A stretch of 64,000 bases of DNA from an uncultured Chloroflexia bacterium (GCA_963747315.1 CAVVEQ010000011.1:53723-117722); one strand, 5' to 3'. Shown: positions 1-64,000, counted from the stretch's first letter. Numbers and translations are program-made. The notes: generated by a model not told the origin, from the letters alone.

Positions 1-788
1 CCCCTAAGCGCGGCTAAGGGCGCGGATTTGAATGCGGCGAGAAGGGAGTATTCGTAGTTGGTGTTCTGGTATTCAAAGAAAAGCATGCGCCAGAGCACCA
101 CCAGCACGAACAGGATCCAGTAGGGAGCTGTGGCCAGGGCGGTGTGTTTTACCAGTTCCCTGCGGCCGGGATACCGGTCCTGCAGCGCCAGGGCATGCAG
201 CCCCGCCCGCAGCAGCTCGAGCACAAAGAAGTATTCCATCGCCAGCAGGTTCACCAGGCTGAGCAGCAGTGCGGGGATGGTCAGGAGCCAGTACCGGCTG
301 CTCTCCTGCTGGGCGCGCACCGATAGCACCCAGGAGAAAAGCAGGCAGGAGAAGACCAGGAAGAAGTGCCCGAAGTTGATGGCGGTGAACTGCATGTAAA
401 AGCCGGGAAAGACCAGGAAAAAGAGCGCTGCCCAGGCGGCAAAGCGCCTGTTCCGCGGGAAGAGGGAGGTGAGCAGCATCCAGAGGGCGACCGTGCTCAA
501 CCAGCGCCAGAAGATTCCGAAGAGCTGCCACTGCCAGGCGGCGGTACCCAGGAGGGAAGTGGTGAAGGTCACGATCTGCCCGTAAAAGGGACGGTTGGTG
601 GCAAAATAGCGCGCCAGCCCCTCCGGCCCCGCGGATTTGGCGATCCAAAGGAACCACCAATCGTCCCAATAAAAACCCATCCTTCTGATATTGAGCCCGT
701 AGGCAAGGAAGGCGACGAGAAGCAGCAGGCTCGGGATGGCCAGCCACCCCGCGATGGTTTTAAACCGGTTCCCGTTCCGAACGGACAC
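1..788 (-). CDS. Polytopic integral membrane protein, N-terminal ~262 codons; the gene runs off the left edge. A GT-C-like glycosyltransferase fold is only a guess.
   Basis: Absent from the ORF track because it has no stop inside the window. My own minus-strand translation from GTG 788 (or ATG 680) down to position 1 is stop-free: ...KTIAGWLAIPSLLLLVAFLAYGLNIRRMGFYWDDWWFLWIAKSAGPEGLARYFATNRPFYGQIVTFTTSLLGTAAWQWQLFGIFWRWLSTVALWMLLTSLFP... It has many hydrophobic helices. The listed 73..747 minus ORF is an Arg/Ala/Gly-rich shadow frame. Confidence 0.55.
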   Translation of the reverse strand, partial: MSVRNGNRFKTIAGWLAIPSLLLLVAFLAYGLNIRRMGFYWDDWWFLWIAKSAGPEGLARYFATNRPFYGQIVTFTTSLLGTAAWQWQLFGIFWRWLSTVALWMLLTSLFPRNRRFAAWAALFFLVFPGFYMQFTAINFGHFFLVFSCLLFSWVLSVRAQQESSRYWLLTIPALLLSLVNLLAMEYFFVLELLRAGLHALALQDRYPGRRELVKHTALATAPYWILFVLVVLWRMLFFEYQNTNYEYSLLAAFKSAPLAALR

Positions 789-790
789 CC

Positions 791-1477
791 CTACGCCTTT
801 GCCCCCACCAGGGATTTGGCCAGCTCCACCGCGGCCAGAGCGTCGCCGCTGTAGCCATCCGCGCCGATCTTTTCCGCCCACTCGCGGGTGACCGGGGCGC
901 CGCCGACCATCACCTTCACCCGCGGGCGCAGTCCCTGGTCATCCAGGGCTTCGATCACGCTCTGCTGGCCGGTCATGGTGGTGGTGAGCAGTGCGCTGAC
1001 TCCCACGATATCGGCGTTGACCTCACGCGCCTTTTCGGCGAACTTCGCGAAGGGCACATCCACGCCCAGGTCATAGACCTCGAAGCCGTTGGCGGAAAGC
1101 AGGGTGCCCACCAGGCTCTTGCCGATCTCGTGGATATCGCCCTTGACAGTACCCAGCACCACCCGCCCGGCAACCGTTCGCTCCGATCCGCGGCGTGCCA
1201 TCTCGGGCTCCAGGATGGCAGTTGCTTTCTTCATGGCCTCGGCAGCGATGACCACATCAGGCAGGAAGAGGTTCTTCGCGCCGAAATCGACGCCCACCTG
1301 CTGCATGCCGGGCAGGAAGCCCAGGTTGACCGCTTCGAGGGGGTCAATACCCTCCTCGAGCGCGCGGCGGGCAAGCTCCTCGGCAGCATCCACATCGCCA
1401 TCGATGATGGACTGTTTCATTTGGGAAAAAATTGGGTTTGGCAAGGCAGCCTCCGCAAAGATATCGTAGAAACCCAA
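791..1477 (-). CDS. Cobalamin (corrinoid)-binding protein, methyltransferase-cognate type (B12-binding domain)
   Basis: DxHxxG cobalamin ligand motif (GDIHEIGK), SALLTTT and MVGGAP Rossmann-like B12-binding signatures, and an N-terminal helical cap (IIDGDVDAAEELARRALEEGIDPLEA). The listed start is TTG; ATG at 1420 (MKQSII) is an alternative. Confidence 0.9.
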   Translation of the reverse strand: MGFYDIFAEAALPNPIFSQMKQSIIDGDVDAAEELARRALEEGIDPLEAVNLGFLPGMQQVGVDFGAKNLFLPDVVIAAEAMKKATAILEPEMARRGSERTVAGRVVLGTVKGDIHEIGKSLVGTLLSANGFEVYDLGVDVPFAKFAEKAREVNADIVGVSALLTTTMTGQQSVIEALDDQGLRPRVKVMVGGAPVTREWAEKIGADGYSGDALAAVELAKSLVGAKA

Positions 1478-1515
1478 TTATACAGGGGAAGAGGAAGGGG
1501 GGAAGAAGGGGAGAG

Positions 1516-2052
1516 CTAGGGAGTGCAGGTCCAGCCGCCGCTGAAGGGCACGGTGGGAAAGGGCTCGAAATCGTAGGTGATGACGTGCGTATCCGGGATC
1601 TCGACGTTGTTGAAGATGCCCGAGCCGGCGCCGTCCAGGAAGATGGGGGCATCGGTGACCGCGCCCATGAAGGTCCATTTATCGGTTGCACCCATGATGA
1701 TGGCGAGGTAGAGATAATCGGGCTCACTGGTCGATTGCTGCACGCCGGTGATCTGCACCTCGATGCGACCGGGGTCGAGCTTGTTGGGGGTGTTCTCGGC
1801 AACCAGGTTGAGCGGCTCGCCGGGTTTGAAGCCCTTGCAGGCGGTGATATTGAGATTGACGCCGTTCCCTCCCGGGGGGACGAGGGTGAAGGTGCCGCCG
1901 GGGAGCGAAGAGAGCTCGCCATAGGGAGTGAGCGGCTCCAGGGTGGGCGGCGGCCCAAGGGTGGGCTCGAGGATACCGGTCGAGGGGGTGCAGGCGGAGA
2001 GGGTGAAAAGCGCAAGCAAGCAAACGAGCAAGGTATTGGACATAACGGGCAT
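1516..2052 (-). CDS. Lipoprotein of unknown function
   Basis: Signal peptide plus lipobox (LLALFTLSAC), then a Pro-rich linker and a beta-rich domain. No recognisable catalytic motif. Confidence 0.7.
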   Translation of the reverse strand: MPVMSNTLLVCLLALFTLSACTPSTGILEPTLGPPPTLEPLTPYGELSSLPGGTFTLVPPGGNGVNLNITACKGFKPGEPLNLVAENTPNKLDPGRIEVQITGVQQSTSEPDYLYLAIIMGATDKWTFMGAVTDAPIFLDGAGSGIFNNVEIPDTHVITYDFEPFPTVPFSGGWTCTP

Positions 2053-2212
2053 ATTATACAGCCTGCTAGAGGCTCATTGTTTTTTCGAGGAGCAGGCGTA
2101 GGTCGGGAACCTGTTTCGTCCCCGTCATCCCTTTCCAGATCTCATATAAAATGATTGTATGCCACGGGCTAAGGGATATCGGTTGAAAGGAAGCGGACGA
2201 GGGTAGCTTGAT

Positions 2213-2245
2213 GGCGGTCACACACCCGGTGACCGCCCTACGACT
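2213..2245. repeat. REP-like palindrome ending in CCGCCCTACG, at the left edge of AT-rich island 1
   Basis: GGCGGTCAC-acacccg-GTGACCGCC followed by CTACGACT. Confidence 0.6.
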
Positions 2246-2335
2246 ATGCGGATTTCAATCAAATATGGAAAAATCAGGCTAATTCATTTATTGGAAATGG
2301 GGACAGGGTCACACCCTATGATTGGGAGCCATAAG

Positions 2336-3280
2336 ATGAGAATACGATTTGTATTGACTCTATTACTATTACCAGTTTTTTTCATAGTTGGGTGCAATAT
2401 CAATGGAGGTGAAATCCCAAGGTACGATTCCGACATTGTTTATCAAACAATGTCGGAAAAAAAAGAAATTGTGGGATTTTATACAATATCTACAAAATCC
2501 TCAGTTTTCTTCTATCCAAACGAACCACTAATCTATCCATATTATTTTTCCGACGAACTCCTCGCAGCGATTGAAAAAATTGGATACCCAAATATGGTAC
2601 CTGAAATGGGAGGCGTTTTAACAATAATGAGAAACACAAACACTGGTCGTTATTGTGGAAACGCAAATTCAAAAATTAGTGAGTTCCATCCGTTTGGAAC
2701 AGATTTTTCCGTAGAAACCGACTACATCATAAAAGTAATCAATCCGAGAAATTGTGAAATTACACAGTCTCTTTTTGATGTTTCCAGCACAAAGTTATTT
2801 AAAAAGGATAATACCTCTATTTGGTCCTATGCTGTAAATAATAATTCACCCTATTTGATTTTAACAATAGCAACCTTTCCGGATCTATACTTTATTCGAA
2901 TAAATTTACTTACAAATGAAATTCTTGATTATGATAGATTCGGGGTGAACCCTTCTATTTCTCCTGACGGAAAGATGGTCGCATATTTTTCTCAAGACGG
3001 AATTCGAACCATGGATATTGATGGAAATGAAAAAATAAAAGTTACTGATGACCGCAATTGGATTCCTGGAGCAGAATTTGTAAAAGATTATGTGTGGCCA
3101 AAACCAGAATGGTCGCCTGAAGGGAGTCAATTAATCTATCACAAATGTGAATATTCAAAAATCGAGAGTTGTTTAGAATATTCCGATTACACTGTCTATA
3201 TTTATGATATTGCATCTGGAAAAGAAGAAAAAATCCTTGATTCAGCCTTGAATCCTTCCTGGGTTCTAAAAGACCAATAA
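2336..3280 (+). CDS. Lipoprotein with TolB/PD40-like beta-propeller repeats, in an AT-rich island
   Basis: Probable start is ATG 2336 (MRIRFVLTLLLLPVFFIVGC lipobox), preceded by GGGAG. It carries SPDGKMVAYFSQDG and WSPEGSQLIY PD40-like repeats. Codon usage is clearly AT-richer than in the neighbours. The track ORF is 2246..3280. Confidence 0.7.
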   Translation: MRIRFVLTLLLLPVFFIVGCNINGGEIPRYDSDIVYQTMSEKKEIVGFYTISTKSSVFFYPNEPLIYPYYFSDELLAAIEKIGYPNMVPEMGGVLTIMRNTNTGRYCGNANSKISEFHPFGTDFSVETDYIIKVINPRNCEITQSLFDVSSTKLFKKDNTSIWSYAVNNNSPYLILTIATFPDLYFIRINLLTNEILDYDRFGVNPSISPDGKMVAYFSQDGIRTMDIDGNEKIKVTDDRNWIPGAEFVKDYVWPKPEWSPEGSQLIYHKCEYSKIESCLEYSDYTVYIYDIASGKEEKILDSALNPSWVLKDQ

Positions 3281-3550
3281 TGAGTTCGATTTACTATCAA
3301 GGATGAAGTACTGACCGTCCTTAGATAATTATTAAAAAGCGTCCTAACTGCAGGGCGTTCAGGTAGCGATTCAGTGTTAGTTGTAAGCCGATCGCCGGGT
3401 TTATTCCCGCCATCAATCACCATAATCTGCCAATTAATTATCATTGGTGAGGGGTAAAAAGAGGCGCCAGCCCGACGGCTGACTAGTTGTTAATGAAGCC
3501 GTCTGCGAGCCAAAAAGGCGCGCTGCCAGGGCGTGCTATAATCCTTCCTG

Positions 3551-4993
3551 ATGGCGGAAAAAAAGCGAAAATCCACCCAAAAAACGGTACGTACCGATGC
3601 CCGCCGGCGGGACTGGGCCATCTTCGGCTTGGTCTCTTCGGTTGGGGCTTTCCTCCTCTGGGGTGGGATCTACGCGGTAATCCTCAACAAGCTCAACCTG
3701 CGGCCATTCACCACATTTTCCGCCTCCTCCCTGCAGTCCTGGCTGCTCCTGCTCCCCTTCCTTCTGCCGCTTTTCTGGCCTTTCCTCTATTTCCGGCGCG
3801 GCTGGTTCGCCACCTTCTACAACCTTTACCCGCGAGAGAAGCGCGAATCCAGCTTCGGCGATATCTGCCTGATGTGCGACGGCATCGACCGCGATGGGCG
3901 CGTCTACCAGGCGACGGCGACTTTGAACGGGGTCAAAAAGACGCGCGCGCACTTCGTCTGCGATCGCTGCGTGGAACTTGCCGCCCACGATAAAAAACGT
4001 CTGATCGCCATCGGCATCTTCGTTGTAGCCGTCCCTTCCACAATCTGGATGCTCAACACTCCGCCCGGCTCCCAGTACCAGACCATTGCCATCATCACCA
4101 CCCTCTTCGCGCTCATCGCCAGCTGGTGGATGTTCACCTCCGAGATCACGGAAAAAGACAAGGTGACCATCGGCTCACGGCTGGTGGTCAAATTCCTGCT
4201 GGAACCCCCGCCACCGCCAGTGGTCTATGAGAGGGTGAAAAAAGCTTCCGAACCCGCTGCCCCGCCTGTGGCTGCCGCCGCGGCCATCCCTGGCTGGGCG
4301 GATACTCCGCTGCCCCCGCCCGCGGTTCCTGCGCAGGCAGTTGCCCCCGCCGCAGGACTGGCGCCTGTGGTCGTGCGCCCGCTCTCCACCGACGACCGCC
4401 ACCTGGTGGAGCTGCCCGAGCTGGCCAGCATCGGTCACCCCTTCAAGATCCACGTCTTCACCGTTCCCAGCGTGGAGACCGCCGAGCAATTGCAGGCCTC
4501 CCTGCGGGTGGGTAAGAACAACGAGCGCCTGGAGGGCTACATCTGCAGCCGGCTGCTCTTCCTGCTGAACGCCGCCCAGCCCATCCAGAACGTGGATGGC
4601 AACCCAAGCCGCATCAACCTGAACAACCTCTGGCTGCTGCAGGACGTGTGGATCATGGTCATTGTGCAGACCGAGATCCACGCCCTGGAGCGATCCTCCG
4701 TCTGGCGTTCCTGCCAGCTGGATGGCAACATCCTCGACGTCTTCAAGGATGGCGACCGCGTGCTGCGGGTGATCGATAAATACGCCAAGGAGCAGGAAAA
4801 AGCGCCGCCCTTCAAATCCCCCATAGAGAACATTGCCCCCGCCGTTGCCCAGCCTGCATCTCCACAGCCCGCGGCTCCCGTGCAAGCACCCCCCGCGGAC
4901 CAGATGGATAACACCGCGCAGATCAAAAAGCCCGCGCCGGAGCCGACCGAGGATGGCGATAACACCGCGCGCTTCAAGAAGTGGGTCAGCTGA
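3551..4993 (+). CDS. Hypothetical membrane protein with Pro/Ala-rich linkers
   Basis: 480-aa ORF. It has N-terminal TM helices, a CxxC...CxxC segment (CLMCDG...CDRC), two further TM helices, Pro/Ala-rich low-complexity linkers and a globular C-terminal region. TATAAT at about 3536..3541 lies very close to the ATG. Confidence 0.6.
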   Translation: MAEKKRKSTQKTVRTDARRRDWAIFGLVSSVGAFLLWGGIYAVILNKLNLRPFTTFSASSLQSWLLLLPFLLPLFWPFLYFRRGWFATFYNLYPREKRESSFGDICLMCDGIDRDGRVYQATATLNGVKKTRAHFVCDRCVELAAHDKKRLIAIGIFVVAVPSTIWMLNTPPGSQYQTIAIITTLFALIASWWMFTSEITEKDKVTIGSRLVVKFLLEPPPPPVVYERVKKASEPAAPPVAAAAAIPGWADTPLPPPAVPAQAVAPAAGLAPVVVRPLSTDDRHLVELPELASIGHPFKIHVFTVPSVETAEQLQASLRVGKNNERLEGYICSRLLFLLNAAQPIQNVDGNPSRINLNNLWLLQDVWIMVIVQTEIHALERSSVWRSCQLDGNILDVFKDGDRVLRVIDKYAKEQEKAPPFKSPIENIAPAVAQPASPQPAAPVQAPPADQMDNTAQIKKPAPEPTEDGDNTARFKKWVS

Positions 4994-5028
4994 CCCGCAT
5001 ACCCCATTATAAAAATTTAGGAGTCACC

Positions 5029-6387
5029 ATGCCATTTCCAAAAGATTTCACCTGGGGTGCCGCCACCGCTTCGTACCAGATCGAAGGAGCTGCGGCGCAG
5101 GGCGGGCGCGGACCAGAGCGTCTGGGATATGTTCTGCCGCATGCCCGGCAGGGTCTACCACGGCGATAGCGGCGAGATTGCCTGCGATCACTACAATCGT
5201 TATAAGGAAGACGTGGCTTTGATGAAGAAGCTGGGGCTTAAAGCGTACCGGCTTTCCATCTCCTGGAGCCGCATCCTTCCCGAGGGTACCGGGCGGATCA
5301 ACGAGGAAGGGCTGGCTTTTTACGACGCGCTGATCGATGAACTCCTGGCTGCCGGCATCACCCCCTGGGTGACGCTCTACCACTGGGACCTGCCCTACGC
5401 GCTCTTCCTGCGCGGCGGCTGGCTGAATCCCTCCTCGCCGCTGTGGTTTGAGGATTACGCGAAGGTCGTGATCGACCGGCTCTCCGACCGGGTGAGCCAC
5501 TGGTTCACCATCAACGAGCCGCAGGTCTTTTTGCAGATGGGCATGGTGGATGGCACCCACGCGCCGGGTTTGCAGCTGGATTGGCCGGAGGCGCTGCGCG
5601 CCGCGCATAACGTCCTGCTGGCGCACGGGCGGGCGGTGCGGGTCATCCGCGAGCGCGCCAAGACCACCGGCGCTGGTTGGCTATGCCCCGGTGGGTGGAT
5701 CCTTTATCCCGGAAACTGAAACCCCCGCCAATATCGAGGCTGCCCGGATGGTGACGCTGGCCTGCTTTGAAAAGACGCTCTGGAGCAACACCTGGTTTTC
5801 GGACCCGATGTTCTTTGGTGCCTACCCCGAGGACGGGCTGAAAGTCTTTGGCAACTGCCATGCCCACGGTGCCCTCGGCCGATATGGATATCATCCATCA
5901 GAAGCTGGATTTCTACGGCTTCAACACCTATTTCGCCACCCGCATCCGCATGGGCGCGGAGCTCCCCGAGGAAGCGCCCTTCCCGCCAGGCAGCCCGCAC
6001 ACCATGTTCCACTGGCAGGTGACCCCCGAAGCGCTCTACTGGACCGCGAAGTTCCTCCACGAGCGCTACAAGGTGCCGATGTACATCACCGAGAACGGCA
6101 CAGCCTGCATGGACTGGGTGCACGAGGATGGAAAAGTGCACGATCCACAGCGTATCGATTACACCAGCCGTTACCTCAAGCAGGTGCGCCGGGCGATTGA
6201 AGAGGGTGTGGACCTGCGCGGCTACTTCCACTGGACGCTGATGGATAACTTCGAGTGGGCTGAGGGCTACCGCCAGCGCTTCGGGTTGATCTATGTGGAT
6301 ATCCCCAGCGGAAAGCGTACTCCCAAGGATTCCTTCGACTGGTACGCTGGGGTGATCGCTTCGAACGGCGAATCGCTGGGGAAGTAA
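5029..6387 (+). pseudogene. GH1 beta-glucosidase, interrupted by three +1 frameshifts
   Basis: GH1 signatures are spread over four frames: MPFPKDFTWGAATASYQIEGA (frame of 4981 ORF), SVWDMF...ACDHYNRYKEDVALMKKLG...TINEP (5057 ORF), VGYAPVGGSFIPE...FFGAYPEDGLKVFG (5550 ORF) and MPTVPSADMDII...YITENG...DNFEWAEGY (5848 ORF). Shifts lie near 5113, about 5665 and about 5857. RBS AGGAG is at 5019..5023. Confidence 0.85.
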
Positions 6388-6498
6388 AATACCCCTCCCG
6401 GTCTTCGACCATCCTCCCCAAATGCAGGGGATTTGGGGAGGGTGGGGAGGAAGATTTTTGGTTCGCAATCAACACAAGTTCCGAATTTTTAAAAAACC

Positions 6499-7305
6499 AT
6501 GGATAAATACCGCCAGGCAAACCGCAACATGTGGGACGAATTCGCCGCGATCAATTCCAAATCGACGTTCTACGGCGTGGACGAATTCAAGAAAGGCCGC
6601 TCCAGCCTGGAACCGTTGATCCTTTCCGAAATGGGTGAGGTTTCGGGTAAATCCCTGCTGCACCTGCAGTGCCACTTCGGGCTGGATACGCTCTCCTGGG
6701 CGCGGCTGGGGGCGCAGGCGACCGGCATGGATTTCTCACCCGAGGGCATCCGCATTGCCCAAGGGCTGGCAGAGGAGTTGGGTATCCCCGCCCGCTTCAT
6801 CTGCTGTGATCTCTATGACCTACCCGAGCATCTGGATAAAAAATTCGACCGCGTCTTCACTTCCTACGGGGTGCTGTGCTGGCTCCCGGATATTCCCCGC
6901 TGGGCGCAGATCGTCGGGCATTTTCTAAAACCCGGAGGTGTTTTTTATATCGCCGAATTCCACCCCTTCAGCAACGTGTTCAAAAACGAGGGAGATGAGA
7001 CCTCCCTGGAGGTGGCGTATCCCTATTTTACGGATACACCCCTGGAGTTCCCGGTGGACGGCTCTTATGCGGATCCGGACGCGAAGATCGTTCAGCCGGT
7101 GGAATACGAGTGGTCCCCGCAGGTGGGCGAGATCATCACCGGCCTGATCGCTGCCGGGCTACGCATAGAATTCGTGCGCGAATACCCCTTCACCTGTTAT
7201 CAACACTTCAATTTTCTTGTGGAAAAGGAGCCGGGGAAGTGGTACCTCCCCCCGGGGATGCCCTCGATCCCGCTAACCTTCACCCTGCGCGCGAACAAGG
7301 AGTGA
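6499..7305 (+). CDS. Class I SAM-dependent methyltransferase
   Basis: Motif I-like LHLQCHFGLDT and post-I GMDFS. The overall 268-aa architecture is typical of Methyltransf_11/23-type enzymes. Confidence 0.85.
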   Translation: MDKYRQANRNMWDEFAAINSKSTFYGVDEFKKGRSSLEPLILSEMGEVSGKSLLHLQCHFGLDTLSWARLGAQATGMDFSPEGIRIAQGLAEELGIPARFICCDLYDLPEHLDKKFDRVFTSYGVLCWLPDIPRWAQIVGHFLKPGGVFYIAEFHPFSNVFKNEGDETSLEVAYPYFTDTPLEFPVDGSYADPDAKIVQPVEYEWSPQVGEIITGLIAAGLRIEFVREYPFTCYQHFNFLVEKEPGKWYLPPGMPSIPLTFTLRANKE

Positions 7306-7407
7306 TCTTCTCCCTCGGCCTTTGGTAAGTTTTATGCTTTTGCAATTGCTTCCTCGCATTGAGATACAATTCTCCCAAGAAGCTCAAAAATTGAACCCGG
7401 TGATATT

Positions 7408-7683
7408 GTGAAAAGAACCATTCTACTCGCGGCAGTGCTGGCTCTTGCCCTGCTGGGCGGCTGCCGCAAGGCGGATCCGCACCTCGAGGCGCTGGGAACC
7501 CCGCAGCCTGCCGCTGTGGCAACGCGCGAGCGGGTGGGAGCAGTCCCCACCGCCACCACTCAAGGGGGTGCAAACACCGCGACCCTGCTGCCATCCTCCA
7601 TGCCCTTCCCGACCGCCACACGCATGCCTTCACTTACACCCCTCCCACCGGGTACGGGTGCTTGCCCCGCGAAGAATCCCTGA
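7408..7683 (+). CDS. Small Pro/Thr-rich lipoprotein
   Basis: GTG start and a signal peptide with lipobox (AVLALALLGGC). The remainder is low complexity, so coding status is moderately uncertain. Confidence 0.45.
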   Translation: MKRTILLAAVLALALLGGCRKADPHLEALGTPQPAAVATRERVGAVPTATTQGGANTATLLPSSMPFPTATRMPSLTPLPPGTGACPAKNP

Positions 7684-7768
7684 CCGACCGTTATTAAGGT
7701 ACACCCCCAACCTTGGCCAGGGTAGAATACATGCCACCCGGCACAAAAATTGTAACCATCAAATTTCA

Positions 7769-8641
7769 ATGAAAAAGGTCACCCCTCTTTTACTGGTAAT
7801 TTTCATCCTCCTCGCGGGCTGCAATGCTGCCAAAGAGTTGCTTCTACCGGTTTCCACTGCCACACCAACCCTGATCCCGCTTGAGCCATCGCCTACCCTG
7901 GGCCCGACAGCTACGCTGCTGCCCTCCGCCACCCCTGGTCCGACGGAAACGCCCATGCCCTCCATCACCCCCTTTCCGACCGCCACGGGCACCCCGCCGC
8001 CGGTCCCCACGCCTGCCAAGACTGTCTCGCGCGGGGATCTGCACATGCACACCACCTGTTCCGATGGGGTGGATACCCTGGACGACATGGTGAAGATCGC
8101 GCTGGCTTATGGCTACACCTTCATTTCTGTCACCGATCACTCCCAATGCCGGGATGTCAAGCTGGCCTGCCTGAACGAAGATCGGATTTTGTGCATCCCC
8201 GGGGAGGAGGTTCCAGCGGCCAACAACCTGGAAGTTGTAGCAGTGGGTGTGAAGAAAAACATCCGCCCCCTGCAATCCCTCCGGGATACCGTCATCCTTA
8301 TTCACCAGGAAGGCGGGCTGGCCATCGCTGCCCACCCCTGGGCATACAAACAGACCTATTCCAAAGAGGAACTGCTGAACTCCGGGCTGGACGCGATGGA
8401 GTGCCCTGCTGACGGCTCCAGGCCTTTTAGTTTTGATACCCGTTCGCTGCCTTGCATTTATAGCAGCGACGCGCACGAAAAGTGGGCCATCGATCCCTCG
8501 CGTTCTCTGGTCTGCAATGGTGAGATCAAATCCTTCCAGGATCTAAAAGCCGCCATCCTCGGGCACCGCTGCTTTCGCGGTCTTCCCGAGGATGACGGTA
8601 AAACGGGCACGCCTTCCCCTAAGGGCACGCCCACCCCGTAA
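7769..8641 (+). CDS. PHP-domain metal-dependent phosphoesterase, lipoprotein
   Basis: Real start is probably ATG 7769 (MKKVTPLLLVIFILLAGC lipobox). It has a Pro/Thr linker, then the PHP motifs GDLHMHTTCSDG and SVTDH. The upstream part of track ORF 7445..8641 is Arg/Pro-rich junk. Confidence 0.8.
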   Translation: MKKVTPLLLVIFILLAGCNAAKELLLPVSTATPTLIPLEPSPTLGPTATLLPSATPGPTETPMPSITPFPTATGTPPPVPTPAKTVSRGDLHMHTTCSDGVDTLDDMVKIALAYGYTFISVTDHSQCRDVKLACLNEDRILCIPGEEVPAANNLEVVAVGVKKNIRPLQSLRDTVILIHQEGGLAIAAHPWAYKQTYSKEELLNSGLDAMECPADGSRPFSFDTRSLPCIYSSDAHEKWAIDPSRSLVCNGEIKSFQDLKAAILGHRCFRGLPEDDGKTGTPSPKGTPTP

Positions 8642-8642
8642 T

Positions 8643-9905
8643 TTATTTGCGGTCATACCGGTCTGGAGACACCCTTAAGCAGTTGCTCATCATCCGTGAG
8701 GTTTCGCGGTGATACTTGCGGTTGGCCATACTCATCTCACTCTTCAACTCTAGGAGCATCCTTTCATAGCGGTCGATCTCCTTCTCTTCGAGCAGGTCGC
8801 GATATTTTGTCAACGCCTCCTCTAGCAGTTTTGCAGCCTTTTCATCTTCCCCGCGGTCTTTCAGCGCTACGGCATCGCGGGAGATATCTGCCATATAGAC
8901 CAGGGCGAAATTGCGCAGCACGTCCATTTCCGGGCGGGCGGAAGCCAGCTCGGTTGCATCCACGGGGGTGAAGGCCGACTCGGTGGTATCCTCAAGCAGG
9001 TTTCCATCGATTGAGCGCCCGCGGGCAATGGCGGTGATGCGCGGATGATCGGATTTGGCGGCCGGGGAGACCTCCAGCTTCACGAACACGCGCCGCTCGA
9101 TCCCGGAGATCATATCCCCCAGGGTGATCTTGAGCTGGCGGGCTTTCTGCTCCACCGGCCATGTGCCCAACACCGCAGCTTTGAAGCCCGCGGGCAGCTT
9201 GAGGATGATCTCCACTGCGCGGGCGGTCACCTCGCGCAGTCCATCCAGCTCCTGGTGGAAAAGCTCCTTGCTCTGCTCGGGGGTCTCTATGAAGTAGTAA
9301 TTCCCACTGCCGGCGTTGGCCATGGCTTCCATCAGCCCCTCGTTGTAATGGAGCCCCACCCCGAAGGTGGTGGTGGTGATGCCGCGGCGCGAGAGCTCGC
9401 GGGTGTGCATCGCCAGCCGCTCGGGATCGCTCTCGCCCACGTTGGCCTGCCCGTCGCTCAGCAGCAGGCAGCGGTTAATTCCTTCCTTGAGCTGATATTT
9501 TGCGATCTCGTCGCAGCCCTGCGCCCAGCCACCGGCCAGGTTGGTGCTGCCGCCAGTCTGCAGGCCATCGATTGCCGCCTTCAGATCCCTGCGGAACGAT
9601 GGGGTCATCTCACCGCCCTCCTTCACAGTCTGCACTTCATCGTCGAAGACCACCAGACTGGCGCGGTCCTTTTCCTCCAGCAGATCCACCACGTTGGCCA
9701 CGGCCGCCTTTACATAGGGCAGTTTTTCCCCTGACATCGACCCCGATCGGTCGATCACGAACGAAAGGTTGAACGCCGGGCGTTCGGCGCGCTTTTCGGC
9801 GGTTGGTGCCGAAACCACTAGTTCCATGATGCGCTCCGAGGGTGCATCTGCCGAGATGAGCGCCAGGTCAGCCTTGATCTTGAGGATTAGATTCTTGTTT
9901 TCCAT
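8643..9905 (-). CDS. von Willebrand factor type A (vWA) domain protein, cytoplasmic
   Basis: MIDAS motif DRSGSMSG and SDGQANVG, plus a C-terminal helical region. No signal peptide. Confidence 0.9.
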   Translation of the reverse strand: MENKNLILKIKADLALISADAPSERIMELVVSAPTAEKRAERPAFNLSFVIDRSGSMSGEKLPYVKAAVANVVDLLEEKDRASLVVFDDEVQTVKEGGEMTPSFRRDLKAAIDGLQTGGSTNLAGGWAQGCDEIAKYQLKEGINRCLLLSDGQANVGESDPERLAMHTRELSRRGITTTTFGVGLHYNEGLMEAMANAGSGNYYFIETPEQSKELFHQELDGLREVTARAVEIILKLPAGFKAAVLGTWPVEQKARQLKITLGDMISGIERRVFVKLEVSPAAKSDHPRITAIARGRSIDGNLLEDTTESAFTPVDATELASARPEMDVLRNFALVYMADISRDAVALKDRGEDEKAAKLLEEALTKYRDLLEEKEIDRYERMLLELKSEMSMANRKYHRETSRMMSNCLRVSPDRYDRK

Positions 9906-10028
9906 TTATTTCCATCCTTTTCTGATATGCATATCCATTCCGTCACGGGGCATGCTTCGCCCACCGCAGGGGGTTCTTCCCGCTGCGTTTCATCACGATA
10001 TTTAATTCACCAGTCAAACGGGATCAGG

Positions 10029-10673
10029 TCAGAGTCGCCTGTTCCCCCTCCCGAGGCGGGCCAGGAACATTTCAATCTCCTGCCTCCGCTTCCGGTAAAC
10101 ATCCTCGCGCACGAGGATCTCCATGCCATCATCCACTTCGATCCGCCGCCAGGTATCCGGTGGTTTTGGCGGGGTGTTGCTCATATCCCTGCTTTCAAGG
10201 CTCATCGGTTCCGGGCTCATCCGCCGGAGAAGCGCCGGGCTGGGAGAACTGGGCGGTGCCATCTGATTGTCCTGGTTGTATTCGCGCGGGGCGGGCTCCT
10301 TCAGGTTGCGCAGGTATTCCCGCGCGGAGTAATTCTCATTAGCCTGAATCTGGGACTCTGACATCATCGGCAGGTTGAACTCGGGCGGTTCCTTTTCGTA
10401 CTTTTCCACGGTAGCCCTGATCTCCTCAGGTGTCATACTATCCAGCAGCTCGCGGATACGGCTGAGCGGCAGGTAGGATTCCTTGTAGAACTTGATCAGC
10501 CGGATGCGGTAGAGCGCATCTTCATCGTAGGCGGAATAGCGGCCTTTCGTCTGCGGCGGGGCCAGCAAGCCCTCGTTCACGTAGTAGCGGATCGTCCGCA
10601 CGGTGACGCCGGCTTTTTCTGCCAGCTGGTTGATCAGATAGGATTCCTTGTCCATTGCATTCCTTGACGCCAA
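10029..10673 (-). CDS. MerR-family transcriptional regulator with an extended C-terminal domain
   Basis: N-terminal HTH: INQLAEKAGVTVRTIRYYVNEGLLAPP...YRIRLIKFYKESYLPLSRIREL. Confidence 0.9.
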   Translation of the reverse strand: MASRNAMDKESYLINQLAEKAGVTVRTIRYYVNEGLLAPPQTKGRYSAYDEDALYRIRLIKFYKESYLPLSRIRELLDSMTPEEIRATVEKYEKEPPEFNLPMMSESQIQANENYSAREYLRNLKEPAPREYNQDNQMAPPSSPSPALLRRMSPEPMSLESRDMSNTPPKPPDTWRRIEVDDGMEILVREDVYRKRRQEIEMFLARLGRGNRRL

Positions 10674-10696
10674 TATGACACTTACGCTGTTATAAT
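10664..10696 (+). promoter_or_regulatory. Candidate promoter for the divergent ECF S-component gene with an over-long spacer (MerR-type architecture)
   Basis: TTGACG (10664..10669) and TATAAT (10691..10696) are separated by about 21 nt and overlap the merR-like start codon. Long-spacer promoters are typical MerR targets. I found no clean dyad. Confidence 0.25.
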
Positions 10697-10822
10697 AACA
10701 CTATTACGTCATAATGTCAAGAGGCAATTACACTGTCAAGATGACTGTCGTGTTATCTGCATGCCGCTTGCCGGACGTGCTACAATAGGCGCAAATCTGT
10801 GGGTTGGTGAACGGAGGGAAGG

Positions 10823-11380
10823 ATGTCTCAAGACCGAACGCGCAAGATCGTGGTGACCGGGGTGCTGGGAGCCATTTCCATCTTCCTGGGGGTGACTCAC
10901 TGGGGCTTTCTGCCCTGGTTCAGCGGGGCGTCCATCACCATCATGACTGTGCCTGTGATCATCGGCGCCGTGCTCGAAGGTCCCTGGGTGGGGATGGGCG
11001 TGGGGCTGATCTTCGGTCTCTTCAGCCTGATCCAGGCCTCCGTGGCACCCACCGGTCCGGTCGATGTCTGGTTCACCAATCCCCTGCTCTCCGTCCTGCC
11101 GCGTCTCTTCATTGGCCCCGTTGCCTGGCTGACCTGGAACGCGCTCAAGCGCTGGCCGGTGGCTGGATTGATGGCTGCCGGGGTGGCGGGCTCGCTGACC
11201 AACACCGTGCTGGTGCTCTTCATGATCGGAGTACTGGGTTACCTTCCATGGGCGGCACTGCCGGCCATCGCCGCCATCAATGGGCTTCCTGAGGCGGTGG
11301 TGTGCGCCATCATCACCACGCTGGTGGTTTCGCTCTACTGGCGGATCCAATTGGGGAAGAAAAAGGGAGCCGATCTTTAG
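10823..11380 (+). CDS. ECF transporter substrate-specific (S) component
   Basis: 185-aa protein with 5-6 TM helices and an N-terminus typical of ECF S components (KIVVTGVLGAISIFLGVTHWGF...). It is adjacent to the ECF T and A genes. The substrate cannot be assigned. Confidence 0.8.
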   Translation: MSQDRTRKIVVTGVLGAISIFLGVTHWGFLPWFSGASITIMTVPVIIGAVLEGPWVGMGVGLIFGLFSLIQASVAPTGPVDVWFTNPLLSVLPRLFIGPVAWLTWNALKRWPVAGLMAAGVAGSLTNTVLVLFMIGVLGYLPWAALPAIAAINGLPEAVVCAIITTLVVSLYWRIQLGKKKGADL

Positions 11381-11382
11381 CG

Positions 11383-12216
11383 TTAGCCGATGAAGACCGC
11401 GCCGGAGAGCAGCAATGCCAGCAGCAATGCCAGCAGCACAGCCGCGGCATCTTTCCACATGAATTTCAATTCACGCATCGAGCCGCGCGGGCTGTGGCTG
11501 CCGTAGGCGCGGGCATCCATGGCCAGCGCCATGCGCTCGGCTTTTCCCAGGCTTGAAATAAACAGCGGCACGATCATGGGGGCGATCCGTTTCACCTGCT
11601 TGACCAGGTTGCCCTTCGCCGGGCTCCAATCCGCGCCGCGCGAGGCCTGTGCCTTGGCGGTGCGCTCGGCGGTGACGGCCAGCAGCGGCAAAAAACGCAG
11701 CGCCACCTGCACCACCATGACCGCGTCCTCGGCTGGGATGCCGATGCGCGTCAACGGCCGCAGCAGGGCGCCCATCCCCGCGAGAAGGTCGGAAGAGGAG
11801 GTGATGCTGGTGGCCAGGCCGATGGTGAGGATCAGGTCAGTGAAGCGCACCAGCACCGTGACGGCAGCCATGACCCCCGCGCCAGTGATCTGCAGGAAGC
11901 GCCACTGCCAGAGCACGTCACCCGGGTTGGCCGGAGGGGTGAGGAAGAGCTGCAGCACAGCCAGGAAGAGCAGGAAGGGCAGGGGAGCAGAAAGTCCGCG
12001 CAGGGCGAAGCGCAGGGGGATGCGCGCCAGGAGCAAACCGGCAAGGCAGAACCCAAACGCGATTCCCAACCACCATAAGCTGCGGGTGAAGGTGAGCGCC
12101 AGGATGAAGAGGGTGAAGATGACGATCTTGGCGCGCGGGTCCAGGCGGTGAAGCGGCGAATTGCCGGGCAGGTACTGCCCGATGTTGATATTGCGCAGGA
12201 ACTCAAAATCGTTCAT
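11383..12216 (-). CDS. ecfT: ECF transporter transmembrane (T) component
   Basis: CbiQ/EcfT-like sequence (LHRLDPRAKIVIFTLFILALTF...). ATG 12216 overlaps the TGA of the upstream ATPase gene (ATGA coupling). The track ORF extends to 12234. Confidence 0.85.
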   Translation of the reverse strand: MNDFEFLRNINIGQYLPGNSPLHRLDPRAKIVIFTLFILALTFTRSLWWLGIAFGFCLAGLLLARIPLRFALRGLSAPLPFLLFLAVLQLFLTPPANPGDVLWQWRFLQITGAGVMAAVTVLVRFTDLILTIGLATSITSSSDLLAGMGALLRPLTRIGIPAEDAVMVVQVALRFLPLLAVTAERTAKAQASRGADWSPAKGNLVKQVKRIAPMIVPLFISSLGKAERMALAMDARAYGSHSPRGSMRELKFMWKDAAAVLLALLLALLLSGAVFIG

Positions 12217-13961
12217 GCGCCCCTCCCCAGGCAAACCCGCAGCGCTGCGATAAGCTCATCCTGCCCGGTGATGCCATCCGGCAACGGCCAACCATTGCCC
12301 CGCAGGATGACGGCTGCCTGTGCGCTGAGGGGCGGCTCCAACCCGGCCTGAAGAAGCGTTTCCCCCTGGCTGAACACCGCGCCGGTTGCGCCTGCAAGGA
12401 TGGACTTACCGTTCTGCATCACGGTCGTATGAACCGTGACCCGGGCGATATCCCCCATGCGGTGCGAGGAAAGCACCAGGGTCTTACCCTGCCGGTGCAG
12501 GTCCTGCAGGTGGCGGATGATCGCCCGGCGGGTGAGGGGATCCAGTCCGGCGGTGGGTTCATCGAGGAGCAGGATATGCGGGTCAAGCGAGAGGATGGAG
12601 GCAAGCGCAACGCGGCGCTTTTCACCCCCGCTGAGGGTCCAGGTGAACCTGTCTTTATAGGAATCGAAATCCAGCCCCACCGCGCCCATCGCCTCGCGCA
12701 CCCGCTCGCGCAGGGATCCCTCCAGCTTCAATTGTTTTGCACCGTAAGCGATCTCGTCACCCACGTACTGCTCGAAGAACTGCACCTCGGGATTCTGGAA
12801 GATCAGCCCGGCAAGCCGGCAGAGCTCGCGCACACTCACCGCAGGGTCATTGAGGTCGAAGGTACCCACCCGCACCGTGCCCTGCTGCGGTTTGATCAAC
12901 CCGTTCAGGTGCTGCAGCAGGGTGGATTTTCCGCTTCCGGTTGCGCCGATCAACCCGTGAGCTTCACCTGCCCCCACCTGCAGGGAGACAGCTTCCAGCG
13001 CGCGGTGCGCCATGGGAGTATCCGCCAGGTAGGTGTACCCCAGTTCCTCCACGCGGATGATCGGTTCCGTCGCGCCTGGGGGTTCTCCGCGGCGTGCTGG
13101 GGCGGCTTTCAACCCGCGCGGGGTTCTGATAAGCCGCAGCTCCGCCAGCATCCGATCAAGGGTGTAGATGTGCGGCTGTAATTGTGGCAGGAGCGGACGC
13201 AGCGCCGAACAGAATACCTCGGCAGGGGGCAGCTCCAGCCCGAAGGTATCCAGGGCGGGTGCGGAGAATACCTCGCGGGGGGTGCCATCCAGCTCCACCC
13301 TGCCGCCGCGCAGGACGATCACCCGGTCCGCCTGCGAGGCCTCGTCCATGTGGTGGGTGATGAGCACCACGGTCACCCCGCGGGATTTGAGCGCGTGGAT
13401 CTGCTCCATCAGCATCCGCCTCCCGGCGGGGTCGATCATGGTGGTGGGCTCGTCAAAGAGCACCAGGCTCGGCTGCATGGCAAGCACCCCGGCCAGCGCC
13501 AGGCGCTGCATCTGCCCGGCGGAGAGCAGGTGTGGAGCCCGCCCGCGTTCGGCTTCCAGCCCGGAGAGGCGCAGGGCATCCTCCACCCGGGCGCGGATCT
13601 CCGCGGCGGGCAGGCCCAGGTTCTCGGGACCGAAGGCGATATCCTCCTCCACGCTGGTGGCGATGATCTGCTCCTCGGGGGATTGGAAGACCATCCCGAC
13701 CGTGGAGCGGATGGCTTTCAGGTTTTTGGCATTGCGGGTATCCAGCCCGTTCACCCGCACGCTGCCTTCATCCGGCAGCAGCAGGGCGTTCATTAGGCGC
13801 AGGAGCGTGGATTTGCCCGAGCCATTGGCGCCCAGAACCGCCGTGAATTCACCCTCCCGGAAGGTAAGGCTTATCCCGTGCAGGGCTGGCACGGGGGTAC
13901 CGCCCGGCACCGGGTGGCTGAAGGAGGCGTTCTCGATCTGCAGGATGGGGACGGGGCTCAA
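12213..13961 (-). CDS. ecfA: ECF transporter ATPase, fused tandem ABC domains (EcfA-EcfA')
   Basis: Two Walker A motifs (GANGSGKST, GATGSGKST), two ABC signatures (LSAGQMQR, LSGGEKRR) and two Walker B motifs (LVLFDEP, ILLLDEP). Confidence 0.9.
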   Translation of the reverse strand: MSPVPILQIENASFSHPVPGGTPVPALHGISLTFREGEFTAVLGANGSGKSTLLRLMNALLLPDEGSVRVNGLDTRNAKNLKAIRSTVGMVFQSPEEQIIATSVEEDIAFGPENLGLPAAEIRARVEDALRLSGLEAERGRAPHLLSAGQMQRLALAGVLAMQPSLVLFDEPTTMIDPAGRRMLMEQIHALKSRGVTVVLITHHMDEASQADRVIVLRGGRVELDGTPREVFSAPALDTFGLELPPAEVFCSALRPLLPQLQPHIYTLDRMLAELRLIRTPRGLKAAPARRGEPPGATEPIIRVEELGYTYLADTPMAHRALEAVSLQVGAGEAHGLIGATGSGKSTLLQHLNGLIKPQQGTVRVGTFDLNDPAVSVRELCRLAGLIFQNPEVQFFEQYVGDEIAYGAKQLKLEGSLRERVREAMGAVGLDFDSYKDRFTWTLSGGEKRRVALASILSLDPHILLLDEPTAGLDPLTRRAIIRHLQDLHRQGKTLVLSSHRMGDIARVTVHTTVMQNGKSILAGATGAVFSQGETLLQAGLEPPLSAQAAVILRGNGWPLPDGITGQDELIAALRVCLGRGA

Positions 13962-13981
13962 GAAGGGTTCCGGTGAGGGGG

Positions 13982-14629
13982 TCAGGCTTTTTCTTCAGCG
14001 CCGGGCTGGGTGGGGGTGCTAAGGCGCACAGGGTACATGGCCACCACGCAGTCGTACCAGTCACCGCCGGAGGGCGGGCTGGACTCCTGGGCGAAGAAAT
14101 CCTCGCTCAGGGCCTCCAGGCGGGAGAAAAAGACGGCGGCTTGCTCGGGTGCCAGGCGCATGGAGCCGCGCAGGGCGGTGTAGCGGTGACGGGGGTCTGC
14201 GGTGGGGTCGTTTCCCACCCAACCCTCCTGCAGCCCCTTCTTCAGCTTGGCGCGGGCTTTATCGAAGACATAGGCCAGCAGCGTCTCGCTGCTTTCGGAG
14301 ACGGCTGCTTCGGAGGTGAGTAGGTCGGTGGCGATGCGGATGGATCGTGCGCGGGTCTGGTAGACCTTTTCTATGAGGTGCGAGACCATGCGCTCCTCGG
14401 TGATGCGCAGCAGCCCGTGCTCCTCGAGCAGCTTGAAGTGATAGTAGAGCTTGACCTGGTTGACGCTCAGCTCTTTGGAAACCATCTTGACCGTTTTCGG
14501 GGTTTCCTTGAGGATCTCGAGGATCTGCAGGCGCAGGGGTTCCGAGACGATGTGGATCGTTTCGAGATCGGAGATGACGAACTCTTCATCCGGCTGGAGG
14601 TATTTGCCGACGGCCATCACTTTGGTCAT
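13982..14629 (-). CDS. ArsR-like winged-helix transcriptional regulator
   Basis: HTH region LRLQILEILKETPKTVKMVSKELSVNQVKLYYHFKLLEEHGLLRI, with a C-terminal extension. It is the first gene of the ECF A/T transcription unit. Confidence 0.75.
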   Translation of the reverse strand: MTKVMAVGKYLQPDEEFVISDLETIHIVSEPLRLQILEILKETPKTVKMVSKELSVNQVKLYYHFKLLEEHGLLRITEERMVSHLIEKVYQTRARSIRIATDLLTSEAAVSESSETLLAYVFDKARAKLKKGLQEGWVGNDPTADPRHRYTALRGSMRLAPEQAAVFFSRLEALSEDFFAQESSPPSGGDWYDCVVAMYPVRLSTPTQPGAEEKA

Positions 14630-14845
14630 GGGGGCATCCTGTCATTTAAAAAATATTAAATAATTGTAGGCGGAAACGGGGGGGTGTCAAGGTGGGGAAA
14701 AAGAGATGGAACCTTCTTCAGTTAGAGGTTTGGCGCTTTAGTTATTGAGTATAAAATGAGGTTAAGTGTTGGTCACAAGAACGGTGCCTGACCTACGACT
14801 GCTTGCCAAGTGTTGATGAGGATATCATTTCAGATGGATCTCAGC

Positions 14846-16153
14846 TCAACGAACAGTGAAAACATTAATATCTCCCCCAAGAATCCCGGTGTATAAATAA
14901 CTCCCATCGTCTGAGAATTCAATGCCGTGGCAATTTGTATCATGGGAAAAAAGCAAAGAGCCATCTGCGGCATCTATAAGATTCAGTCGCTGGTATTCAT
15001 TATCACAGAAGGCAAATAAATCTCCTGCCGATGAAAAAATCCCAAAAAAAGGCGCTACGTCAGGAATTTCATAAATCACCTGATTCTTGAATAAATCCCA
15101 CATGTAAAAATGGTTCCCATTAGCCACAATTCCCATGAGCGATTGATCGGGTGAAATGTAAAATTTGGAGATATCCCCATAATCCCAATCAAATTTTTGA
15201 AACTGGCTGCATTCAGGTAGCTGTTTTAATTTTATTGAAGGGGATTCGCTACTATCATACACAACCAGGAAATCTTCCTTCGGTGAAAATTCAACAGTGA
15301 TAAGCCCCTCGTGATCTTGGGAGCCCCAACAAGTTGAACTGTCAGTGATCAGGTCAATAATTTTTATGGTGTCAGCGTGTCCTTCTGGTAGAAATGAGGC
15401 GGCATAACGAAAATGAGGTGACGCGACCACGTACCAATATGGGTCGGGTAATTTGATAACCCTTGGAAGATTGTTAAGATTGCTCGTATCGTGGATCGTG
15501 AAATGCTGCCTGAAATCTTCTTGTTGGAGAACAACCAGACTTTTATTGTCATCCATGAATCCAAAATTGAACGTATCTATGGATGTCGACTGATATGTGC
15601 CATCATAATCCAGAACCTTCCCAATAAAAGTTCCTGTTTTTTGGTTGATCCTCCAAACTTCCATTTTCCCGGAACCATGTCGATATTTATCGTAATGATA
15701 CCAAGCCAGGATCTGACCATCAGGCGATGCAGAGCCGTCAAGATTGTGGTATGTCAAATCAACAGTTGATTCAAAGCTGAAACCATCTTTGAAATCAGGA
15801 AGTATTTTTGAGAAGATGCGGTTACCTTGGTAAAAAACCACCATATTATCAACAATCGAGGGAACGAGGAGTTCGCCCTCAATAGTCGTATGATTGATTA
15901 ATTGCATACGGTTTGCATTGTTTATATCGATGATTTCCGGCTTAATGATAGGGGTAGAAACAGGGGGGACAGTTCCGGTTGGGATTATCGTTTGAAAAAT
16001 ATCGGACTCCAGGGCAGTTGAACTGTTGGCGGTTGGAGATGGAATAAGCGCACTTGTTGGTGAACAACCTTGCAACATGAGACCGATTATAAAAACAACC
16101 AAATAGAATTTTAAAATTATCGCAACAGGGTTCTTCGCCATATCAATTCTCAA
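14846..16153 (-). CDS. Lipoprotein with WD40/beta-propeller-like repeats, in an AT-rich island
   Basis: N-terminal TM helix plus lipobox (IIGLMLQGC), with repeated SPDG/SDDG-type blades. AT-rich codon usage. Start is possibly ATG 16141. Confidence 0.65.
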   Translation of the reverse strand: MRIDMAKNPVAIILKFYLVVFIIGLMLQGCSPTSALIPSPTANSSTALESDIFQTIIPTGTVPPVSTPIIKPEIIDINNANRMQLINHTTIEGELLVPSIVDNMVVFYQGNRIFSKILPDFKDGFSFESTVDLTYHNLDGSASPDGQILAWYHYDKYRHGSGKMEVWRINQKTGTFIGKVLDYDGTYQSTSIDTFNFGFMDDNKSLVVLQQEDFRQHFTIHDTSNLNNLPRVIKLPDPYWYVVASPHFRYAASFLPEGHADTIKIIDLITDSSTCWGSQDHEGLITVEFSPKEDFLVVYDSSESPSIKLKQLPECSQFQKFDWDYGDISKFYISPDQSLMGIVANGNHFYMWDLFKNQVIYEIPDVAPFFGIFSSAGDLFAFCDNEYQRLNLIDAADGSLLFSHDTNCHGIEFSDDGSYLYTGILGGDINVFTVR

Positions 16154-16445
16154 TTCTATGTCAGGAGGATATTTGGATCAGCCTATATTTATTGATATTT
16201 CCTTGTTATGACAATTCTAAACTCAAGCGCTTTCATTTTTTACCACTTGTAATCGAATCTCATTTTAGTGTATATTCTAAATTATTCAATTGGCAGTATT
16301 TCATTCGCCGTTTGGAACACTGAATTCTAATTTCATAACCCCCTACGCTGTTGCGAAATATTAATAAAGAATGAAATACTCACAGCAATATTTGGTTTTA
16401 ATTATACCTACCGGACGATAATTATTAGAAACATGGAGGAAGGAA

Positions 16446-17090
16446 ATGAAACTTTATGTGGTGATCTCGTTTGTATTAGTGTTTATTATTGTTCTTACAG
16501 GTTGCCAATCCAGCGGCGAAAAATCTTTACAGGCAACGAATGATGCGCTTGTGAGTGAACTTACCGCCCAGGCCGTTACCAACATCGAGGCTACTAGCGA
16601 GGCAATGATGGTCGAATTGACCAGGCTGGCAGAAATTGCAATACCAACATCAGTGCCGACCATCGATTATCTCACAACCACTGAAGACACAAGTTCTTCC
16701 TTTGCCTTGGAAAGTTGGCGGATTCTCTGGTTTCCATCGGCGACTTTTTTGGCGGATGATGTTGTCACATCAGAGGACTGGGACGATTTTGTTGCCGGAA
16801 TGGCCAGAAATCTAGCTATCCCCGAGCCGTATTACTGGGAATACCTGCAATTGCCGGATGATACGCGATATAAAGACATCGAAGAATACTACATTGAAAA
16901 GGCTACGGAGGAGTTTGACTATAAACTTGCCCAAACACAACAATATGTTACAAAGGGTGGAGATGATACCTACATTCTTTCTTTTACCAAGGGTAAAGGT
17001 GATGCTGCATCTAGGATCGTGATTCAGTTTTGGTCAAAGACCAAGGATTTTCCAGCATCCATGTTGGTGTTTTATGTAAATCCATACTAA
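16446..17090 (+). CDS. Lipoprotein of unknown function, in an AT-rich island
   Basis: Signal peptide plus lipobox (VFIIVLTGC). 214 aa. RBS GGAGGAAGG lies upstream. Confidence 0.6.
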   Translation: MKLYVVISFVLVFIIVLTGCQSSGEKSLQATNDALVSELTAQAVTNIEATSEAMMVELTRLAEIAIPTSVPTIDYLTTTEDTSSSFALESWRILWFPSATFLADDVVTSEDWDDFVAGMARNLAIPEPYYWEYLQLPDDTRYKDIEEYYIEKATEEFDYKLAQTQQYVTKGGDDTYILSFTKGKGDAASRIVIQFWSKTKDFPASMLVFYVNPY

Positions 17091-17157
17091 AGAACCATTT
17101 ACCACGCGCAAAAACATGCCTGATTTCACCGGTGTATAGCGTGTTTTTTTGGATTTC

Positions 17158-17190
17158 AATGCCGGATAACCTAAACCGGCATTTTCTGCC
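17158..17190 (+). terminator. Candidate intrinsic terminator after 16446..17090
   Basis: Stem AATGCCGG (17158..17165) / CCGGCATT (17176..17183) followed by TT. A T8 run also lies at about 17136..17143. Confidence 0.3.
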
Positions 17191-17400
17191 TGAAAATTTA
17201 TAATAAATATTCCTATTACAAAAAGTAGCCATAAACGGAGGCGTTAGGATTACTTTTTTCATTGGCGGATGCCGCTGACCCACCGTACAATCACATTTCA
17301 CCCTATACTATTTTATGTGTTGAGAAGAAATAATCTCCAGGCCTGGAGGGCAGCCAAAAACAGCAATTCGGTCATATGTTGTAAGTAGAAATAGAATTTT

Positions 17401-17427
17401 GGCGGGAACACGTTCCCGCCCTACGGC
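17401..17427. repeat. REP-like palindrome GGCGGGAAC-ac-GTTCCCGCC-CTACGG
   Basis: Seen directly. It shares the CCGCCCTACG end with 17510..17542 and 2229..2243. Confidence 0.7.
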
Positions 17428-17509
17428 CGACAATGATTTTCCTGTGGGAGCAAACTCTCGCTTATATATACCGTCAATGAATTTTTGCCGAGAGTAAAGG
17501 ATATTATTT

Positions 17510-17542
17510 CCGTAGGGCGGGTGCACTGCACCCGCCCTACGG
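17510..17542. repeat. REP-like perfect palindrome CCGTAGGGCGGGTGCA-C-TGCACCCGCCCTACGG
   Basis: A 16-bp perfect stem. It lies at the right edge of AT-rich island 2. Confidence 0.8.
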
Positions 17543-17601
17543 GTTTATTTGGCGGAATTGATCTCGTTAATCCTCCAGGTTACTAAATAGAAATAGTACA
17601 C

Positions 17602-17643
17602 TTGACTAATACTACAAATCTAGTATACTGTGTATAATACAGT
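17602..17643 (+). promoter_or_regulatory. Sigma-70-like promoter plus candidate PadR operator upstream of the padR-like gene
   Basis: TTGACT (17602..17607), 16 nt, TATACT (17624..17629). An overlapping inverted repeat ACTGT-N7-ACAGT (17627..17643) resembles the ATGT-N8-ACAT type of PadR operator. RBS GGAGG lies before ATG 17675. Confidence 0.4.
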
Positions 17644-17674
17644 AAATAAGAAAATGAGAACGAGGAGGTGAAGT

Positions 17675-18007
17675 ATGGAGGAAGATGAGATCCTGGAAAA
17701 CCTGGTGCTGGAACTGCGCCGCGGGGTCATCGTCCTGGCGGTGCTCAGCCAGCTGCAGGAGGAGCAATACGGGTATTCCATCCTCAAACAGCTCTCTGAA
17801 AAGGGGCTGGGGGTGGATCAGGGCACGCTCTACCCGCTGTTGCGCCGCATGGAAAGCCAGGGGCTGCTCGAATCCCGCTGGCGGGTGGAAGCGGATCGGC
17901 CCAGGCGCTACTACGTGGCCAGCCTGCTGGGCAGGCAGATCCTGCCCAAAGTGAAATCGGAATGGATCAAAATTTCCGGGACTTTGGATAAGTTCCTGGA
18001 GCAATAA
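17675..18007 (+). CDS. PadR-family transcriptional regulator
   Basis: LAVLSQLQEEQYGYSILKQLSEKGLGVDQGTLYPLLRRMESQGLLESRW... is a canonical PadR winged helix. Confidence 0.9.
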   Translation: MEEDEILENLVLELRRGVIVLAVLSQLQEEQYGYSILKQLSEKGLGVDQGTLYPLLRRMESQGLLESRWRVEADRPRRYYVASLLGRQILPKVKSEWIKISGTLDKFLEQ

Positions 18008-18022
18008 AGAACGGAGGAAAGA

Positions 18023-19039
18023 ATGAGTAACAAATTGATCGAAGCTTATGTTGCCAGTGTGGGGGAAAACCTGCCGGAGAAGTCGCGCGCCGATATCGAG
18101 GCCGAGATCTCCTCGCTGCTGCAGGATATGGTGGATGCCCGCGCCGAAGCCGAGGGCCGCGCGCCGGACGAAGAAATGGTCTGTGCGGTGCTCCGGGAAT
18201 ACGGCGAGCCCGAAAAGGTGGCTGCCTCCTACCGCGAGCCGCGCTACCTGATCGGTCCGCGCCTCTTCCCGGCCTTTCTGACCGTGCTGAAGATCGTCCT
18301 GGCGGTGCTGGGTGCGGTGGCGCTGGCCGGGCTGGTCTACACTCTCACCCGGTTCGGGACCGTGCCGCTGGAAAGCATCCTGACCGAGGGGATAGAATCC
18401 CTGGCGAAATACCTCTCCTCGGCGGTGACCGTCTTCGGGAACGTCGTGTTGATCTTCGCCATCCTGGAGTTCGTCCTGCCGCGCGTGGGACGAAAAGCAA
18501 AGGCCTGGGATCCGCGCTCGCTGCTGGGCTATACCCCCGCGGATGCCATCGAGCCTGCCGGGCTGGCGGCGGATATCGCCTTCTGCGCCTTCGCCATCGT
18601 GCTCTTCAATTTCTACCCGGATTGGGTGGGCGTCAGCTATATGGAGGGAAGCGGCTGGGTGCCAAGCGGCACGATCCTCACGGATGCCTTCTTTAGCCTA
18701 CTGCCCTGGCTGACCATCGCCTGGGTGGGGAAGATCGCGGTGGATGTAGCCCTGCTGGCAAAGGGAAGCTGGACGCGCGCGCTGCGCTGGGGGTTCGCCG
18801 CGGTGCAGGTCTTCATGATCGGTGTGCTGGCAGCCATGCTGCTCGGCGCTCCCATCATCGACCTTTCGAGCATCAGCACGACCTGGGGAATGTCGGATCT
18901 GCAGGATCTGCCCTTCGGCGGCGGCATCTACTTCACGGTGCGCTTCATCCTGCTTATCATCATCGGTGCAACCGCCTGGGATACGATCAAGGTGCTGAGG
19001 CCGGAGTTCACGAAGAAACCGATGCCTGTGGTCGAGTAA
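18023..19039 (+). CDS. Membrane protein with an N-terminal HAAS/DUF1700-like helical domain (PadR partner)
   Basis: MSNKLIEAYVASVGENLPEKSRADIEAEISSLLQDMVD is typical of DUF1700. It is followed by about 6 TM helices and lies 15 nt after padR. Confidence 0.75.
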   Translation: MSNKLIEAYVASVGENLPEKSRADIEAEISSLLQDMVDARAEAEGRAPDEEMVCAVLREYGEPEKVAASYREPRYLIGPRLFPAFLTVLKIVLAVLGAVALAGLVYTLTRFGTVPLESILTEGIESLAKYLSSAVTVFGNVVLIFAILEFVLPRVGRKAKAWDPRSLLGYTPADAIEPAGLAADIAFCAFAIVLFNFYPDWVGVSYMEGSGWVPSGTILTDAFFSLLPWLTIAWVGKIAVDVALLAKGSWTRALRWGFAAVQVFMIGVLAAMLLGAPIIDLSSISTTWGMSDLQDLPFGGGIYFTVRFILLIIIGATAWDTIKVLRPEFTKKPMPVVE

Positions 19040-19045
19040 AAACAC

Positions 19046-19073
19046 AAACGCCCCGAAAGGGGCGTTTTTGTTC
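19046..19073. terminator. Bidirectional intrinsic terminator between convergent genes
   Basis: AAACGCCCC-GAAA-GGGGCGTTT is a perfect 9-bp stem flanked by an A-run and a T-run. It sits between 18023..19039 (+) and 19159..20163 (-). Confidence 0.75.
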
Positions 19074-19158
19074 TGTCTTTGCGAGTCTCCGAAGGGGTCG
19101 ACACTTGCACCTGCAGCAAGTGCAGGCGAGCAATCTCAAACGAGACCACTATTGTTTC

Positions 19159-20163
19159 TTAGTAAAGTCTACATTTACTGATTTGAAATTTCAATCGCAC
19201 GCCATACTCGTACCTGACGGGTATTTTTACTGGCGGGAGCTTGTTACCGCCTCGACGATTACCCGGCTCACCAAAGCGTTTCGCGAAGCGCGCGTTGATC
19301 ACCAGCGCCAGCACCACGATGGCGCCGCCAATGGCCAGGTTGAGCAGATTCACGCTTTCCCCAAAGACCACCACCGAGACCAGCACCGCCACCGGCACCT
19401 TCAGGTCGTTGAAGATCGCCAGCGTGCCGGCATCCACCTGGCAGGCGCCTTTGTTCCAGAGGAAGAAGCTCAACCCGGAGGCGATGATGCCCAGGTAAGC
19501 CAGCGTCCAGTACTGGGTGAACCCGAGCTGCACCGTGGACCAGTTGGTGAGCGCCGCGCAGCAGAGCCCGGTGACCAGGAAGGCGCCCAGGTAGAGCAGA
19601 CCGAACACGTCCTGGTCGCGGAATCCGTCCAGCGGGCGCATCACCCGCCGGTAATAGACCTGCCCGAAGGCGAAGGCGATGTTGGAGATCTGCACCAGCA
19701 GGAATCCCGTCAGCATTCCCGTTGAGGAGAGTCCGTTGTAGCTGATCACCGCCGTGCCGGCCACGGCCATAGCAGCGGTCAGCAGGAACTGGTAATGGAA
19801 TTTACGCTGGAATGCGTCGTCGATGAGGATGACGTAGATGGGGGTCAGGATGGTGAAGAGCGCTACCTCGTAAGCCTCCAGGGTTTGAAAGGCGAAGAAG
19901 TAGGCGATGTACATGATCCCGAACTGCACCGCACCGGTGAGCATCAACCTCCAGAAGGCGGGGCGGGGCAGGCTTCTGATCCGCAGGAAGGGCAGGAACA
20001 CCAGCAGCGAGAGCGCCATGCGGATGAAGGCTACGAAATAGGGATCGATCCCGGTCAGGTTGCCTTTGATCAGCCCGAACGAGAAGCCCCAGATGAGGGT
20101 GACAATAATGAGAAGGACCATGGAAGACCTGTTGAAAGTGGGATGGGAACAGGATGATGCCAC
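19159..20163 (-). CDS. EamA/DMT-superfamily transporter
   Basis: Ten predicted TM helices and two EamA-like halves (LIWGFSFGLIK...). Start is possibly ATG 20121. Confidence 0.85.
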   Translation of the reverse strand: MASSCSHPTFNRSSMVLLIIVTLIWGFSFGLIKGNLTGIDPYFVAFIRMALSLLVFLPFLRIRSLPRPAFWRLMLTGAVQFGIMYIAYFFAFQTLEAYEVALFTILTPIYVILIDDAFQRKFHYQFLLTAAMAVAGTAVISYNGLSSTGMLTGFLLVQISNIAFAFGQVYYRRVMRPLDGFRDQDVFGLLYLGAFLVTGLCCAALTNWSTVQLGFTQYWTLAYLGIIASGLSFFLWNKGACQVDAGTLAIFNDLKVPVAVLVSVVVFGESVNLLNLAIGGAIVVLALVINARFAKRFGEPGNRRGGNKLPPVKIPVRYEYGVRLKFQISKCRLY

Positions 20164-20184
20164 GCCGCGGAGGGCGGCGTTTGC

Positions 20185-20781
20185 TTAAGCTCCAGCCAGC
20201 TTTGCGCCTAAAGCGCGCGCCTGCGCCAGGAGCTCGGTTTGGCTTTCCATCTCACCCTGCGCGGAGGCGGTGCCGTAAAGGATGCCTGCCACAGGAGAGC
20301 CGGTGTAGCGGCACATATCCTGGAAGCTGCGGATGGCGTTGACCGCACCGGAGGTGTAGGGGTCGTCATCACCATAGGTCAGCACGAGCACCATGTCCTT
20401 GCCCTTCAGGCCGTGGCCGCCGGGGGATTCCAAAGCGTAAAAGCGGTCGATTGCCAGCTTGAGCTGCGCGCTGAAGGTGAACCAGTACACCGGGGTGGCC
20501 AGGACGATCGCGGAGGCTAGCTTAAGGAACGGGTAGATTAGCTGCATGTCGTCGTCGATCACGCAGCCGCTGCCCTGTGGGTGCTGGCAGGAATCGCAGC
20601 CATCGCAGGCGCGCAGGTCCATGCCGTGCAGCCCGAATTCTTTCACCGAACCACCAGCCTGGCGCGCGCCAGCGGCGAGCTCTTCCGCCAGGCGGCTGCT
20701 GTTGCTGCCCGCCCGCGGGCTGGCCTTTAAGATGACGATCATGTTCGTGCTTGTGCCGTCTTGAATTTCGGTTTTTTCCAT
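20185..20781 (-). CDS. Flavodoxin-like NADPH-dependent FMN reductase / iron-sulfur flavoprotein
   Basis: MIVILKASPRAGSNS, Cys cluster CDGCDSC and ATPVYWFTFSAQLKLAIDR. Start chosen at ATG 20781 (MEKTEI). The track ORF extends to 20841. Confidence 0.85.
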   Translation of the reverse strand: MEKTEIQDGTSTNMIVILKASPRAGSNSSRLAEELAAGARQAGGSVKEFGLHGMDLRACDGCDSCQHPQGSGCVIDDDMQLIYPFLKLASAIVLATPVYWFTFSAQLKLAIDRFYALESPGGHGLKGKDMVLVLTYGDDDPYTSGAVNAIRSFQDMCRYTGSPVAGILYGTASAQGEMESQTELLAQARALGAKLAGA

Positions 20782-20843
20782 ATTAAGATGATAACATATT
20801 CCCCGCGGCCGCCTGACGCTGCCGTCAACTTCAGGAGTCATCG

Positions 20844-21596
20844 ATGAAACGCTGGAGCCTTATACTTTTTGCGGCCGGGATCCTCTCCGGGCTGATCCTC
20901 ATTTTGCTTACCACCTGGGCGGACCAGGAGGCATCGCTTTTCGAGCTCACCAGCGCCTATGACAAGAATCTTTCCAGCCTGCGCTGCCCGCTGATGATTG
21001 CCAGGGACGAGGAATCGTCCATTTCCGTCACAGTCAAAAATCCCTCCACCTACACAGTTAATCCGCTCACCACGGCACATATCACTTCCGGTTACATTCT
21101 CCTGATCAACGAGTTCATAGAGAATCCATCCCTTCCTCCCGAGGGAGAAGTCTTCTTCTCCTGGCCGATAGAATCTGCGGATGCGGCCTACAACACGCTC
21201 GTCCTCGCTCGCGTTTTCGTGGAGCGGTCGTACCCGCTGCCCTCGCGGACGAATTCCTGCGGGGTGCTGGTGCTGCCCTTCGGGGGGATTCCGGGCAAGG
21301 CAGTTTCCGCGTTCCTGATGCTGCTCAGCCTAGCCGGCATGATTCTGGGTTTGGTTTTCTGGCGGGGGAGGCGCGTGCTCTCTGCGCGGGAATCCGGATT
21401 TTTCTCCGGGTTGCTGGCCCTGGCGATATTAACCCTCGCTGGCTTCGGCTCTATTCTACTCCCTGGAGAAGTTTCAATAGAGAGTTCTACTCAAAGGAGC
21501 GCACCATGCCCACATCGCCTACCCACCGAAGCTTACTCTTCTTGCTCACCGCGCTGTGTGCGCTCATCTTGTTATTATCGGCGCTGCTCTCGGTAG
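20844..21596 (+). CDS. Hypothetical membrane protein
   Basis: N-terminal TM helix, an extracytoplasmic domain, then 2-3 C-terminal TM helices. The last ~35 codons are Cys/Arg/Ser-rich and overlap the next gene, so the true stop may be earlier or shifted. Confidence 0.5.
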   Translation: MKRWSLILFAAGILSGLILILLTTWADQEASLFELTSAYDKNLSSLRCPLMIARDEESSISVTVKNPSTYTVNPLTTAHITSGYILLINEFIENPSLPPEGEVFFSWPIESADAAYNTLVLARVFVERSYPLPSRTNSCGVLVLPFGGIPGKAVSAFLMLLSLAGMILGLVFWRGRRVLSARESGFFSGLLALAILTLAGFGSILLPGEVSIESSTQRSAPCPHRLPTEAYSSCSPRCVRSSCYYRRCSR

Positions 21597-24295
21597 GCGC
21601 GCCTTGCCCTGGCGGGGACCGAGAACGACCCTCAACCTGCCACGCTCCGGGCAAATCACCTGCTACACCGTCACCGGGGAAGCCGCCCCATGCCCTGCAA
21701 CCGGTCAAGACGGCGACTACCGGGCTGGTTTAGCATGGCCCGAGCCACGTTCCTCGATAACGAAGACCAAACCTTTACCGACCTGCTGACCGGCTTGACC
21801 TGGACCGCGAACGCCGAAACTCCCGGGAACAATCTCTACTCCTGCTCGGCGCTCAACATCACGGTCAACTGGCAGACCGCCCTGGACCACGTGGATTGCC
21901 TGAACAGCCGCAACTTCCTCGGTTATAACGACTGGCGCTTGCCCAATATCAACGAGATCGAATCTCTGATCCATTCCAAATACGCCGACAGCACCGGTTG
22001 GCTGCTGAACCAGGGCTTTATTAACGTGTGGGGGTCGTACTGGTCTTCCACCACGGATCTCAACCCTGACTTTCCCAACGGCGAGATGGCTTACTCCATC
22101 AACCTGCTCACCGGCGAGACGGGCATTGAGCTCAAAACCGCTACCAGCTACCTGCCCGCCGTCTGGCCTGTGCGCGGAACGACCTCCGGTGTTGCGCCGC
22201 TGTGGAAGACCGGTCAGGCCAGCTCCTACGCTGACTACGATGACGGGTGGTATCAAGCGGGCATCGCCTGGCCTAGCCGCGCTTCGAAGTGCAGGACGAG
22301 TGCGTTACCGACCGGCTGACCGGTCTGGTCTGGTCACAGAACGCTGACCGGTTGAACGACCTGGTGGGCTGGCAGTCCGCCCTGGATCACGCCGGCGGGC
22401 TCAGCCTGTGCGGCTACGACGACTGGCGCCTGCCCAACCGCAAGGAATTGTGGTCGCTGGTGAACCACCAGGTTGCCGACCCGGCGGCGTGGCTGGAGAG
22501 CCAGGGCTTCAGCAACGTGCATTACCAGCCTGAGGATCCACTGGGTTCTTCCCGTACTGGACCTCCACCAGCTATGTCTATAATCCGGCGGCGGCTTTCG
22601 GCGTGCGCCTGGATGGCGGGTACATCTTTTCCTTCATGAAAAACCCGGGGTACGGCGGCTACGGCTACGTTTTGCCGGTGCGCAGCGGTTCGGTAGGACC
22701 GGTGATCCTGCCCACCGATACGCCCGTGCCCACTCCCACTCTGCAACCCACGCCCACGCCGGCGCCCAAGCCTTCCATCTCTGGGGTGCCGCCCGCGCAG
22801 GCAAGCCAAGGCATCGCCGTGCACCTGCAGAGCCACGGGCAGCTTCCGCGCGGCGCAGTCGTCCGCCTGGGCGCCACCACGCCGCTCAGCACCACCTTCA
22901 CCGACTCTAACCTGCTCCTGGCGCACCTGCCGGCGCGGCTGTCGGTATTACGTGATCTCCGTGCTCAATCCGGACGGCTATTTCGCGGCACTCGCCGGAC
23001 GGCTATCGGGTGCTTGGTCCGGTGACCGAGACCTGTACGGTTTCCATTACGAGCTGACCTCGGCACGCTTCTCGAGGCGGCAGGCGCGGGTACGCAGCTA
23101 CTCTTCGTCGTCCACCGGCTGGGCGGCAGCGCAGCCCGGAACGTCGACGTCGACTTCTATCTGGGCGTCCCGACCGGGCGGCCCGTATATCGGGCGGGGC
23201 ACCGTCGCCAGCCTGGCGCCTAACGGGTTCGTTATCACTCATGTTTCCTGGGTACCAGGCCAGCCCGGCAGCATCCAGATCTGCGCCGAAATCGACCCGG
23301 AAAGCCAGGTGATTGAAACCAACGAGAACAACAACCTGTATGCAACTGGGTGGAGGTGATCGCCACGCCGCAAGCGGATACCACGCCGCCCAGCGTGGAG
23401 GCAGTCTACGCCGGTTTGAGCTATTACAGCCCTTACATCAATTTGGGCGTGAGCGCCAGCGACCCCGCGCCCAGCGGCGGGATGGGCTGGAGCTACTTCC
23501 TGTTTTGGGAGTTCGTCCCCGGCATCAACGACTGGCTGGTGATGGAAGAGAGCGGCTGGCACCCGTACAGCTACTATAATACACTGAGCATCTTCGACTG
23601 GCCCGGACCGCGCTTTGTGGAAGTATACGCGGCAGACCTGGCGCAAAACGTCAGCGATCCCTCCGGTTGGGGCGTGTTCAACTACATCCCCCGCGGATGA
23701 TTTTCTCTTTCCGGGCAATCACGCTGGTATCTCTACCCCTTGCTCGCCGGCGATACGCTGCAGGCCAGCCTGACCGTGCATTGGCCTGACCCTGACCTGT
23801 ACCTGTGGAGCGAGGGCGGGGCGGGGCTGACGGTCTCGGCGCTCGACGGCACGGCTTCCGAGAGCCTGTCCTACACCGCCACCCAGGACGAATGGGTATG
23901 GCTGGGAGGTGTACGCCTACGCCGATTATCCGGATTTTTTGACCTCAGTGGGGGTGAGCCAGGCAGTGGCGGCACAGCACAACACCCCGGCACACCAATC
24001 AGATGCGCTGGCGCACCCGCCGCGCGAGCAACCGCCCATTGACCTGGCGAACGTCCCACTGGAGCCCAGCCGCTCGTTCAACCTTCCGCCCATTGAAGCG
24101 AAGATTTACCTGCCGCTGGCAATAAAGAAAATGACACCTGTTCCCGCTGGTTCTCAAGCGGAATCGGGCAATGCGATTAATTGTCCCTCTGGGGAATTCC
24201 ATGATGGGGTGGCTACGTGGTGTTTTTCGGGCTTCGCCCGAAAAACACCCTCACCACACGCGCGCCCGCCACGGCACTTCCAACGATCCGAGTGA
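21506..24295 (+). pseudogene. Large secreted multidomain protein broken into at least 7 frame segments: signal peptide, 2x DUF1566/Lcl-like domains, Pro/Thr linker, CARDB-like domain, pre-peptidase-C-terminal-like domain
   Basis: A colinear protein can be read only by hopping frames:
- signal MPTSPTHRSLLFLLTALCALILLLSA (21506)
- SGQITCYTVTGEAAPCPATGQDGDYRAGLAWPEPR (21556 ORF)
- FLDNEDQTFTDLLTGLTWT...YNDWRLPNINEIESLI (21690 ORF)
- RFEVQDECVTDRLTGLVWS...YDDWRLPNRKELWSLV (22289 ORF)
- YWTSTSY...VLPVRSG plus PT linker (22603 ORF)
- CARDB-like ...SLAPNGFVITHVSWVPGQPGSIQICAEIDPESQVIETNENNN (22952 ORF)
- 23350 ORF, an in-frame TGA at 23698, PPC-like LLAGDTLQASLTV...DPDLYLWS (23740 ORF), then the 23909 ORF. 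Confidence 0.7.
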
Positions 24296-24325
24296 TCGTC
24301 TGCCAGCAATCAAGCTCCCGGCGCG

Positions 24326-24709
24326 CTACAGCAGGGCGCTCAGGATTACACAAAAAACAAGCACCGCGATGCCCAGGTTGGTGAGAAACCCGGAGAGCAG
24401 GGGCGCAACCAGGTTGGAGATCGCCCCGCCGCCCAGAATTTGGAGAGGCAGGGTGGCGTTCTCAGCGACCCGCCCGGCGCTGCTCATCAGGCTGATTCCG
24501 CCGATCAGCCCCAGGAGGGTAATGAGCCCCGCCAGGACATACAGGACGGTTTTGAGGATCGTCAGGCTGCGGGAGGGTGCGGGGGTGGGGGAGAGGGAGC
24601 TCGAGGCATAGTCTTGGAACACCAGGTCGGAGCAAGGGAACCCTTCCCCAGCTGGGCGCGTCTCTTTTGCTCCGCCCCTACAAAAAACTGCCTGGCAGGC
24701 CGGGATCAA
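24326..24709 (-). CDS. Small two-TM membrane protein (start uncertain, possibly GTG 24622)
   Basis: The C-terminal ~80 aa are convincingly hydrophobic (LTILKTVLYVLAGLITLLGLIGGISL...LSGFLTNLGIAVLVFCVILSALL). The N-terminal part of the listed ORF looks non-coding. Confidence 0.35.
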   Translation of the reverse strand: MIPACQAVFCRGGAKETRPAGEGFPCSDLVFQDYASSSLSPTPAPSRSLTILKTVLYVLAGLITLLGLIGGISLMSSAGRVAENATLPLQILGGGAISNLVAPLLSGFLTNLGIAVLVFCVILSALL

Positions 24710-24712
24710 TAT

Positions 24713-24750
24713 AAAGGGTCTACCCTAAACCGATGGGTAGACCCTTTTAC
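24713..24750. terminator. Strong hairpin with flanking A/T runs (intrinsic-terminator-like)
   Basis: AAA-GGGTCTACCC-TAAACCGAT-GGGTAGACCC-TTTT is a perfect 10-bp stem. It is unclear which transcript it ends. Confidence 0.4.
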
Positions 24751-24936
24751 TGTTGGCACGTATCTCCTCTGCAGGGCAGGGGGTTAGCTGCGAAGCGTTG
24801 CTGAAATTGCTCCGGATTGCAAACCAGCCCAATTTTGACTCGTCTGGCTAATCTTGATATAATTACTCTACATTGCCAGGATAGGGTAGAGCACTGTACT
24901 GCGGGTTTCACCCGCCGAACACCCCCAACTCCCTCC

Positions 24937-24949
24937 GAACTGCGTAAGT
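24937..24949 (+). promoter_or_regulatory. Half-site GAACTGCGTAAGT upstream of the serine-protease gene
   Basis: Identical 13-mer to the proximal arm of the 58-kb copy, 21 nt upstream of ATG 24970. The partner arm is degenerate. Confidence 0.35.
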
Positions 24950-24969
24950 TATAGGATTAGGAGCCTCAA

Positions 24970-25774
24970 ATGAAAAGAAAACTGTTTGTATTTTCAATCG
25001 TGCTGATCGCCGCAATGCTGGTAGTCACACCCGTGCTGGCGATCACTTTTGGCGAGCTGGATGGCGAGCAGCACCCCAACGTGGGCGCCTTGCTGGTTGC
25101 CTGGCCCTACCCGGCTGGAGCCGTGGATATCGTCTGCACGGGCACCTTGATCGCCCCAGATGTCTTCCTGACCACGGCACACTGCATCAACTGGATGCCG
25201 GGAGCCGGCATCCCCCAGGATGGGGTCTATGTGACTTTCGACTCGGTCTACGAGATCGGCGTCTCCACCATCTACCCTGGCACATACTACACTCAACCCA
25301 AACTACGGGCATGATAACGGCGACCTGCACGACGTGGCAGTGATCGTTCTGGATGAGCCCATCGCCGGCATTGAGCCCGCCAGCCTGCCCCCGGCCGGTT
25401 TGCTGGACGAGATGAAGGATGCCCAAGAATTAAAAGACCGTCCGTTCGTGGCAGTGGGCTACGGCACGGTGCGGGATGACAAAACCGGCGGCCCGCACGC
25501 CCTGTACTGGGAAGGGGCGCGGCGTTTCGTCTCCGGCTCCTACGCCGCCCTGACCCAAAGCTGGCTGAAGATCTCGATGAATCCTTCCACGGGCGACGGC
25601 GGCACCTGCTACGGCGATTCGGGCGGGCCCCACTTCCTGGACTATAACGGGACCGACCTGCTTGTCTCCCTGACCGTCACCGGGGATATCCCCTGCCGGG
25701 CGACGGATGTGACCTACCGCATGGACACAGAATCGGCGCGTTCGTACCTGGCGCAGTTCGTGGAATTGCCATAA
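24970..25774 (+). pseudogene. Secreted trypsin-like (S1) serine protease, single frameshift
   Basis: Signal peptide, His motif LTTAHC (24970 ORF), then Asp DLHDVAVIVLDEP and Ser GDSGGP (25334 ORF). The frames join as ...GTYYTQPNYGHDNGDLHDVAV... if one A is removed from the AAA run at 25300..25302. Confidence 0.8.
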
Positions 25775-25883
25775 AGCCCCACCGCCAGGTGCAACCAGGT
25801 GCAAGGCACTTTGAAAGTGCCTTGCACCTGGCAGCCCTTCTTTACGCTGACCCATGCTTTGCTTGGCTCTCTTTTTTACTTAG

Positions 25884-26012
25884 CGGTTAAAAAAGAGAAC
25901 TTATCTGCGCTCTTCGTGTCTGTTCTGAAAATAGTAACTTCGTGTTCCTTGGCGCCTTGGAGCCTTCGTGGTGTTATTTTCATCCTTCGGGGTGAATGCT
26001 AATCATGACAAC
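25884..26012 (+). repeat. Hairpin-repeat family, variant B copy (CTTCGTG/CCTTGG word repeats)
   Basis: 25921..26012 matches 34428..34519 with about 10 mismatches in 92 nt (tgttctgaaaatag.aacttcgtg...ccttcgtggtg.tattttcatccttc.gggtgaat.ct.atcatgacaac). Confidence 0.8.
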
Positions 26013-26033
26013 TGGGAGGGGTACAATTCTAGA

Positions 26034-26074
26034 AATCTACATACAAACCTTCTAAGAATTATCTTATGAAGATT
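26034..26074 (+). repeat. 41-nt leader sequence, copy A (paralogue of the DUF234-ATPase 5' leader)
   Basis: aatctacatacaaacCttctaagaattatcttatgAagatt differs from 32837..32877 at 2 of 41 nt. It is preceded by TACAAT at the same spacing as the TATAAT of copy B. Confidence 0.85.
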
Positions 26075-26269
26075 TCCTTCCCCGAATAATCTGCCGCGAA
26101 TTGTACGAATACTGCTAATATTCCTTTGGGGCGGGCATCCATTCACGCATTCGTGCACCCTTCGTAGACGGTTCTCCTGTAGTCTGGATCGGCGATCCGG
26201 CCTGCAATGCCGCTCAATTCCTGTGAACTGCGAAAACCATCTGCCCGATTTTTCCGTATACTAAATAAC

Positions 26270-26311
26270 AGTTACGCAGTTCAGGGGAAAACTGCCCCCA
26301 ACTGCGTAACT
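26270..26311 (+). promoter_or_regulatory. Inverted-repeat leader motif AGTTACGCAGTT-N18-AACTGCGTAACT upstream of the GT2 operon
   Basis: Perfect 12-nt arms (26270..26281 and 26300..26311) with inner GGGG/CCCC pairing. It lies 45 nt upstream of the start at 26356, with TATACT at 26256..26261 just upstream. Confidence 0.5.
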
Positions 26312-26355
26312 CCGGTTAAGATAAATACATCAGGATACAATTAGGTATAAAACGG

Positions 26356-27903
26356 ATGCTCATTCACGCCGTTTTTCTGCTGATTTCCATTGCCCTTACG
26401 CTGCTCTTCTTCCTGTACGGGTTCAATCACTATTACCTGCTCGTTGCGGCGCGCCGGTATAGGGTTCCCGAATTGCCCAAGGATTCGAAAGCTCACAGAC
26501 CACGTGTGGCTGTTCACCTGCCGGTATACAACGAGAAGTACGTGATTCACAGGCTGGTATCGGCATGCACAAGTATGGCAGAGGTTTACGGTATCGACCG
26601 GGTGAGGATTGTGATACTGGATGACTCGGATGATGACACGGTCGCTGCCATCGATCAGGAGGCCTCCGATCAGCGCAGGATGGGCTTTCGAGTGGAAGTT
26701 TTGCGCCGCGACAACCGGCTGGGTTTCAAAGCCGGAGCTTTACAGGCGGCGCTCGATCAGACGGAAGAAGAGTTTATCGCCGTCTTTGACGCCGATTTTA
26801 TCCCAGCACCGGAATTCCTGGTTAGCAGCATACCCTATTTTCTTCAGGACGATCAGCTGGGTATCATCCAGAGCCGCTGGACGCACACCAACCGCAGATA
26901 CAATATCTTAACAGAGGCAATCGCCACGGGCATCGATGTGCACTTCCTGATCGAGCAATCCGGGCGCTACGCCGCGGGCTGCTTGCAGAACTTCAATGGC
27001 AGCGGTGGGACCCTGCGCAGGACAGCCTTGCAGCTGGCGGGCGGCTGGCAGGCGGACACCCTGGCTGAGGATCTGGATGCCAGTTACCGCATTCAGATGC
27101 AGGGCTACCGCGTGCTGTATTTAAGAGAACTGCACAGCCCCGGAGAAGTACCGCCGACCGTCCCCAGCTTCAAGAAACAGCAGGGACGTTGGGCTTGCGG
27201 CTCCTTGCAGACAGCCCGGAAACTGCTGCCTGATATGCTCTCCAACCCAAATTTTGGTTTTAAGCTGCGCCTGGAGGCATTCATCCACCTGACCAATTAC
27301 CTGGTACACCCTTTAATGTTTTCTGCTTTCCTGCTCGCCTGCCTATCTGCATTGCTGAGGGTGGATATCTTCCGCATTGGCGCGATCATTGCTGACCTGC
27401 GGAGCACCATCGTTGCCGGGACGGTGAGCTCGGCTGTTTCTTTCTCTCCTGGCTACCTGGGGTGGAGCCTGGCGGGTACGCTCATCGTGCTTTGCACCGT
27501 TGCCGCCTGGATCCCTCCAATGGTGGCTTTGAAAACCCAGCCGCTGCCCTGGTGGCGGAAGACCCTCAGCTTTGTCGTCCTTTTCTTCCTGGGCTGCGGG
27601 GTCAGCTTGAGCAACACCATCGAAGCCGGAAAGGCTTTGTTCACCAAGCGAAGCTGGGTTTTCAAGCGAACGCCCAAATATGCGGTCCAATATGGCGAAG
27701 ACAACTGGCGCGATAAACGCTACCAGGTAGCCTTAGATTTTGTCTGGCTGGTCGAGCTGGCGTTTGTCTGCCTGGGAATAGCATCAATCGGCTCCTCGGT
27801 TTTAAGCTCCAATTACGGGGTATTGGTAATCCTGGTCCCGTTTACCACTGCTTATACATTTGTTTTATTGCTGACGATCTTGCAAAGCCGGCAAGAGGCT
27901 TGA
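26356..27903 (+). CDS. Family 2 glycosyltransferase, processive CslA/cellulose-synthase-like membrane enzyme
   Basis: N-terminal TM helix; GT2 motifs VHLPVYNE, ILDDSDDDT, FDADF, EDLDASYR and QxxRW (QQGRWACG); 4-5 C-terminal TM helices. Confidence 0.9.
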   Translation: MLIHAVFLLISIALTLLFFLYGFNHYYLLVAARRYRVPELPKDSKAHRPRVAVHLPVYNEKYVIHRLVSACTSMAEVYGIDRVRIVILDDSDDDTVAAIDQEASDQRRMGFRVEVLRRDNRLGFKAGALQAALDQTEEEFIAVFDADFIPAPEFLVSSIPYFLQDDQLGIIQSRWTHTNRRYNILTEAIATGIDVHFLIEQSGRYAAGCLQNFNGSGGTLRRTALQLAGGWQADTLAEDLDASYRIQMQGYRVLYLRELHSPGEVPPTVPSFKKQQGRWACGSLQTARKLLPDMLSNPNFGFKLRLEAFIHLTNYLVHPLMFSAFLLACLSALLRVDIFRIGAIIADLRSTIVAGTVSSAVSFSPGYLGWSLAGTLIVLCTVAAWIPPMVALKTQPLPWWRKTLSFVVLFFLGCGVSLSNTIEAGKALFTKRSWVFKRTPKYAVQYGEDNWRDKRYQVALDFVWLVELAFVCLGIASIGSSVLSSNYGVLVILVPFTTAYTFVLLLTILQSRQEA

Positions 27904-27904
27904 G

Positions 27905-29170
27905 TTGCGCAGCTCACTACCACCGCTGCGTTTCACACCCATCTGGCGCATTACCCAGGATCAGGTTATCTTGCTGGTGAGCATCTTGTTGCAACTCACC
28001 CTTGGGCTTTTGTTCGGGCACGCTTACGACATGCGCATCGCCATGGCAACCGGGTACCTGGTGAGCAGTAGAGAAAACCCCTATATTGCTCAGGATCTGA
28101 GCGGTGTTTTCCAAAACGAGGCATTCCAGGGGATGACCAGCGTCGGCTACCCGCCTCCCTGGCCGCTGCTGTTGGGGCTGATCTACCGGAGCGCTGCTGC
28201 TCTGGCCTCGAATCTGATGGTCTACAACCTGGCTATCAAGCTTCCGATCATCGCGGCCAATATCTACCTGGCGTACCTGGTGGCGGATATACTTAAAAAT
28301 TTGGGGGCAGAGAGGCGGGTCATGCGGCGAGCCTGGGTCTTTATGCTCTTATGCCCATTCGTCCTATATTTCGGTCCCGCCTGGGGGCAGTTCGATGCGA
28401 TCGTCGTTTTGCTCACGCTGCTGTCGCTGGTACACCTGGATCAAGGCAGGTTGTCCAGCTCGGCAGTCTTGCTGGCATTGGGGATAGCCTTCAAGCCGAT
28501 CGCTCTGCCGCTCTTTCCGGTAGCAGTGCTGTTTTTACGTGGAAAATCAACCCGCCAGGCGATTACCTACTCGCTGTGGTTCTCAGCCAGTCTGATGGGG
28601 TTTTGCGCACTGCCGTTTCTGCTGCTGGCGTGGGATCCTGCACCGATCCTGCGCGGATGGAACGCACACTTCACGGTCGGCGGGGCGATGTCGTTCATGA
28701 CCTTTTTTGAGCTTCTAAAGGATACCTACCAGCTCCCAGGAAAGTGGTGGCTTTTGGGACTGGCCTGGGTGCCAGCAATGGGGTTTGCTGTGTATACTAT
28801 CCGGCACGGGATCTTCGGGTTCCGGGATCTGCTGCGGAAAAGCCTGGGGATGATTCTGGTTTTCTATCTGACCAGAACCTGGCTGTCTGAGCCGAATATT
28901 CTGCTGATCCTGCCCCTGGCACTGATTTTGACCTCGCTGGGCGAGCTACCCCCGCTGGTGTTCCATGCACTATGGATGCTCCCCTTGATCTTTACCGTTT
29001 TCAATGCCTCGCCGCCGCAACTGATGTGGTTAAATTTTCCGCAGGTGATGCAGGTGTGGCTAGACTGGCTGGAGGGATTGCGGAGATTCCGGCTGCTGGC
29101 GCGTATCGCCGTGGCGATCCCCTGGCAAATCGTTGGCTGGTGGACCGTCGCGGCGTGCTTCAAAAGTTGA
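27905..29170 (+). CDS. Polytopic membrane protein, GT-C-like (DUF2029/PMT_2-like) candidate glycosyltransferase
   Basis: About 11 TM helices. It has an early acidic loop (GHAYDMRIA), GQFDAIVVLLTLLSL and AFKPIALPLFP, all typical of GT-C lipid-linked-sugar transferases. It starts 1 nt after the GT2 stop. Confidence 0.7.
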   Translation: MRSSLPPLRFTPIWRITQDQVILLVSILLQLTLGLLFGHAYDMRIAMATGYLVSSRENPYIAQDLSGVFQNEAFQGMTSVGYPPPWPLLLGLIYRSAAALASNLMVYNLAIKLPIIAANIYLAYLVADILKNLGAERRVMRRAWVFMLLCPFVLYFGPAWGQFDAIVVLLTLLSLVHLDQGRLSSSAVLLALGIAFKPIALPLFPVAVLFLRGKSTRQAITYSLWFSASLMGFCALPFLLLAWDPAPILRGWNAHFTVGGAMSFMTFFELLKDTYQLPGKWWLLGLAWVPAMGFAVYTIRHGIFGFRDLLRKSLGMILVFYLTRTWLSEPNILLILPLALILTSLGELPPLVFHALWMLPLIFTVFNASPPQLMWLNFPQVMQVWLDWLEGLRRFRLLARIAVAIPWQIVGWWTVAACFKS

Positions 29171-29183
29171 ATTGAGCTCAAAC

Positions 29184-30014
29184 ATGGAGATCACCTTTCC
29201 ACTTTCTTCAGACGTCTGTCTGAAGCTTATGCCGGCTGAACAGAACCGGTCAGGCTATCCAACTTCTCGATTGCAGAAGGGACTGGTTTTAATTGTTAAC
29301 GGCGAGGATCTGGCGGAGGAAGGCGTGGGTTTTGGCACGCCGCTGCTCAAGCTTGGGCTAAAAACGATTTATCCAGGGGCTGTCTTGCTGTCTGATTGGA
29401 GAGAAGGGCTGGAAATTACGGCTGTCTACCGCATCAACCTGGAAGAGAAGCTGACGCGCCATAACCTGAGCAAGGTGCAGAGCCAGTTGCTCTACCGGGT
29501 TAAGGACAACCTGGCTGGCGCCTACCGGCGGTTTCCCCGTCTGCGGCGCGGGTTGACCGCCCTTTCCAATGGGCTGCGAGGCGGCTTCGGCTGGCAGACC
29601 GCCTATGAATACTCTGACCATGATTATGCGGTGAAAGTGCACTATGCAGTGGATCAGCATACGGGGCTCATCTCAATGGATATCGATGCCTCCGCATTGC
29701 CGCAAAGAGGTGTGACAGAAGTTGTGATCATGAATGAGCAGGGCGCCCATCACTTTGACGCCTACATGGATACCAACGGGGCGCGCCTGCACGGGGAGGC
29801 GATCGGCAGCTGGGAGGAAGTTACCGCTGAGCGCGCTTGTTTCAACAGCTCGCGCCACCGGCTGGCGTTCTGCCTGCCGCAAGTCGAGGCGGCGCGCCTG
29901 TTCCGGGGCAGGGAGCTGGTTGGGTCCCGTCTGGCCTGGGCTGGTTTTGGGTATTCATTTGCGCCGATCAGCCAACGCATCGCCTACTCCCTTCAGATTG
30001 AAAGGCTGCCATGA
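29184..30014 (+). CDS. Hypothetical soluble protein (no recognisable domain), third gene of the GT2 operon
   Basis: ATG 29184 (MEITFPLSS). 276 aa, with normal composition. Its stop overlaps the start of the downstream rSAM gene (ATGA at 30011..30014). Confidence 0.6.
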   Translation: MEITFPLSSDVCLKLMPAEQNRSGYPTSRLQKGLVLIVNGEDLAEEGVGFGTPLLKLGLKTIYPGAVLLSDWREGLEITAVYRINLEEKLTRHNLSKVQSQLLYRVKDNLAGAYRRFPRLRRGLTALSNGLRGGFGWQTAYEYSDHDYAVKVHYAVDQHTGLISMDIDASALPQRGVTEVVIMNEQGAHHFDAYMDTNGARLHGEAIGSWEEVTAERACFNSSRHRLAFCLPQVEAARLFRGRELVGSRLAWAGFGYSFAPISQRIAYSLQIERLP

Positions 30015-31387
30015 GCACCATCCTGCTGGTCTATCCCTTTTTCTTGCCCCGGCGCGACCGCTCCGTGTTTCGTTTCCCTCCCCTGGGTCTGGGGTATCTG
30101 GCTGCCAGCCTGCAGAGCGCCGGGCACCAGGTGCACCTGCTGGACTGTACTTTCAGGGACCGAGAGGCCGCCTTGGAGGAAGCCGTGGAGACGAGAGCAG
30201 ACATTGTGGGCATCTACTGCATGGTGACGATGGTCGAGGACTGCCGCTGGTTCGCTCGCAACCTGCGCCCGCATTGCCGGCTGCTGGTCGCCGGCGGCCC
30301 GTTACCCACCTGCGACCCGCTCCCCTTTCTGCAGGATTTTGACCTGGTGGTGCGAGGAGAGGCAGAGGAGACACTGGTCGAGCTGTCAGCCGCCTGGGAG
30401 GCGGCTGACTCGCAGACCTCCGCGGAATGGAGCAAAGTGCCGGGTTTGGTTTACCGGAGCCAGGCGGCAGGCGAAGGCGAGATTATCGAGTCCGCGGTGA
30501 GGCCATTAATCAGTGATCTGAATCTCCTTGACTTTCCTGCCCGGCAGATGTTCCCCAACGAAAATTACATCCGTTTTGGGAAAAAGAAATACGGCTACTC
30601 GATCACCACGGTGATGAGCACACGTGGGTGCCCGTTCCACTGCGAGTTCTGCAGCAATGTCGTCTTTGGGGGCTCGTTCCGCCAGCGCCTGGCTGGGAAT
30701 GTGGTGGATGAGATCGAACAGGCGCTGGCTCTAGGGTATGACCGGATTGCTTTTGCCGATGACGTCTTCACCCTTAATCGCCGCCGGGTTTGGGAAATTT
30801 GTGCGGAGATCAAGGGCAGGGGGCTGCGCTTCCACTGGGAATGCCTGGGACGGGTAGACAGCCTGGATTACCCGACTGCGGTGGAAATGAAGTCGGCGGG
30901 TTGTACCCGCATCTACTTTGGCATCGAATCCGGCAATGACCACATCCTGAAATTGATGAAGAAGCAGGTCACTACTGCCCAGGCGCGCCAGGCTGTTGAA
31001 GCCGCTCACCGGGCTGGTCTGGAAGTTGGTGCTTTCTTCATCCTGTTCTACCCGGGGGAAAGCGACGCGACGGTGCTGGATACGCTGCGCTTTGCGACTT
31101 CTCTTCCGCTGGATTACCTGGGACTGACCATGCCTTACCCGCTTCCGGGGACGGCGCTGTATCTGCGCACGAAATCCCGGATTTTTCGCAGCTGGCGCCC
31201 CGATGACAGCCTGTTGTGGAGCCATGTGTTGATTTACGATTCCGAGTTCTCGGAGACCAAGATGTGGTTTGGCATTATGAAAGGGCATACCCAGTTTGAG
31301 ATTAAAAAGCGCTTTGGTAAGGCTGCACCGTTCATGCTGAAGCTGTTCGAAAAGCCCACCGATGTGGTTTTGAGGCTCTTGAAATAA
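30011..31387 (+). CDS. B12-binding-domain radical SAM protein
   Basis: N-terminal B12-binding-like Rossmann region (ILLVYPFF...PPLGLGYLAASLQSAGHQVHLLD) and radical-SAM cluster motif TRGCPFHCEFCSN. Confidence 0.9.
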   Translation: MSTILLVYPFFLPRRDRSVFRFPPLGLGYLAASLQSAGHQVHLLDCTFRDREAALEEAVETRADIVGIYCMVTMVEDCRWFARNLRPHCRLLVAGGPLPTCDPLPFLQDFDLVVRGEAEETLVELSAAWEAADSQTSAEWSKVPGLVYRSQAAGEGEIIESAVRPLISDLNLLDFPARQMFPNENYIRFGKKKYGYSITTVMSTRGCPFHCEFCSNVVFGGSFRQRLAGNVVDEIEQALALGYDRIAFADDVFTLNRRRVWEICAEIKGRGLRFHWECLGRVDSLDYPTAVEMKSAGCTRIYFGIESGNDHILKLMKKQVTTAQARQAVEAAHRAGLEVGAFFILFYPGESDATVLDTLRFATSLPLDYLGLTMPYPLPGTALYLRTKSRIFRSWRPDDSLLWSHVLIYDSEFSETKMWFGIMKGHTQFEIKKRFGKAAPFMLKLFEKPTDVVLRLLK

Positions 31388-31416
31388 GCAAAGGAACCCT
31401 GATGCCGGAGAGACCG

Positions 31417-32739
31417 CTAGCGCTTCTTTTCACTGAAGGCTTGCATGGTTTGACCAATCCGGCGCATCAGCCAGTCTGGATCAAACTCGGAGGAATAGAG
31501 GAAGGTCACTTCATTTTCTTTGTCCCAATCGCCCTCAACCAGACCGCTGATGCGCTTGAACAGACTGGAACCAGGCAGCGGGTAAGGGACATTAAAAGAG
31601 ATGTCATCTAAGGGCAGGGTTAAAGCCAGCTTGAAAGTCTTATCGATGGATTGGATGGTCTCACCCGGGTAGCCAACGATAAAGAAAGCCGCGACCTCAA
31701 TTCCGGCCTGGTGAAACTGGTGCACGGCTTGGATGCCTTCCTCCACCGAGGCCTTTTTGTTCATTATGTCCAGTGTGGTCTGGTCGCCTGTCTCCAGCCC
31801 GAGGTAAACCCGGCGGCAGCCTGCAGACTTCATTGTTTGTGCAATTTCGGCGTTGATCCCGGTGACGCGCGAGAGGCAGCTCCAGCTAATCTGCTGACCA
31901 GCAATATGCTGACCAGCAATACGCTGACCAGCAATACGCTGGCAGAAGTCTCTTAAGTAAGAAAGGTTCAAGGTGAAGTTGTCGTCGGCGATCCATAGAC
32001 AATCATAGCCCAGGCGGCGGATTTGATCGATTTCTGCGAACACCAGGTCCAGGCTGCGGCGGCGGAAGAGATTGCCGAACACGGGGCGGGAGCAGAAATC
32101 GCAATTGAACGGGCAGCCAAGGGTAGTGATGATCGAGGTGGTTTTTGTTCCGGTCTTCTCCAGCCATTCCTTCTGGTAAGCGGCGTGGTTATAGTCGCTT
32201 CGATCCGGTAGGGGAAAGGTGTTGATCTCCTCTTCGCCGTAGTGAATGGTCGGATTTTTAATATGAAGCCCATCCTTGCTAATGAAGAGGCCGGCATAGC
32301 TGTCTAATGGAAGGTCTGCCAGCCTGTGTCGATCCATTTTTTGTTCAAAAAGATCCCGGCAAAAATGAGGAAAGCTCTGGTCGGCTTCACCGCAGAAGAC
32401 GGCATCGAAAACAGAGCTGTAGCGTTCGGGGTAAAGGGTGGGGAAGGGACCGCCAGCAACGAGCAAGCTACCGGGCAAGCTTCCCCGAACCATTTCGGCG
32501 ATGCGGAAGGTGTTCCGGCTGTGGCTGACCATCGAGTAGATGCCCACCACGGTGGGTTGGTAGGCGAGCAGGTCTTTTTGAAGCTGGTGAAAGGTTGAGA
32601 AGGTGCAGTCAAAGATGCGGGCTTCGATGCCAATCTGGTGTAGCTGGCTGGCGAGGAAGGCCGGCCCGAGGGGAGGAAAGAGCATTTCCGTGTAGGCACG
32701 GGTGCGAAAATAAGGGAAGACGATCGCCACTCTGGACAT
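31417..32739 (-). CDS. B12-binding-domain radical SAM protein (paralogue, convergent)
   Basis: VAIVFPYF...PPLGPAFLASQLHQIGIEARIFD plus TLGCPFNCDFCSR. It contains an in-frame 15-nt tandem repeat encoding RIAGQRIAGQHIAGQ. Confidence 0.9.
   Translation of the reverse strand: MSRVAIVFPYFRTRAYTEMLFPPLGPAFLASQLHQIGIEARIFDCTFSTFHQLQKDLLAYQPTVVGIYSMVSHSRNTFRIAEMVRGSLPGSLLVAGGPFPTLYPERYSSVFDAVFCGEADQSFPHFCRDLFEQKMDRHRLADLPLDSYAGLFISKDGLHIKNPTIHYGEEEINTFPLPDRSDYNHAAYQKEWLEKTGTKTTSIITTLGCPFNCDFCSRPVFGNLFRRRSLDLVFAEIDQIRRLGYDCLWIADDNFTLNLSYLRDFCQRIAGQRIAGQHIAGQQISWSCLSRVTGINAEIAQTMKSAGCRRVYLGLETGDQTTLDIMNKKASVEEGIQAVHQFHQAGIEVAAFFIVGYPGETIQSIDKTFKLALTLPLDDISFNVPYPLPGSSLFKRISGLVEGDWDKENEVTFLYSSEFDPDWLMRRIGQTMQAFSEKKR
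31894..31938. repeat. 15-bp tandem repeat, 3 copies, inside the rSAM gene
   Basis: ctgaccagcaatatg / ctgaccagcaatacg / ctgaccagcaatacg on the plus strand. It is in frame on the minus strand. Confidence 0.9.
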
Positions 32740-32802
32740 ATCAGTCCTGCTTTGTCGGAATTATACCTGTTTAATGTGCGCTGGGTCTCTCAATTTTAAG
32801 CC

Positions 32803-32830
32803 TTGACACCCCCGCCGTCAGGGTTATAAT
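32803..32830 (+). promoter_or_regulatory. Consensus sigma-70 promoter of the DUF234 ATPase gene
   Basis: TTGACA (32803..32808), 16 nt, TATAAT (32825..32830). The conserved 41-nt leader begins at 32837. Confidence 0.6.
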
Positions 32831-32836
32831 CCAGGC

Positions 32837-32877
32837 AATCTACATACAAACTTTCTAAGAATTATCTTATGGAGATT
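32837..32877 (+). repeat. 41-nt leader sequence, copy B (5' UTR of the DUF234 ATPase gene)
   Basis: See copy A. It begins 7 nt after the -10 element and ends 5 nt before ATG 32883. Confidence 0.85.
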
Positions 32878-32882
32878 CCCTT

Positions 32883-34343
32883 ATGGACGCCTTCGTCGAC
32901 CGCCGTGCCGAGCTGGACGAGCTGAACCGCCTGCAGCGCCAGGAGCAAGCCCACTTCTTAGCCGTGTACGGGCGGCGGAGGGTTGGCAAAACCCGCCTGC
33001 TGCTCCACTGGGCGGAGCACAGCGGCTGTCCCTACCTGTACTGGGTGGCGCGCCGCGAGACTCCGGATGCCTGCCGGCAAAGCCTGGCGCGCGCCCTATA
33101 CGCCTGGCTCTACCCAGGGCTGGAATCTCCCCAGCCGCCGCGCTTCGACAGCTGGGAGACCCTCCTGCGGGAGGTCGCCACCCGCCTGGGCGAGCGCATC
33201 GCCGGGCAGCCGGTGATCCTGATCTTCGACGAGTTCCCTTACGCTGTGGAATCTGACCCCAGCCTGCCCTCCCACCTGCAGGCTGCCTGGGACCACTTCT
33301 TCAAGAGCCAGCGCATCATCCTGGCGCTCTCCGGCTCGCATATCGGCATGATGGTTGACCTGATGGAGTACGACGCCCCCCTGCACGGGCGCTTCACCGC
33401 CCAGTTCCCGGTCGACCCGCTGCCCTTCTCCGCCCTGCGGGCCTTCTTCCCCGGCTACACCGCCGCCGAGCGGGTGTCCACCTACGCCACCCTGGGCGGC
33501 ATCCCGGCTTACCTGGAGCGCTTCGACCCCGGGCAAAGCCTGGACGAGAACATTCGCGGCCACCTGCTGCGCCGCACGGGCATGTTCCGCAGCGAGCCGG
33601 CGGTGCTGATCAGCGACCTGGTGCGCGAGACGCGCATCTACGAGGCCATCCTGCGCACGGTTGCCGGCGGGGCGCACACCCCGGCGGAGATCGCCGGCCA
33701 GACCGGCCTGCTGCCCAACAACCTGCCGCCCTATCTCAAGCGCCTGCAAGAGCTGCGCCTGATCGAGCGCCGCGTGCCCGCCACCATCCCCCTCGACCAG
33801 GTGCACAGCACCACCCGCAGCCGCTACCACCTGCGGGATGCCTACCTGCGCTTCTACTTCCGCTTCATCGAGCCGCACCAATCGATCATCGAGCTGGGCA
33901 ACGTGGAGACGCTCTGGCAGCGCATCGCCGGGCAGTTCAATGCCTTCGTCGGCGCGACCGCCTTCGAAGACCTGTGCCGGGAATGGCTCCTGCGCCGCTC
34001 GCAGGCGGGCGAGCTGCCCTTCATCCCCGAGGTCATCGGCAGCCACTGGTCCGCCGGCGAGCAGGTGGACGTGCTGGCAATCAACTGGCGCCAGCGCGAG
34101 ATCTTGCTCGGCGAGTGCAAATGGAGCCGGGAGCCGCTGCAGCCCGCCGTGCTGTCCGGACTGGCGGCGAAAACCCTCGCCGTCGCCCCCGGACAGGGCT
34201 GGAAGGTGTACTACGCCCTGTTTGCCCGCTCCGGCTTCACCCGCGCCGCCCGCCAGGCGGCAGAGGACTACGGCGCCCTGCTGGTGGACCTGGAGAGACT
34301 GGACGAGGATTTGGCGGGAGAGATTAGAGATTCAAAGATTTAA
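32883..34343 (+). CDS. AAA+ ATPase of the archaeal-ATPase/DUF234 family
   Basis: FVDRRAELDEL, Walker A GRRRVGKT and Walker B LIFDEFPY. There is a winged-helix-like middle region and a C-terminal DUF234-like region (...GSHWSAGEQVDVLAINW...LGECKW). Confidence 0.85.
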   Translation: MDAFVDRRAELDELNRLQRQEQAHFLAVYGRRRVGKTRLLLHWAEHSGCPYLYWVARRETPDACRQSLARALYAWLYPGLESPQPPRFDSWETLLREVATRLGERIAGQPVILIFDEFPYAVESDPSLPSHLQAAWDHFFKSQRIILALSGSHIGMMVDLMEYDAPLHGRFTAQFPVDPLPFSALRAFFPGYTAAERVSTYATLGGIPAYLERFDPGQSLDENIRGHLLRRTGMFRSEPAVLISDLVRETRIYEAILRTVAGGAHTPAEIAGQTGLLPNNLPPYLKRLQELRLIERRVPATIPLDQVHSTTRSRYHLRDAYLRFYFRFIEPHQSIIELGNVETLWQRIAGQFNAFVGATAFEDLCREWLLRRSQAGELPFIPEVIGSHWSAGEQVDVLAINWRQREILLGECKWSREPLQPAVLSGLAAKTLAVAPGQGWKVYYALFARSGFTRAARQAAEDYGALLVDLERLDEDLAGEIRDSKI

Positions 34344-34535
34344 CCACGAAGGACACGAAGAAGTGCGAAGGAACACAAAGAAAGCCTTATTAAAAACCTT
34401 CGTGTTCTTCGGGGTTTCTTGGTGATCTGTTCTGAAAATAGCAACTTCGTGAACCTTCGTGTCTTGGAGCCTTCGTGGTGATATTTTCATCCTTCTGGGT
34501 GAATACTATTCATGACAACTTCGTGGTTCAAAACA
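34333..34535 (+). repeat. Hairpin-repeat family: one variant A unit (34333..34432) plus one variant B unit (34428..34535)
   Basis: aaagatttaaccacgaaggacacgaagaagtgcgaaggaacacaaagaaa...ttcgtgttcttcggggtttcttggtg, then the variant B sequence. Together they fill the gap between the ATPase stop and the msrQ stop. Confidence 0.8.
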
Positions 34536-35217
34536 TCCTTGCCCACTTCGCAACCCGCCGGCGCACGGCAGGAATTCGCAGGACCAGCAAGATGAGCACC
34601 AGCAAGCCAAAGCTGAGCGGGCGGAGGATATCGCCGCTGAGATTGGTCAGAGAACCCTTCACCGCCCAGGCGTAGTGCAAGATCACCAGCCCGCTCGCCA
34701 GGTAGGCGGTCTTGTGCAGCCGCTTCCAGTTTTTGCCCAGGCGCTTCATCCAGTATTTGAATGACGTGGCAGCTAACGCCAGCAGGATCAGCCCCGCCAG
34801 CAAGCCTACAAAGATAAACGGTTTTTCTGTGGTCAAACGCAGGATCTCGCCCCAGTCCAACCCGTAATCCAGCACCACAAAGGTTAACAAGTGCAGGGCG
34901 AAGTACAAAAAGGCGTACAGGCCCAGGGTGCGGCGCTGCGGGATAAGCGCCCGCCAGCGGGTCAGGCTGACCACCGGCGTCACCGCCAGGCTCAGCACCA
35001 GCATATTGAGGGCGGCGCGCCCCAGGTGCTGCTCGACATACTGGATGGGGTTGGCGGTCAGGCTGCCGAAGGCCCACAGGTAAGCCAGCCTTGCCAATGC
35101 GAACAGGCCGATTCCGTGGACGCCGATACGCAGCCAATCCGGTTTGTCTCGCAGCGCGCTGAGCGCGCCGCGCGCACCAGGTGCCGGTTGGGGGGATGGG
35201 GCAGGGAAGGTATCCAT
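34528..35217 (-). CDS. msrQ: Protein-methionine-sulfoxide reductase heme-binding membrane subunit
   Basis: Ferric-reductase-like 6-TM protein (WLRIGVHGIGLFALARLAYLW...HLGRAALNMLVLSLAVTP...HKTAYLASGLVILHYAW), immediately downstream of msrP. Confidence 0.85.
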   Translation of the reverse strand: MDTFPAPSPQPAPGARGALSALRDKPDWLRIGVHGIGLFALARLAYLWAFGSLTANPIQYVEQHLGRAALNMLVLSLAVTPVVSLTRWRALIPQRRTLGLYAFLYFALHLLTFVVLDYGLDWGEILRLTTEKPFIFVGLLAGLILLALAATSFKYWMKRLGKNWKRLHKTAYLASGLVILHYAWAVKGSLTNLSGDILRPLSFGLLVLILLVLRIPAVRRRVAKWARMF

Positions 35218-35224
35218 GGTGCGC

Positions 35225-36160
35225 CTAATAGTCGCGGGCTAAATCCATGCCCGCATACAGCCCCGCCACCTGCTCGGCGTAGCCGTTGAACATCAGCGTA
35301 TCGCGCCGGCCCAGCTCGCCAATCCGGCGCTCGCTGCGCTGGCTCCAGCGCGGGTGATCCACCTGCGGGTTGACGTTGGCATAAAACCCGTATTCGTCCG
35401 GCGCGATCTGGCTCCACAGGGTGGCGGGCGGCTCGGCGGTCAGCTCGATCTTGACCACCGCCTTGATGGACTTGAAGCCGAATTTCCAGGGCACCACCAG
35501 GCGGATGCCGCCGCCGTTTTGCGCCGGCAACTCGCCGCCGTACAGGCCGGTCGCCAGCAGCGCCAGGTCATTCATGGCCTCGTCCAGGCGCAAGCCTTCC
35601 TGGTAGGGCCAGGGATAAAAACCCTGCCTTTGACCCGGCATTTCCTCCGGCCTGAGTACCGACTCAAAACGCACATACTTTGCATCGGATGTGGGTTCCA
35701 CTTCACTCAGCAGGCTGGCAAGCGGGAATCCCATCCAGGGAATCACCATGCTCCACGCCTCCACACAGCGCAGGCGGTAGATGCGCTCCTCAGGCGGGAA
35801 CTTCTTGACCAGCTCGTCCAGGCTGTACCTGCCGGGTATGCGCGCCAGCCCGGAGACTTCCACCTCCCAGGGCGAGGTCTGGAAATCCTTTGCCAGCCCG
35901 GCAACCCCTTCTTTATCGGTGGTGAACTCGTAATAGTTGTTATAGCCGGTGATATCTTCAAATGTGTTCGCCGGGTCGCCCAGCTCATCTGCCGGGCGGG
36001 GAGCCCCGCCTGGAGCAGGGGTCTCCACGGGTGAAGCGCCCTCACAGGCGGCAAGCAAAGCGCCTCCGGCAGCCAGCCCGGCAGCCTTCATGAACTGCCT
36101 GCGGGAAAGGTAGACCTGCTTGGGGGTAATTTCTGAGGATGGGATGGGGTTGCTTTTCAT
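35225..36160 (-). CDS. msrP: Protein-methionine-sulfoxide reductase catalytic subunit (molybdopterin, YedY-like)
   Basis: Tat signal (SRRQFMKAAGLAAGGALLAAC) and the oxidoreductase molybdopterin-binding fold (YRLRCVEAWSMVIPWMGFPL...RLVVPWKFGFKSIKAVVKIEL). Confidence 0.9.
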   Translation of the reverse strand: MKSNPIPSSEITPKQVYLSRRQFMKAAGLAAGGALLAACEGASPVETPAPGGAPRPADELGDPANTFEDITGYNNYYEFTTDKEGVAGLAKDFQTSPWEVEVSGLARIPGRYSLDELVKKFPPEERIYRLRCVEAWSMVIPWMGFPLASLLSEVEPTSDAKYVRFESVLRPEEMPGQRQGFYPWPYQEGLRLDEAMNDLALLATGLYGGELPAQNGGGIRLVVPWKFGFKSIKAVVKIELTAEPPATLWSQIAPDEYGFYANVNPQVDHPRWSQRSERRIGELGRRDTLMFNGYAEQVAGLYAGMDLARDY

Positions 36161-36175
36161 GATTGATCTCCTGAT

Positions 36176-36769
36176 TTACGGCACCGGCTCATCGAGCAGC
36201 GCCTGGATAGCCGCTTCGGTCTCCGCATAGCGCCCTTCGCCGATATGCGAGTAGCGCAGCCGTCCCTGCTTATCGATCAGGTACAGGGTGGGCCAGTAGC
36301 GGGTGTTGTAGAGACGCCAGGTCTTGCCATCGTTATCTTGCGCCACCGGGTAAGGTATGTTCAAATCGGCGACGGCTTGCTTGAGATTGTCTAAATCCTC
36401 TTCGTGCCTGAACTCGGGGTAGTGATTTCCGATGACCACCAGCCCGGAATCGGCGTACTGCTCGTGCCAGCCCCTCAACGAGGGGATCACATTGCGGCAG
36501 TTAATTCAACCGAAGGTCCACATATCAATCAGCACCACCTTGCCGCGCAGGTCCGCCAGGCGCAGCGGCTCAGGGGTGTTGATCCAGATTTCGTTGCCCA
36601 GCTCGGGCGCTTCGCCCAGGTCGGGGTAGGCTGCCGGCAGATCTTTCGCCGCCGGTATCTCTTTCGCCGCCGGCAGATCTTCCGCCGCCAGGGTGGAATT
36701 TGCAGCCTGAGAGCGGCAGCCCGCCAGGGCAAGCGCGCCGGTCACCAGCAGCCAGATTGCTAAACGCAT
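36176..36769 (-). CDS. DipZ-C-terminal/TlpA-like thioredoxin-fold redoxin lipoprotein with an in-frame TGA at the first active-site position (candidate selenocysteine, U-I-N-C)
   Basis: Track ORFs 36506..36769 and 36176..36490 are in one frame (594 nt). Lipobox LALAGC. The junction reads GKVVLIDMWTFG-TGA-INCRNVIPSL, compared with the family consensus GKVVLIDFW.YSCINC. The downstream sequence YWPTLYLIDKQGRLRYSHIGEGRY continues the same fold. Confidence 0.7.
36464..36490 (-). other. Candidate bacterial SECIS hairpin 3' of the in-frame UGA
   Basis: mRNA GUG-AU-CCCCUC-GUU-GAGGGG-CUG-GCAC: a 6-bp GC stem plus an outer GUG/CAC stem. The apical loop starts with GU about 27 nt after the UGA. Confidence 0.4.
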
Positions 36770-36847
36770 CGCTACACCTCCTGCTTGAGTTGTACCGATT
36801 ATAGAGGGTAGAGATTACAAAAGTCTTACACAGGGGAAAAGGAAGGA

Positions 36848-38080
36848 TTAACTCTTGGGCAGGGTAAAGGTGAACACGCTGCCCTGCCCGGGCGCGCTCT
36901 CGGCCCGGATGCTGCCCCGGTGGGCCTCGATGATGCCCCTGGCAATTGCCAACCCCAGCCCGGCGCCCCCGGCGGCGCGGTTGCGGGATTTATCCCCCCG
37001 GTAAAAGCGCTCGAAGACATGCGGTAAATCCTCCGGCAGGATGCCCTCGCCCGTATCCCTGACCGAGACGAAGACGCCCCCCGCCGCCAACCCGGCGCTC
37101 AGGGTGACATGACCTCCCGGCGGGGTGTGGTACAGGGCGTTGCTCACCAGGTTGTTGAGCGCCCGCCCCAGGCGCTGGACATCCATCACCAGCGGGTCGA
37201 TGCCCGGCGCGGCCGAGCCGCTCAGGATTACCTGCTTTTGAGCTGCCAGGCCGGAGAAGCTTTCCAGGGTGTCGGAGATCAGGTCGGAGAGGGAAGCCGG
37301 CTCCAGGTACAGGCTCAACCCACCCGCATCCAGCTGAGAGACTTGAAACAGGTCGTCCACCAGCAGGGAGAGGTTATCCACCTGCTTTTTGGCCTGCGCC
37401 AGGTATTGCTGCTGGGCTTGCGGGTCGGTGACCATGCCGTCTGCCAGGGCCTCCACCAGGACGCGGATCGAGGCCAGCGGGGTGCGCAGGTCGTGCCCGG
37501 CCCAGGCCACCAGGTCGCGGCGCAGGGCATCCAGCTCTTTCTGTTTCTGGTCAGCAGTCTGCAGGCGCTGCGCCATCTGGTTGAATGACTGCCCCAGGGC
37601 GGCGATCTCATCCCTGCCGGCGATGCTTGCCCGGGCAGACAGGTCCCCGCTTTCGATGGCGCGGGCGGCGTCTTCCAGCCGGGCGATGCGCTCGGTGAGC
37701 GCGCTGGCAAAGAAAGTGCCCAGCGCCACGGCGATGCCGCCCGCAAAAACCAGCAGGACCGTCGCCAGCATCAAGTCGTGCTGGCTGGCGAACATCAGCC
37801 GGGCTGTCAGCCAGACATTCAGGAAGGTTAGCAGGCTTGCCAGCACGTAAGTCCCGCCCAGCGTCCAACGCAGGGAAGGCGCCCACTCCAGCCAGCCCCA
37901 GCGGTAAGCCGCATACCCGGCCAGGATCGAGATGACCGCCGTCAATGCCAGGAACTGCGCCATCAGCCCCAGGTCGCCCATCGACGGGCGCATCAGCCAG
38001 TAGAAGATGCCCAGCGAGACGAGCAACACCAGGATGATACCGCTGGCAAGCAGCACGGTGCGGGAAGTGGATCTCTGCAT
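36848..38080 (-). CDS. Sensor histidine kinase (TM, HAMP, HisKA, HATPase_c)
   Basis: H-box AWAGHDLRTPLASI; N/G boxes NLVSNALYHTP and GGAGLGLAIARGIIEAHRGSI; HAMP-like segment RIARLEDAARAIESGDLS. Confidence 0.9.
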   Translation of the reverse strand: MQRSTSRTVLLASGIILVLLVSLGIFYWLMRPSMGDLGLMAQFLALTAVISILAGYAAYRWGWLEWAPSLRWTLGGTYVLASLLTFLNVWLTARLMFASQHDLMLATVLLVFAGGIAVALGTFFASALTERIARLEDAARAIESGDLSARASIAGRDEIAALGQSFNQMAQRLQTADQKQKELDALRRDLVAWAGHDLRTPLASIRVLVEALADGMVTDPQAQQQYLAQAKKQVDNLSLLVDDLFQVSQLDAGGLSLYLEPASLSDLISDTLESFSGLAAQKQVILSGSAAPGIDPLVMDVQRLGRALNNLVSNALYHTPPGGHVTLSAGLAAGGVFVSVRDTGEGILPEDLPHVFERFYRGDKSRNRAAGGAGLGLAIARGIIEAHRGSIRAESAPGQGSVFTFTLPKS

Positions 38081-38084
38081 GGCG

Positions 38085-38768
38085 CTACGGCTCGAACTTA
38101 TAGCCCACTCCCCACACGGTCACCAGGTGGCGGGGGGCAGCCGGGTCCGGCTCGATCTTCTCGCGCAGGCGGCGGATGTGCACGGTGACCGTGCCGGGGT
38201 CGATATAGTCCGACAGCCCCCAGATGCTCTCCAGGAGCTGGTCGCGGGTGAAAACCTGGCGCGGGTGCTGCGCCAGGTGGTAGATCAGGTCGAACTCCTT
38301 GGCGGTCAGAACGATCTCCTCGGCGCCCCGCGTGACCAGGCGCATCTGCGGGTTAATCCTCAGGTCGCCAAAATCCAGAGCGCGCTCTTCAATAGCCTGG
38401 GGAACGGGCCGCGTCCGGCGCAAAACAGCCCGCACCCGGCTGACCACCTCCTGCGGGCTGAAGGGCTTGACCACGTAATCGTCTGCGCCCAGCTCCAGCC
38501 CGGCGATGCGGTCGGCCTCCTCGCGGCGGGAGGTGAGCAGGATGATCGGCACATCGAAGCGGTCGCGCAGGTTGCGGGTGAGGGTGAAGCCGTCTATGCC
38601 GGGCAGCATCACGTCCAGGATGACCAGGTCCGGCAGCTGGCGCATCAGCGCCTCCTGGGCTGCCAGGCCATCGGCGTAGCAGGTCACCTGGTAACCGGCC
38701 CGCTTCAGGTACAGGCTGACCACCTCGCGAATATCCGGCTCATCCTCGACGATCACGATCTCGGTCAT
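38085..38768 (-). CDS. OmpR/PhoB-family response regulator
   Basis: Receiver domain (IVIVEDEPDI...DLVILDVMLPGIDG) plus a winged-helix output domain (LTAKEFDLIYHLAQHPRQVFTRDQLL...VWGVGYKF). Confidence 0.9.
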   Translation of the reverse strand: MTEIVIVEDEPDIREVVSLYLKRAGYQVTCYADGLAAQEALMRQLPDLVILDVMLPGIDGFTLTRNLRDRFDVPIILLTSRREEADRIAGLELGADDYVVKPFSPQEVVSRVRAVLRRTRPVPQAIEERALDFGDLRINPQMRLVTRGAEEIVLTAKEFDLIYHLAQHPRQVFTRDQLLESIWGLSDYIDPGTVTVHIRRLREKIEPDPAAPRHLVTVWGVGYKFEP

Positions 38769-39007
38769 GGGGTCTCCACATTGGGCTGGCGCACCGTGCC
38801 AGGCGAGCTGGGTGAATGACGGAGCGCTTTGAGCTTTGTCCAGGTTTTAGAACACAGCTTTCAACTACAACCAGGAGCCTGGACAAAGCAAGTATATACC
38901 GGAATTATTACACAAATCTTAAGCCTTGTTCATAGTCCCGTAAGGTTGCCTTCGGTTTCTCGTAAGAACTACTCGCTAAGATGATGAAAACCAGAAATAC
39001 GGAGGCT

Positions 39008-39662
39008 ATGATGATTAAGAAAACCCTGCTTGTCGTGTTCGTTTTCGCCCTGCTCGTCAGCGCCTGCTCGCCCGCAGCGGAGGCGATGGAGGAGAAACCG
39101 GCTGAGGCGATGATGGAGGAGAAGAACTCCTGACGCAATGATGGAAGAAACGCCCGAGACTATGATGGATGAGAAAACCCCCGAGGCGATGGTGGATGAA
39201 ATGATGGAAGCCCCCGCCTGGTTCGGCGCGGCGCTGACCAACGTGAGCAGCGGGGAGGACTTCACCATCAGCGACTTCAAGGGTAAAGTCGTCCTGGTGG
39301 AAACCCTGGCGATGTGGTGCCCGAGCTGCAAACGCCAGCAAATCCAGGTGAAAGCCCTGCACGAAGCGCTGGGTATGGACGAGGACTTGGTTTCGATCGG
39401 GCTGGATATCGACCCCAACGAGAACGCCGCCGACCTGAAAGCTTATACGGAAGCCAACAGCTTCGACTGGATTTACGCGGTGGCCCCGGCAGAGGTATCC
39501 CGCGAGATCGGCGCTCTGTACGGCGACCAGTTCCTGAACCCGACCTCCACGCCGATCCTGGTCATCGACCGCCACGGCGAGGTCCACCCCATGCCGTTCG
39601 GGGTCAAAAGCGCCGCAGACCTGCAAGCGTTCATCGAGCCTTTCCTCAAGGAAGGAATGTAG
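39008..39662 (+). CDS. TlpA/ResA-like thiol-disulfide oxidoreductase lipoprotein (CPSC); the signal-peptide exon is separated by one frameshift
   Basis: ATG 39008 follows GGAGG and encodes MMIKKTLLVVFVFALLVSAC...EAMMEEK, then a stop at 39131. The frame of track ORF 39138..39662 continues ...TPDAMMEETPE... if one A near 39125 is removed. Active site is LAMWCPSCKRQ. Confidence 0.75.
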
Positions 39663-39690
39663 GCCCAACCGGAGGGAAAGCGAGCCGACT

Positions 39691-40359
39691 ATGGAAACCG
39701 TCCTGACTTCGATCAGCCTGGGCCTGCTGGCCAGCGCCAGCCCGTGCATCCTGCCGCTGTATCCAGGCTACCTGGCCTACCTGAGCGGGGCGAGCCAGAC
39801 ATCCCGCGGCAGCAAGCGCTATTTCCTGGGCTTCTTTGTGCTGGCAGGCGTGCTGAGCATGATGCTGGCGCTGGGCCTGCTGATCGCACTGGTATCGGTT
39901 TCGGTGGGGCGGGCGCTCTCGGTGGTCATCCCTCTGGCAGACCTGCTAATCATCTCCCTGGGGGTCCTGCTCCTGCTGGACAAGAACCCGTTCAAGGCCT
40001 TGCCGCAGATCGAAGCGCCCGCCTTGAGCAGCCCGTACGTCAACGCCTATCTGTACGGCTTGCTGTACGGACCGATCGCCCTGCCCTGCTCTGGCCCGCT
40101 GGTGGTGAGCATCTTTGCCATCTCGCTAACCGCTGCAGAAGCCCTGAGCAAGCTGAATATCTTCCTGTGGTTCGGGGTGGGGTTCGGGCTGCCGCTGCTG
40201 GCGCTCTCGCTAATCTCCGGCGCCATGCAGCGCGATATCACCCGCTGGCTGGCGATCAACGCCCGCCTGGTCAACATCCTGGGCGGGCTGCTGCTGGTGG
40301 GGATTGGGCTCTACGATTTCTGGGCCAACTGGGAGCTGATCGGCCTGCTGCTGGGGTAA
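39691..40359 (+). CDS. ccdA: Cytochrome c biogenesis / thiol-disulfide electron transfer membrane protein CcdA (DsbD-like TM domain)
   Basis: Conserved Cys in TM1 (ASASPCILPLYPGYLAYL) and TM4 (GPIALPCSGPL). Six TM helices. Confidence 0.85.
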   Translation: METVLTSISLGLLASASPCILPLYPGYLAYLSGASQTSRGSKRYFLGFFVLAGVLSMMLALGLLIALVSVSVGRALSVVIPLADLLIISLGVLLLLDKNPFKALPQIEAPALSSPYVNAYLYGLLYGPIALPCSGPLVVSIFAISLTAAEALSKLNIFLWFGVGFGLPLLALSLISGAMQRDITRWLAINARLVNILGGLLLVGIGLYDFWANWELIGLLLG

Positions 40360-40490
40360 AGGATTGAACCGCAAAGAGGTAAAGATTTAACCACCAAGAA
40401 CACCAAGAAGTGCGAAGGAACACAAAGAAGGCTTTATTAAATCTCTTCGTGATCTTCGGGTTTTCTTGGTGGTCTTTGTGGTTCAATATA
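40358..40490 (+). repeat. Hairpin-repeat family, variant A copy
   Basis: aaagatttaaccaccaagaacaccaagaagtgcgaaggaacacaaagaag...cttcgtgatcttcgggttttcttggtggtctttgtggttcaata. Confidence 0.85.
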
Positions 40491-40504
40491 TCCTAGCAAG
40501 AGGC

Positions 40505-40617
40505 AGAGATTGAACCACCAAGAACACGAAGAAGTTCAAAAGAACACAAAGAAAACCTTATAAACTCCTTCGTGTTCTTCAGGTTTTCTTCGTGTTCTTC
40601 GTGGTTCAAGGTTTTAT
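40505..40617 (+). repeat. Hairpin-repeat family, variant A copy
   Basis: agattgaaccaccaagaacacgaagaagttcaaaagaacacaaagaaaa...cttcgtgttcttcaggttttcttcgtgttcttcgtggttcaagg. Confidence 0.85.
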
Positions 40618-40623
40618 TTACCG

Positions 40624-40995
40624 TTATTCCTGGATGATTTCCGCCTGGAAGCGGCGCCGGTGCAGGTCTTCGCGCACCGGGGCGAAGAAATCGGTCAGCT
40701 CGGCGGGCACATCCCCATCGTTGCGCTCGGAATGGGGCGCGCCGGGCGGGATGTAAAAGAACTCGCCGGCGCTCACCGGGTACTCTTCGCCGTTGATGGT
40801 GAAGATGATCGTCCCTGCCAGGACGATCCCGCTCTGCTCATTGGGGTGGACGTGCACCGGTGCGTTGGCGCCCGGCTCCCAGCGCGTCCACATCACGGTC
40901 ATGTTCTGCCCTTCGATCAGCATGCGCGAGAACACGCCCTTGTGCTTTTCGATCGGCCATTCTTCTACATTGGCTGGGTTAATCACGTGGTTCAT
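40624..40995 (-). CDS. Cupin-domain protein
   Basis: Cupin motifs GANAPVHVHPNEQSG and GEFFYIPPGAPHS. Confidence 0.85.
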   Translation of the reverse strand: MNHVINPANVEEWPIEKHKGVFSRMLIEGQNMTVMWTRWEPGANAPVHVHPNEQSGIVLAGTIIFTINGEEYPVSAGEFFYIPPGAPHSERNDGDVPAELTDFFAPVREDLHRRRFQAEIIQE

Positions 40996-41049
40996 GGTTT
41001 AATCTCCGTGAGGGGGTTGGGTGAGGTCTGGACTCATTTTAGCATAGGA

Positions 41050-41158
41050 TTAAAGATTGAACCGCCAAGGGCGCGAAGAAGCGAAGAAGCACAAAGAAAA
41101 CCAAAAATATATCTTGGTGTTCTTTGGGTTCTCTTGGTGGTCTTCGTAGTTCAATGTT
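41050..41158 (+). repeat. Hairpin-repeat family, variant A copy (near-twin of 45012..45124)
   Basis: ttaaagattgaaccgccaagggcgcgaagaagcgaagaagcacaaagaaaa...ttctttgggttctcttggtggtcttcgtagttcaatgtttt. The termini are inverted (GATTGAAC...GTTCAAT). Confidence 0.9.
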
Positions 41159-41180
41159 TTACATTTTTACGGGGTGGGAG

Positions 41181-41225
41181 TAAAGATTGAACCGCCAAGG
41201 GCGCGAAGGGGCGCGAATAATCACG
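41181..41225 (+). repeat. Hairpin-repeat family, truncated left arm only
   Basis: taaagattgaaccgccaagggcgcgaaggggcgcgaataatcacgc. Confidence 0.7.
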
Positions 41226-41239
41226 CAGAATATCGCTGC

Positions 41240-42847
41240 TTATGGGACAATGTGAAATATTACCGCAAAACCATCGCGATAAACTTCTTCCAAGCGCAAA
41301 TCGGCTTCAGCCTTGCGGATAAAAGCAGTATGGTTCAGGTCAGAGAGGATATAGCGGGCAGCAAATTTACCCTCGATCTGCTGGGATAGTTGATCCACCT
41401 GGCCACGGGTTATCGCTCGCCAATCCTCGTATAGCCCCGCGTTATACAATTGCATATAGGTAGGATCTAACCCGATTAGATATGTGTTGTGTGTATTGTA
41501 GAAAAATAAACGCGGGAAGTCATCCCAATCTGTCTGGAAAATGCGCTCGCCTTGGGCAGTGTTCCGAATTAACCAGGCAGAAGCATCGGCGTACGTCTCA
41601 TAGGGTTTGGATCCTTGAATGCTTTTGATAGTTGCAGGCAAGGTGTGGAATACGCCCAGGCTCACCAGGATCAACACCGTACCGGCGATCCCCAAATATT
41701 GCCAGCGGGACGCAAGGACTTGCTTCAGTTTATCCGGCGCAGCAACCAGGGTTTCCTCTAACCAACCGCCAGGCTGCAACAGGGATTGAAATGCCAGGCT
41801 GCCAAATATCAAGGCAAAAGGAGCAAGATATTCAATAAAATGGCGTGATCTCATGGTCATCCAACTGAAAAGGAACACCATTAACAATGCCACCGCCGTA
41901 GCTGATTTCATACGCCGCCCTGTAATCCCCAGGGTAAGAAAGCCTAAACCCAGCAGCGCTAGTACCGGCCAGGAATTCTCCAATAACTGAGCAGTGGTAT
42001 AGGGATACCATTCGCCACCCACCCCCACCGAAGTGGCTTCTCCTACTTTTGGCAGGATATGCCGGATCGTAAAAATAATGTTATGCGGGAAATATGGATG
42101 AATGACCAAACCGGCTATGATCCCGATCATTGAGTAGACCGCTGGTTGAAATGCCAGGCGCCTGTCAACCAGCCATACTGCCAATGCATAAACCACTGCC
42201 ATAATTGGTAAAAGGGGAAAAGCATTATACATCCAGACATAAATAAAACCGACCAGGACAAATAGTTTTGTTCTTCCTTGTAGCATCCAATGCAAACTCA
42301 ACGCCAGGATGGCCAGAGATAACGACGGGGACCGTGTAAGGCTCATCCTGGACAAAAATGCCTCCGAGATAACCAGCAATCCCAAAGCCCACAAGGCAGG
42401 ATAGCGCACCTTCTGCCCACGGAGTAGCCACCAAATACATAAAAAGGCAGCGCTGGCAAAGATAATGCTCGCCCATTTTGCCCCTAATCGTAAATCGCCA
42501 AAGGTAAACGGGATCAGTGCAACATGAAAAAGGAAATGATGATTACTATACTCGCTCTCATTTAAGATGGTTAACGGCAACCAGGGATAGTCTGGGCGCA
42601 AACCCTCCTGACGCATGATCTGAGCCATTTTTATATGGTAATACCCATCGTTGCCGGCCAAATCGGGGGTCGAAAATTGGATCACCGACATACCCAAGCT
42701 AAAAACAAAAAACAGTAAGATTGCTTGCAAAACCAGCTTGATGGCAGGTTGAGAAACCAGGACGTTGCGAATATTCTTAATAACCGAAAAAAGGCGACTC
42801 TGGACTGCTGCGTTGAACGATTTCTCGTAGGGAAGTTCGGGATTCAT
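41240..42847 (-). CDS. Large polytopic membrane protein, GT-C-like (AT-richer cassette)
   Basis: 535 aa with about 13 TM helices. First loop is [18 protein letters not shown]. The C-terminal soluble domain ends ...[13 protein letters not shown]. It lies downstream of the sigma/anti-sigma pair on the same strand. Confidence 0.7.
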
Positions 42848-42941
42848 ATCTCAATTATTCCACAAGATGGCTGCAGGCAGTATCCGAGCTCCCTGCAGCC
42901 ATCACTGCAACCGAGATGGTCTACATTAGCTAATATTTTGA

Positions 42942-44333
42942 CTAGTCGTCATCATCATCATCGTCGTCACCATCATCATTGTCGTTGTCGTTGGTGTTCC
43001 AGTTGTCGTTCAGGTTGTCGTTCCAGTTGTCATTGGTGTTCCAGTTGTCATTCAGATTGTCATTCAGATTGTCATTCAGATTGTCATTCAGATTGTCATT
43101 CAGATTGTCATTCAGATTGTCATTCAGATTGTCATTCAGATTGTCATTCAGGTTATCATTCAGGTTATCGTTCAGGTTATCATTCAGGTTATCGTTCAGG
43201 TTGTCATTCAGGTTGTCATTCAGGTTGTCATTCAGGTTATCGTTCAGGTTATCGTTCAGGTTATCGTTCAGGTTATCGTTCAGGTTATCGTTCAGGTTAT
43301 CATTCAGGTTATCGTTCAGGTTATCGTTCAGGTTATCGTTCAGGTTATCGTTCAGGTTATCGTTCAGGTTATCGTTCAGGTTATCGTTTATGTCATCAGT
43401 AGAGGCGAGTTCAACTTCACGCATAACCAGGTTTCCATTGGCATCTTGCAAGGCATGTACCTTGACCAGGCTACCCACCGTGATCTGTCCTTTGATCTCC
43501 GAGGTGGGGACCAGAACAAAAGTGCGCCCGCCAACCACCCAAGAGTCTGCATTGATCGCTTCAACGGTGCCAACGTACTCGATCTCACCGTCGTCAAAGC
43601 TACCGGCAGTATTTGAAACCAGGATCGCACGCTTTATTTCGTCCTGAGCAGTTTCAGGTAAGGCACTCATCATTCCGCTCAAGGTCTCCGTGTAGCGCTT
43701 AAGAAGTACTGCCACCCGAGAAGCCAGTTCCTGGGCGCCGGTCGGGTCGCCAGCAGCCACGGTTTCTAGCTCTGCGATCGCTCTCTGAACATATTGTTCG
43801 TATTCCTGAACCGCCTGGGCAATATCTACGTAGCGCCCGCTGGCAATCAACCGGGCAATCTCGTCCAGGCGCCGTTCAGCAAAAGCCAGATTGAGTTGGG
43901 CTTTTTGGGCTGCATCACGTGCCAGGGTAACACGAGTTTGTTCCATACCCGTCTTTACACTATAGAGTACATCGCCGGGTAAAGCCGATTGGGATGCATA
44001 AGCTGTCATTCCTGCCCCGCCAAACAAAAAGGTAACTAATATTACCAAAACTGCTGCTAAAGTAAGTACAGTCCGAAACCCAGGGGTAGCCATGTTCCAT
44101 TTCTCCTTCCATTGCTGGTAAAAAGGTACCTTGCCCGCTGTACGGGTATTGTATGAGAAACCTTGCTCCTTGACTATCTCGTCAACCTCAGCAACAAAAT
44201 TGGCCAAGCCTCTGGCTGCGGCATCAGGATCACGGGGGGGTACCGAGCGTAGCTGTTGATACCTGCGCTCCAGTTCTGGGTCTATGGGTTGTTCTGAAAG
44301 AGGGTTATCAGCCACGGGTATTACTCCTCGCAC
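42942..44333 (-). CDS. Anti-sigma-factor-like single-pass membrane protein (DUF5667/DUF5666-like ectodomain) with a C-terminal (NDNL)n repeat and poly-Asp tail
   Basis: It overlaps the sigma gene by 13 nt. TM helix [21 protein letters not shown]; [21 protein letters not shown] (DUF5667-like); beta-barrel-like [21 protein letters not shown]...; then about 28 x NDNL and [11 protein letters not shown]. Confidence 0.75.
42978..43392. repeat. 12-bp tandem repeat array (~28-30 units) encoding (NDNL)n on the minus strand
   Basis: Plus-strand units ttgtcattcaga / ttatcattcagg / ttatcgttcagg / ttgtcattcagg occur in homogeneous sub-blocks. Confidence 0.95.
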
Positions 44334-44857
44334 ACTGTCATAGACTGGCGCAATGTTACCAGAGCACGGTATTGCAATGCGCGTGTAGCATCCACGGTCT
44401 TTCCCAGTAATTCAGCAACCTGATCATGTGACCAGTCTTCCATGAAACGAAGATCAATCACAATCTGTTGCTCGTATGGCAGTTGGAGCAAAGCATTTCT
44501 GAGTTGCTCAGTCTCCTGCCTGTTAAGAACTCCATTTTCAACATCGCTGTCTGGGTCAGGCTGTGAGTCTGCTTCCAGGGTTATATTGGAGGTCTGCTTG
44601 CGGTAAAAATCAACCGCCCAATTGTGTGCCATCCGGTAAAGGTATGCCCGCAAATTGCCTTCGGGGGTCCGTCTGCTCCGGATCAATTGTAAAAACCTTG
44701 AAAACGTTTCTGCCACACATTCCTCCGCCAGATACTGGTCGCCTAGCAGCCGGTAGGCATACCGGTACATACCTGGGCTGTTGTCCTTGTAGACCCTGAT
44801 CAGAGCTTGTTTATCCAATTGCTGCGCCTCGGTCGACAGCACTGCTTCCTTGCACAC
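44321..44857 (-). CDS. ECF-type RNA polymerase sigma-70 family factor
   Basis: Region 2 (YRYAYRLLGDQYLAEECVAETFSRFL...YLYRMAHNWAVDFYRK) and region 4 (LPYEQQIVIDLRFMEDWSHDQVAELLGKTVDATRALQYRALVTLR). Confidence 0.9.
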   Translation of the reverse strand: MCKEAVLSTEAQQLDKQALIRVYKDNSPGMYRYAYRLLGDQYLAEECVAETFSRFLQLIRSRRTPEGNLRAYLYRMAHNWAVDFYRKQTSNITLEADSQPDPDSDVENGVLNRQETEQLRNALLQLPYEQQIVIDLRFMEDWSHDQVAELLGKTVDATRALQYRALVTLRQSMTVCEE

Positions 44858-44969
44858 GGTTTCTCACCCTTTATAACGACGAGAGAAGAAAAACATGACG
44901 ATTAATGTTGGGATTACTCATTATAAACGCATCTAAGCTGCTCAAGCTGCTGACGAAGCTGGGTTCAAA

Positions 44970-45006
44970 TCAGGTGCAACGCACTTCTCAAGTGCATTGC
45001 ACCTGA
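44970..45006. other. 17-bp-stem hairpin abutting repeat copy 45012..45124, upstream of the sigma gene
   Basis: TCAGGTGCAACGCACTT-CTC-AAGTGCATTGCACCTGA, with one mismatch. Confidence 0.6.
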
Positions 45007-45011
45007 ACAAA

Positions 45012-45124
45012 TTAAAGATTGAACCGCCAAGGACACGAAGAAGCGAAGAAGCACAAAGAAAATACTCTTAATTACTTCGTGCTCTTTGGGTTTCCTTGGT
45101 GGTCTTCGCGGTTCAATGTTTAAA
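45012..45124 (+). repeat. Hairpin-repeat family, variant A copy (near-twin of 41050..41158, same orientation)
   Basis: The first 51 nt differ from 41050.. at only 2 positions (ggGcGcg vs ggAcAcg). The right arm is ...ctctttgggtttccttggtggtcttcgcggttcaatgttta. Confidence 0.9.
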
Positions 45125-45192
45125 TCCCTATCCAGAACAAATATTCTACCCCACATCGCTATCCAGGTAATCTTAAAGTTTCCAAATCCCGA

Positions 45193-45221
45193 TTGACATC
45201 TGCTATAATCGCGTGTAAACT
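45193..45221 (+). promoter_or_regulatory. Candidate sigma-70 promoter for the ExeA-like ATPase gene
   Basis: TTGACA (45193..45198), 17 nt, TAAACT (45216..45221). A TATAAT also lies at 45204..45209. Confidence 0.4.
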
Positions 45222-45279
45222 TTAACGAGCTTGCCGAAAGACCTTGTAACCATATCTAAACCTGCAAAAGAGACCTTCT

Positions 45280-46137
45280 ATGGCTACATTGCGCGACCCA
45301 CAACGACGGATCATCTTGCGCGAGCTGGGCTTCTCTGAAGAGCCCTTCTCTCGCTCGGCGGACCCGCGCTTCCTGTACCTCTCTGCCCAGCACGGCGACG
45401 TGCTCGACCGCATCCAGGAGGTCGTCGAGGAGCGCCGCGGCCTGGCAGTGGTGGAGGGCGGCTTCGGGGTGGGCAAGAGCACCATCGCCCGCCGCCTGGA
45501 ATCGATCTACCGCACCTACCCGGCGGATTTCCAGGTGGTCTTCGTCCACACCGCGGCCTACGAATCGGAGTATGCCGCCCTGCTGGACGTGAGCTACGCC
45601 CTCAACCTGGACCGCCGCAAAGGAATGACAATGCAGTGGCGCGAGTTCGAGAGCTTCCTGGTGGACCAGAAAGAGCAGGGCCGCAATGTGGTCGTCATCC
45701 TGGACGATGCCCAGCTCATGGTTCCGGATGCCCTGTCTCTGGTGCACCATATCTACAACTTCGACATCTCGCAAAAGCTGGCCCAGGTGATCCTCTTCGG
45801 GCAGCCCGAGCTGCAGCGCATCTTCAACCAGCGCACCGAGGTGCTCAGCCGGGTGGATGCCTGGTTCCGCCTCAACCCACTCTCCCTGGAAGACACCCTG
45901 GAGCTGATCCGCTTCCGCTGCGCGGTTGCCGGGCGCAAAGACGCCCTGCTGACCCAGAGCGCCTTCCTGGAGGTATGGAAAGCCACCCGGGGCATCCCGC
46001 GCGAGATCGTGGCAGTCTGCTCCAAGGTGATCAACGAGATGGGCTACCAGAAGAAAGCCATGGCAGATAACGCCGTGGTGCACGCCGCCCTGCTCGATTC
46101 GCAGCCGCCGCGCGCCGAGGCCTTCGAGCTGGCTTGA
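45280..46137 (+). CDS. ExeA/TniB-like AAA ATPase
   Basis: LGFSEEPFSRSADPRFLYLSAQHGDVL (ExeA-type N-terminus), Walker A GGFGVGKST, Walker B VVVILDDAQ, and sensor region ILFGQPEL. Confidence 0.8.
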   Translation: MATLRDPQRRIILRELGFSEEPFSRSADPRFLYLSAQHGDVLDRIQEVVEERRGLAVVEGGFGVGKSTIARRLESIYRTYPADFQVVFVHTAAYESEYAALLDVSYALNLDRRKGMTMQWREFESFLVDQKEQGRNVVVILDDAQLMVPDALSLVHHIYNFDISQKLAQVILFGQPELQRIFNQRTEVLSRVDAWFRLNPLSLEDTLELIRFRCAVAGRKDALLTQSAFLEVWKATRGIPREIVAVCSKVINEMGYQKKAMADNAVVHAALLDSQPPRAEAFELA

Positions 46138-46229
46138 GAGTCTGTCATGTGTCGGTTTCCGCCCATGCCCGCTCTCGCCCCGCAGACAACAAAACGGTTT
46201 GCAGTTTTTGACTTCAACCTCAAAAAAAG

Positions 46230-46238
46230 TTATCCACA
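46230..46238 (+). promoter_or_regulatory. Perfect consensus DnaA box TTATCCACA
   Basis: An exact 9-mer at 46230..46238. It is followed immediately by a 12-bp perfect hairpin and an AT-rich stretch. Confidence 0.35.
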
Positions 46239-46239
46239 G

Positions 46240-46270
46240 GCTTTAACCCCCATATCTGGGGGGTTAAAGC
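46240..46270. other. Perfect 12-bp-stem hairpin
   Basis: GCTTTAACCCCC-atatctg-GGGGGTTAAAGC. Confidence 0.8.
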
Positions 46271-46331
46271 ACCCGGACACCCGTTTTTTGGGATAAGACT
46301 ATTTTTATGGACATAAAAATAATGGAATTAT

Positions 46332-46703
46332 ATGGCTAAGAAAATACGAGATCCCGGCGACACCGATAAGACCGACCTGTACCCCTGGCTGCGTTTGCTG
46401 GAGCTGGAGGTGCAGCCTCCCAAGCACGCCACGCCGCGGCGGGGCAAAGGCCGCCCGCCAAACCCCTTCCCGCGCCGCCCGGTGCACGTCACCCTGACCG
46501 AAGACGAGCTGGACGCCCTCGACGAGTTGGCGCGCAGCCTTTCGGCGCATTTCAACAGCCGCATGCACCGCGGCCACGTGATCGCTTTCCTGACCTTCTA
46601 CTTCCACAGCCGCCTGCAAAAAGGCGATGTGATCGACCTGCCGGAAGAAATCATCTCGCTGAGCGATCTGGCACACTATCTTGACCTGGAAAAAGGAGTA
46701 TAA
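46332..46703 (+). CDS. Small protein with a ribbon-helix-helix-like segment
   Basis: Basic N-terminus (RRGKGRPPNPFPRR), then VHVTLTEDELDALDELARSL, which resembles the RHH/CopG beta-strand plus helix. 123 aa. Confidence 0.5.
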   Translation: MAKKIRDPGDTDKTDLYPWLRLLELEVQPPKHATPRRGKGRPPNPFPRRPVHVTLTEDELDALDELARSLSAHFNSRMHRGHVIAFLTFYFHSRLQKGDVIDLPEEIISLSDLAHYLDLEKGV

Positions 46704-47036
46704 TAGATTAGAACTTTTGTTCTAACAAAGGACCCATTAAATGACAGACTTTATCAAAAGATCACCCCCAGATTAAAAACCAGCCAGCCCGGCATGGGCA
46801 AATGCGGGCTGGGGCAGAGACGCTTGCGAAGCGAAGTTTTTTCGAAAACTGCTGACCCCTGCATTGTATCATGTTTCTGAGAGCCAGGCAAGCTGAGTGA
46901 AAGCCTGCCGCACCGGGTTGGGCAGCCCGGAACGGCCACCGCTTATCAGCGGCCTCAATGAGCCGCCGCTCAACGGAGCACCGCTTGAAAAGCGGTCTGG
47001 AAGCCTGATACCCCTCCGCACCTGCCGCACACCGGT

Positions 47037-48215
47037 TTGGCAGCTATCGCGGATTCTATGGATTTCACAACCACGCCAAAAGTCAGAGCCGTCTTAGAGA
47101 CGGTGCGCAGCCTGGATGCAGATGAAACGCGCCAGTTCCACTCTGCACTGCTCAACCCAAAGCGCGCCGGGCTGGAGACCTCCCCCGAGGAGCACCCCGA
47201 CCCCTGGCAGGTGTTCACCCTGCTGGACGCCTACCTGGAGCGCCCGCCGGTCGAGTACGTTGCCCAGGGGCTATTCGCCCTGCCCTCGCTGAACATCGTC
47301 TACGGCGCGCCGGGCACGCTGAAGAGCTTCATCCTGGCCGACCTGGCGGTATGCGCCGCGGCCGGCATGGACTGGCTGCCCCCGGCAGCCTGGATCAACG
47401 GCAACCAGAGCCGCGGCTACCCCACCCGCCAGTGCCCAACTATGTGGCTGGACTTCGACAACGGGCGCCGGCGCACCCACGACCGCTTCGGCGCGCTGGG
47501 CCGCTCCCGCAACCTGCCCGCAGACACCCCCCTGTACTATTACTCCATGCCCTCCCCCTGGCTCAACGCCGGCGATAAAAACTCCATTGGCAACCTGCTG
47601 CTGCGCATCCAGGATAAAGGCATCCAGCTGGTGATGGTGGATAACCTGGGCGTGGTCAGCGGCGACGCCGACGAGAACAGCGGCGATATGGTGGCGGTGA
47701 TGTCCGAGTTCCGCCAGCTTGCCGAGGAAACCGGCGCGGCAGTGGTGCTGGTGCACCACCAGCGCAAAGGCACCGGCTACACCGGGCGGGCCGGCGACAG
47801 CCTGCGCGGTCATTCCAGCATCGAGGCCTCCCTGGACCTGGCGCTGCTCGTCGAGCGCGAGGAGCTGTCCGATACGGTGACGATCAAAGCCACCAAGGTG
47901 CGCGGCGAGGACGTGCGCCCCTTCTCTGCCGTCTTCACCTACGATCCGGGCCCCAACGGGGAGCTGGAGACCGCCCAGTTCTACGGCATCGCTGCCGAGG
48001 ACAACCGCAGCGGGCAGGCGATCGAGCGCGAGATCATGGTCGCCCTGCTGGGCTCCAGCCTGAACAAGACCGACCTGACCAAGGCGGTCAAGGAGGTGCT
48101 GAAAGACGTGGGCATCAACCGCATCCGCGACTGGATCGACCGCCTGTCTGCCACCGGCAAGCTGGTCGTCTCTAACGGGAAGAACAACACCGAGAAGATC
48201 TACAGCCGCCTGTAA
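47037..48215 (+). CDS. RecA-fold ATPase of the AAA_25/RepA-like family (mobile-element replicative helicase-like)
   Basis: Walker A YGAPGTLKS, Walker B LVMVDNLGVV, then AVVLVHHQRKG and RGHSSIEASLD (KaiC/RepA-like sensor motifs). The listed start is TTG; ATG 47058 is an alternative. Confidence 0.8.
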   Translation: MAAIADSMDFTTTPKVRAVLETVRSLDADETRQFHSALLNPKRAGLETSPEEHPDPWQVFTLLDAYLERPPVEYVAQGLFALPSLNIVYGAPGTLKSFILADLAVCAAAGMDWLPPAAWINGNQSRGYPTRQCPTMWLDFDNGRRRTHDRFGALGRSRNLPADTPLYYYSMPSPWLNAGDKNSIGNLLLRIQDKGIQLVMVDNLGVVSGDADENSGDMVAVMSEFRQLAEETGAAVVLVHHQRKGTGYTGRAGDSLRGHSSIEASLDLALLVEREELSDTVTIKATKVRGEDVRPFSAVFTYDPGPNGELETAQFYGIAAEDNRSGQAIEREIMVALLGSSLNKTDLTKAVKEVLKDVGINRIRDWIDRLSATGKLVVSNGKNNTEKIYSRL

Positions 48216-48221
48216 GGGCAT

Positions 48222-48400
48222 ATTCACCACAGAGACACGGAGATCACAGAGAAAGTCTTTTATAAAACGCCGTAGGGCGGGATTTATCCCGCCTGCCTCG
48301 CCCAGAGCGGAACGGCAGTCGAAGGACGATTCACCGCAGAGAGCGCAGAGAAGGGCATTTGAACCGCAAAGGAATAAAGATAGCAAAGGGCTTTTGTCTA
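48222..48400 (+). repeat. Related word-repeat element (CACAGAGA / GCAGAGA / GCAAAGG words) containing a GTAGGGCGGG hairpin
   Basis: attcaccacagagacacggagatcacagagaaa ... gattcaccgcagagagcgcagagaagg ... tttgaaccgcaaaggaataaagatagcaaaggg. Confidence 0.55.
48271..48293. repeat. REP-like hairpin CGTAGGGCGGGAT-tt-ATCCCGCC
   Basis: It has the same CGTAGGGCGGG arm as 17510..17542. Confidence 0.65.
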
Positions 48401-48409
48401 CCACCCGCA

Positions 48410-48915
48410 CATCGCACTTACCTGACACCTGACACCGGATCACCCCCTCACCCATGACCCCCTCACTCACACCCACTTACACCCCGGGCATAATCGGCGG
48501 ATACCGCCTGCGGGCGCTCGCCGGGGGTATGCCGCGTTTGCAGAATGCGATCCAGACTCAGATACTGTCATTGCTCGGCAATGGGCCGGCATCCCATACC
48601 GCTGGATGTGCATCCAGCCCCACTTACACCACCTACACCGGCTTACACTGCCGCCAGCGCCGTGCCAATCGGACTCCAAGAATCGCCAAACGCCACTTAT
48701 TCCACTCACGGGCCTCCGGGCGCTCTTATCCCCCGGCAATGCTCTCTTTATTTCCCACCCAGATGCGAAAACAAACCGGATTCAGCATGTTTTTCCCCAC
48801 TCCTCACAATTCGTACCGGTCATTTACTCATTTACAGCCATTTACGGGCACTTACAACCTGCCGCCCCCAGCCACTCACGCACTTACCCCCCTTTAAGGG
48901 GGTAAGTGCGCGTGG
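48410..48915. repeat. Non-coding iteron-like array: at least 12 copies of C(A/T)(C/T)T(T/C)AC, mostly CACTTAC, ending in a perfect hairpin
   Basis: Copies lie near 48415, 48473, 48620, 48640, 48693, 48703, 48821, 48830, 48839, 48849, 48873 and 48881, with an inverted copy at 48902. Terminal palindrome is CGCACTTACCCCC-CTTTAA-GGGGGTAAGTGCG (about 48879..48910). Confidence 0.6.
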
Positions 48916-49007
48916 GGTTATCACCGGTCAATGCCAGGCATTGTTTGCTAAAGCGGTCTGCCTCAATCTTTGGGCAGCACCCATCTTACGCCCCAGGGAG
49001 CAGTCTT

Positions 49008-49865
49008 ATGCCGCCTGACCGCTCTGCCCGGCAGGCACTCAGTGCTGAGACCAAAGCCCTGTTCAAGGCATTGTTCGCCGAACAGCGCCTGCGCCCCGGA
49101 ACCTTGATGACTGTGCTGCTCAGCGTTGCCGCCCTGCTGCTGTTCCAGCCGCAGACCGTCGTTCTGGCGCTGGCTCTGTTTGCGGCAGTGCTGGCGGGTT
49201 GGGTGGCGCTGGTGATCGCCTTCAGCAAGCGCAAAGGCGACCTCGATTCCGGCGCCGAATACCCGGCCTACCCCGAGCTGAGAAAGCGCCTGCCCTGGAT
49301 TGTCCTGGCGGGTGGGGGGCTGGTCGCCGCGCTGGTTGCGGTAACCTGGGCTGCGCCGCGGCTATTCCCGCCCTGCCCGCCGCAGGATACCCAGGCGTTC
49401 GCCTCGCAGACCCGCGAAGGCTGGCTGATCCGCTACGAGGGCGACCTGCGCCTGGGCGAAGCGCTGGAATATGCCCCGCTGCGCTGTCGCGGCGTTGAGG
49501 TGGACAGCCTGGCTTTTGATTTCCAGCTCGGCAGCGAGTACGGCAGCGCCCAGATCGGGCTGGACGGCAGCGGTACGGCGTTGATCGCCGGGATGGGCGC
49601 CTGGATTTACTCTGCCAAAGACAATCCTCCCACTCTGGCGGTGCAGTGCTTTGTGCTGGAAGGCGCCGCCCAAAACTGGGCCTGGCACGAGACCGCCCCG
49701 CAGACCCTGGAACCCGGCCGCTGGCAGGAGGTCGATTGCCCGGCGAGCCAGCTCAGCCCGCCGGGGTGGGCCAACCCGCCGCAGTTTATCGGCTTGCTGT
49801 TTGCGGATAGCGCCGGGGGGCAGGGCCTCAGCCGGGTGAATGTGGCTGCTGCAAATATTCGTTGA
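49008..49865 (+). CDS. Membrane-anchored hypothetical protein
   Basis: ATG 49008 follows GGGAG. It has three TM helices and then a beta-rich ectodomain. The part of track ORF 48906..49865 upstream of 49008 lies in the iteron region. Confidence 0.55.
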   Translation: MPPDRSARQALSAETKALFKALFAEQRLRPGTLMTVLLSVAALLLFQPQTVVLALALFAAVLAGWVALVIAFSKRKGDLDSGAEYPAYPELRKRLPWIVLAGGGLVAALVAVTWAAPRLFPPCPPQDTQAFASQTREGWLIRYEGDLRLGEALEYAPLRCRGVEVDSLAFDFQLGSEYGSAQIGLDGSGTALIAGMGAWIYSAKDNPPTLAVQCFVLEGAAQNWAWHETAPQTLEPGRWQEVDCPASQLSPPGWANPPQFIGLLFADSAGGQGLSRVNVAAANIR

Positions 49866-49891
49866 TGATTTATTGCTGACAGGAGTTTTGT

Positions 49892-52587
49892 ATGCGAGGA
49901 ATGTTGTGGGGTAAAACGGTTTTATGGGTGGGGATCTTCTTGCTGGCAGGTTGCCGGGGAGGGCAGGTTTCTCCTACCCCGCCAAACCCATCGCCGCCGG
50001 TGGGGTTGGCGACGGTCCAGCCGCCCACGCCAACCAAAACTGCCACCCCGCTGCCGCCCACCATCACCCCGACCCCCGACCCTTACGGCTGGAACCCGGT
50101 GAGCTTGCAGGCGATGGTTGGGGTGGCTGCGCCGGGCGCCAGCCCACAATGCGCTGCCGGTTTTCCTGCCGCTGCGGAAGGCGAGCTGCTCCTGGGCGCT
50201 GACCCGCAGACCTGTGCGCCGCTCGTTGAGCGCAGCCAGGCACGCTTGCAGGTGGGTGGGCTGGGCTCCGGGGCCCCCGGCGAGTGGCTGGCGCTGGAAA
50301 TCGCCTGCGGGGGAGATAGCCCCTGCCTGTACGGGCCGCCTTCAGATCAGGCGCGCTTCGAGGTTGCCTTGCCGGACGGCAGCCTGCTGTGGGCTGGCGA
50401 TTGCAGTCAGCCGGGCTTGTGCGCCGGGTCGAGCATCGATGCCGTGGCCAGTGAAGCCCCGCGGCCGGTGCAGGTCACCCTGCGCCATTTCCAGCCGGGG
50501 CCTGTGGAGCTGGTGCTCTCCGCGCAGGGCGGTGCGGTGTGGCGGGTGGCTGGCATCCAGGCCCTGGCTTTGCCGCCCTTGCCGCAGGGTTTGATCCAGG
50601 GCTACGCTTACAGCCCCTACCGCGATTGCCAGGTACCGGGGATCGGTCCGGTTCCCAGCCAGGCTGAGCTGGAGCAAGACTTGCAGCGCCTGGCGAATAG
50701 CGCCAATGCCGTCCGCACCTACTCAACCCAGGGCGTCAGTGCGGATATTGCCCGTCTGGCGGTTGAGCAAGATTTGCGGGTGGCGGTGGGAGTGGCGCTC
50801 AGCGCTGAGGATGAGAAGAACCAGGCCGAGATCGAAGCCGCCCGTCAGTTAGCCCAGGAGATTGCGATCGAATTTTTCATCGTCGGTAACGAGGTCATCC
50901 TGCGCGGCGAGCTGACCCCGCAGCAGGTGGCAGACTATATGCTCCAGGTGCGGGAGCAGACCGGCAGGCCGGTGGCGTATGCCGAGATCGGCTCGTTCTT
51001 TGTCCAGCCGGATGGGGCCGGGGGGTCGAGCCGCGCCCGGACATGCTGCCTATCCTCCAGGCGGCGGATGTGCTCCTGGTGCACCTCTACCCGTATTGGG
51101 ACGGCATCCCGGTAGAGCAGGGCGCAGCCTATGTGCTGGACGCTTACCAGGCGCTGCAGGGCGCTTTTCCGGATCAGCACATTGTCATCGGCGAGACGGG
51201 CTGGCCCTCACGCGGCGATGTCCGCGGTCCGGCAGTGCCCTCGCCGGAGAACCAGCGCCGCTTCTTCTACGAGTTCACCAGCCTGGCAGCCGAGAAGGGC
51301 GTCGAGTATTACTATTTTTCGCCCTTCGAGGAGCCCTGGAAAGCCAACGAAGGCGGGGTGGGGCCGAGCTGGGGGGTGGCGACGGTGGGGCGGGTGAATA
51401 AGTTCGAGAGCGAGGCGCTGTATTTCCCGCGCCCAACGCCGCCCGCCGTCGCACTGGCAGATTGGCCGCCGGCAGGCGCCTCGCCCACCCAGGTAGCTCC
51501 GGACCAGGGGCCGCTTGCCACCCCTGACCCGAACGCCGCCCAGGCCGGCGCCCCGCCCCTCGAGCTGTACCGCCAGTTCCCCTTCCCGGCAGGCCTCAGC
51601 CCGAGCGCCTGGCAGGGGGATGTGGAAGATATCCTCATGGACGCCTGCTGGCGAGATGCGCCGTACAGCCCGCCGGAATTGCTGGAGCTGGGCTACGCCA
51701 GCCAGGCGGATATGGCCCAGGGGGCTGAGGGCTGGGCCGGCTTTGTCTGGGAGGGGCGGCCGCCGCAAGGCAGCGACCTGAGCGCCTACAACCAGGTGCG
51801 CTTCTACGCCCGCGGTGCGCAGGGCGGCGAGAAGGTGACCTTTTTCTTCGGCGGCGAGCGCAGCAACCTGGCGGCCTGCCAGAGCGGCGCCATCCCCTGC
51901 GATGCGCAGACCCTGCCGCCCATGCTGCCCGTCACCCTGACCCAGGACTGGCAGCCTTATTCGCTTTATCTTGGAGATCAGCCCCTCACCAATGTGGTGG
52001 ACGGGTTGGGTTGGGTGGCTTCGGATTGCCAGAATCCCCAGGGGGCCACCTTCTACCTGGATGACATTGAGCTGGTGAGCGCTGCTGCCCCGCCGGCGGG
52101 CGAGCCGGCCCCGCTCACAATTTTGGAGGACGGCTGCCTGGCTCCCGGCTTCGACCTGGGCATCGACACCTCCGAACAGCAGCGCGATCGGGCCAGCCCG
52201 GCGGAGGGCGCGATCCGCCTGGAATACCCCGTTGCGCAGAAGTGGGGGGCGGCGTTTATCTTCGTCGATCTGGAAGAATGGGAGAACCGGCCGTACATCG
52301 ATCTCTCCGCCTATTCCATCCTGGAGGTGGAGCTGCGCAGCGAGAGTGATCACTTGACCGTGGAAGTGGGCATGAAAGACAACGACGATCCGGATAACGG
52401 CCGCGAGCCAAAGGACCGCGAGCCGTTGCGGAGTGACTGGCATACGCACCAGCTCCCGATGGCAGAGTTCCAGCGCTACCGCTACGCTGATCCAGCCCGG
52501 ATCTACATCCCCATGGAGCTGGTCTTCGACACATCCTGGGCGGTGCCGCAGGTGGTCTATCTGCGCTCGGTGCGCTTATTGCCGTGA
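49892..52587 (+). pseudogene. Lipoprotein GH17-like beta-1,3-glucanase with two C-terminal carbohydrate-binding-like domains; single frameshift
   Basis: Lipobox FLLAGC. GH17/COG5309-like motifs YSPYRDCQ, FIVGNEVILRG (49892 ORF) and HLYPYWDG, VIGETGWPSRGD (51043 ORF). The frames join as ...FVQPDGAGGVEPRPDMLPILQ... if the G6 run at 51019..51024 is G7. Confidence 0.75.
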
Positions 52588-52594
52588 GGTGGGC

Positions 52595-53752
52595 ATGATT
52601 GATGTGAAGGCATTGAAAGCGCAGGTGAACTTGCTGGCCCTGGCAGAGCAGAGCACCACGCTGCGCCGGGTGGCAAGCTCCAACGGCGGCGAGTGGGCCG
52701 GTCCGTGCCCGTTTTGCGGCGGGAAAGACCGCTTCCATGTCCAGCCGTACCGTCCGGGCGGGGGGGCGTGGCTGTGCCGCGGCTGCAGCGAGGGAAAGTG
52801 GAAGGACGCCATCGAGTACGGCGAGCGCCTGTGGCCCGGGCTGGAGTTCAAGGAGGTGTGCGAGCGGCTGGCAGGGGGGATCGAAATCAATGCGTATAGT
52901 CAAATAGACCATAACCGCAGACCGGGGAACCTGGCGACTGCCTCGCCGGTCTCGCCTGCTTATGCCTCGCCCGCCGAAGACTGGCAGGTTGCCGCCCGCA
53001 GCGCGATTGCCGTGGGTAAGCGCGCTCTGTGGAGCAAGGAGGGGGAGCGCGCTCTGGATTACCTCTACCGGCGCGGCCTGCGCGAAACCGCCATCGACAA
53101 CTGGCAGCTGGGCTATTCGGAGGGGATGGAAGCCCACCCCCCAGCCCCTCCCCCTGAAGGGGGAGGGGAGCCGAGGGGTGGGGGTGGTCTTTACATCCCG
53201 CGTGGGGTGATCATCCCCTGCATGGAGGCGGAGCAGGTCTGGTATCTCAAGATCGCTTTGCTGCCCGGCGACCCGGTCAAATGCCAGGGCTGCGGAGAGA
53301 GCGCGCCGGCGCGCCGTCCTTGCCCGCGCTGCGAGACGGTCAACAAGTACCGCGGCGTCAAGGGCAACCGCACCGCGGCGATCTTCGGGGTGGACGAGTT
53401 GCACGGCGCGGATATGGCGCTATTTGTGGAAGGCGAGTTCGATGCGCTGATCGCCTGGCAGGAGGTTAGGGACGTGATCGCCGTGTGCACCCTGGGCAGC
53501 GCCGGCACCCACCTCGACCTTGCCACCTGGGGCCCTTACCTGCTGCCCGTGGAGCACATCCTGGCGGCCTATGATGCCGACCCTGCCGGGCAGGCCGGGC
53601 TGAAGACCCTGCAGGAGCTGAGTGAGAAGGTGAAGGCGCTGCACCTGCCGCCGGGCGCCAAGGATATCAACGAGTTCTACCTGGCGGGCGGCGACCTGTG
53701 GTCGTGGCTGAAGGGCGAAGCGCAGCGCCTGGGGTTGGTACCCAAGCAGTAA
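52595..53752 (+). CDS. DnaG-like DNA primase of mobile-element type (CHC2-like zinc finger plus Toprim)
   Basis: ATG 52595. Zn finger CPFCGGKDRFHV...WLCRGC, a second CxxC...CxxC (CQGCGES...CPRC), and Toprim motifs FVEGEFDALIAWQ and AYDADPAGQAG. Confidence 0.8.
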   Translation: MIDVKALKAQVNLLALAEQSTTLRRVASSNGGEWAGPCPFCGGKDRFHVQPYRPGGGAWLCRGCSEGKWKDAIEYGERLWPGLEFKEVCERLAGGIEINAYSQIDHNRRPGNLATASPVSPAYASPAEDWQVAARSAIAVGKRALWSKEGERALDYLYRRGLRETAIDNWQLGYSEGMEAHPPAPPPEGGGEPRGGGGLYIPRGVIIPCMEAEQVWYLKIALLPGDPVKCQGCGESAPARRPCPRCETVNKYRGVKGNRTAAIFGVDELHGADMALFVEGEFDALIAWQEVRDVIAVCTLGSAGTHLDLATWGPYLLPVEHILAAYDADPAGQAGLKTLQELSEKVKALHLPPGAKDINEFYLAGGDLWSWLKGEAQRLGLVPKQ

Positions 53753-53793
53753 TCCATCCGGAATTCACCCTGCTGTCTGCCTCACTGCGTTGT

Positions 53794-54681
53794 TCAGGCA
53801 GCCGGCGGCGCAGCCGGCAATTCTACTGGCGCTCCTGCCTCGCCGCGTTTGCCCAGCCAGCGCGCAATTGAAATTAAGATCAACGGGAGCAGGATAGCCG
53901 CCACCAGCACATACGGAACTGCCATCGTGCCGGCAAAGTTTGTCAGCGTAATGAGAATAGCCGCCGACACGTTGCGCTGCGCCGTGCCGAGCCCCATCAC
54001 AGTGCGGACACCTGGATCGCGGCCGCCAACCGCAAAACCGATCAACAGACTGCCGAAGATGAACAGCAGCAGCGCCAGGAAACCGCGGGTTCCGATCAGG
54101 CTGATCACGTTGGCTAAATTCAATCCCAACCCGACCACCAGCAGGATCAGGATACCCAGGCTGCCGACCTTGTTCATGGTCGGCGCCCAGTTTTTGGCCG
54201 TATCGGGCGAGTGCGACTTGACCAGCAAGCCCAGGATCAGCGGGATCAGCATCAGCACGATCAGCGATTGAGCAATCGCCCCCGCATCCACTTCAACCCC
54301 GGACAGGAGCAGCGGCAGGACCACCGGCAGGTAGAAGATGGTCACCACCATCAGCAGGGTCATTACCCCTACGGCAACGCCCAGGTTGGCTTTAGCGCCG
54401 CGCGCCTCCAGGATCAGGAAGGGCGCTCCTGCACAGCAGGCCAGGACCATCAATCCGATCTTGAGCGAATCTTCGAGCGGGATGACCAGCGTGATGGCGT
54501 AGGCAAGCAGGGGCACCAGCACAAAGTTCGCCAGCAGCGCCAGGATCACCAGGCGCGCGTTTTTCAGTGGTTGGATGATCTGAGCTACAGTCAAGCCCAA
54601 GCCCATTGCCAGCATGCTGCACACGATGCCGAGCAAGCCGGATATCTGGGCGATAATTGTAAAGAGTTCATTGGCAGTCAT
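53794..54681 (-). CDS. Bile acid:sodium symporter (BASS) family transporter
   Basis: Start chosen at ATG 54681 (MTANELF), 8 nt after GGAG. It has LAMGLGLTVAQI, LANFVLVPLLAYAI and ACCAGAPF, typical of SBF/BASS. The upstream part of the track ORF to 54852 is non-coding-like. Confidence 0.8.
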   Translation of the reverse strand: MTANELFTIIAQISGLLGIVCSMLAMGLGLTVAQIIQPLKNARLVILALLANFVLVPLLAYAITLVIPLEDSLKIGLMVLACCAGAPFLILEARGAKANLGVAVGVMTLLMVVTIFYLPVVLPLLLSGVEVDAGAIAQSLIVLMLIPLILGLLVKSHSPDTAKNWAPTMNKVGSLGILILLVVGLGLNLANVISLIGTRGFLALLLFIFGSLLIGFAVGGRDPGVRTVMGLGTAQRNVSAAILITLTNFAGTMAVPYVLVAAILLPLILISIARWLGKRGEAGAPVELPAAPPAA

Positions 54682-54767
54682 AAGCATATCTCCTACGAGC
54701 ATAAAGATCGTACCGGATCCGAGCCTTGCAAGCCCCAGCCGTGCTCTTAATGACATAAGGCCCGTCG

Positions 54768-54846
54768 TTGCGAGGAGCGCTCTGTGCGACGAAGCAACCC
54801 CTTCCCGTCTTACGCTGAGATTGCTTCGGCACAGATCGCCTCGCAA
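54768..54846. other. ~79-nt extended hairpin in the 5' region of the BASS gene
   Basis: Nested pairings TTGCGAGG/CCTCGCAA, CTGTGC/GCACAG and CGAAGCAA/TTGCTTCG surround a 23-nt loop. Confidence 0.6.
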
Positions 54847-54933
54847 AGACATAGCACAATGTCGTTTGTGATTGAAATGTGCGCAGCGCTGTGGTGTTAC
54901 TCACAAGGCTGAATATCGAAAATCAAATCGCGA

Positions 54934-55524
54934 TCAGACATCCAGGGTGCTGCGCAGTTTTTCCAGCTCTTCACCCGTGGGGATCCAGACCTTGGCCGGG
55001 TCGAGATCATAGGACCAGGGCGCGGAGTTCTTCCAGCCGTTCTTCATGCGCTTGCCGTGATAGACGCTTTCGGGATCGTTCACCGTATCGCCTTCAAAGC
55101 CGTCGATGATGTTGTAAAGGTTGGTAAAACCTGCCTTAACAAGCATGTTAATGGCGAAGGCGCTGCGCCCGCCGGAGCGGCACATGGCTACGATGGTATC
55201 GTTCGGCTCGAACAGCTCTTTGACATGGTCGATGAAATCGGGGTTCATCTCAAAGCCGTACTTGCGCTTGTCTGCGTGCCATTGGTATTTAGGAAAAGCC
55301 ACCGGAATATTGACCGCCCCTTCCGCGTGACCGAGGAAGACGTACTCCTCGACCATGCGCACGTCGAGCACCTTGACATTCTCGGGGTCGGCTTTCCACA
55401 TCTCGTAGGCTTCTTTGGCGGTCACATACAGCCCCAGGGCAGTTTGCTTGGCGGGAGGCACTTGCATCCCCGCATGAATGACGGTTCCTTCACTTTCAGT
55501 CATTGGCTCATCTCCTTCTATCAT
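54934..55524 (-). CDS. Rhodanese-domain sulfurtransferase
   Basis: VKVLDVRMVEEYVFLGHAEGAVNIP and active-site loop VAMCRSGGRSAFA. Confidence 0.85.
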   Translation of the reverse strand: MIEGDEPMTESEGTVIHAGMQVPPAKQTALGLYVTAKEAYEMWKADPENVKVLDVRMVEEYVFLGHAEGAVNIPVAFPKYQWHADKRKYGFEMNPDFIDHVKELFEPNDTIVAMCRSGGRSAFAINMLVKAGFTNLYNIIDGFEGDTVNDPESVYHGKRMKNGWKNSAPWSYDLDPAKVWIPTGEELEKLRSTLDV

Positions 55525-55578
55525 TAATTACTGTTGAATGAACACTTATCAGCAGCGGCTTGGCCGCGGTGTTGCCCA

Positions 55579-56438
55579 TCAAAAGTCAGGATCCGGATAC
55601 TCAGTCTCCCGTCCTTCGGTGAAGGCAAGGATTCCCTCGACGCGGTCGCTATGAACGACCGAGCGCCAGTGCTCATTCATCATGATCGCGACTGCCTGTT
55701 CGACAGGCTCGCCCTGTCCATTTGAACAGCACTGCTTGACCGACTGTACCGCCGTAGGCGAGTTGTCCGCGATCTTCTCCGCGATACCCAGCGCCGCACT
55801 CATCAGCTTCGGCCCTGGGGTGGACTTCGTTCACCATTCCAAGCCGGTACGCCTCCTGGGCCGTGATCGGTTCCCCGGTCATCAACATCTGCATCGCCTT
55901 TCCTGGAGGTAGCACACGCGGAAGAAAGACCGGCGAGCCGCCGCCGGCGCTCAAGCCAACGATAGCTTCGGGCTGGCCGAAGACGGCTTCCTCAGAGGCG
56001 ATGATGAAGTCCGTGCTGATGGCGATCTCGCAACCGCCGCCGTAGGCCATCCCATGCACTGCGGCTGAAGATCGGCCGGCGTAACTGGCGCAGCGTGTAG
56101 AGAACGCGATCAAATACCTGGCGCTGGCGCAGCCATTGCTCCTTTGTCATCTGCTTGCGCTGGTACAGGTCGCCGCCCACGGAGAAGGCTCTGTCACCTG
56201 CCCCGGTCAGGATGGCGACGCGCACGGAGGCACGCGCGGCGATGGTCTCGAGTATCTCGATCAGCTGTGCCGCCAGTTCCGTCGTGATGGCGTTGTCGGC
56301 ATGCGGCCGGTTGAGGGTGATGATCGCCACGCGCCCGCCGGAGACGTACTCGACGAGCACGAGCTGGTCAGGCTCGGCGACATCCGCCGGCGGACGGTAA
56401 CCAAGCCGCTGCATGCGTGTATCGTTATCGTTGGTCAT
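55579..56438 (-). pseudogene. Enoyl-CoA hydratase/isomerase (crotonase) family protein, two frameshifts
   Basis: ITLNRPHADNAITTEL...ILTGAGDRAFSVGGDL (55992 ORF), AAVHGMAYGGGCEIAISTDFIIASEEAVFGQPE (55673 ORF) and LMSAALGIAEKIADNSPTAVQSVK (55579 ORF). Shifts lie near 56066 and about 55820. Confidence 0.8.
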
Positions 56439-56790
56439 GATTTTCTCCCAGGTATCCCTTTCACATAGTCTGTTTGAGGTGTATTGCTCTCAAATCCAGG
56501 TCACGTCGACGGGTTTGCGCACAGGAATCCGTTGATACTTCTCAGCTGGAATTCCGATTACAAACGCTCCATTTAGTGATCAGACCACCCGGGCAGGCTC
56601 GGATGCAGCTCCCGCAGGAGATGCATAAACTCTCATCCACCTGGATCATTACATCTAGTTTGTAGGATTACATCTCTAGATTTTCAGTCGGGTGCCAAAC
56701 GCCAGGGAAATGCCGTTTGGCACCCACGTTCAACCTGATTTCAGCTGCTAATGGTTGGTTGAGATCACCTTTGGGTGATCTTTCACTCGG

Positions 56791-57969
56791 CTACCCGAGC
56801 CGCATGGTCATCGCTTCTTCAAGCGTAGTCCCTTGGGGCAGCTTGGCCATGCTGCGCTTCTTCCACTCTTCCTCGAGCAGCTCCGCGGCCGCCTTCTCCA
56901 GGAATTCCGGCGCAGCCCACTCGAACACGTCGAAGTCGTTCTCGATGTAGCCGTGGCTGAACATGAAGTCCTTGTTGATCTGAAGCGTTTGCAGGTTAAT
57001 GGGCGACAGGACCGGCACAAACTCGACGCGCCGGATGCCTTCAACCGTATCTTCTTCATCCCGGTAATAGGTCTGTTTGTTGAGGATGGCTGCCGCGGCG
57101 CGCCTGTGCTCGTTAGCCCAGCGCCCCACCTTGATCAGGCCCTTCAGGAGGGCGACGATCAGCTCCGGGTGCTCCTCGCACGCCACATCGGTGACCGTGA
57201 GGGTCGCCGGGACATTTGCCGCCCCTTGCAGCGTCCAGTCCGGGTACCGGGAGAGGTCCTCGATGGACTTGAACTTGCCGGTTGTCTCCGAGAGCACGCT
57301 CAGGACCTTGCTTTGACTATACATGGCATCAATGACGCCCTTTTCCAGCGCCGTTTCCAGCGGGCGGAACGCCAGGTCGTGCTTGTGGTCGCGCTTCAGT
57401 TGGTACTCATTGGGGTTCTCCATCGGGGTGAGCATCTCGGGCTTGTCGTACCAGTCGTCCGGGTAGGGGAACTCCACGATCTCCACATCGTCGCGGGTCA
57501 TGTCGTTGAGCATGAGCATCAGCTCGATGCCATGCTCTTCCTGCACACGCCACCAGTCGTTCTTGATCACGTTCAGGCTCTTGGAGAGGCCGATCTTCTT
57601 GCCCTTGAGGTGCGACATTTTGTAGATGGGGTCGCGGGCGCGCACCATCATGACGCCGCCTTCGTAAACCTGCGTCGTCCCAATCAGGCGGGTGCGGCGG
57701 ACGTCGGCCTGGACGTGGATAGCCGGGTGGCAGCCGCCATAGCGCATCAGGTTGTCCAGGTTGTGGACGTAGTGCGGGTACCAGTCATTCTCGGTGGTGG
57801 AACGCAGGTACTTGTACGCGACGCCGATCTTCTTAAACTCCTCCTTCACCCAGCCGAGCTCCTGGTCCACGTTGCTGGGGGATATCAGGGGGCAGTTGGT
57901 GTAGTAGAACTCTTTCCAGTCCACATCGACGGAACGCATTGTCTTGCCTTTAAAAGTCATTGTACCCAT
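56791..57969 (-). CDS. DszB-like protein (2'-hydroxybiphenyl-2-sulfinate desulfinase / NMT1-type periplasmic-binding fold, cytoplasmic)
   Basis: No signal peptide. From memory of Rhodococcus DszB: YYTNCPLISP vs YSNCPVPN (catalytic Cys), RYGGCHPAIH...RRTRLIGTT vs RFGGEIPPLL...GRTRLLGIT, LKGKKIGLSKS vs LAGRRIGVSAS, and C-terminal FEWAAPEFLEKA vs DQWAAPEFLNNS. Confidence 0.6.
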   Translation of the reverse strand: MGTMTFKGKTMRSVDVDWKEFYYTNCPLISPSNVDQELGWVKEEFKKIGVAYKYLRSTTENDWYPHYVHNLDNLMRYGGCHPAIHVQADVRRTRLIGTTQVYEGGVMMVRARDPIYKMSHLKGKKIGLSKSLNVIKNDWWRVQEEHGIELMLMLNDMTRDDVEIVEFPYPDDWYDKPEMLTPMENPNEYQLKRDHKHDLAFRPLETALEKGVIDAMYSQSKVLSVLSETTGKFKSIEDLSRYPDWTLQGAANVPATLTVTDVACEEHPELIVALLKGLIKVGRWANEHRRAAAAILNKQTYYRDEEDTVEGIRRVEFVPVLSPINLQTLQINKDFMFSHGYIENDFDVFEWAAPEFLEKAAAELLEEEWKKRSMAKLPQGTTLEEAMTMRLG

Positions 57970-58002
57970 GGCTTATTACTCCTTTTTTTCTTATGAGTTA
58001 GG

Positions 58003-58044
58003 ACTTACGCAGTTCGGGCTAATTTCCCATTCAAGTGCGTAACT
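58003..58044 (-). promoter_or_regulatory. The same inverted-repeat motif upstream of the DszB-like gene
   Basis: Minus-strand reading is AGTTACGCACTT-gaatgggaaattagccc-GAACTGCGTAAGT, about 35 nt upstream of ATG 57969. Confidence 0.5.
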
Positions 58045-58252
58045 TCTATGAGTTTCCCGGGGAAGCAGGCGGCCGGTTGGCCGTACTTGCTTTTCTCCGG
58101 GGTAATCTTGTATTTCTCCATCCATTCAGCTGGTCTCACCGGACCGGCGGTGATGGCAGACCCTTCACAATCAGGCCCGGTCGCCTGGATAGTTCTGGGG
58201 TTTGCTTGGGTTTATTTTTTCCGTGGAGCACTCTCCTTACCAAACAAGCGGC

Positions 58253-61080
58253 TTAATCTCCCGAGAGAGCTGCCGGTGCAGGCTTGCTCACATCGACCGC
58301 CGGCTGCTCACGCTGGCGACTCCGGCGCATGAAGAACTTGATCACTTCGTCGACCAGCAGCAAGGCGAAGGCGAAAGCGATACAGATCAGCCATTGGTTG
58401 GTGCTGATCTGGGTCAAGCCCAACCAGCCAAAGCGAACCGGTATGATGGTCATCAGCAGCGAAATTCCATAGAGCATCAGCTGTTGTCGATTTTTGATGA
58501 CATCGCGGTTGAATGCGCTGGCGGTCTCACTGCGGGCGCTGAGGGCGAGCACGATGATCATAAAGGAGAAGACAACCATTCCCATCGTTGCCGCAACTGA
58601 AGCGCTAGTGGATTGATAGGCTGCCTCCAGATAGATGGTGGCGATCGACATCAGCAGACCAATGAAGGCAATCCGCACCCACTGTACATTTGTAAGGATG
58701 GGCTGCTTGAGCGGTCGAGGTTTGTGCTCCATCAGATCTGACGCAGGGTCGTCAAACCCCAGTGCCAACGCAACCGGGATCTGCACCAGGAAGTTAATCC
58801 ACAGGACAACGAAAGCGGTGAACGGTGTTCCTCCGAGCACGACGAAGAAAGCTGCCAGCAGGTAGGAAATGATGAACGCCACCAGCGATTCCATCTGGAA
58901 GCGGACAAAGTTGAACAGGTTATTGTAGATGGCTCGTCCGAACTCCACCGCCTTGACAATGGTAGCGAAGTTATCATCGGTCAGGATCATCACCGCAGCC
59001 CCCTTAGAGACTTCGGTGCCAGTGATGCCCATCGCTACGCCGATATCAGCCTTCTTCAAGGCGGGTGCGTCATTGACGCCGTCCCCGGTCATGGCTACGA
59101 TGTTATCCAGCTGCTGGAGCATCGTCACCAGGCGAATCTTGTCTTCTGGCGCCACACGCGCTCCACACCAATCTCGGGCAGCTTACTCTTTAGCTCGTCG
59201 TCGCTCATAGCGGCAAACTGTGCGCCGGTCAGGGCGGTGCCGGTGATGCCCAGCTCCTTGCCGATGGCAGCTGCTGTCACGGCGTGGTCGCCAGTGATCA
59301 TGCGCACCTGGATGCCGGCGCTGTGGCACTTGGCAATCGCATCCTTAGCCTCATTGCGGGGTGGGTCCACGATCCCGACCATGGCAAGCAGGGTCAGGTC
59401 TTTCATCAGGTCGATCAGCTTGGCTTTCGGATCAAAGGTCTGCGGGTCGAAGTCACGCCGCGCTACCACCATGACACGCTCACCCGCTTTGGCGATGCGC
59501 TCGTTTTCTTCGAGTGCCAGCTTGCGGTTCTCGTCGGTGACGGGCCGGTCGTCTTCGCCCGGCATCCAGTAGTAACCGCTGCGAGCGATCAGCACGTCGG
59601 GCGCACCCTTGACGAAGGCGCGCACCACCGGCTTGCCTTGCTCATTCTGCATGTTATGGAAGGTAGCCATGAACTTGTAGTCCGAGTCGAAGGGCACTTC
59701 AGCCACCCGGGGGTACATCTCCCGGGCGCCGTCCACGCTGATACCGCCCTTCTCTGCCAGGACGATCAGCGCGCCTTCGGTGGGGTCGCCGATCAGAGCG
59801 CCAGTGTCGTCGAGGCGGGCGTCGGCGCACAGCGCCATTGGCAGCAAGATCTGCTCGAGATCGACCTTGGCGCCGCCTGCACTCAGCAGCTTGCCTTCGG
59901 TGCTGTAAGTCAGGGTGTTTTTCTGCCAGGGCTGCAAACCGGCAACACCGCCTGCCAGTGTCATCGTCCCCTGCGTTCCGTAGCCTTCGCCGGTCACGGT
60001 GAAACGGTTCTGACCGGGGATGGAGAACTCACGCGCCGTCATCTTGTTGAGGGTCAGCGTGCCTGTTTTATCGGAGCAGATGGCGGAGACCGAGCCGAGC
60101 GTCTCCACAGACGGCAAGCGCTTGACGATAGCGCCCTGGGCGGCTAGCGCACGCGTACCCATTGAATACATGGTGGTGACCACCGCCGGCAAACCGGTGG
60201 GAATGGCAGAGATCGCCAGAGCCACGCCGGCGATGAAGATGGTCTCCAGGGGTTGCGCGTTACGTAAACCCATGATCACCATGAGGACAAATGCCAGTCC
60301 AGCCAATGACGCAATGATCACGGTCAGCCGGTCAAGCTGCTTCTGCAGCGGGGTCTTGTCCGCCTCGGTCTTGTTGAGCAGGTCGGCGATGTTGCCCATC
60401 TCGGTGCCCATACCGGTGGTGGTGACGACCATCTCAGCGCGACCACGGGTGACCGAAGTGTTCATATAGGCCATGCAGTGGCGGTCGCCCAGGGGAGCAT
60501 CGGCTTTGGCGATGACTGCGGTGTCCTTGGGCGAAGCTACGCTCTCTCCGGTCAGGGCAGCTTCCTCAATCTCGACATTCGCAGTCACAAAGAGGCGACC
60601 GTCCGCAGGCACGCGATTGCCCGCCTCCATCAGGACAATGTCGCCCGGCACCAGCTCCTCAGCATCCACCTCGACTGCCTGGCCGTCGCGGCGCACACGG
60701 GCGATGCTCTTCATGGAGCTTGCCAGGGCTGCCAGGCTGGCTTCGGCTTTGGCCTCGCCGCGCATGCCCAGGACGGCGTTGAAGACCGTCAGCCCGACCA
60801 GCACCAGTGTGGTGCCCCATTCGCCGGTGAAGATCTGATTGATGATCGCCGCGCCGAGCAGGACGAATTGCATCAGGTCCTGGTATTGTTCCAGAAATGA
60901 CTGCCAACCCGATTTCTTCTTTTTCTCTTCCAAACGATTGGGACCATATTTTTGCAGCCGTTGTTTTGCCTCAGCCGCACTCAAGCCCTTAGCTGGATCG
61001 ACCTGCAGCTGTTTCCCAACTTCTTCCGGCGTCAGCGTGTACCATTTCGGTTGACTATCAGTTGTATCTGCCATTCTCAT
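58253..61080 (-). pseudogene. P-type cation-transporting ATPase (type II, Ca2+/Mg2+-like), single frameshift
   Basis: TGES, CSDKTGTLT and MITGDH (59125..61080 ORF); then ARVAPEDKIRLV, TGDGVNDAPALKKADIGVAMG and C-terminal TM helices (58253..59155 ORF). A one-base shift lies near 59155..59165. Confidence 0.9.
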
Positions 61081-61091
61081 TCTCCTTTATT

Positions 61092-61974
61092 TCAATACTT
61101 TTCCGGGATATAGCGATAGGGATAGTCCGGCTCCACATACTTGCCCTCAGCCTGGCGCTTGGGGAACTTGATCGGCTCGCGGGGCACTTCTACATACGGA
61201 ACCTGGCTGAGAAAATGGGAGATTAGATTCAGCCGCGCCTGGCGTTTGTTGTTGGCTTTTACCACGTACCACGGGCTTTCGGGGGTATCGGTGGCAGCGA
61301 ACATAGCATCCCGCGCCCGGGAGTAATCGTACCAGCGGCTGTAACTCCGCAGGTCCATGGGAGTGAGCTTCCAGATCTTGCGCTGGTCTTCGTCGCGCGC
61401 CCGCAGCCGCTCATCCTGAATGTCCATGTCCACTTCCAGCCAGTATTTGATCAGGATGACACCGGAATGGATGATCGATCTCTCGAACTCCCGGGGCATA
61501 CTTCAAGAAGTATTCCACTTGTTCCTCGGTGGCGTAGCCCATCACGCGTTCCACCCCGGCCCGGTTGTACCAGCTGCGGTCAAAGAGGATTACTTCGCCA
61601 GCAGCCGGTAAGTAAGGCATGTAGCGCTGGAAGTACATCTGCGATTTCTCTCGCTCCGTCGGAGCCGGTAATGCCACGTGACGGAAAACGCGTGGGCTGG
61701 TGCGTTCAGTGATGCGCTTGATCACGCCGCCCTTGCCGGCTGTATCGCGTCCTTCGAACACCACGCACACCTTGGCGCCCGTCGCGATGACCCACTGCTG
61801 CATTTTGACCAGCTCGACCTGTAGCGGCTCGAGGGCTTTCTCAAACTCTTTGTTGTTCATCGGCGGCTTGGGTTCGCCAGGCGCCTCACTGGCTTGGATC
61901 TGCGTCTGCTCAGAGGCGAGCTCCTGTTCCTGCTTTCTCTTCTTGTTTTTCTTCTTGCCTTTATCCTTAGCCAT
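61092..61974 (-). pseudogene. ppk2: Polyphosphate kinase 2, single frameshift
   Basis: VVFEGRDTAGKGG and LFDRSWYNRAGVERVMG (61411..61974 ORF); then PREFERSIIHSGVILIKYWLEV...KIWKLTPMD (61092..61499 ORF). The frames join at the C3G4 run 61490..61496. Confidence 0.85.
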
Positions 61975-62165
61975 CGTTGTCTCCTTGATAATGAATAGTG
62001 CGGACAGTCTAAACTTGCGACCGAGGAATCTAGATCCATCACTTCGCTCGGGATGACAGGCTTTTTGCGTGGCTCACAAAGTGCGAGCAGCTTATCTGGA
62101 AAGAATCGTTTTATGAGACCGAGAAACCCGGTTTCCGGTAGAATCCGGGTTTATTCGAACGACTA

Positions 62166-62483
62166 TCACACGGACGGGTTCTTATCCTCTTCCGCTTCGA
62201 GCATGGCGACTTCCTGATCGGTAGGCTCTTGACCTTCGATGCCGAGATCGCTCATGGCGGCATCCAGTTGTTCTTCTGAAAGATCCTCGACCTTCTTTCC
62301 GGTTTGCTGCTCGACCTGCTGCACCTCGCTCTGCGACATCTTAACCGCGCTCGCCCCTACTGCAACGATCACACCAGTGGCAACGACCATACGTCTGCGC
62401 ATCCGCCTGCGCATCCGGCGGTGCCTGCGCATGACACTCCTTCTTGCTGGACCCCTTCCGGGACCTACGCCTCGTCTTCGCAT
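62166..62483 (-). CDS. Small protein: Arg-rich N-terminus, one TM helix, acidic C-terminus
   Basis: RRHRRMRRRMRRRMVVATGVIVAVGASAV, then QQVEQQTGKKVEDLSEEQLDAAMSDLGIEG. Start codon uncertain. Confidence 0.4.
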   Translation of the reverse strand: MRRRGVGPGRGPARRSVMRRHRRMRRRMRRRMVVATGVIVAVGASAVKMSQSEVQQVEQQTGKKVEDLSEEQLDAAMSDLGIEGQEPTDQEVAMLEAEEDKNPSV

Positions 62484-62558
62484 GTTTTATCTCCCATCCA
62501 TTAGATCTTGATCTTCATCGGTTATTGCCAACACTGACACCCAAAATGCGATGCCAGT

Positions 62559-63101
62559 TCACTCTGCCGGCAGCTCGACCTCTTCCGGCACGACCTCGAC
62601 CGTCTTGCTGTCTTCAGCCAGCTCCTCGACCTTGTCCAGGTGCTCCTCCACGATCTCGGAGACCACCACCTCACCCTGGAAGTTGTGCGCAGCCATGCGC
62701 TCTTTGACGACATCCCAATCGGCTTCTTCAACCAGCACAGCCAGCGCCAATTCATCCGTGGTCATCTTCTCACCGAGTTCCTTGAGCAGCTTGTTCTTGA
62801 TACCGCGATCGAACATGGCAAATGCAGTGCCCAACAGCGCGCCGACGGCGATCCAGGCCGCGCCGCCGAACAGCACGGCGAAGATGATGCCGATGACGCC
62901 GCCTTTGAGAAAGCCTTTGCTGGCCGGGTCGTCCTTGGTCTGGTGCAGCTTGATCTTACCCTTTTCGGTTTTGGTGATCGCCACAGCATCCTTGAGCTTG
63001 ACAATCTTCTCCTTGGCTAATTCCTTGACCGCCTCCAGGGCGGCTTCACCGGTCTCTTTTAGAGGGTACTTGACGACGATGAAGCTATATTTTTCTGACA
63101 T
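62559..63101 (-). CDS. DUF1269-like membrane protein
   Basis: N-terminal ferredoxin-like domain (SFIVVKYPLKETGEAALEAVKELAKEKIVKLKDAVAITK), a Gly-zipper TM pair (GGVIGIIFAVLFGGAAWIAVGALLG) and an acidic tail. Confidence 0.75.
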   Translation of the reverse strand: MSEKYSFIVVKYPLKETGEAALEAVKELAKEKIVKLKDAVAITKTEKGKIKLHQTKDDPASKGFLKGGVIGIIFAVLFGGAAWIAVGALLGTAFAMFDRGIKNKLLKELGEKMTTDELALAVLVEEADWDVVKERMAAHNFQGEVVVSEIVEEHLDKVEELAEDSKTVEVVPEEVELPAE

Positions 63102-63113
63102 GATTTATTCCTT

Positions 63114-64000
63114 TTAATCTGTTGATAGAATTGTTCGGGATAGCATGCCTCCGGAGAGGTTGCGGGCCATAAACCCGTTTTGCAGCAGGATGCGCGTGGC
63201 GTAGTAGGCACGCTGGCCCGAGCGGCAGATGACGTGGATCTCCCGGTCGCGAGGCAGCTCGGCGAGACGGGCGCGGAGCTGATCCAGCGGGATGTTGACT
63301 GCACCCGGCACGCCCTCTACGGCGAGCTCCGCCGGGTGGCGCACATCCAGGAGAAACTCATCCCGGCCGGCATTCTGGCCGGCGGCCTGGAGGGTATTCC
63401 AGTGGCTCAGGGGCAAGTCGCCACGCAGGACATCCGCCGCAACCATCCCGGCAAAGTTGACCGGCGACTTGGCGCTGCCGAACTGCGGCGCGTAGCACAG
63501 CTCGGATTCTTCCAGGTCGTAGACGGTCGCCTCCAGCTGGATGGCCATCGCAATCGCATCGATGCGCTTATCCACCCCGTCCTGACCGACCGCCTGCGCT
63601 CCCAGGAGGCGGCCGTCGGATTTGCGAAAGATGATCTTCATCGCCAGGTACTTCGCGCCGGGATAGTACCCCGCATGGGAGTTCGGATAGAGGTAAGCCT
63701 TCTCGTAATCTGTCTCGCCAATCCGCTTGAGCATCTTTTCGCTGAGACCGGTCCAGGCAGCGGCAGCCCCAAACAGACCGATGATGGCGGTGCCCTGCGT
63801 GCCGCGGTAGCTGGCGTCGCGCCCGGCGATCACATCGGCGGCGATGCGTCCTTGCCGGTTCGCCGGCCCGGCGAGTGCAACCAGCGACCATTGACCGGAA
63901 AGGTAGTCTTTTACCTCCACCGCATCCCCAACGGCGAAGATATCCGGGACGCTCGTGCGCATCTGCTCGTCAACCCGGATGCCGCCCAGCTCGCCGATCT
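63114..64000 (-). CDS. CoA-disulfide reductase/NADH-oxidase-like FAD flavoprotein with a C-terminal rhodanese domain (N-terminus beyond the right edge)
   Basis: DIFAVGDA, the pyridine-nucleotide-disulfide oxidoreductase dimerisation region, and a rhodanese domain with active site VICRSGQRA. The frame stays open from 63962 to the window end (...IGELGGIRVDEQMRTS). Confidence 0.8.
   Translation of the reverse strand, partial: IGELGGIRVDEQMRTSVPDIFAVGDAVEVKDYLSGQWSLVALAGPANRQGRIAADVIAGRDASYRGTQGTAIIGLFGAAAAWTGLSEKMLKRIGETDYEKAYLYPNSHAGYYPGAKYLAMKIIFRKSDGRLLGAQAVGQDGVDKRIDAIAMAIQLEATVYDLEESELCYAPQFGSAKSPVNFAGMVAADVLRGDLPLSHWNTLQAAGQNAGRDEFLLDVRHPAELAVEGVPGAVNIPLDQLRARLAELPRDREIHVICRSGQRAYYATRILLQNGFMARNLSGGMLSRTILSTD

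Follow-up and report, generated by a model that had tools for sequence, protein, structure and literature searches.

Does the run of co-directional genes at positions 45280 to 53752 of a 64-kb stretch of DNA constitute a replicon, and is it one that could still replicate? The window, by which we mean that whole stretch of 64,000 nucleotides, lies on contig C11 of a MAG from an uncultured Anaerolineae bacterium. On the plus strand, the locus comprises in order an AAA_22 ATPase, a 123-aa protein, an AAA_25 helicase, an array of CACTTAC repeats with a palindrome, and a Zn-ribbon/Toprim primase (Table 1). These parts had all been listed, correctly placed and oriented, in a first-pass annotation of the window, and its core reading of a replication-type kit without an integrase is supported by a helicase and a primase that fall in replicative families. 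Judged from sequence comparison, the locus is probably an acquired and still functional replication cassette of the plasmid or mobile-element type, located in the variable region of a megaplasmid.

Table 1. Features of the replication cassette and its surroundings (window coordinates; L020, L021, L025 and L047 are related loci)
Feature	Coordinates	Strand	Evidence or remark
Hairpin (MITE-like) repeat, left border	45012..45124		outside cassette, by comparison with L025
Promoter-like site TTGACA-17-TAAACT upstream of AAA_22 gene	45193..45221	+	conserved in L025 and L021
AAA_22 (ExeA-named) AAA+ ATPase, 285 aa	45280..46137	+	profile matches, predicted fold, conservation
Small basic protein, 123 aa	46332..46703	+	weak profile match, predicted structure, homology
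Candidate antisense (counter-transcript) RNA, repA leader	46772..46891	-	promoter-like site, hairpins, terminator-like stem, conservation
RepA-like helicase (AAA_25, SF4 type), 385 aa	47058..48215	+	profile matches
Hairpin-type repeats (CACAGAGA / CGCAAAGG word), directly 3' of repA	48222..48400		repeat inspection
Origin-like region, CACTTAC-type direct repeats and palindrome	48410..48908	+	repeat counts, conservation
Cargo insertion (3.7 kb) between palindrome and primase start	48919..52594	+	absent from L025; present in L020 and L047
Membrane protein gene in cargo	49008-49865	+	within 48919..52594
GH17 lipoprotein gene, single, frameshifted	49892-52587	+	1-bp deletion near 51027
DnaG/T7-gp4-type primase, 385 aa (Zn ribbon, DNAG_N, Toprim)	52595..53752	+	profile matches

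Profile searches, as the first-pass annotation had proposed, place the helicase and the primase in replicative families. RepA (reading frame 47037-48215, called gene starting at 47058) matches AAA_25 (PF13481) in Pfam at 1.5e-27. Its nearest solved relative is RSF1010 RepA (1g8y, 2.3e-7), followed more weakly by T7 gp4, DnaB, and Twinkle. With its RecA-type core and its AAA_25 and solved SF4 matches, it belongs to the SF4 replicative helicases; the C-terminal ~90 aa have no family assignment. The stand-alone Zn-finger/Toprim primase proposed earlier is confirmed by Pfam matches to Zn_Ribbon_Prim (2.9e-7), Toprim_2 (1.3e-7), and DNAG_N (6e-4), alongside TIGR01391 (8e-15, below its cut-off) and phrog_849 (5e-26). 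An N-terminal zinc ribbon with a Toprim domain makes it a DnaG/T7-gp4-type primase. Its reading frame spans 52433-53752, and we move the start to the ATG at 52595, 8 nt past the GH17 stop. The four cassette genes are intact, and dN/dS indicates purifying selection on each (AAA_22, 0.05; small protein, 0.01-0.05; RepA, 0.12-0.14; primase, 0.22). Because these values range from 0.01 to 0.22, the suggestion of a "decayed" integrated replicon is unsupported.

The region downstream of repA has the signature of an origin. CAYTTAC occurs nine times in 48415-48908, where about 0.06 copies are expected, and 13 times in the whole window, against an expectation of 7.2 per 64 kb when both strands are counted. 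The repeats form three CACTTAC clusters (about 48415-48480, 48620-48710, and 48820-48856), which are conserved islands, with invariant repeat blocks, in an otherwise diverged spacer. The array terminates in the palindrome GCACTTACCCCCCTTTAAGGGGGTAAGTGC, with 13-bp arms, at 48877-48908. One correction to the iteron-like array described at first is that the initial ~180 bp past repA (48222-48400) are hairpin-type repeats and were rejected as iterons. Among 26 repA loci from several phyla, 20 have a perfect palindrome of at least 10 bp, with a short and mostly TTTAA-type centre, no more than 900 bp past repA; arm sequences differ between lineages and are found again as direct repeats. Since repA, lineage-specific repeats, a palindrome with co-varying arms, and usually a primase recur in this order across phyla, the array behaves as a conserved origin-like element.

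We find that the cassette is a discrete unit. Synteny with relatives had been suggested as a guide to its boundaries, and L025, whose RepA is 90% identical, provides them: the whole operon is present there as one ~5-kb unit between unrelated flanks, with homology limited to window positions 45072-48918 and 52595-53733. This homology begins inside or just after the left hairpin repeat, at about 45072-45113. Thus, the repeat that had been taken as the left border is real but lies outside the cassette. The reported lack of an integrase or tRNA also holds, as we found no tyrosine integrase (PF00589) on contig C11 and no tRNA within the window. No recombinase was found among the ORFs at 20.8-25.9 kb, and no terminal repeats at the cassette borders. 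An integrative element (ICE, IME, or prophage) was rejected, given the absence of PF00589 from the contig, of tRNAs from the window, and of terminal repeats from the borders. We saw no circular or excised form, with terminal overlaps in none of 13 whole contigs.

The cassette is accessory, because RepA is absent from all four other species of the genus. The first-pass annotation had named two findings that would refute its reading, namely genes conserved at this position across the order and ATPases of non-replicative families; neither refutes it, given this absence. Matches at 1e-60 or better occur in five of 400 genomes of the class, and the cassette sits in a variable island of its contig.

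Synteny with a circular replicon found in a sister species assigns the contig itself to a secondary replicon, which is circular, free of tRNA genes, and ~281 kb in size. Synteny with the window closes the sister replicon (G004:C23; 280,906 bp, tRNA-free) into a circle, and its counterparts in the MAG are contigs C11, C17, and C18; other findings from the window are consequently to be read differently. The earlier suggestion that the locus is part of an extrachromosomal replicon is therefore true of the contig, but the cassette is not the conserved maintenance locus, which is on C17. In that conserved par locus, a paralogous AAA_22/small-protein pair is joined to a DnaA_N-domain protein. The pair is coupled either to RepA and a primase or to a DnaA_N-domain protein, which favours a role in replication for AAA_22 and the small protein. 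The DnaA_N version lies 9.5 kb from the GC-skew minimum of G004:C23, and the equivalent trio 4.7 kb from that of the complete Leptolinea sp. HRD-7 plasmid (AP024711), which has no annotated Rep gene; for either replicon, a skew amplitude as large as the real one arose in 0 of 2000 shuffles. The Leptolinea plasmid and the C17-type locus carry homologues of the cassette's AAA_22 (36-38% identity) and small protein (25-27% identity) in the same gene order, beside ParA-type partition genes. In both, the third gene encodes the DnaA_N-domain protein and no CACTTAC array was found, whereas the window cassette has the array, RepA, and the primase.

In this setting, the cassette might serve the megaplasmid as a second working origin, derived from the rep region of a smaller plasmid that fused with it as a cointegrate. 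Fuller versions of the cassette, which also have a P22_AR_N protein, carry ParA, a 148-aa partner, and centromere-like repeats, and these three add up to a whole small-plasmid maintenance region. The plasmid-like nature of the contig, the intact and constrained genes, and the lack of any integrase or transposase close to the cassette, both in the window and in near relatives, point the same way. However, the cumulative GC skew of C11 has no inflection at the cassette, and it is C17 that carries the genus-wide maintenance locus. The window copy lacks the ParA, 148-aa, and P22_AR_N genes, so that its par genes are lost, and close relatives lie beside housekeeping-type genes (e.g., EF-Ts) on long contigs. 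The missing inflection and the missing genes weigh against the main reading too. On balance, we consider a second origin unlikely.

The wider distribution of repA supports the replication-type reading and also invites a comparison with phages. Homologues of repA are at work in one phage-plasmid and in numerous viral and integrative elements. IMG/VR viral contigs often carry repA with a primase gene behind it (40-57% identity), a relative with a PrimPol-AAA_25 fusion adjoins integrases, and a RepA homologue (40% identity) is found on the Ca. Promineifilum phage-plasmid III with terminase and head genes, where its partner is a PriCT-2-domain protein, not a Toprim primase. Fuller relatives also carry the P22-type antirepressor-like gene. 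The cassette could then be what remains of a prophage, phage-plasmid, or phage satellite that degraded to its replication module by losing its structural and integration genes. This is improbable, as no phage structural, lysis, or integrase gene adjoins any member of the clade with at least 69% RepA identity, the AAA_22/small-protein pair is found in none of 28 viral loci, and the genes are under purifying selection.

The AAA_22 gene, which has replication genes around it at every locus, is among the most conserved of the cassette. The protein matches AAA_22 at 8.5e-17 (Pfam) and ExeA-like TIGR03015 at 1e-35, with a score of 123 that is far under the cut-off of 324.5. All of its Pfam matches are AAA-type, without a winged-helix or peptidoglycan-binding domain. 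We rejected ExeA/GspA of type II secretion based on its length (285 aa), the missing peptidoglycan-binding domain, and this low score. The predicted structure resembles TnsC, Orc1/Cdc6, and MuB, aligning to both the Orc1/Cdc6 and TnsC/MuB groups with a TM of about 0.66 (E 1e-10 to 5e-8); both groups are ATP-dependent double-stranded-DNA binders. ShCAST TnsC is the best match (E 1e-10), with MuB and Tn7 TnsC also listed, and the nearest PHROGs family is named "DNA transposition protein". Orc1/Cdc6 targets are ~100 residues longer than the model (target-normalised TM about 0.5), and sequence similarity to them is marginal (1fnn, E 0.015). An Orc1/Cdc6 initiator was rejected, since the model spans the AAA+ module and lid only and lacks their C-terminal winged helix. 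A Tn7/Tn5053-type TnsC/TniB was likewise rejected, since no DDE transposase (TnsB/TniA) or TniQ/TnsD lies alongside among the called genes or Pfam matches of close loci retrieved with RepA or AAA_22. The modelled fold does not discriminate between a TnsC/MuB-like role and a role as initiator or loader. Although the TnsC and PHROGs matches and the variable island would suit a non-replicon system for anti-phage defence or for transposition and targeting, such a system is very improbable: PADLOC, which bears on the defence alternative raised earlier, gave nothing significant (fragments at E 0.007 and at 3e-4, none of whose matched stretches passed), no DDE transposase or TniQ-like gene adjoins any close locus, and a role in defence or transposition would hardly account for conserved iterons and a palindrome that follow a replicative-type helicase, or for the association of this ATPase with DnaA_N proteins at the skew minima of plasmids.

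The small basic protein has a GRPP (AT-hook-like) motif followed by a strand-like segment and two helices. Its sole PHROG match is a weak one to the Arc-like phrog_3431 (E 0.003). The AF2 model has an extended segment and helices at 57-74 and 80-97 (pLDDT 75-89; overall 65), and is possibly a ribbon-helix-helix protein; Foldseek returned no fold match for it. The protein is homologous to the 108-aa proteins beside the AAA_22 genes of C17 and the Leptolinea plasmid. Between this gene and repA, a promoter-like site (46891-46863), a pair of hairpins, and a terminator-like stem (46793-46779) with a T run behind it mark the candidate antisense RNA, which is kept in five loci, with compensatory changes in hairpin 1, and has no Rfam match.

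The kind of cassette is familiar from known replication systems. The IncQ system of RSF1010 consists of the RepA helicase, the RepB' primase, the RepC initiator, and an oriV with iterons and ssiA/ssiB inverted repeats. Like the IncQ system, the cassette is self-sufficient in that it brings an SF4 hexameric helicase and a primase of its own, and its origin-like region combines direct repeats with an inverted repeat. Primase action at inverted repeats has been described (PMC8567376). However, the cassette primase is of the DnaG/T7-gp4 Zn-ribbon/Toprim type rather than RepB', and the AAA_22 ATPase and small DNA-binding protein are present instead of a RepC homologue. IncQ iterons are 20-22 bp long, while the cassette has 7-mers and a single palindrome with a C6-TTTAA-G6 core; these elements are conserved, but in sequence and layout they are unlike the RSF1010 oriV. 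With no RepC or RepB' family match in the operon (Pfam, NCBIfam, PHROGs), an IncQ replicon was rejected. The pri-rep-ori modules of phage satellites and islands, the SaPIs and PICIs, also have adjacent helicase and primase genes, with origin repeats directly downstream of the helicase gene. The helicases of SaPIs, PICIs, and SCCmec belong to other families (SF3/MCM-like). SaPI/PICI elements carry integrases and att sites, whereas none are seen at the cassette. The SCCmec primase-helicase operon is a comparable arrangement (PMC7581432). In pRN1, the operon begins with the small RHH repressor Orf56, followed by Orf904, and has an essential stem-loop region downstream (PMC4234260). As in the cassette, one operon encodes a small DNA-binding protein ahead of the replication protein, and a structured origin-like region lies downstream of the replication gene. 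pRN1 differs in being an archaeal plasmid and in having prim-pol and SF3 helicase fused in a single protein, and its proteins have no homology to those of the cassette.

We propose that a single promoter at about 45.2 kb would drive AAA_22, the small DNA-binding protein, RepA, and, beyond the cargo, the primase. A sequence-specific protein, for which the RepA C-terminal domain and/or the small protein are candidates, would occupy the CACTTAC repeats and terminal palindrome. AAA_22, as a TnsC/Orc1-Cdc6-like DNA-binding AAA+ protein, would assemble on DNA and assist either its opening or the loading of the hexameric SF4 helicase. If the origin fires here, the DnaG-type primase would prime synthesis and a host polymerase would finish theta-type replication, with copy number perhaps set by the short antisense RNA in the repA leader. 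In the AAA_22/small-protein pair, Chloroflexota may have an as yet undescribed type of plasmid initiator; our literature search found nothing specific on plasmid replication in this phylum. More tentatively, AAA_22 (TnsC/Orc1-Cdc6-like, without a winged helix) and its AT-hook/RHH-like partner might form a new modular initiator/helicase-loading pair, which would use a DnaA_N adaptor to recruit host DnaB on megaplasmids and its own RepA and primase at a short-repeat/C6-TTTAA-G6 origin on small elements.

The locus and its relatives provide a concrete candidate for a replicon core (AAA_22, the small protein, and a partner) as well as a compact, self-sufficient 5-kb cassette. If it replicates, the cassette would extend the plasmid repertoire by a new type of initiator and, with its defined origin, could be the basis of a shuttle vector for Chloroflexota, to our knowledge a phylum without genetic tools.

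The membrane protein and GH17 genes do interleave the module, as first described, but 48919-52594 is inserted cargo, because the L025 cassette has neither gene; the 3.7-kb insertion parts the primase from the origin. The "GH17-like glucanase" is indeed a GH17 gene, but a single one split by the 1-bp deletion; it is intact in a relative (893 aa). In this assembly, the frameshift lies upstream of the primase and could have a polar effect on its expression.

The genes at 45280-53752 probably form a replication cassette of the plasmid or mobile-element type, with a putative iteron-plus-palindrome origin; a megaplasmid appears to have acquired it in its variable region. Cargo has broken the cassette up, yet it remains under selection. 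The families of its co-directional ORFs agree with those listed in the first-pass annotation, and no description of an AAA_22/small-protein/RepA/primase module was found in the literature. Like the IncQ and pri-rep-ori kits, it would be self-sufficient, although it belongs to neither family. A defence system was also considered and rejected, PADLOC being negative.

Features of the replication cassette (window positions) and of a paralogous maintenance locus
Feature	Coordinates	Strand	Remarks
AAA_22 ATPase, 285 aa	45280-46137	+	Pfam 8.5e-17; ExeA-like TIGR03015 1e-35, well under its cut-off; PHROG "DNA transposition protein"
Basic (small) protein, 123 aa	46332-46703	+	Weak Arc-like match only
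AAA_25 protein (RepA), called gene 385 aa	47037-48215	+	Nearest solved relative RSF1010 RepA
Non-coding stretch	48216-48905		Repeats and palindrome
Membrane protein	48906-49865	+	Cargo
GH17 gene	49892-52587	+	Two overlapping ORFs of one gene, intact in relative locus L020; cargo
Zn-ribbon/DNAG_N/Toprim primase	52595-53752	+	Real start 52595, 8 nt past the GH17 stop
Maintenance locus of secondary replicon	L046 (G000:C17:20001-40000) 5537-11336		Two ParA systems and a divergent trio

The cassette is intact and constrained. Compared with the relative loci L025 and L020 (dS ~0.3-0.6), dN/dS is 0.05-0.06 for the AAA_22 ATPase, 0.01-0.05 for the small protein, 0.12-0.14 for RepA, and 0.22 for the primase. 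This range of 0.01-0.22 over four genes speaks against the decayed integrated replicon that the first-pass annotation named as one option. The predicted AAA_22 model (pLDDT 90.5) lacks a winged helix, and its fold matches are to DNA-binding AAA+ proteins: ShCAST TnsC, archaeal and eukaryotic Orc/Cdc6, and MuB. A GRPP motif is conserved in the small protein, whose only moderately confident model shows a strand-like segment plus two helices; a fold search with this model returned zero matches.

The DNA downstream of repA has the features of an origin. CAYTTAC occurs nine times within 48415-48908, and the whole 64-kb window contains 13 matches on both strands against 7.2 expected. The iteron-like non-coding array proposed from the sequence thus holds for this part, but not for the first ~180 bp after repA, which carry hairpin-type word repeats. 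The array terminates in the palindrome GCACTTACCCCCCTTTAAGGGGGTAAGTGC. When the repeat regions of four close loci are aligned, CACTTAC clusters and the palindrome stand out as invariant islands between strongly diverged spacers. More broadly, a perfect palindrome lies no more than 900 bp past repA in 20 of 26 repA loci from Chloroflexota, Bacteroidota, Proteobacteria, and others, with a stem of 10-23 bp and a short, mostly TTTAA-type centre. By our estimate, the chance of such a stem in a random 960-bp stretch is ~0.01. The arms are lineage-specific (CACTTAC, TTGCA, GTCTGCC, ATCCCAC, TGGCAGT, TTTGGCA) and are often present again nearby as direct repeats. Because arms and direct repeats co-vary, these sequences are more readily read as an origin bound by a protein than as a simple terminator. 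The arrangement differs at L022, where a palindrome cluster sits upstream of AAA_22 and the gap between repA and primase holds two inverted repeat sets flanking an AT-rich stretch. A DnaA box noted at 46230 was rejected as part of the origin. Only the nearest relatives, L020 and L025, keep it, and L021, L022, and L048 lack it.

Close relatives show the cassette to be a discrete unit that is conserved. They are found in metagenomes and in MAGs of Anaerolineae and Chloroflexota. In L025 (RepA identity 90%), AAA_22, small protein, RepA, a 717-bp repeat region, and primase form one block. DNA homology between L025 and the window is confined to 45072-48918 and 52595-53733, and the L025 flanks are unrelated. 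It follows that 48919-52594 is a 3.7-kb insertion, bounded precisely by the palindrome on one side and the primase start on the other. The membrane and "GH17-like glucanase" genes described as interleaved with the cassette are indeed present; they are not parts of it, belonging to this insertion that L025 lacks. L020 and L047 have both the insertion and the window's gene neighbourhood. Relative to the unbroken 893-aa version in L020, the GH17 lipoprotein gene lacks 1 bp next to a run of G near 51027; this may reflect a genuine frameshift or a mistake in assembly. In L026, a carbon-nitrogen hydrolase gene (11593-12555) lies between palindrome and primase start, at the same point as the membrane/GH17 insertion. 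This site has thus taken up co-directional cargo at least twice.

The distribution of repA is patchy. The first-pass annotation had named conservation across the whole order as a refutation; repA is lacking in the other four species of the genus and in most of the family, and among 400 other genomes in the class only 5 match it at 1e-60 or better. Distant homologues (43-57% identity) occur in mobile contexts: one, a PrimPol-AAA_25 fusion, adjoins a tyrosine integrase and a serine recombinase, and others lie at loci with recombinases or on Ca. Promineifilum phage-plasmid III. Distant homologues are also carried by 28 IMG/VR contigs, mostly with repA followed by primase. The AAA_22/small-protein pair is confined to the clade with RepA identity of at least 69%. 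Fuller versions in this clade also have ParA, a 148-aa partner, centromere-like GGGTAGACCC repeats, and a P22_AR_N protein, and no integrase. In one locus, L021, the gap between the ParA and P22_AR_N genes (3906-4844) contains about nine GGGTAGACCC-type repeats and five tandem GGTTGAA units, which look like a plasmid centromere.

The window lies on a secondary replicon and not on the main chromosome. Synteny with window 1-21460 leaves G004:C23, a contig of a sister species, at its end (280,897) and resumes at its start (3), making this contig a 280,906-bp circle. Its counterparts in the source MAG are contigs C11 (1-75146), which carries the window, C17, and C18; contig C1 duplicates C11:45279-52430 at 97%. 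The secondary placement follows from this circularity and from the matching contigs being tRNA-free: there are zero tRNA genes on C11, C17, C18, and C1, as on G004:C23, and 49 on the other contigs of the MAG, where dnaA is located on C9. As noted from the sequence alone, the window has no tRNA; contig C11 as a whole has no tyrosine integrase. Cumulative GC skew of G004:C23 has its minimum at 221.8 kb and its maximum at 93.7 kb, an amplitude attained by 0 of 2000 shuffles; that of C11 is uninformative. The ends of C11 do not overlap, and none of 13 whole contigs is a small circular plasmid form.

Homologues of the AAA_22/small-protein pair are found at putative plasmid origins. On C17, an RHH-like 131-aa protein accompanies one ParA and a ParB_N-like 381-aa protein the second. 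Divergent from these are an AAA_22 ATPase (276 aa, 36% identical to that of the cassette), a 108-aa homologue of the small protein (25% identity), and a DnaA_N-domain protein (285 aa). All four sister species conserve this locus, which has no convincing iteron-like repeats; its G004 counterpart is at ~231 kb, close to the skew minimum. Leptolinea sp. HRD-7 has a complete 212-kb plasmid with no annotated Rep gene. This plasmid carries the AAA_22/108-aa/DnaA_N trio at 195.7-197.9 kb, adjoining Soj, and its skew reaches a minimum at 191,076, with an amplitude attained by 0 of 2000 shuffles. In L051, a DnaA_N protein is paired with an AAA_22 of 76% identity. Since DnaA_N recurs at these three loci, and RepA and primase in the cassette, the pair appears to be repeatedly tied, at plasmid origins, to one of two partners: a domain that would recruit the host helicase, or a helicase and primase of its own.

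The boundaries of the surrounding island are blurred. Nothing in the other four species of the genus matches window 21460-53800 at the DNA level, and its left and right flanks fall on different contigs there. The right flank, 53852-57987 (a BASS transporter and neighbours), is multi-copy, with a 72-82% identical paralogue at G000:C9:183-3854 and several copies of the module in sister species, which obscures any synteny-based boundary. For these reasons, no simple empty site for cassette or island can be reconstructed by synteny with the four species. A search for an integrase at the island's far end found none. Relative to L020, the window has extra insertions at 41069-45103 (GT-C, anti-sigma, and sigma genes) and 35464-40066 (redox, histidine-kinase, and response-regulator genes), with hairpin repeats at their bounds. 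In L047, the redox block is present and the sigma block is replaced by other genes.

Candidate regulatory elements are conserved within the cassette. The best promoter-like site, TTGACA-17-TAAACT at 45193-45221, is conserved upstream of AAA_22. Opposite the repA leader, the minus strand at 46772-46891 combines a conserved -10 box preceded by TG, a hairpin in which changes are compensatory, and a stem that resembles a terminator and is followed by a T run. The joint occurrence of these elements suggests a candidate antisense RNA (counter-transcript) of ~95 nt. It matches no Rfam family; the sole Rfam hit, a spurious miRNA, falls on the hairpin repeat. Directly 3' of the small-protein stop codon, a further palindrome, TTAGAACTTTTGTTCTAA (46708-46725), may be an operator. 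Its TAGAAC/GTTCTA arms are kept in the window, L020, and L025, and are degenerate yet recognisable in L021, L022, and L048.
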